Shown here in pieces: positions 1 to 64,000 of a DNA stretch of 64,000 nt. Source of the stretch: Schizochytrium sp. TIO01 (Eukaryota; Protista; Bigyra: Labyrinthulomycetes); assembly GCA_004764695.1 (NCBI GenBank), contig SMSO01000034.1, positions 1,922,001 through 1,986,000 on the forward strand. Direction: 5' to 3'. A model generated the notes under the pieces. That model searched no databases. It was not told where the DNA came from and saw only the letters and a program-made list of their open reading frames with translations. Each line of letters opens with the position of its first letter. The stretch's first letter is position 1. Both the position numbers and the translations under genes were made by a program.

Positions 1-25100: not shown

Positions 25101-25515
25101 TGCTGAGATCTCCAATCGAAGGAACTAGCGGACAAGACATTGCTAGAGTTCTTGGTGTCCCTTTGTAAAACCCATTAGAAATAAGGTTTACATTAGAACA
25201 AGAATAAGCAGCCAGACTTATGTGGCTGCTGAAGCCAAGAACTAGAAGTGTGAATACACATCACCGACACCCAAGCTTGGTTTAGGTTGGATCGATGGCG
25301 GAGAAGGTTGGATAACCTAACCCCATCGATTATCTCTAACCACATTCAAGAATGTCTTAATCTCCCTAATTACTACATGAATCCATCTGTCCTGGAATTC
25401 ATTCCTCAGGACAGCAGTTCGCTAACTCTTAAATCAACCTTCTTATAGCCTACATTAAGCCTCTTACCTTCATCTTTACAGTCAACCTCACGCTAATCAG
25501 TATCACCTTTCAGCA
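25101..25515. mobile_element. Solo LTR, family B
   Basis: TGCTGA...TCAGCA termini; TSD CACCT (25096-25100, 25516-25520); homologous to 15942-16323. Confidence 0.9.
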
Positions 25516-26001
25516 CACCTAGTTGTTATATCTAGTGTTGCAAAGTTGAATATAATGAGAAGTGCGTATAAAAACCTATGAAGGGACTATCCTAGCACGG
25601 TTGTGCGCATTCTGTTTGCCTGTGCACTCACATGTGTCTCAGCTGCTTTGAAACTAACTCGAACAGTAACCTTGATGTATGTTTGAAGAACAACACAATC
25701 TTCAGTGGGACACCATCACAGAGATCTCGTGGGAGATGCAAACCGCTTAACACTTTCATTAACACTATCAGCATATGTAGCTTCAGTACACGTGTTCTCC
25801 TCTTAGAGGTGTATTGCAAGTTAGCGTGAGGCGATCACCAAGAGATAGCGTAGGTAGAGAAATGAAGGAAAAGAAAAGTTAGAATTAATATACTGCTGAC
25901 AAGGCCCATTGTCAAAGTCTATGGGCTTTGGACTTGTGTTCGGCACCTTGAGATGATCCGTCCGACACATAGCTGTAAAACTTCGATAAGGCATTAGTAT
26001 G

Positions 26002-26229
26002 TATTGCAGAGTAGCCTGAGCTGTGAAGCGTGGAGAGGTAGTCTGACAAGGATGACGAACTCAGGAGAAAGAGAAAGAGGATGATATATGAGTTATCGGG
26101 GTTTCAGGTCTGGATACAGGCAGGAATGAATGTATGATGTCAGTCCGGTACACAGGATGTGTCGGACATGAGGGCTTGGTTAGGTTAGGTTAGGTTAGGT
26201 TTAGACAGTAGCTGTATATTACTTCAATA
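26002..26229 (-). mobile_element. Solo LTR, family A (near-identical to the full element's LTR)
   Basis: 228 bp, with one extra T in the TTAGG tract; TSD GTATG (25997-26001, 26230-26234); TATTG...CAATA ends. Confidence 0.95.
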
Positions 26230-27939
26230 GTATGTAAAGCCAATAGTTTCTTTCAACGGATGAATCATAATGTAGAGGAGTAATTTTAAATTCATCATTG
26301 TAGAATATGTCTTGGAACACTGATAAAGCTTATCATGTGGGATTCTATTCAGTCAAGTAGCCAGATTAAAATATGCAGTTCGTGGGGCGCAGCAAAATTT
26401 AAAAACTCTGTGCTGAGATTACCAAGCAAAGAGTTTTGTGGAGAAGAGTCATTGTCACACTATTAAAAGTTCTCGTAGTCTAGGACTTATAAGAATATGA
26501 CTATCAAATACGAAGGAGTGAGACCAAGGAAAGTCATAAGTGAATATGAAATACACAACCAAAGAATTATGTTGAACAAACGAGCTAGCCTCACCCCTTG
26601 AGCTCTGAGTTTTAACAGTCTTAGTCTCCGACTCAGGGTATGAACTGTTCCACCTGTTAAAGATTTTTACGCAGCAGCAGTGGATCATTTACTAGGACAG
26701 TAAATCCTCGAATGCACAAAACTCTTGAAGTTTCGGTGCTGAGTGTTCATCTTCAAGGTTTGCAATCGCTAACTGTGTACGCCGAAGCATAAAAAGATGC
26801 CTCCATCTTCACGTATAACCTTTGGCTGCTTAGAGATCCTCTTTGAGTAGCCTCCTCCTATAGCGATTGTGCATTTACTTTGTAGCTTCTCTGGTATCCA
26901 CAATTCTGTCATTGTCTCGCAATCTCAGATTGATGGAGTAAACTGATTCCTTTATCACTCTGTGCGTCATTGCAATGCTCTCTTCAATAAAAAATTGAAG
27001 AACAACTTAAGATGTAATCAGGAAGGCAATGTACTGCCTTTGGAGGTTCGTTGAGTCAACTTTGTTCTGAGAGATAAAGATATGGAATTTAAATGGTTTT
27101 CTTGAGAAGAGTCCATGCTTCGAATAGTAAATCTGGATACATGGCATACCAAGATCAAAGAGTTTCGAGGATTAAATAACTGATGGTTTCCTTCTAGCTT
27201 TCAAAAGTTGTCTGGAGTGCAAAGGTTTGTGTTCAGAGTCTGATCTTTACGATAGACTTATTGTGAAATAGTAAATAGTTACCAAGAAAGAATCAATCTC
27301 CCTATTACTCAGGTCGTCATAGGTTCGGAGAAAGGGTTGCGTCTGTAATACTACTTTAGCTCCTGCCTTTGATGGCGTTCTTATGCAAATTGGAAAAGCC
27401 CAGCACCTCGCAACCGAGAGGAAATCGTCACATTAAAGGTTTCAGTGCCGTTAGAAGAACTGCATTTTGGCTTTGATGAAAAAATAAATAAAAAGTTGCT
27501 TTCCGAAATGAGAACTATTGAGAACTGCCAAAGAGAGATGAATCAAAAAAGTATTTTTGAGTTTGTTTTGCGACGATTTGGCTTAAACCTAGAGCTTGCG
27601 GTGTTGCTGAATGAATTATCGAAGGAGCGGAGAGAGTAAAACAAAGTAAGAATTAGTATCTAATAATAAAGTAAATATGCTCCTCAAACTGGAAAAATAA
27701 AGTTAAGAAAGCATATATATCATCAGTGAAATGTTAACGAATCATTACACTGTTCTAAATTATGTTTAATTTATGTTAAGTTTTAGTACGTCCCCTCACC
27801 AAGAACCTTGCCAAAAAAAAACATTATAAATTTTGATCCTGTTGGCAGACGTCGGTACTGTCTGGAGGAGAGCAATTACTTTCTTGCCTTCTAGTCAACA
27901 GCGCTTACGAAAAAGATAATCATTAAAAAATCGAATAAT

Positions 27940-30900
27940 TTATTCCAATCTAAAGTTTGCGACAACAATATCTGGTGTTAGCAAAGGCGACAATAACTCT
28001 TTCAAAACGAGTCGAAGATTTCTATCCTGAATTTTGGCATTCCAGTACTCACGCAGACGTTCTGCGCGGAGCAACTGCCACGCCTCACGAACCTGCTCAA
28101 AAGAATCAGCAAAAAATGGATCTTGCCCAAGTCTTCTTGAACAGGTTCTCACATGATCATGACATGCATCTTCATCCTGAGAACTGTAGCCAAGACACCA
28201 AGCGCAGAAGTGATGACCACAAGTCTCATTACCACACTCTACAGCACAGCAACCGTAAAAATCGTGTACATATGCCTTACAGTTCGGACAACATGTGCTC
28301 AAGATCTTCTCTTGAATATGAAGTAAATGAAGCCGTGCGTCGCGATTCTGTTCATCAGCACGTAAAACTTGTGCTATGCGCCTTTGGATCTCCTTCTCCG
28401 CCCACACTGCTGCTTCATTTTCTGCCTTCATCTTCGCAATCAACAATAGGTGATTCAAAGCAGTTGGTGCAAGACGGGTGATTTCTTGACCTGATATCCT
28501 TCCACTACATTCAGGTTTCATGCATGCCATCGTTCCATCAGCATCCACCCTTACGTTAGCAAGTGGCCGTGCCGCCGCTTCTACTGAAGATTCGATACAG
28601 TCTCTGCAAAGGAAGTCTCCCTCCTCGCAGCTCGTGCCCTCGGAAAGCAGACGCTCCTCCATGCATACTAGACATATCTTGACAGGGATCTTAGGAGCTC
28701 CAAAAGCTTCATGTTGGAGTGCTTGGCGAGCGGTTGGACGCTGGCCAGGGTCTGTTGCTGTAAGAGCATCGATAAGTTTCTGCATTGCAGCGGTTCGCTC
28801 AGTAGGATACAGCTCCTTTAAGCTTATGCCCACAGAGTACATATCCATCGCTGTTTCAAACCTATCTACAGGCCCATTCTGCAACTCGGGGGCAACGTAC
28901 CGTGGCGTTGCTTGAAGTGATGTGTAAGTTGCAGTGTAGTCTGCATTCTTGATGCCGTCAAAGTCGCCGATCAATGGTGTCCCGTTACTTGTGAGGAAAA
29001 TGTTTTCTGGTTTGATGTCACAATGCACAATGCCATGGGTATGTAAATCCGCCACGCCGATAAGCAGACCCATAGCAAGTCGGTCGCGTGCTGCTTTGCT
29101 TTCGTTAGGATGACTCTCAATCCACTTGGCAAGGTCACCTTGCTCGTAGAAAGGCATGACGATACAACCACGCGGTACTCCATGTGCCAGATCAACAAAA
29201 GCACCATTGATACGTATCACGTGCTGAGACACCACTTTGCCCAGATTCGCAACTTGTCTGTAGAAGGTTTTAGATTGACTTGAATGTCCAAGCTGAAACT
29301 CTTTTAGAACCATAGTTTTACCATCTCCATCAAATACTTTCTGGACTCTCTTGCCAACTCTGGAAGCAAGGGGCTCGCCGAGAGGCTTGAAGTCCGAAAC
29401 TGTGACATTCGTCAACCAAAGGTCAGAACATGCTACTTCAAAAACACCCTCTGCACTTACGTGAAGCCTTTCCAGCCAGGCTCTATCTTGCAGCAACTCT
29501 GGATAATGTTCCTGCGCGTGTTGCAGAGTTTCAGCAAGCTTATGACGAAAAGCTTTGCTAAGATCGATAGGGTTGCCTTGAGAGAGAATGAGCTCTTGTT
29601 TTCTGATACGATTTCTAAAATATGCTTGATCTTCCTCATCCATGTCCTCTATTTCGAGTTCTTCGTTGGCTCTCTTCAAAATTTCTGTGGCTATCCTCGA
29701 CTTGTCAAGTTTCTGGTATAATTCTTCAACATCTGAGACAGAAGGTTCTTTCAAACCCAGTACTGCATAGTCATACAGCTCAGAGAGCTCTTTTGGTGTG
29801 TAATTGCTCGCGTCATTCAACGTAGCACTCTCAGAGTATCCTTCAAATCGAGCAAATGTTGAACTTATCGCGCAAAATATTTTGGACAAGTGGGCACGAA
29901 GTGTATCTCCTTGTAGAGCTTTGATCTCTTCCTTGAGAGCACTCTCAAGTTCAGACAACTCGGGTTCTAGCTCCATGGCCTGCTCGGGTGATCTCAGAGC
30001 AACCGATAATCCATCACCAAGTTCTAGCTCAGACAATCGAGAGATGACGCGTTTTACAGCTTGTTGGCTTCGTTCACCAATGTTGTTGAGTTGGTCTTCT
30101 CCACTCCTTTTGTACCCTTCCACGCATTGGCCAGCCTGAATAACGAGTTCTTGGCAGTGTTTGAAGTCATCTGTGATGGTCTCTTCATCGACTGGAGCAA
30201 GGTTGATCTTTAGATCGTTTACCAAACTTTCAACTCTCTCTTTGAATTCTCGCACTGCACTCTCATCACTTTCACAAAGATTGGCGCGAACCCATGGGTA
30301 CACAACCTGCAAAAGTGAATACAGGTACCTCCGTTCGGTGTTCCGCTTTTCGATGAGGCTGGCCAAGCCATCAGCAGAGCTTGCACGAATCTGGCCTTGT
30401 CGCACGTCAAGACTCTCTTTGGAGTTCTTGATGTCAGCGAAAACCTGTCGCAACTTTACTTGGCCAAAGTAGCCCTGGATCGCCGGTCGAACGAATTCCT
30501 CAAGCAGGGCAATCCCAGTCTGCAGGGAGTTTCCTCTGACCCCACCTCGGTCCGCGCGCAAGTCCGAGACTTTCTTGGCAAGCTGCACCACATCAGCAAA
30601 ACTCACGCTCGCTCCATCCGGCCGTTCTCTGAGGCGAACAAGAAGACGTAAGCAAACGAGCAAAATGGTGTTGAAGCAGTAATAAAGGCAAAAGCAAAAG
30701 TTAGGATACCCTCTATCTCAATAACACAATTCGTGGAATGAATAATTACACGATCCCAAACAAAGACTGACCGCATGAACTTACCCAGATCCATCCAAAG
30801 TAGCAAGCCCGGCGCTCTCATCGCCATCTTGCTCGTTCTTGGGCTCTGCAGAAGGCTCGCTTTCTGCAGTCTCTATGGAAGCATAGGAATCGAGCTCTGA

Positions 30901-33900
30901 CGAGAAATCTGCAATGTCCTCTCCAGGAGAACACACCCTTTCGAACAATCGTTTAGGGGTTCCAGAAAAATTGTCATAGCTGCATTTGATAAATCAATGA
31001 ACGAAAGAAAGAGAATAAAAGCGCTTGTTAGAAAAACGATGCACGCAACTAAAGACGGCCTCGCAAGTCCATATGGAGACATGGAGAGAACCATAGAAGG
31101 CAAGGTTCTGCGCAAGCTGGGAATACCAGCAGAGGAAACGGAACTTACTAGATTTGAACAGAAGGACATGCTTTGTGCAGAGACTTTGCGACGGCCTTTG
31201 CGCCCTCCGAGCCAATGTCGTTGTTACGAAGACTGTGAGTATAAATGAATAAGTTTGTTTTATTCATTCGTTGTCAGGAAAGACAGGTCCAGTCAGTTGA
31301 TCCTGTTTTGTTTTGTTTTCCCTCACAATAAAAAGCAATCAGCTCTTCTTCTGCTGCTGCTGCTGCCTAGTATCAAATTATATAGATTTCTTTCTTCTCT
31401 TTGTAAAAAAGAAAAGACTTCTTTGCCTTTCTTTGCGTACCCAACTACGTAAACTACTTAGGTAGTGTACCAGCAGCACTACAAACACCAAGCACTAAAA
31501 ACAAAGAAAGAAAAAGCTTGGTCCTGACTATTACGATAGCTTTCCCTCGTGGATGATTCCACAAACGTACCCAAGTTTAGTCAGGTTCTTGCATCCCTCG
31601 AGTGCCTTTGCGACGGCCTTTGCGCCCTCTGAGCCAATGTCGTTGTTATTAAGACTGTGAGTATAAATGAATAAGTTTGTTTTGTTCATTCGTTGTCAGG
31701 AAAGACAGGTCCAGTCAGTTGATCCTGTTTTGTTTTGTTTTTCCTCACAATAAAAAGCAATCACCTCTTCTTCTTCTGCTGCTGCTGCCTATCAAATTAT
31801 ATAGATTTCCTTCTTCTCTTTGTAAAAAAGAAAAGACTTCTTTGCCTTTCTTTGCGTACCCAACTACGTAAACTACTTAGGTAGTGTACCAGCAGTACTA
31901 CAAACACCAAGCACTCAAAAGAAAGAAAGAAAAAGCTTGGTCCTGACTATTACGATAGCTTTCCCTCGTGGATGATTCCACAAACGTACTATAATTGTTG
32001 AAGGTTCTTGCATCCCTCGAGTGCCTTTGCGACGGCCTTTGCGCCCTCCGAGCCAATGCCATTCTCCTGAAGACTGTGAGTATAAATGAATAAGTTTGTT
32101 TTGTTCATTCGTTGTCAGGAAAGACAGGTCCAGTCAGTTGATCCTGTTTTGTTTTGCTTTTCCTCAATAAAAAGCAATCACCTCTTCTTCTGCTGCTGCT
32201 GCTGCCTATCAAATTATATAGATTTCCTTTTGCCCTTCCTTCTTCTCTTTGTAAACTAACCAACTACGTAAACTACTTAGGTAGTGTACCAGCAGTACTA
32301 CAAACACCAAGCACTAAAAAGAAAGAAAGAAAAAGCTTGGTCCTGACTATTACGATAGCTTTCCCTCGTGGATGATTCCACAAACGTACGCTAAAAATTG
32401 AAGGTTCTTGCATCCCTCGAGTGCCTTTGCGACGGCCTTTGCGCCCTCCGAGCCAATGTCGTTGTTATGAAGACTGTGAGTATAAATGAATAAGTTTGTT
32501 TTGTTCATTCGTTGTCAGGAAAGACAGGTCCAGTCAGTTGATCCTGTTTTGTTTTGTTTTTCCTCACAATATAAAGCAATCACCTCTTCTTCTGCTGCTG
32601 CGTATCACATTATATAGATTTGCTTTTGCGCTTCCTTCTTCTCTTTGTAAAAAAGAAAAGACTTCTTTGCCTTTCTTTGCGTACCCAACTACGTAAACTA
32701 CTTAGGTAGTGTACCAGCAGTACTACAAACACCAAGCACTAAAAACAAAGAAAGAAAAAGCTTGGTCCTGACTATTACGATAGCTTTCCCTCGTGGATGA
32801 TTCCACAAACGTACGCTAAAATTTGAAGGTTCTTGCATCCCTCGAGTGCCTTTGCGACGGCCTTTGCGCCCTCCGAGCCAATGTCGTTGTTATGAAGACT
32901 GTGAGTATAAATGAATAAGTTTGTTTTGTTCATTCGTTGTCAGGAAAGACAGGTCCAGTCAGTTGATCCTGTTTTGTTTTGTTTTTCCTCACAATAAAAA
33001 GCAATCACCTCTTCTTCTTCTGCTGCTGCTGCCTAGTATCAAATTATATAGATTTCCTTCTTCTCTTTGTAAAAAAGAAAAGACTTCTTTGCCTTTCTTT
33101 GCGTACCCAGCTACGTAAACTACTTAGGTAGTGTACCAGCAGTACTACAAACACCAAGCACTGAAAAGAAAGAAAGAAAAAGCTTGGTCTTGACTATTAC
33201 GATAGCTTTCCCTCGTGGATGATTCCACAAACGTACCCAAGTTTAGTCAGGTTCTTGCATCCCTCGAGTGCCTTTGCGACTGCTTTTGCGCCCTCTGAGC
33301 CAATGTCGTGCCCACCAAGACTGTGTTTGTTTGTTTGTTTGTGAACAAGTGAGATTTGTTTTGTTCATTCGTTGTCAGGAAAGACAGGTCCAGTCAGTTG
33401 ATCCTGTTTTGTTTTGTTTTTCCTCACAATAAAAAGCAATCAGCTCTTCTTCTTCTGCTGCTGCTGCCTATCAAATTCTATAGATTTCCTTCTTCTCTTT
33501 GTAAAAAAGAAAAGACTTCTTTGCCTTTCTTTGCGTACCCAACTACGTAAACTACTTAGGTAGTGTACCAGCAGTACTACAAACACCAAGCACTAAAAAC
33601 AAAGAAAGAAAAAGCTTGGTCCTGACTATTACGATAGCTTTCCCTCGTGGATGATTCCACAAACGTACACTAAAGTTTGAAGGTTCTTGCATCCCTCGAG
33701 TGCCTTTGCGACGGCCTTTGCGCCCTCATCGCCAATGTTGTTGTTGTCAAGACTGTGAGTATAAATTCATTCGTTGTCAGGAAAGACAGGTCCAGTCAGT
33801 TGATCCTGTTTTGTTTTGTTTTTCCTCACAATAAAAAGCAATCACCTCTTCTTCTGCTGCTGCTGCTGCTGCCTATCAAATTATATAGATTTCCTTCTTC

Positions 33901-35256
33901 TCTTTGTAAAAAAGAAAAGACTTCTTTGCCTTTCTTTGCGTACCCAACTACGTAAACTACTTAGGTAGTGTACCAGCAGTACTACAAACACCAAGCACTA
34001 AAAACAAAGAAAGAAAAAGCTTGGTCCTGACTATTACGATAGCTTTCCCTCGTGGATGATTCCACAAACGTACTGTAAAGATTGAAGGTTCTTGCATCCC
34101 TCGAGTGCCTTTGCGACGGCCTTTGCGCCCTCATCGCCAATGTTGTTATACTGAAGACTGTGAGTATAAATGAATAAGTTTGTTTTGTTCATTCGTTGTC
34201 AGGAGAGACAGGTCCAGTCAGTTGATCCTGTTTTGTTTTGGTTTTCCGCACAATAAAATCAATCACCTCATCTTGTGCTGCTGCCTATCAAATTATATAG
34301 ATTTCGTTTTGCCCTTCCTTCTTCTCTTTGTAAAAAAGAAAAGACTTCTTTGCCTTTCTTTGCGTACCCAACTACGTAAACTACTTTAGGTAGTGTACCA
34401 GCAGTACTACAAACACCAAGCACTCAAAAGAAAGAAAGAAAAAGCTTGGTCCTGACTATTACGATAGCTTTCCCTCGTGGATGATTCCACAAACGTACTG
34501 TAAAGTTTGAAGGTTCTTGCATCCCTCGAGTGCCTTTGCGACGGCCTTTGCGCCCTCATCGCCAATGTTGTTCTCAGAAAGACTGTGAGTATAAATGAAT
34601 AAGTTTGTTTTGTTCATTCGTTGTCAGGAGAGACAGGTCCAGTCAGTTGATCCTGTTTTGTTTTGGTTTTCCGCACAATAAAATCAATCACCTCATCTTG
34701 TGCTGCTGCCTATCAAATTATATAGATTTCGTTTTGCCCTTCCTTCTTCTCTTTGTAAAAAAGAAAAGACTTCTTTGCCTTTCTAAAGTACCCAACTATG
34801 TAAACTACGTAGGTAGTGTACCAGCAGTGCTTTCGTTTTGATTCCTTTCCCCTAGTACCAACACCACTCAAAATAAAGAAAGAAAAAGCTTGGTTCTGCC
34901 TGTTTCGATAGCTTTCTCTCGTGGATGATTCCACAAACGTACTACAATTTTTGAAGGTTCTTGCATCGCTCGAGTGCCTTTGCGACGGCCTTTGCGCACT
35001 CATCGTTAATGTCGTGCCCACCAAGACTGTGTTTGTTTGTTTGTTTGTGAACAAGTGAGAGTAAGTATATGCCATTTCCAACTTCTTCATGAGTGCCACT
35101 ACTAGTACAAAACTATTCTTCTTCTACAAAGCTGACTACTACAACACATCGACGACGCGATGCCTCCTTCTTCTGTCTCCTCCCTTCTGCATCGTGCACC
35201 TACCGAATCTCCGTCGTATCTTCTCTGATGTCCTCAATTTTGCTTGCCGTAGTCAT
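27940..35256 (-). CDS. 13-exon gene, predicted 1258 aa: 10 RI/NLR-type LRRs, linker/helical region, Ser/Thr kinase, RING, RBR-type (IBR/Rcat-like) Cys-His domain
   Basis: Manual GT-AG model with all introns phase 2 and an open frame throughout. Exons: 35204-35256 (MTTASKIEDIREDTTEI); 84-nt LRR exons 34943-35026, 34499-34582, 34074-34157, 33669-33752, 33237-33320, 32815-32898, 32390-32473, 31990-32073, 31571-31654, 31149-31232; then 30785-30979 and 27940-30628. Kinase motifs VLKE, HCDIKPEN, DFD, APE. RING CLVC...CEEGDFLCRDC...CMKPEC. C-terminal CPNC...GCCAVEC...CGHHFCAWC. Confidence 0.88.
31149..35026 (-). repeat. Tandem array of ~420-bp units, each an 84-nt LRR exon plus a 316-360-nt near-identical intron
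   Basis: Ten exons and nine repeated introns. Donors GTACGTTTGTGG and acceptors ACAG recur in each unit. Confidence 0.95.
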
Positions 35257-36510
35257 CGTGTTTTGCAGCAGTGAGTGTCACCTTTGATGGATGGATTGAT
35301 CAATCGCGTTGATTGACTTTGCTTGTCTTAGTCTTCGCTTTGCTTTGGCGCTCGAAAGAGAGAGAGAGAGAGAGAGTAGTTTGAGTCTTTGCTCGCGCTG
35401 CTGATCAGGAATGGAGACTCCTGCTCTGTCTTCTTCTTCTCCTTCTTCTTTGCAGCAAAGAAGGAGGAACGGGCGAACTCCTTGCGACGCCTCGCAATTG
35501 CCTCTGCAGACCAAGCCTCGGTCACGAGTAACGAACGCGTGAAGGGGTGTTGCGCGCGAGAGGTCGCGGGGGCGTGGATATCGTGCGTACGCGCTGCCTC
35601 GTGTTACGGGTTTGCGAGGATGGCTGGCTTTGGCGAGAGTAGTAGGTTGCTGGGTATGATACTTGGTTGTATACGTAGGTTAAGCGCTGCTAGTGTTTTC
35701 GAAGGTCCGTTGAGTCAATTTTTTCCTGAGAGCGCAAGGTGTGAAAATGGATTCTGCTCTTGAAGAAAGACGAGGAGGCGTTGTGCTTCTACCAAGTCAC
35801 ACACAATACAGAACGTGGTAGGAAGGTCCCTATCCATTTGTGATCGTGTATGGGTGCTATTGTTTTGGTTTGATAATATATAGCATTGAGTAGGGTTTTG
35901 TTGAGCAAAAGGAGGTCGAGTTTCGATTGTCATGGCGTTTTGTGTAACGAGTAGTAGGCAAGAAGAGGTCCTTGTATCGGGGTCGATTAGACAGAAGAGC
36001 CAAAAAATTGTAGTCTTTTTGTTGTTTTTGGTGAGGTCTTGAAGCGACGAAAACTCGTAACTGTGTCATACAAGAAATAAATTGCTTGTCGGGAGTAGGT
36101 TTTTGTCTATCAGATAGTAATAGGTTTGTGATGCGATCTATGATAGATTATCTTGAGATCGGGAAAGCTTGGGAGAGAATGGAGAGCAAGTCGACAATTT
36201 TCGGATTTTAAAGATGTGTCGAGTCGTTGGATATTTGCTTCACGGCTTCAATGTGAAAAAAGCAGAGAGTTGCTTTCAACGATCAGAGCTACTGGCGGCT
36301 GCGACCAAAGGTGTGCCAGAAAGAAGGGAAGGAAAGTTTCAAAAAGAGGAGCATCTTTGACCGAGAGTAGATGCCTAATTGCCGTTCTTACAGTGCTTGT
36401 AATCCTCTTCGGGCAGGTTTATTTTCATGAAATGATTTTTTAATAATATTGTGATATCAACCGTGGAGTTGCTCTCTTGTAGTGCAACGGTAAAAAATAA
36501 AGGGGAAAAA

Positions 36511-36629
36511 AACATTCAACACCGGGGCTTCGCATGCAGTCCCCTATCATACTACTGACCCGGCCCTACGCGACTTTACTTCTCAGTGCGAATGAGATGA
36601 GGTGTTACCCGCGTGGTATGATCGAATGT
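36511..36629 (-). rRNA. 5S rRNA
   Basis: Identical by eye to 23987-24105, with different flanks and a T-run terminator. Confidence 0.95.
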
Positions 36630-37189
36630 ACTTCAATGTCGGTTCATACTCTATTTATACTCAGTTTAAAAATGGTTGTTATTTACTTCTTTGGTAGTGC
36701 AACAAGATAGTGGTAGTGGAACGTCTGGAGCAAACATCACTGCAAAAGATATTATAGTAGAAGTTATTAACTAGTTTGGTAAAGATAGGCCTAGGATATT
36801 GTTAGAAAGAACTCAAGTGCAGAAAAAGAATGCAGAACCCAAGTCGCTGCAGAGATTGATCAAATCACTATTTTCGACGGAACAGCAAGTGTGGCGCAGC
36901 AGAGAGCAGGGAGCATAAGCAACATCAGCAGCGACGAGCAACACGATTGCGAGTCGGCGACCCTTTTCTTCGCGAGCGTTGGCTTAGCAAGGATTGACAA
37001 GAGACAAAGCTCGAACGAACGATCGGCGAGGGAGGGCGCTCTTGAAGTGCAGTATACACAGGGAGCTTCTACTACACGCTGATCGTGTAGCGTAGAAACG
37101 GGTGGCGGGAGACTAAGTGGAGTTTTCTTAGGTTCTTCTCGGAGTCAACTGTTGAAAGTACCGTCGCCAGGCACGAACGAGGGACGAAA

Positions 37190-50939: not shown

Positions 50940-53900
50940 AACAAGCAGTTGATGGATCCTCACAAGGGACAATATTTCATTAACCACTAAAGATATTAAT
51001 GTTGCACAAGTATCATCAGAAAGCTTCCGAAATTTGCAACATGTTGAAGTATTTGTTTCTGAGAAAACACATCTCCCATGTGTTTTTACTGACCTTTGAA
51101 AGTTATTTCTTGGTCTCTCATATTATTAATAGGGGGAGGGAAACGAGTTTAGTAGTGTTGTAACTCTATGCATATAATAGATAGAACTTTGCTACAAGCA
51201 TCGTCGGATAGCTGAATAATAGTTAAAGTGGGTGCATTTGATTTATGAGAGAAACTCTTCTTGCAAGCCTGAGAAAAGAAGCTCTAAGTTGCCACTCTAT
51301 TTGTGAGCAGCAAAATGATTAGTATAAGGTTCATTTTCTCAACAACGGGGGAAGATATTAATCATCAGGTGGTACCGTTGGAAAGCTGTTAAGATTCACA
51401 ACAGGGTAGATGTGTTTTCTCAGGCGAAATGTTTTAAAAAATTATTTTTACTGACCTTTGAAAGTTATTTCTTAGTCGCCCATATCATTAATAGGGAGAA
51501 AGAACTGAGTTTAGTAATGCTCTAACTCTATGAATAGAATAGAAAGGACTTTGCTATAGGCACCCATTGATAGAACATGAATAGCTGAGATGCTCGAATT
51601 TGATTTGTGAGAAAAAAGACCCTGTCAAGCTTGAGAAAAGAAGCCCCAAGTTATCATTCTGTTTGTGAGCAGGACAGAGAATTAAATGGTTAGTATAAGA
51701 TTCACTTTCTTAAAATAGGATAGTATATTAATTATTGAAGTGTACCATTGGAAAGCTGGTTGAATTTACAACAGATTGAATGTGTTTTCTCAGAAAAAAT
51801 ACTTTTAACATGCATTTTACTGACCTTTAAAAGTTATTTTTTTTGTCTCTCATATTATTAATAGGGGGAAGGAACTGGGTTAGTAGTGTTGTATCTCTAT
51901 AAATACAATCGACAGAGCTTTTCTACAAACATCATTCGATAGTTTATGAAGTGTTAAGATGAGAGCATTTGATTTATGAGAATAAATGTTCTTGCAAGCT
52001 GGAGAAAAAAAGCCCCAAGTTGTCACTCTATTTGTGAGCAGGATAGAGAATTGAACGGCTAGCATAAAATTGATTTTCTCAACACCGGGGAAAGATATTA
52101 ATCATGGAGGGGTACCGTTGGACAGCTGGGGCAATTTACAACGGGGTTGAGGTGTTTGCTTAGCTGAAATATTCTTAAAATGTGTTTCTACTGACCTTTG
52201 AAAGGTTATTTTTGGTCTCTTATATTATTAATAGGGGGAGGGAACCGAGTTTAGTAGTGCTTTAACTCTATGAGTAGAGTAAGCAGAACTTTTCTAGAAG
52301 CATCGTTCGATAGCGCATAAATTGTTGAGATGAGTGCATTTGATTTATGAGAGAAAAGCTTCTTGCAAGCTTGAGAAAAGAAGCTCTAAGTTGTCACTCT
52401 ATTTGATAACAAAAGAAATAAATAAGTGATTAGTATAAGATGCATTTTCTCAACAACGGGAAAATATATAAATCATGGAGTGGTACCATTGGAAAGCTGC
52501 TTGAAATTACAACAGGGTAGATGTGATTTCTCAGAAAAAATACTTTAAACATATAGTTTTACTGACCTTTAAAAGTTTACTTTTTTGTCTCTCATATTAT
52601 TAATAGGGGGAAGGAACCGACTTTAGTAGTGTTTTAACTCTATGAGTAGAGTAAGCAGAGCTTTTCTAGAAGAATCATTCGATAGCGCATGAATTGTTGA
52701 GATGGCCGCATTTGATTCATGAGAGAAAATCTTTTTTCAAATTTGAGAAAAGAAGCTCTAAGTTGTTACTCTATTTGTTGGCAGGATAAAGAATAAAATG
52801 ATTAGTATAGGATTAATTTTCTCAACGATGAAGCAATATATTAATCATGGAGGGGTACCGTTGGAAAGCTGATGCAATTTACCACAGGGTAGATGTGTTT
52901 GCTCAGGTGAAATAGTATTGAAATGTTTTTTTACTGACCTTTGAAAGTTTATTTTTGGTCTCTCATATTATTAATAGGGGAAGGAAACCAAGTTTAGTAG
53001 TGATCTAACTCTTTGAGAAGAATAAACAGAACTTTTATGGAAGAACCAATCGATAGGAAATTAATTGCTGAGATGTTCGCATTTAATTTATGAGAGAAAT
53101 TCTTCTTGCAAGCTTGAGAAAAGAAGCTCCAAGTTGTCACTCTATTTTGTGAGCAGGACAGAGAATTAAATGGTTAGTATAAGATTCATTTTCTCAACAA
53201 TGGAGTAATATATTAATCATCGAGTGGTACCGTTGGAAAGCAGTTTTCATTTGCAACAGGGTAGATGTGTTGGTTCAGAAAAAATAAAATTTAAAGTATG
53301 TTTTATTGACTTTTGAAAGACATTTCTTAGTCTCCCATATTATTAATAGGGGGGAGGAACCGAATTTAGTAGTGTTCTAACTCTATGAGTAGAATAAGCA
53401 GAACTTTTCTAGAAGAACCACTGGATAAGGCATGGATTGTTGAGGTGGCCTCATTTGATTTATGAGAGAAAATCTTCTTTTAAGTTTGAGAAAAGAAGCT
53501 CTAAGTTGTTACTCTATTTGATAACAAAAGAAATAATTAAAAGATTTGTACAAGATTCATTTTCTCAACAACGGGGAAACATATAAATCATGGAGTGGTA
53601 CCATTGGAAAGCTGCTTGAAATTGCAACAGGGTAGATGTAATTTCTCAGAAAAAATACTTTAAACATATAGTTTTACTGACCTTTGAAAGTTTATTTTTG
53701 GTCTCTCATATTATTAATATGGGGAAGGAACCGAGTTAGTAGTGTTTTAACTCTATGAGTAGAGTAAGCAAAACTTTCCAAGAAAAACCACTGGATAAGG
53801 CATGGATTGTTGAGGTGGCCTCATTTGATTCATGAGAGAAAATCTTTTTTCAAGTTTGAGAAAAGAAGCTCTAAGTTATTACTCTATTTATTAGCATGAT

Positions 53901-56460
53901 AAAGGGTAAATTGAATAGTATAAGATTCAGTATCTCAACTATGAGATAATATATTAATCATCCAGTGGTACCATTGGAAAGCGGCTTGAATTTACAGCAG
54001 GGTAGATGTGTTTTCTCCGAAACAATACTTTAAACATATAGTTTTACTGACCTTTGAAAGTTTATTTTTGGTCTCTCATATTATTAATAGGGGAAAGGAA
54101 CTGGGTTTGGTAGTGTTCTAACTTTATCAATAGAATTGACAGAGCTTTACTACAAGCACCATTCGATAGCTCATGAATTGTTAAGATGCGTGTATTTGAT
54201 TTACGAGAAAAACTCTTCTTGCAAGCTTGAGAAAACAAGCTCCAAGTTGTCACTCTATTTGTGAGCAGGATAAAGAATTAAATGACCAGTATAAACTACA
54301 TTTTCTTATCAACAGGGAAAGATATAAATCATGGAGGGGTACCGTTGGAACCCTGGTGCAATTTGCAACAAGATAGACGTGCTGCTTTAGAAAAAATAAA
54401 TTAATATTATGTTTTTTTTACTTTGAAAGTCATTTCTTAGTTTCTCATATTATTAATAAGGAGAAAGAGCTGAGTTTAGTAGTGTTCTAACTCTATGAAA
54501 AGAAAAACCAGAAATTTTCTAGAAGAACCACTCGATAGCCCATTACTTGTTGAGATGACTACATTTGATTCATGAGAGAAAAGCTTCTCGCAAGCTTGAG
54601 AAATGAAGCTGGAGGTTATCACTCTATTTGTTAGCAGGACAGAGAATAAATTGTTTAGTATAAGACTCATTTTCTCAACAACGGGGAAAGATATTAATCA
54701 TGGAATGGTACCGTTGGAAAGCTGTTTCAATTTACATTAGGGAAAATGCCTTGATTTAGAAAATAAAATAACGATTATGTTTTTACTAACCTTTAAAAGA
54801 TATTTTTTGGTCTCTTATACTATTAATATGAAAAAAGAACTGAGTTTAGAAGTGTTGTAACTCTATACAAAGAATGAACAAAACTTTTCTCCAAGCATCA
54901 CCCGGTAGTGGAATAAGTGTTGATACGTCCGCATTTGAGTTATGAGAAAACTTCTTCTTGCAAGCTTCAGTATAAAGCTCCAAGTTGTTACTCTATTTGT
55001 TAATAGAACAAGGAATAAAATGATTAGTATAAGACTCATTTTCTCAACAACAAGGATAGATATTAATCATGGAGTGGTACCGTTGGAAAGCTGTTTCAAT
55101 TTACATTAGGGTCAATGTCTTGATTTAGAAAAATAAAATTATGATTATGTTTTTACTGACCTTTGAAATTTATTTTTTGGTCTTTCATATTAATAATAGT
55201 GTTAAGGGGCTATAAAAAGGCGTGACTAATGACCACTCGTCAATACCTAGTATACCCCGGTCCCATATATAGATTATCTCTTGACACCCCCCCATTCTCT
55301 GGGCGAAAGGTTCATATTTCGGTTAGAGACTGATTCGACATCCCAGCAGGAATAGGACACCCCTACCCCCCAGTAAGTCCTTCTTTTTCCAGGCACTTAC
55401 ATCATGGGGGGATCGAACCCGGGACCAACATACGGCAACTCTATCTCCTAGAGTTTCAGCTATTTGACTCTTAATCTGTTAAGGGGCTATAAAAAGGCGT
55501 GACTAATGACCACTCGTCAATACCTAGTATACCCCGGTCCCATATATAGATTATCTCTTGACAAATAGGGGGAAGTAACCGAGTTTAGTAGTGTTCTAAC
55601 TTTATCAATGTAATAGCCAGAGCATTACTACAAGCACAATTCGATAATTCATGAACTGTTAAGATGCGTGCATTTGATTTATGATAAAAAATATTCTTGC
55701 AAGATTGAGACAAAAACATCAAACTGTCACTCTATTTGTTAGCAGGATATAAAACAACATGTTTAGTACAAGATCAATTTTCTCAACAACAGGGTCATAT
55801 ATTAATCATCGAATGGTACCCTTGAAAAAAAGCGCCAATTTGCAACAGGTAAAATGCGTTTGCTAAGAGAAATAAAAATTTTATTTATGTTTTTACTGAC
55901 TTTCAAAAGTTATTTCTTAGTTTTTCATATTAATATTAAGGAGAAGGAACCGAGTTTAGTAGTGTTTTAACGCAATCAAAAACGTAGGTAGAACTTTTCC
56001 ACAAGAACCACTCGGTCGCTCGTTCATGGCTAAGATGGACACATTTGATTGATGAGAGGAAATCTTCTTGCCAGCTACAGGGAACAGGTCTTAGTTATCA
56101 CTATAATGGTTAGCAGGCCATAGAATTAAATGGTTAGCATAAGATTCATTTCCTCAACAAATGAGTCACCTATTAATCATCGAATAGTACTATCGGAAAG
56201 CTGCTGAACTGTACGACAGGAAACCTATCTTGATTAAGAAAACTTAGAATTCTATTCAAGTTTTTATTGACTTTGAAAGTTATTTCTTAGTTTCTCATAT
56301 TTCTAAGAACGAGAACAGGAAAACTTTGAAGTGTCATAACTCTATCAATAAAAAAGGTAGAACTTTTCTACAAGCACCACTAGAACGCTTCACAACTCAT
56401 CAACGATCAACACTGAATTGTGGTGAAAAAATAGTTCTACAAATTAGACAAAGGACTTCC
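50940..56460. repeat. Subtelomeric repeat family 3 (~14 diverged copies of ~370 bp); fits the rDNA-telomere spacer repeats described as LORE-TEARS in Aurantiochytrium
   Basis: Marker CTGACCTTTGAAAG or variants at about 51089, 51451, 51820, 52191, 52562, 52934, 53306, 53677, 54047, 54420, 54786, 55156, 55896, 56267. Confidence 0.93.
55200..55563 (-). mobile_element. TRIM (miniature non-autonomous LTR element), 364 bp
   Basis: Identical 87-bp TG...CA LTRs (55200-55286, 55477-55563); TSD AATAG; PPT AGAGAATGGGGGGG (minus); 190-bp non-coding interior. Confidence 0.93.
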
Positions 56461-56634
56461 ATCATATTATATACTGTTCTTATTGAAGTCTCCCATATCC
56501 ACGAATGTCAGCAGGCGCATAAAATCTTTTTAATTTTTTGAAAGAAAATATTTTAAATTCTTCATTAAACTTTTTATTGTAAAATCATTAATAAATATAA
56601 TGTATAATAATAGGTAAGGTTAGATGAATGATAG

Positions 56635-57009
56635 TAGGTAGGTTAGGTTAGGTTAGGTTAGGTTAGGTTAGGTTAGGTTAGGTTAGGTAGGTTAGGTTAG
56701 GTTAGGTTAGGTTAGGTTAGGTTAGGTTAGGTTAGGTTAGGTTAGGTTAGGTTAGGTTAGGTTAGGTTAGGTTAGGTTAGGTTAGGTTAGGTTAGGTTAG
56801 GTTTAGGTTAGGTTAGGTTAGGTTAGGTTAGGTTTAGGTTAGGTTAGGTTTAGGTTAGGTTAGGTTAGGTTAGGTTAGGTTAGGTTAGGTTAGGTTAGGT
56901 TAGGTTAGGTTAGGTTAGGTTAGGTTAGGTTAGGTTAGGTTAGGTTAGGTTAGGTTAGGTTAGGTTAGGTTAGGTTAGGTTAGGTTAGGTTGGGGTTAGG
57001 TTAGGTTAG
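56635..57009 (+). repeat. Telomeric repeat (TTAGG)n
   Basis: ~375-bp tract with rare TTTAGG/TAGG variants; G-rich strand points away from the rDNA. Confidence 0.98.
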
Positions 57010-57010
57010 N

Positions 57011-57285
57011 ACCTAACCTAACCTAACCTAACCTAACCTAACCTAACCTAACCTAACCTAACCTAACCTAACCTAACCTAACCTAACCTAACCTAACCTA
57101 ACCTAACCTAACCTAACCTAACCTAACCTAACCTAACCTAACCTAACCTAACCTAACCTAACCTAACCTAACCTAACCTAACCTAACCTAACCTAACCTA
57201 ACCTAACCTAACCTAACCTAACCTAACCTAACCTAACCTAACCTAACCTAACCTAACCTAACCTAACCTAACCTAACCTAACCTA
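57011..57285 (-). repeat. Inverted telomeric repeat (CCTAA)n after a single N
   Basis: Perfect CCTAA tract; N at 57010. Confidence 0.97.
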
Positions 57286-60200
57286 CTATCATTCATCTAA
57301 CCTTACCTATTATTATACATTATATTTATTAATGATTTTACAATAAAAAGTTTAATGAAGAATTTAAAATATTTTCTTTCAAAAAATTAAAAAGATTTTA
57401 TGCGCCTGCTGACATTCGTGGATATGGGAGACTTCAATAAGAACAGTATATAATATGATGGAAGTCCTTTGTCTAATTTGTAGAACTATTTTTTCACCAC
57501 AATTCAGTGTTGATCGTTGATGAGTTGTGAAGCGTTCTAGTGGTGCTTGTAGAAAAGTTCTACCTTTTTTATTGATAGAGTTATGACACTTCAAAGTTTT
57601 CCTGTTCTCGTTCTTAGAAATATGAGAAACTAAGAAATAACTTTCAAAGTCAATAAAAACTTGAATAGAATTCTAAGTTTTCTTAATCAAGATAGGTTTC
57701 CTGTCGTACAGTTCAGCAGCTTTCCGATAGTACTATTCGATGATTAATAGGTGACTCATTTGTTGAGGAAATGAATCTTATGCTAACCATTTAATTCTAT
57801 GGCCTGCTAACCATTATAGTGATAACTAAGACCTGTTCCCTGTAGCTGGCAAGAAGATTTCCTCTCATCAATCAAATGTGTCCATCTTAGCCATGAACGA
57901 GCGACCGAGTGGTTCTTGTGGAAAAGTTCTACCTACGTTTTTGATTGCGTTAAAACACTACTAAACTCGGTTCCTTCTCCTTAATATTAATATGAAAAAC
58001 TAAGAAATAACTTTTGAAAGTCAGTAAAAACATAAATAAAATTTTTATTTCTCTTAGCAAACGCATTTTACCTGTTGCAAATTGGCGCTTTTTTTCAAGG
58101 GTACCATTCGATGATTAATATATGACCCTGTTGTTGAGAAAATTGATCTTGTACTAAACATGTTGTTTTATATCCTGCTAACAAATAGAGTGACAGTTTG
58201 ATGTTTTTGTCTCAATCTTGCAAGAATATTTTTTATCATAAATCAAATGCACGCATCTTAACAGTTCATGAATTATCGAATTGTGCTTGTAGTAATGCTC
58301 TGGCTATTACATTGATAAAGTTAGAACACTACTAAACTCGGTTACTTCCCCCTATTTGTCAAGAGATAATCTATATATGGGACCGGGGTATACTAGGTAT
58401 TGACGAGTGGTCATTAGTCACGCCTTTTTATAGCCCCTTAACAGATTAAGAGTCAAATAGCTGAAACTCTAGGAGATAGAGTTGCCGTATGTTGGTCCCG
58501 GGTTCGATCCCCCCATGATGTAAGTGCCTGGAAAAAGAAGGACTTACTGGGGGGTAGGGGTGTCCTATTCCTGCTGGGATGTCGAATCAGTCTCTAACCG
58601 AAATATGAACCTTTCGCCCAGAGAATGGGGGGGTGTCAAGAGATAATCTATATATGGGACCGGGGTATACTAGGTATTGACGAGTGGTCATTAGTCACGC
58701 CTTTTTATAGCCCCTTAACACTATTATTAATATGAAAGACCAAAAAATAAATTTCAAAGGTCAGTAAAAACATAATCATAATTTTATTTTTCTAAATCAA
58801 GACATTGACCCTAATGTAAATTGAAACAGCTTTCCAACGGTACCACTCCATGATTAATATCTATCCTTGTTGTTGAGAAAATGAGTCTTATACTAATCAT
58901 TTTATTCCTTGTTCTATTAACAAATAGAGTAACAACTTGGAGCTTTATACTGAAGCTTGCAAGAAGAAGTTTTCTCATAACTCAAATGCGGACGTATCAA
59001 CACTTATTCCACTACCGGGTGATGCTTGGAGAAAAGTTTTGTTCATTCTTTGTATAGAGTTACAACACTTCTAAACTCAGTTCTTTTTTCATATTAATAG
59101 TATAAGAGACCAAAAAATATCTTTTAAAGGTTAGTAAAAACATAATCGTTATTTTATTTTCTAAATCAAGGCATTTTCCCTAATGTAAATTGAAACAGCT
59201 TTCCAACGGTACCATTCCATGATTAATATCTTTCCCCGTTGTTGAGAAAATGAGTCTTATACTAAACAATTTATTCTCTGTCCTGCTAACAAATAGAGTG
59301 ATAACCTCCAGCTTCATTTCTCAAGCTTGCGAGAAGCTTTTCTCTCATGAATCAAATGTAGTCATCTCAACAAGTAATGGGCTATCGAGTGGTTCTTCTA
59401 GAAAATTTCTGGTTTTTCTTTTCATAGAGTTAGAACACTACTAAACTCAGCTCTTTCTCCTTATTAATAATATGAGAAACTAAGAAATGACTTTCAAAGT
59501 AAAAAAAACATAATATTAATTTATTTTTTCTAAAGCAGCACGTCTATCTTGTTGCAAATTGCACCAGGGTTCCAACGGTACCCCTCCATGATTTATATCT
59601 TTCCCTGTTGATAAGAAAATGTAGTTTATACTGGTCATTTAATTCTTTATCCTGCTCACAAATAGAGTGACAACTTGGAGCTTGTTTTCTCAAGCTTGCA
59701 AGAAGAGTTTTTCTCGTAAATCAAATACACGCATCTTAACAATTCATGAGCTATCGAATGGTGCTTGTAGTAAAGCTCTGTCAATTCTATTGATAAAGTT
59801 AGAACACTACCAAACCCAGTTCCTTTCCCCTATTAATAATATGAGAGACCAAAAATAAACTTTCAAAGGTCAGTAAAACTATATGTTTAAAGTATTGTTT
59901 CGGAGAAAACACATCTACCCTGCTGTAAATTCAAGCCGCTTTCCAATGGTACCACTGGATGATTAATATATTATCTCATAGTTGAGATACTGAATCTTAT
60001 ACTATTCAATTTACCCTTTATCATGCTAATAAATAGAGTAATAACTTAGAGCTTCTTTTCTCAAACTTGAAAAAAGATTTTCTCTCATGAATCAAATGAG
60101 GCCACCTCAACAATCCATGCCTTATCCAGTGGTTTTTCTTGGAAAGTTTTGCTTACTCTACTCATAGAGTTAAAACACTACTAACTCGGTTCCTTCCCCA

Positions 60201-63200
60201 TATTAATAATATGAGAGACCAAAAATAAACTTTCAAAGGTCAGTAAAACTATATGTTTAAAGTATTTTTTCTGAGAAATTACATCTACCCTGTTGCAATT
60301 TCAAGCAGCTTTCCAATGGTACCACTCCATGATTTATATGTTTCCCCGTTGTTGAGAAAATGAATCTTGTACAAATCTTTTAATTATTTCTTTTGTTATC
60401 AAATAGAGTAACAACTTAGAGCTTCTTTTCTCAAACTTAAAAGAAGATTTTCTCTCATAAATCAAATGAGGCCACCTCAACAATCCATGCCTTATCCAGT
60501 GGTTCTTCTAGAAAAGTTCTGCTTATTCTACTCATAGAGTTAGAACACTACTAAATTCGGTTCCTCCCCCCTATTAATAATATGGGAGACTAAGAAATGT
60601 CTTTCAAAAGTCAATAAAACATACTTTAAATTTTATTTTTTCTGAACCAACACATCTACCCTGTTGCAAATGAAAACTGCTTTCCAACGGTACCACTCGA
60701 TGATTAATATATTACTCCATTGTTGAGAAAATGAATCTTATACTAACCATTTAATTCTCTGTCCTGCTCACAAAATAGAGTGACAACTTGGAGCTTCTTT
60801 TCTCAAGCTTGCAAGAAGAATTTCTCTCATAAATTAAATGCGAACATCTCAGCAATTAATTTCCTATCGATTGGTTCTTCCATAAAAGTTCTGTTTATTC
60901 TTCTCAAAGAGTTAGATCACTACTAAACTTGGTTTCCTTCCCCTATTAATAATATGAGAGACCAAAAATAAACTTTCAAAGGTCAGTAAAAAAACATTTC
61001 AATACTATTTCACCTGAGCAAACACATCTACCCTGTGGTAAATTGCATCAGCTTTCCAACGGTACCCCTCCATGATTAATATATTGCTTCATCGTTGAGA
61101 AAATTAATCCTATACTAATCATTTTATTCTTTATCCTGCCAACAAATAGAGTAACAACTTAGAGCTTCTTTTCTCAAATTTGAAAAAAGATTTTCTCTCA
61201 TGAATCAAATGCGGCCATCTCAACAATTCATGCGCTATCGAATGATTCTTCTAGAAAAGCTCTGCTTACTCTACTCATAGAGTTAAAACACTACTAAAGT
61301 CGGTTCCTTCCCCCTATTAATAATATGAGAGACAAAAAAGTAAACTTTTAAAGGTCAGTAAAACTATATGTTTAAAGTATTTTTTCTGAGAAATCACATC
61401 TACCCTGTTGTAATTTCAAGCAGCTTTCCAATGGTACCACTCCATGATTTATATATTTTCCCGTTGTTGAGAAAATGCATCTTATACTAATCACTTATTT
61501 ATTTCTTTTGTTATCAAATAGAGTGACAACTTAGAGCTTCTTTTCTCAAGCTTGCAAGAAGCTTTTCTCTCATAAATCAAATGCACTCATCTCAACAATT
61601 TATGCGCTATCGAACGATGCTTCTAGAAAAGTTCTGCTTACTCTACTCATAGAGTTAAAGCACTACTAAACTCGGTTCCCTCCCCCTATTAATAATATAA
61701 GAGACCAAAAATAACCTTTCAAAGGTCAGTAGAAACACATTTTAAGAATATTTCAGCTAAGCAAACACCTCAACCCCGTTGTAAATTGCCCCAGCTGTCC
61801 AACGGTACCCCTCCATGATTAATATCTTTCCCCGGTGTTGAGAAAATCAATTTTATGCTAGCCGTTCAATTCTCTATCCTGCTCACAAATAGAGTGACAA
61901 CTTGGGGCTTTTTTTCTCCAGCTTGCAAGAACATTTATTCTCATAAATCAAATGCTCTCATCTTAACACTTCATAAACTATCGAATGATGTTTGTAGAAA
62001 AGCTCTGTCGATTGTATTTATAGAGATACAACACTACTAACCCAGTTCCTTCCCCCTATTAATAATATGAGAGACAAAAAAAATAACTTTTAAAGGTCAG
62101 TAAAATGCATGTTAAAAGTATTTTTTCTGAGAAAACACATTCAATCTGTTGTAAATTCAACCAGCTTTCCAATGGTACACTTCAATAATTAATATACTAT
62201 CCTATTTTAAGAAAGTGAATCTTATACTAACCATTTAATTCTCTGTCCTGCTCACAAACAGAATGATAACTTGGGGCTTCTTTTCTCAAGCTTGACAGGG
62301 TCTTTTTTCTCACAAATCAAATTCGAGCATCTCAGCTATTCATGTTCTATCAATGGGTGCCTATAGCAAAGTCCTTTCTATTCTATTCATAGAGTTAGAG
62401 CATTACTAAACTCAGTTCTTTCTCCCTATTAATGATATGGGCGACTAAGAAATAACTTTCAAAGGTCAGTAAAAATAATTTTTTAAAACATTTCGCCTGA
62501 GAAAACACATCTACCCTGTTGTGAATCTTAACAGCTTTCCAACGGTACCACCTGATGATTAATATCTTCCCCCGTTGTTGAGAAAATGAACCTTATACTA
62601 ATCATTTTGCTGCTCACAAATAGAGTGGCAACTTAGAGCTTCTTTTCTCAGGCTTGCAAGAAGAGTTTCTCTCATAAATCAAATGCACCCACTTTAACTA
62701 TTATTCAGCTATCCGACGATGCTTGTAGCAAAGTTCTATCTATTATATGCATAGAGTTACAACACTACTAAACTCGTTTCCCTCCCCCTATTAATAATAT
62801 GAGAGACCAAGAAATAACTTTCAAAGGTCAGTAAAAACACATGGGAGATGTGTTTTCTCAGAAACAAATACTTCAACATGTTGCAAATTTCGGAAGCTTT
62901 CTGATGATACTTGTGCAACATTAATATCTTTAGTGGTTAATGAAATATTGTCCCTTGTGAGGATCCATCAACTGCTTGTTTAAATAAAGTGATAACTACG
63001 AGCTTCTTTTCGCAAGCTTGAAAACATATTTTTTCGCAGCGATTATGACTATCATGTGGTAACAACGATGCACTTTCCGACGGTTCTTGTCGAAAAGACC
63101 TTACAATTTTATCCAGAAAGTTATAACAGTACTAAGTTTAGTTCTTTCCTCTTATTAATAATATGGAAGAGTAACATTTTCTTTTAAAAGTTCGAAAAAT

Positions 63201-64000
63201 ACTTTCAAATATTTGTTTTTTCTGACTCATGCTTTCATCCGTATTCTGTATTGCTTGCGCTTTCTACTGATCCAAATCTTTAAATGATCAATATTGTAGT
63301 TGTGGAGATAATGGGGTTTTGAAGAAGTGGGAGGCTACTGCCAAATACCTGGAAGGGTATTTTCTCACAATTTTAGAATGATTTCCTCTTGAGAACTTCA
63401 ATAGAACAGCTCTCCATAAATTTGCTGATCTAATGGTGCAAAAATAACATGTGTCTTTCGAGTAGTTGTCGAGAAAATATGTCTTTCTTTCTTTCGATAA
63501 TCCATCAGTTGCCTGATAAAGTAATCACTTGGAGCTTCTTTCTGCAAGCTTGAAAACATCTTTTTTCGCAACGATTATAACTATCATGTGGTAAAACCGA
63601 CGCAGGTCCCGTCAATGCTTGTCAACAAGATCTAGCTATTTTATCCAGAAAGTTACAACAGTACTAAGTTTAGTTCTTTCCTCTTATTAATAGTATGGAA
63701 CAGTAACATTTTCTTTTAAAAGTTCGAAAAATACTTTCAAAGATTTGTTTTTTCGCACTCCTGCCATCATCCGTATTTGGTATTTCTTGCGCTTTCTACT
63801 GATCCAAGTCTTTAAATGATCAATAAAGTAGTTGTGGAGATAATGGGGTTTTGAAGAAGTGGAAGGCTGCTGCCAAATACCTGGAAGGGTATTTTCTCAT
63901 AATTTTAGAATGATTTCCTCTTGAGAACTTCAATAGTACAGCTCTCCATAAATTGGCTGATCGAATGGTGCAAGAATAACATGTGTCTCTCAAGTAGTTG
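57286..64000 (-). repeat. Reverse-complement mirror of 49920-56634 (subtelomeric repeats)
   Basis: Position y = 113920 - x at every landmark checked (paired ORFs, TRIM, window end). Confidence 0.96.
58357..58720 (+). mobile_element. Mirror copy of the TRIM
   Basis: Reverse complement of 55200-55563, with TSD CTATT. Confidence 0.9.

What the first reader, a model, noticed from the sequence alone, without database searches (positions are those of the whole stretch)
31149..35026. LRR exon-cassette array: near-identical introns, hypervariable binding-face codons (candidate diversifying receptor)
Seen: the apparent ~420-bp satellite is, on the minus strand, ten 84-nt phase-2 exons, each encoding one 28-aa LRR. 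The introns and the helix codons (GAKAVAKALEGCKNL) are almost invariant, even at silent sites. The x positions of LxxLxLxxNxI vary between units: QKLY-LSENN, QTLH-LQYNN, QSLH-LDNNN, QTLV-LGGHD, TKLG-LHNND, QILA-LHNND, QFLA-LQENG, QQLY-LNNND, TKLG-LRNND. The splice junction lies inside this variable strand, so skipping or reshuffling exons keeps the frame and makes new surfaces. Established: these positions form the concave ligand-binding face of LRR solenoids. Single-LRR 84-nt exons occur in animal NLRs, and dynamic single-repeat exon shuffling was proposed for Ectocarpus ROCO/NB-ARC genes. Inference: a recombination- or splicing-diversified non-self sensor in a thraustochytrid. I am not aware of a description of it in this group.
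Basis: partly seen in the sequence, partly recalled or inferred. Interest (0 to 1): 0.92.

Follow-up and report, generated by a model that had tools for sequence, protein, structure and literature searches.

The report
Hypervariable LRR-kinase gene hidden in satellite
A 422-base "satellite" next to the ribosomal RNA genes of a thraustochytrid protist reads as the exon-intron array of an intact sensor-like gene: one leucine-rich repeat per exon, joined to a kinase and a ubiquitin-ligase-like tail, with only the predicted binding-surface residues varying, though no RNA evidence for this gene could be obtained.

Summary
Window 31149-35026 (minus strand) holds ten 84-nt units bounded by CACAG| and |GTA(C/A)GT. 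Each encodes one 28-residue ribonuclease-inhibitor-type LRR, and all are in phase 2.

Comparison with 20 sister loci extends this to an intact 13-exon gene, 35256 to 27940, of 1,258 aa: a short first exon, 10 LRR exons, a linker exon, then a helical region, a non-RD Ser/Thr kinase and an RBR-like zinc-finger module.

The array matches the published description of "Group 5 LORE-TEARS" of Aurantiochytrium limacinum, described there without any coding reading.

Across 105 repeats from 21 arrays:
- intron diversity is 0.033;
- diversity at four codons (x3, x5, x7, x8 of LxxLxLxxNxI) is 0.545;
- these residues differ in 74-90% of repeat pairs;
- pairs with the same residue use a different codon in only 6%.

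The best reading is a germline subtelomeric multigene repertoire, homogenised by ectopic recombination and kept diverse at the concave face by selection.

A transcript-derived paralogue of the same organism does have the same exon design. Somatic or splicing diversification and an immune role remain untested.

The scan has already reported this family on other DNA of this genome. The closest known system is the brown-algal one-LRR-per-exon ROCO genes.

The parts
35204..35256 (-). Exon 1: ATG plus 53 nt of coding sequence (17 codons + 2 bases), donor GTAGGT; hydrophilic N-terminus, no signal peptide
   Evidence: Conserved ATG, length and GTAGGT/GTAAGT donor in 9/9 sister loci; coordinates and in-frame stop 8 codons upstream; hydropathy
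35027..35203 (-). Intron 1 (177 nt, GT..AG, phase 2)
34943..35026 (-). LRR exon 1 (84 nt)
34499..34582 (-). LRR exon 2 (84 nt); Pfam LRR_6 E 1e-4
34074..34157 (-). LRR exon 3 (84 nt)
33669..33752 (-). LRR exon 4 (84 nt)
33237..33320 (-). LRR exon 5 (84 nt). It has a 'first-LRR' type 5' block (LGGHD), and the last ~35 nt of the upstream intron (to 33354) copy the tail of intron 1: a recombination footprint.
   Evidence: sequence read directly
32815..32898 (-). LRR exon 6 (84 nt)
32390..32473 (-). LRR exon 7 (84 nt), 99% identical to exon 6 (recent tandem duplicate; the one difference is in a hypervariable codon)
31990..32073 (-). LRR exon 8 (84 nt)
31571..31654 (-). LRR exon 9 (84 nt)
31149..31232 (-). 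LRR exon 10, the divergent capping repeat. It ends TA|GTAAGT: the GTAAGT donor is conserved in sister loci, while the apparent in-frame TAG is not.
31233..34942 (-). Span holding the nine array introns (316-360 nt each, GTACGT...CACAG, all phase 2) that alternate with LRR exons 2-9
   Evidence: at least 333 genomic copies at 90-97% identity; family diversity 0.033
30980..31148 (-). Intron 11 (169 nt)
30785..30979 (-). Linker exon (195 nt, acidic/Ser-rich). Length variants in paralogues are 186, 192 and 72 nt, all multiples of 3.
30629..30784 (-). Intron 12 (156 nt)
29347..30628 (-). Start of the last exon: all-helical region of about 427 aa with no assignable fold
   Evidence: AF2 pLDDT 80, all helices; no Foldseek match at E <= 0.001; no Pfam or Atlas hit
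28738..29346 (-). Ser/Thr protein kinase domain, catalytic loop HCD (non-RD), DFD in place of DFG
   Evidence: Pfam Pkinase E 6e-30; invariant H535 C536 D537 in 8 sequences
27940..28710 (-). Cys/His-rich C-terminal module, RBR-like (RING1-IBR-Rcat-like), plus terminal helices and the stop codon
   Evidence: Foldseek top hits are RBR or RING E3 ligases, the RBRs parkin, RNF216, HOIL-1L and HHARI leading, best E 3e-3; phmmer parkin Rcat E 0.09; invariant Cys/His columns
36511..36629 (-). Flanking 5S rRNA gene (upstream side)
   Evidence: Rfam RF00001, 96.5 bits
23987..24105 (-). Flanking 5S rRNA gene (downstream side). The gene lies between two consecutive 5S genes, which is the published 'Group 5 LORE-TEARS' position.

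Best explanation
The 422-bp 'satellite' is the exon-intron array of an intact 13-exon gene (window 35256 to 27940, minus strand; 3,777-nt CDS, 1,258 aa). The gene encodes a soluble protein, cytosolic by prediction. It has ten ribonuclease-inhibitor-type LRRs, one per 84-nt phase-2 exon, then an acidic linker, a helical region of about 430 aa, a non-RD Ser/Thr kinase and an RBR-like zinc-finger (ubiquitin-ligase-like) module. It is one member of a family of about 40 copies that sit in the subtelomeric rDNA spacers of an Aurantiochytrium limacinum-type genome. The repeat fits the published description of 'Group 5 LORE-TEARS'. How it most likely works: ectopic recombination, gene conversion and unequal crossing-over between chromosome ends keep introns and framework codons almost identical genome-wide. 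Selection keeps four concave-face residues per repeat (x3, x5, x7, x8 of LxxLxLxxNxI) different in nearly every repeat and every gene. This gives a germline-encoded repertoire of recognition surfaces. Because every intron is phase 2 and splits the variable beta-strand, a crossover in the homologous introns changes repeat number without breaking the frame and joins new half-strands. Ligand binding by the LRR arc is presumed to switch the fused kinase and E3-like module. Shown: anatomy, gene model by comparison, family, diversity pattern, domain content. Inferred: splicing of this particular gene, selection as the cause, sensor function and signalling.
For: Anatomy: ten 84-nt phase-2 units. Full model: 12 GT..AG introns, 0 internal stops.

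Comparative support for the model:
- In 20/20 sister loci the array is followed about 430 nt downstream, on the same strand, by a paralogue of the kinase ORF at roughly 80-95% aa identity.
- In 17/17 loci the last LRR exon, linker exon and kinase exon join with 0 stops. Linker lengths differ only by multiples of 3, while intron lengths do not.
- The GTAAGT donor after the last LRR exon is conserved, whereas the apparent TAG is not.
- Exon 1 ATG and donor are conserved in 9/9 loci.

Coding constraint:
- 138/163 units are exactly 84 nt.
- No stops occur at near-saturated codons.
- Framework pN/pS is 0.17.
- Diversity in the last exon by codon position is 0.063/0.053/0.135.

Hypervariability:
- Positions 4, 6, 8 and 9 of the repeat carry 2.6-3.4 bits and 10-15 residue types. 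L2, L7, G16 and L24 are invariant in all 105 repeats, and L5, N10 and I12 nearly so.
- Diversity is 0.545 at these codons against 0.033 in 335 intron columns, and 0.009 in the 40 nt next to the donor.
- The residue differs in 74-90% of pairs, but pairs with the same residue use a different codon in only 6.4%.
- 97 distinct surface signatures occur in 105 repeats, and 130 distinct exons in 136.

Homogenisation: within-array intron distance is 0.030 and between-array 0.033, about 4x lower than third-position diversity of the adjacent unique exon.

Transcript support for the design: protein P0164, from the MMETSP0960 transcriptome, maps at 99% identity to this genome. Its LRRs lie one per 84-nt exon with the same phase and register.

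Architecture exists elsewhere: the helical-kinase-RBR-like module carries LRR_6, ankyrin or WD40 N-termini in other proteins.

Identity with LORE-TEARS: unit size and position between two 5S genes.
Against:
- The protein collections hold no product more than 70% identical to the effector exon, although a single-copy paralogue from the same organism's transcriptome is present.
- The RBR assignment is weak: the best Foldseek E is 3e-3, TM is 0.2-0.3, and the Pfam IBR_2 hit has E 6.7.
- Concerted evolution violates the assumptions of dN/dS-type tests.
- One synonymous site next to a hypervariable codon (L5, third base) is also variable.
- About 11 of 163 units are off by 1-2 nt, mostly on small contigs. 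These may be pseudogenes or assembly errors.
- Immune or sensor function is inferred from architecture alone.
Confidence: 0.62

Rival explanations
1. Same gene family, but the function is not pathogen sensing. The variable LRR surfaces could serve another fast-evolving interaction: self/non-self recognition between cells (mating or vegetative incompatibility), control of the resident mirusvirus elements or transposons, or a role tied to rDNA or telomere chromatin.
For: The gene sits inside rDNA spacers at nearly every chromosome end. The host carries persistent mirusviruses. Nothing in the data specifies the ligand.
Against: A repeat sensor fused to an enzymatic effector, a non-RD kinase and hypervariable concave-face residues is the pattern of innate immune receptors (established knowledge). 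Brown-algal analogues are interpreted the same way. None of this excludes the alternatives.
Confidence: 0.2
2. In addition to germline diversity, the arrays are diversified within an individual lineage. This could be by exon skipping or alternative splicing (as in brown-algal ROCO genes or DSCAM), or by frequent mitotic recombination between subtelomeres (VLR- or VSG-like switching).
For: All array exons are symmetric (phase 2-2, 84 nt), so any skipping or crossover keeps the frame. Introns are about 97% identical over about 340 nt within and between arrays, which is ideal substrate for recombination. Alternative splicing of single-LRR exons is reported in Ectocarpus. Recent duplications and a mosaic unit are present.
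Against: No RNA or single-molecule DNA data were available. The germline gene is complete, unlike an incomplete VLR locus. The observed footprints are equally explained by evolutionary-time recombination.
Confidence: 0.1
3. The repeats are non-coding structural chromosome-end elements, as in the published LORE-TEARS reading, or decaying pseudogene arrays. The LRR reading frame would be a relic.
For: They were published as spacers lacking similarity to GenBank and proposed to act in chromosome-end maintenance. No close transcript-derived protein was found. Some units carry 1-2 nt indels.
Against: - Exon length is fixed at 84 nt while introns vary from 315 to 370 nt.
- Splice sites are conserved.
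- There are no stops despite near-saturated variation at four codons (about 10 expected in 105 repeats, from the four per-codon stop probabilities).
- Variation alternates with invariant Leu and Asn codons at single-codon resolution.
- 17/17 loci stay open through three junctions into a kinase ORF under purifying selection.
Confidence: 0.05
4. The hypervariable codons reflect a targeted mutational process, such as local hypermutation at exon ends, rather than selection.
For: Variation is confined to two short islands next to the splice sites. One synonymous site inside the island (L5, third base, TTA/TTG) is variable.
Against: Leu and Asn codons lying between the variable codons are invariant even at silent sites (L7 third base 0.04; L2 third base 0.00 within the Q-type blocks). 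Intron bases directly abutting the islands are the least variable of all (0.009). Each residue at a variable position is nearly always written with one codon, as expected if a limited set of selected variants is spread by recombination.
Confidence: 0.04

Closest known systems
Brown-algal (Ectocarpus, Saccharina) LRR-ROCO genes with one LRR per exon (Zambounis et al. 2012, PMC3341825; Teng et al. 2024, PMC11378527)
   Same: Also stramenopiles. Each LRR is in its own exon, all in phase 2. Repeat number varies through exon shuffling. Positive selection acts on concave-face residues. They are interpreted as candidate immune receptors.
   Different: - The exon is 72 nt (24-aa LRR) there; here it is 84 nt (28-aa RI-type LRR).
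- The effector is a ROC-COR GTPase there; here it is a kinase plus an RBR-like module.
- Here exon plus intron form a genome-wide homogenised 422-bp satellite (intron diversity 0.03) placed in subtelomeric rDNA spacers.
- Alternative splicing is documented there but untested here.
LORE-TEARS 'Group 5' repeats of Aurantiochytrium limacinum (Collier et al., bioRxiv 10.1101/2023.06.15.545109; later Curr Biol 2023, not held)
   Same: By the preprint's description this is the same repeat class: about 421-bp unit, tandem, between two consecutive 5S rRNA genes in subtelomeric rDNA.
   Different: The preprint describes them as repeats lacking similarity to GenBank, possibly acting in chromosome-end maintenance. 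It contains no mention of LRR or leucine. Here they read as exons and introns of a protein-coding gene.
Paralogue P0164/P0016 of the same organism (MMETSP0960 transcript; genome locus G000:C13:1151748-1156618)
   Same: LRR_6 repeats, helical region, kinase and Cys-rich tail in 1,240-1,243 aa. There is a short first exon, then one LRR per 84-nt phase-2 exon in the same register, then one long last exon.
   Different: It is 39% identical in the effector part. Its introns are about 85-190 nt and not satellite-like. It is single-copy at 99% identity, and its transcription is documented.
Ribonuclease inhibitor / NLRC3-type LRRs of vertebrate NLRs
   Same: 28-29-residue repeat with an LxxLxLxxNxI strand and an amphipathic helix (Pfam LRR_6 hits). 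Exon boundaries in register with repeats (from my own knowledge, not tested here).
   Different: No NACHT/NB-ARC domain is present. The effector is a kinase plus an RBR-like module. It is a protist subtelomeric multigene family.
Plant R-gene clusters (hypervariable solvent-exposed xxLxLxx residues with sequence exchange between paralogues)
   Same: Diversity is concentrated at the solvent-exposed strand residues and combined with inter-paralogue recombination (established knowledge).
   Different: Plant LRRs are not one per exon and have no satellite-like introns. They carry different LRR classes and different effectors.
Lamprey VLR and subtelomeric contingency families (Plasmodium var, trypanosome VSG)
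   Same: LRR cassettes as units of diversity (VLR). Subtelomeric location that favours ectopic recombination of a variant repertoire (var, VSG).
   Different: There is no evidence here of somatic assembly, an incomplete germline gene or mutually exclusive expression. These are resemblances in logic only.
PINK1-parkin (a kinase activating an RBR ligase)
   Same: A kinase and an RBR-type ligase act in one pathway. Parkin is among the top structural matches of the C-terminal module.
   Different: Here both are fused in one chain behind an LRR sensor. The relation is functional analogy only, and RBR membership is not established.

Membership tests
RI-type leucine-rich repeat (Pfam LRR_6) | Repeat of 28-29 residues with LxxLxLxxN/CxL strand followed by a helix | tested here: met
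   28-aa period. Consensus NLQTLDLSNNNIGSEGAKAVAKALEGCK, with L2, L7, G16 and L24 invariant and L5, N10 and I12 nearly so, in 105 repeats.
RI-type leucine-rich repeat (Pfam LRR_6) | Significant match to the family profile | tested here: inconclusive
   Single exons (27 aa, half a profile each) give E 1e-4 to 1e-2 and 16-22.5 bits against a cut-off of 23.4; one of the four tested gives no hit. The joined product was not searched, by instruction. Paralogue P0016 gives E 1.4e-33.
One-LRR-per-exon shuffling receptors (brown-algal LRR-ROCO type) | Each LRR encoded by one exon, all introns in the same phase (2) | tested here: met
   brown-algal definition
One-LRR-per-exon shuffling receptors (brown-algal LRR-ROCO type) | Variable repeat number and shuffled or mosaic exons among paralogues | tested here: met
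   4-11 units per array in what was fetched. Two-unit duplications occur in L008, L012 and L014. A mosaic unit 5 lies in the window.
One-LRR-per-exon shuffling receptors (brown-algal LRR-ROCO type) | Excess amino-acid diversity at concave-face positions | tested here: met
One-LRR-per-exon shuffling receptors (brown-algal LRR-ROCO type) | 72-nt exon and ROC-COR GTPase effector | tested here: not met
   The exon is 84 nt. Pfam finds Pkinase only and no Roc or COR domain.
One-LRR-per-exon shuffling receptors (brown-algal LRR-ROCO type) | Alternative splicing of LRR exons | not testable with these tools
Eukaryotic protein kinase | Pkinase profile match with catalytic loop and Mg-binding Asp | tested here: met
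   Pkinase E 6e-30. HCDIKPEN and GDFDG are invariant in 8 sequences. The loop is non-RD (Cys in place of Arg) and DFD replaces DFG. Catalytic activity was not tested.
RBR (RING1-IBR-Rcat) E3 ubiquitin ligase | Three consecutive zinc-binding domains with RBR topology | tested here: inconclusive
   AF2 model pLDDT 71. Foldseek top hits are RBR or RING E3 ligases, the RBRs parkin, RNF216 (prob 1.0), HOIL-1L, HHARI and ARIH2 leading, but the best E is 3e-3 and TM is 0.2-0.3. Pfam IBR_2 E 6.7.
RBR (RING1-IBR-Rcat) E3 ubiquitin ligase | Catalytic cysteine in the Rcat domain | tested here: inconclusive
   A Gly-Cys-Cys-x3-Cys stretch aligns with the parkin and Ariadne Rcat region at E 0.09-1.5. One paralogue (L004) lacks the first Cys. 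No activity data.
LORE-TEARS Group 5 (Collier et al.) | Tandem unit of about 421 bp lying between two consecutive 5S rRNA genes in subtelomeric rDNA | tested here: met
   Unit 422-425 bp. 5S genes at 23987-24105 and 36511-36629, with rDNA operons on both sides. Definition taken. The published sequences themselves were not compared.
VLR-type somatic cassette assembly | Incomplete germline gene completed by copying flanking LRR cassettes | tested here: not met
   The germline gene is complete and open from ATG to stop.

The most novel reading that the evidence does not exclude
About 40 subtelomeric LRR-kinase-RBR-like genes form a protist 'anticipatory' recognition system. Continual ectopic recombination between near-identical introns at chromosome ends, possibly during clonal growth and possibly with restricted expression of a few copies, would generate new receptor surfaces on ecological time scales. 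Exon skipping would add isoforms. This would be a third route to variable LRR receptors beside lamprey VLRs and brown-algal ROCOs, built into the rDNA and telomere architecture.
Probability: 0.12. Interest if true: 0.92.

Novelty: new variant of a known kind. Interest (0 to 1): 0.72.

Why it matters
Three points would matter if the reading holds.

First, it re-reads a published class of "non-coding" chromosome-end repeats in a model thraustochytrid as the exons and introns of a large, intact protein family.

Second, it shows an unusually clean natural case of concerted evolution and diversifying selection acting at single-codon resolution. Introns and framework codons have diversity of about 0.03, while four surface codons per repeat reach about 0.55.

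Third, it extends the one-LRR-per-exon receptor design known from brown algae to a heterotrophic stramenopile, with a different LRR class and a new effector (kinase plus RBR-like ligase). This suggests that modular repeat-sensor/enzymatic-effector immunity is widespread in protists.

Aurantiochytrium carries persistent mirusviruses and is genetically tractable, so the sensor hypothesis is directly testable.

Tried and rejected
**RNA and contig tools**

**Searches that gave nothing useful**
- The metagenome scan with alignment A1 gave only one distant kinase fragment.
- The ESM Atlas gave no usable hit for the helical region.
- The PDB profile search with A3 was swamped by kinases, because full-length rows widened the profile.
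- Foldseek on the helical region gave only non-significant long helical bundles, including ClyA-type toxins, at E 0.2-1. This was not used.

**Readings considered and rejected**
- The TAG at 31149-31147 as the end of the gene: the donor is conserved while the TAG is replaced by CAG, TCG or TTG in paralogues, and the frame continues in 17/17 loci.
- Conserved introns encoding a snoRNA or other known RNA: Rfam gives nothing at gathering score. The only weak hit is a mir-92-like hairpin at E 0.11, and the intron folds at z -2.1. Not supported, not excluded.
- Regional hypermutation or a DGR-like mechanism: see the fourth rival explanation.

- The joined spliced protein was not sent to any search or folding tool. 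Exons were searched by reference one at a time.
- Joining was done only inside scripts, to count length and stops, to check frame and stops through the junctions in paralogues and to read split codons.
- The Current Biology version of the LORE-TEARS paper is not held.

Full report
**1. Observation**

Tandem Repeats Finder reports a 422-425 bp unit repeated 9.1 times at 31184-35015. All are open in one frame (1 base + 27 codons + 2 bases, so both flanking introns are phase 2), and each reads as L-x-x-N-x-I-G-x-E-G-A-K-A-V-A-K-A-L-E-G-C-K-N-L-x-x-L.

Single exons, searched by reference, hit Pfam LRR_6 at E 1e-4 to 1e-2, although one of the four tested gave no hit.

Inside the window the nine array introns (316-360 nt) are 89-99% identical, while the exons are only 71-93% identical. 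The variable exon columns are nt 5-15 and 72-84, and the 56 nt between them are almost invariant.

**2. Genomic context**

The window holds two rDNA operons (7978-13520 and 42464-47980) and two 5S genes (23987-24105 and 36511-36629, both on the minus strand) that bracket the feature. Head-to-head TTAGG-type telomere repeats lie at 56635-57285.

The genome has 64 Mb in 37 contigs. A transcript-derived protein labelled MMETSP0960 maps to it at 99% identity.

The preprint on the Aurantiochytrium limacinum telomere-to-telomere assembly describes "LORE-TEARS". Its Group 5 has a unit of about 421 bp and lies between two consecutive 5S genes. [quoted passage not shown] The words leucine and LRR do not occur in the text. 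By unit size and position, our array fits Group 5. No other held paper uses the term. Two later Aurantiochytrium papers do not mention LRR proteins.

**3. The array is the 5' part of a larger gene**

The intron at 32474-32814 has at least 333 matches of 90-97% identity in this genome, mostly near contig ends. I fetched 20 sister loci.

- In 20 of 20, the array is followed about 430 nt downstream, on the same strand, by a paralogue of the ORF at 27943-30717, at roughly 80-95% amino-acid identity.
- The last LRR exon ends TA|GTAAGT. The donor is conserved, while the apparent in-frame TAG is replaced by CAG, TCG or TTG in three paralogues.
- In 17 of 17 alignable loci, the last LRR exon, an intron of 169-177 nt, a linker exon, an intron of 149-162 nt and the long ORF join with no stop. 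The linker exon is 195 nt, with variants of 186, 192 and 72 nt, all multiples of three.
- Upstream, nine loci share an ATG, 53 nt of coding sequence without indels and a GTAGGT/GTAAGT donor in phase 2.

The resulting model in the window has 13 exons (35256-35204; ten LRR exons; 30979-30785; 30628-27940) and twelve GT..AG introns, all phase 2. The CDS is 3,777 nt with no internal stop. The joining was done only inside scripts, to count length and stops and to check the junction frames. The joined protein was not sent to any search or folding tool.

**4. Domain content, by reference and exon by exon**

- The long exon carries a protein kinase domain (Pkinase E 6e-30). Its catalytic loop HCDIKPEN is invariant in eight sequences, which makes it a non-RD kinase.
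- The C-terminal 256 residues have invariant Cys/His columns. The AlphaFold model has pLDDT 71. Its best Foldseek matches are RBR or RING E3 ligases, with the RBRs parkin, RNF216, HOIL-1L, HHARI and ARIH2 leading, but none is better than E 3e-3. phmmer touches the parkin and Ariadne Rcat region only at E 0.09-1.5. I therefore call it RBR-like, not RBR.
- The 427 residues before the kinase fold as long helices (pLDDT 80) with no significant structural or sequence match.
- There is no signal-peptide-like N-terminus and no membrane-span-like segment, so the protein is predicted to be soluble.

**5. Independent support for the design and the architecture**

An exhaustive profile-free search shows the helical-kinase-Cys-rich module at the C-terminus of many longer proteins. 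Their N-termini are LRR_6, ankyrin, ankyrin plus LRR, or WD40 repeats. Sources include Hondaea fermentalgiana and a dinoflagellate.

One of these, P0016/P0164 (1,240-1,243 aa; LRR_6 E 1.4e-33), comes from the MMETSP0960 transcriptome. Its last exon maps at 99% identity to G000:C13:1153892-1156618. Its LRR region maps upstream as one repeat per 84-nt exon, in the pattern cag|N...NN|gtaagt, with the same phase and the same register within the repeat as in our array.

So this organism does transcribe and splice a gene with exactly this exon design and domain order. The protein collections hold nothing more than 70% identical to the effector exon. That may mean low expression in culture, or withheld records.

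**6. The diversity pattern at family level**

From 21 arrays I obtained 136 clean exons, 130 of them distinct, and 105 complete repeats.

- *Amino-acid level.* Positions 4, 6, 8 and 9 of the repeat are x3, x5, x7 and x8 of LxxLxLxxNxI. They carry 2.6-3.4 bits and 10-15 residue types, rich in D, N, Y, H, G, S, R, Q, E and W. L2, L7, G16 and L24 are invariant in all 105 repeats, and L5, N10 and I12 nearly so.
- *Nucleotide diversity.* It is 0.545 at those four codons and 0.033 over 335 intron columns, and only 0.009 in the 40 intron bases next to the donor.
- *pN and pS.* They are 0.589 and 0.356 at the variable codons, against 0.020 and 0.116 in framework codons.
- *Same-codon statistic.* This is cleaner. 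Two repeats differ in residue at these positions in 74-90% of pairs. When they share the residue, they use a different codon in only 6.4% of pairs.
- *Stops.* None occurs at these codons in the 105 repeats. From the per-codon stop probabilities I expect about ten. Only two of 160 raw units showed a stop, and both are frame-shifted units.
- *Silent sites.* Leu codons lying between variable codons are invariant even at silent sites, with one exception, the third base of L5.

This alternation at single-codon resolution argues for selection on a surface rather than regional hypermutation. That these positions form the concave sheet is established knowledge for LRR proteins. I did not fold the spliced domain.

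**7. Homogenisation and recombination**

Intron distance is 0.030 within arrays and 0.033 between arrays on different contigs. The nearest neighbour of an intron lies in the same array in 41 of 105 cases, against 5.5% expected by chance.

The adjacent unique exon is much more diverged between the same paralogues. Mean distance is 0.084, and diversity by codon position is 0.063, 0.053 and 0.135. This shows purifying selection on the effector and about four-fold stronger homogenisation of the array.

Footprints of unequal exchange are visible:
- Arrays have 4 to 11 units in the stretches fetched.
- Two-unit duplications occur in L008, L012 and L014.
- In the window, exons 6 and 7 are 99% identical.
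- Exon 5 carries the first-LRR type 5' block, together with about 35 nt of the tail of intron 1.
- The 3' blocks fall into two haplotype classes (Q-type and T-type) with linked synonymous differences, shared across chromosomes.

Because the phase-2 junction lies inside the variable strand, between x5 and L6, a crossover in the introns joins new half-strands in frame. This step is inference.

**8. Best explanation and rivals**

I hold at 0.62 that this is a germline, subtelomeric multigene repertoire of soluble LRR sensors fused to a kinase and an E3-like module. Introns and framework are homogenised by ectopic recombination, and the concave face is kept diverse by selection.

The rivals are:
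- the same genes with a non-immune recognition role (0.2);
- additional diversification by splicing or mitotic recombination (0.1, untested);
- non-coding or pseudogene repeats (0.05, contradicted by the coding constraints);
- targeted hypermutation (0.04).

**9. Comparison with known systems**

The closest system is the brown-algal LRR-ROCO family. It has one LRR per 72-nt phase-2 exon, exon shuffling, positive selection on the concave face and alternative splicing.

Our family shares the logic but differs in four ways:
- LRR class: 28 aa and 84 nt.
- Effector: no ROC-COR domain, but a kinase plus an RBR-like module.
- Repeat structure: a satellite-like, genome-wide homogenised intron.
- Location: inside rDNA spacers at chromosome ends.

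It is therefore a new variant of a known kind, not a member of the ROCO family. The DNA repeat itself is already published, but without the coding interpretation.

**10. Relation to earlier work of this scan**

Earlier notes report sister copies of the same family elsewhere in this genome, with the same reading: s1-821805, s1-821806 and s1-821815 for the ~420-bp class, and s1-824447, s1-821804 and others for the 385-bp class. My results agree with them.

- the full 13-exon model for this copy;
- the transcript-backed paralogue with identical exon design;
- the swap of LRR, ankyrin and WD40 sensors on the same effector module in other taxa;
- the same-residue/same-codon statistic;
- the four-fold contrast between array and effector-exon divergence.

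Noticed in passing
window 38620-39400 (+): Three more divergent RI-type LRR units (for example L-D-D-N-T-I-G-S-K-G and L-G-N-N-N-I-D-N-K-G) lie between the 5S gene and the next 18S gene. This is the position where the preprint places its Group 0 repeats. They are not picked up as a tandem repeat here. They may be a second, older LRR gene or a relic.
   Followed up: no
window 56635-57285, with 51084-55199 and 58721-62842: Head-to-head telomere repeats, (TAGGT)x75 then (ACCTA)x55, are flanked by mirror-image 371-bp arrays. Two chromosome ends appear joined telomere to telomere in this contig, by an assembly join or a real fusion. A sister LRR-kinase gene lies on the other side (L001). The 371-bp units show no LRR-like frame by a regex scan.
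   Followed up: partly
window 997-4605 (-), 934-959 and 6543-6568: A 1,202-aa Ty1/copia-type pol ORF (RVT_2 E 2e-34, integrase core, SH3-like) contains a 51-bp x 9.6 in-frame tandem repeat at 2893-3380. The region is bracketed by GGTTA x 5 telomere-like runs on both sides.
   Followed up: partly
window 14308-17464 (+): Four tRNA genes are clustered just downstream of the first 28S gene.
   Followed up: no
sister loci L001, L003, L004, L005, L014 (for example L001:5439 +): Some array units are preceded by a poly-G tract instead of the usual intron end. Seven units in these loci were measured as 99-nt exons (84 + 15), a possible 33-residue repeat variant. Boundaries were not verified.
   Followed up: no
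L017 (G000:C23:30000-39999), L019, L009: On small contigs most units differ from 84 nt by 1-2 bases, and L017 contains a run of N. These are either decaying copies or homopolymer errors of the assembly.
   Followed up: no
window 33093-33170 (-), repeated in each array intron: A hairpin in the conserved intron gives a weak mir-92-like Rfam hit (E 0.11, far below gathering score). The whole intron folds slightly better than shuffles (z -2.1). This is a possible but unsupported small-RNA or structural role for the intron.
   Followed up: partly
proteins P0015, P0018, P0028, P0031, P0039: The helical-kinase-Cys-rich module occurs with ankyrin, WD40 or LRR N-terminal repeats in Hondaea fermentalgiana, in a dinoflagellate (Durusdinium) and in unnamed assemblies. 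This points to a wider family of repeat-sensor kinase-ligase proteins, for which I found no description in the few literature searches I ran.
   Followed up: partly
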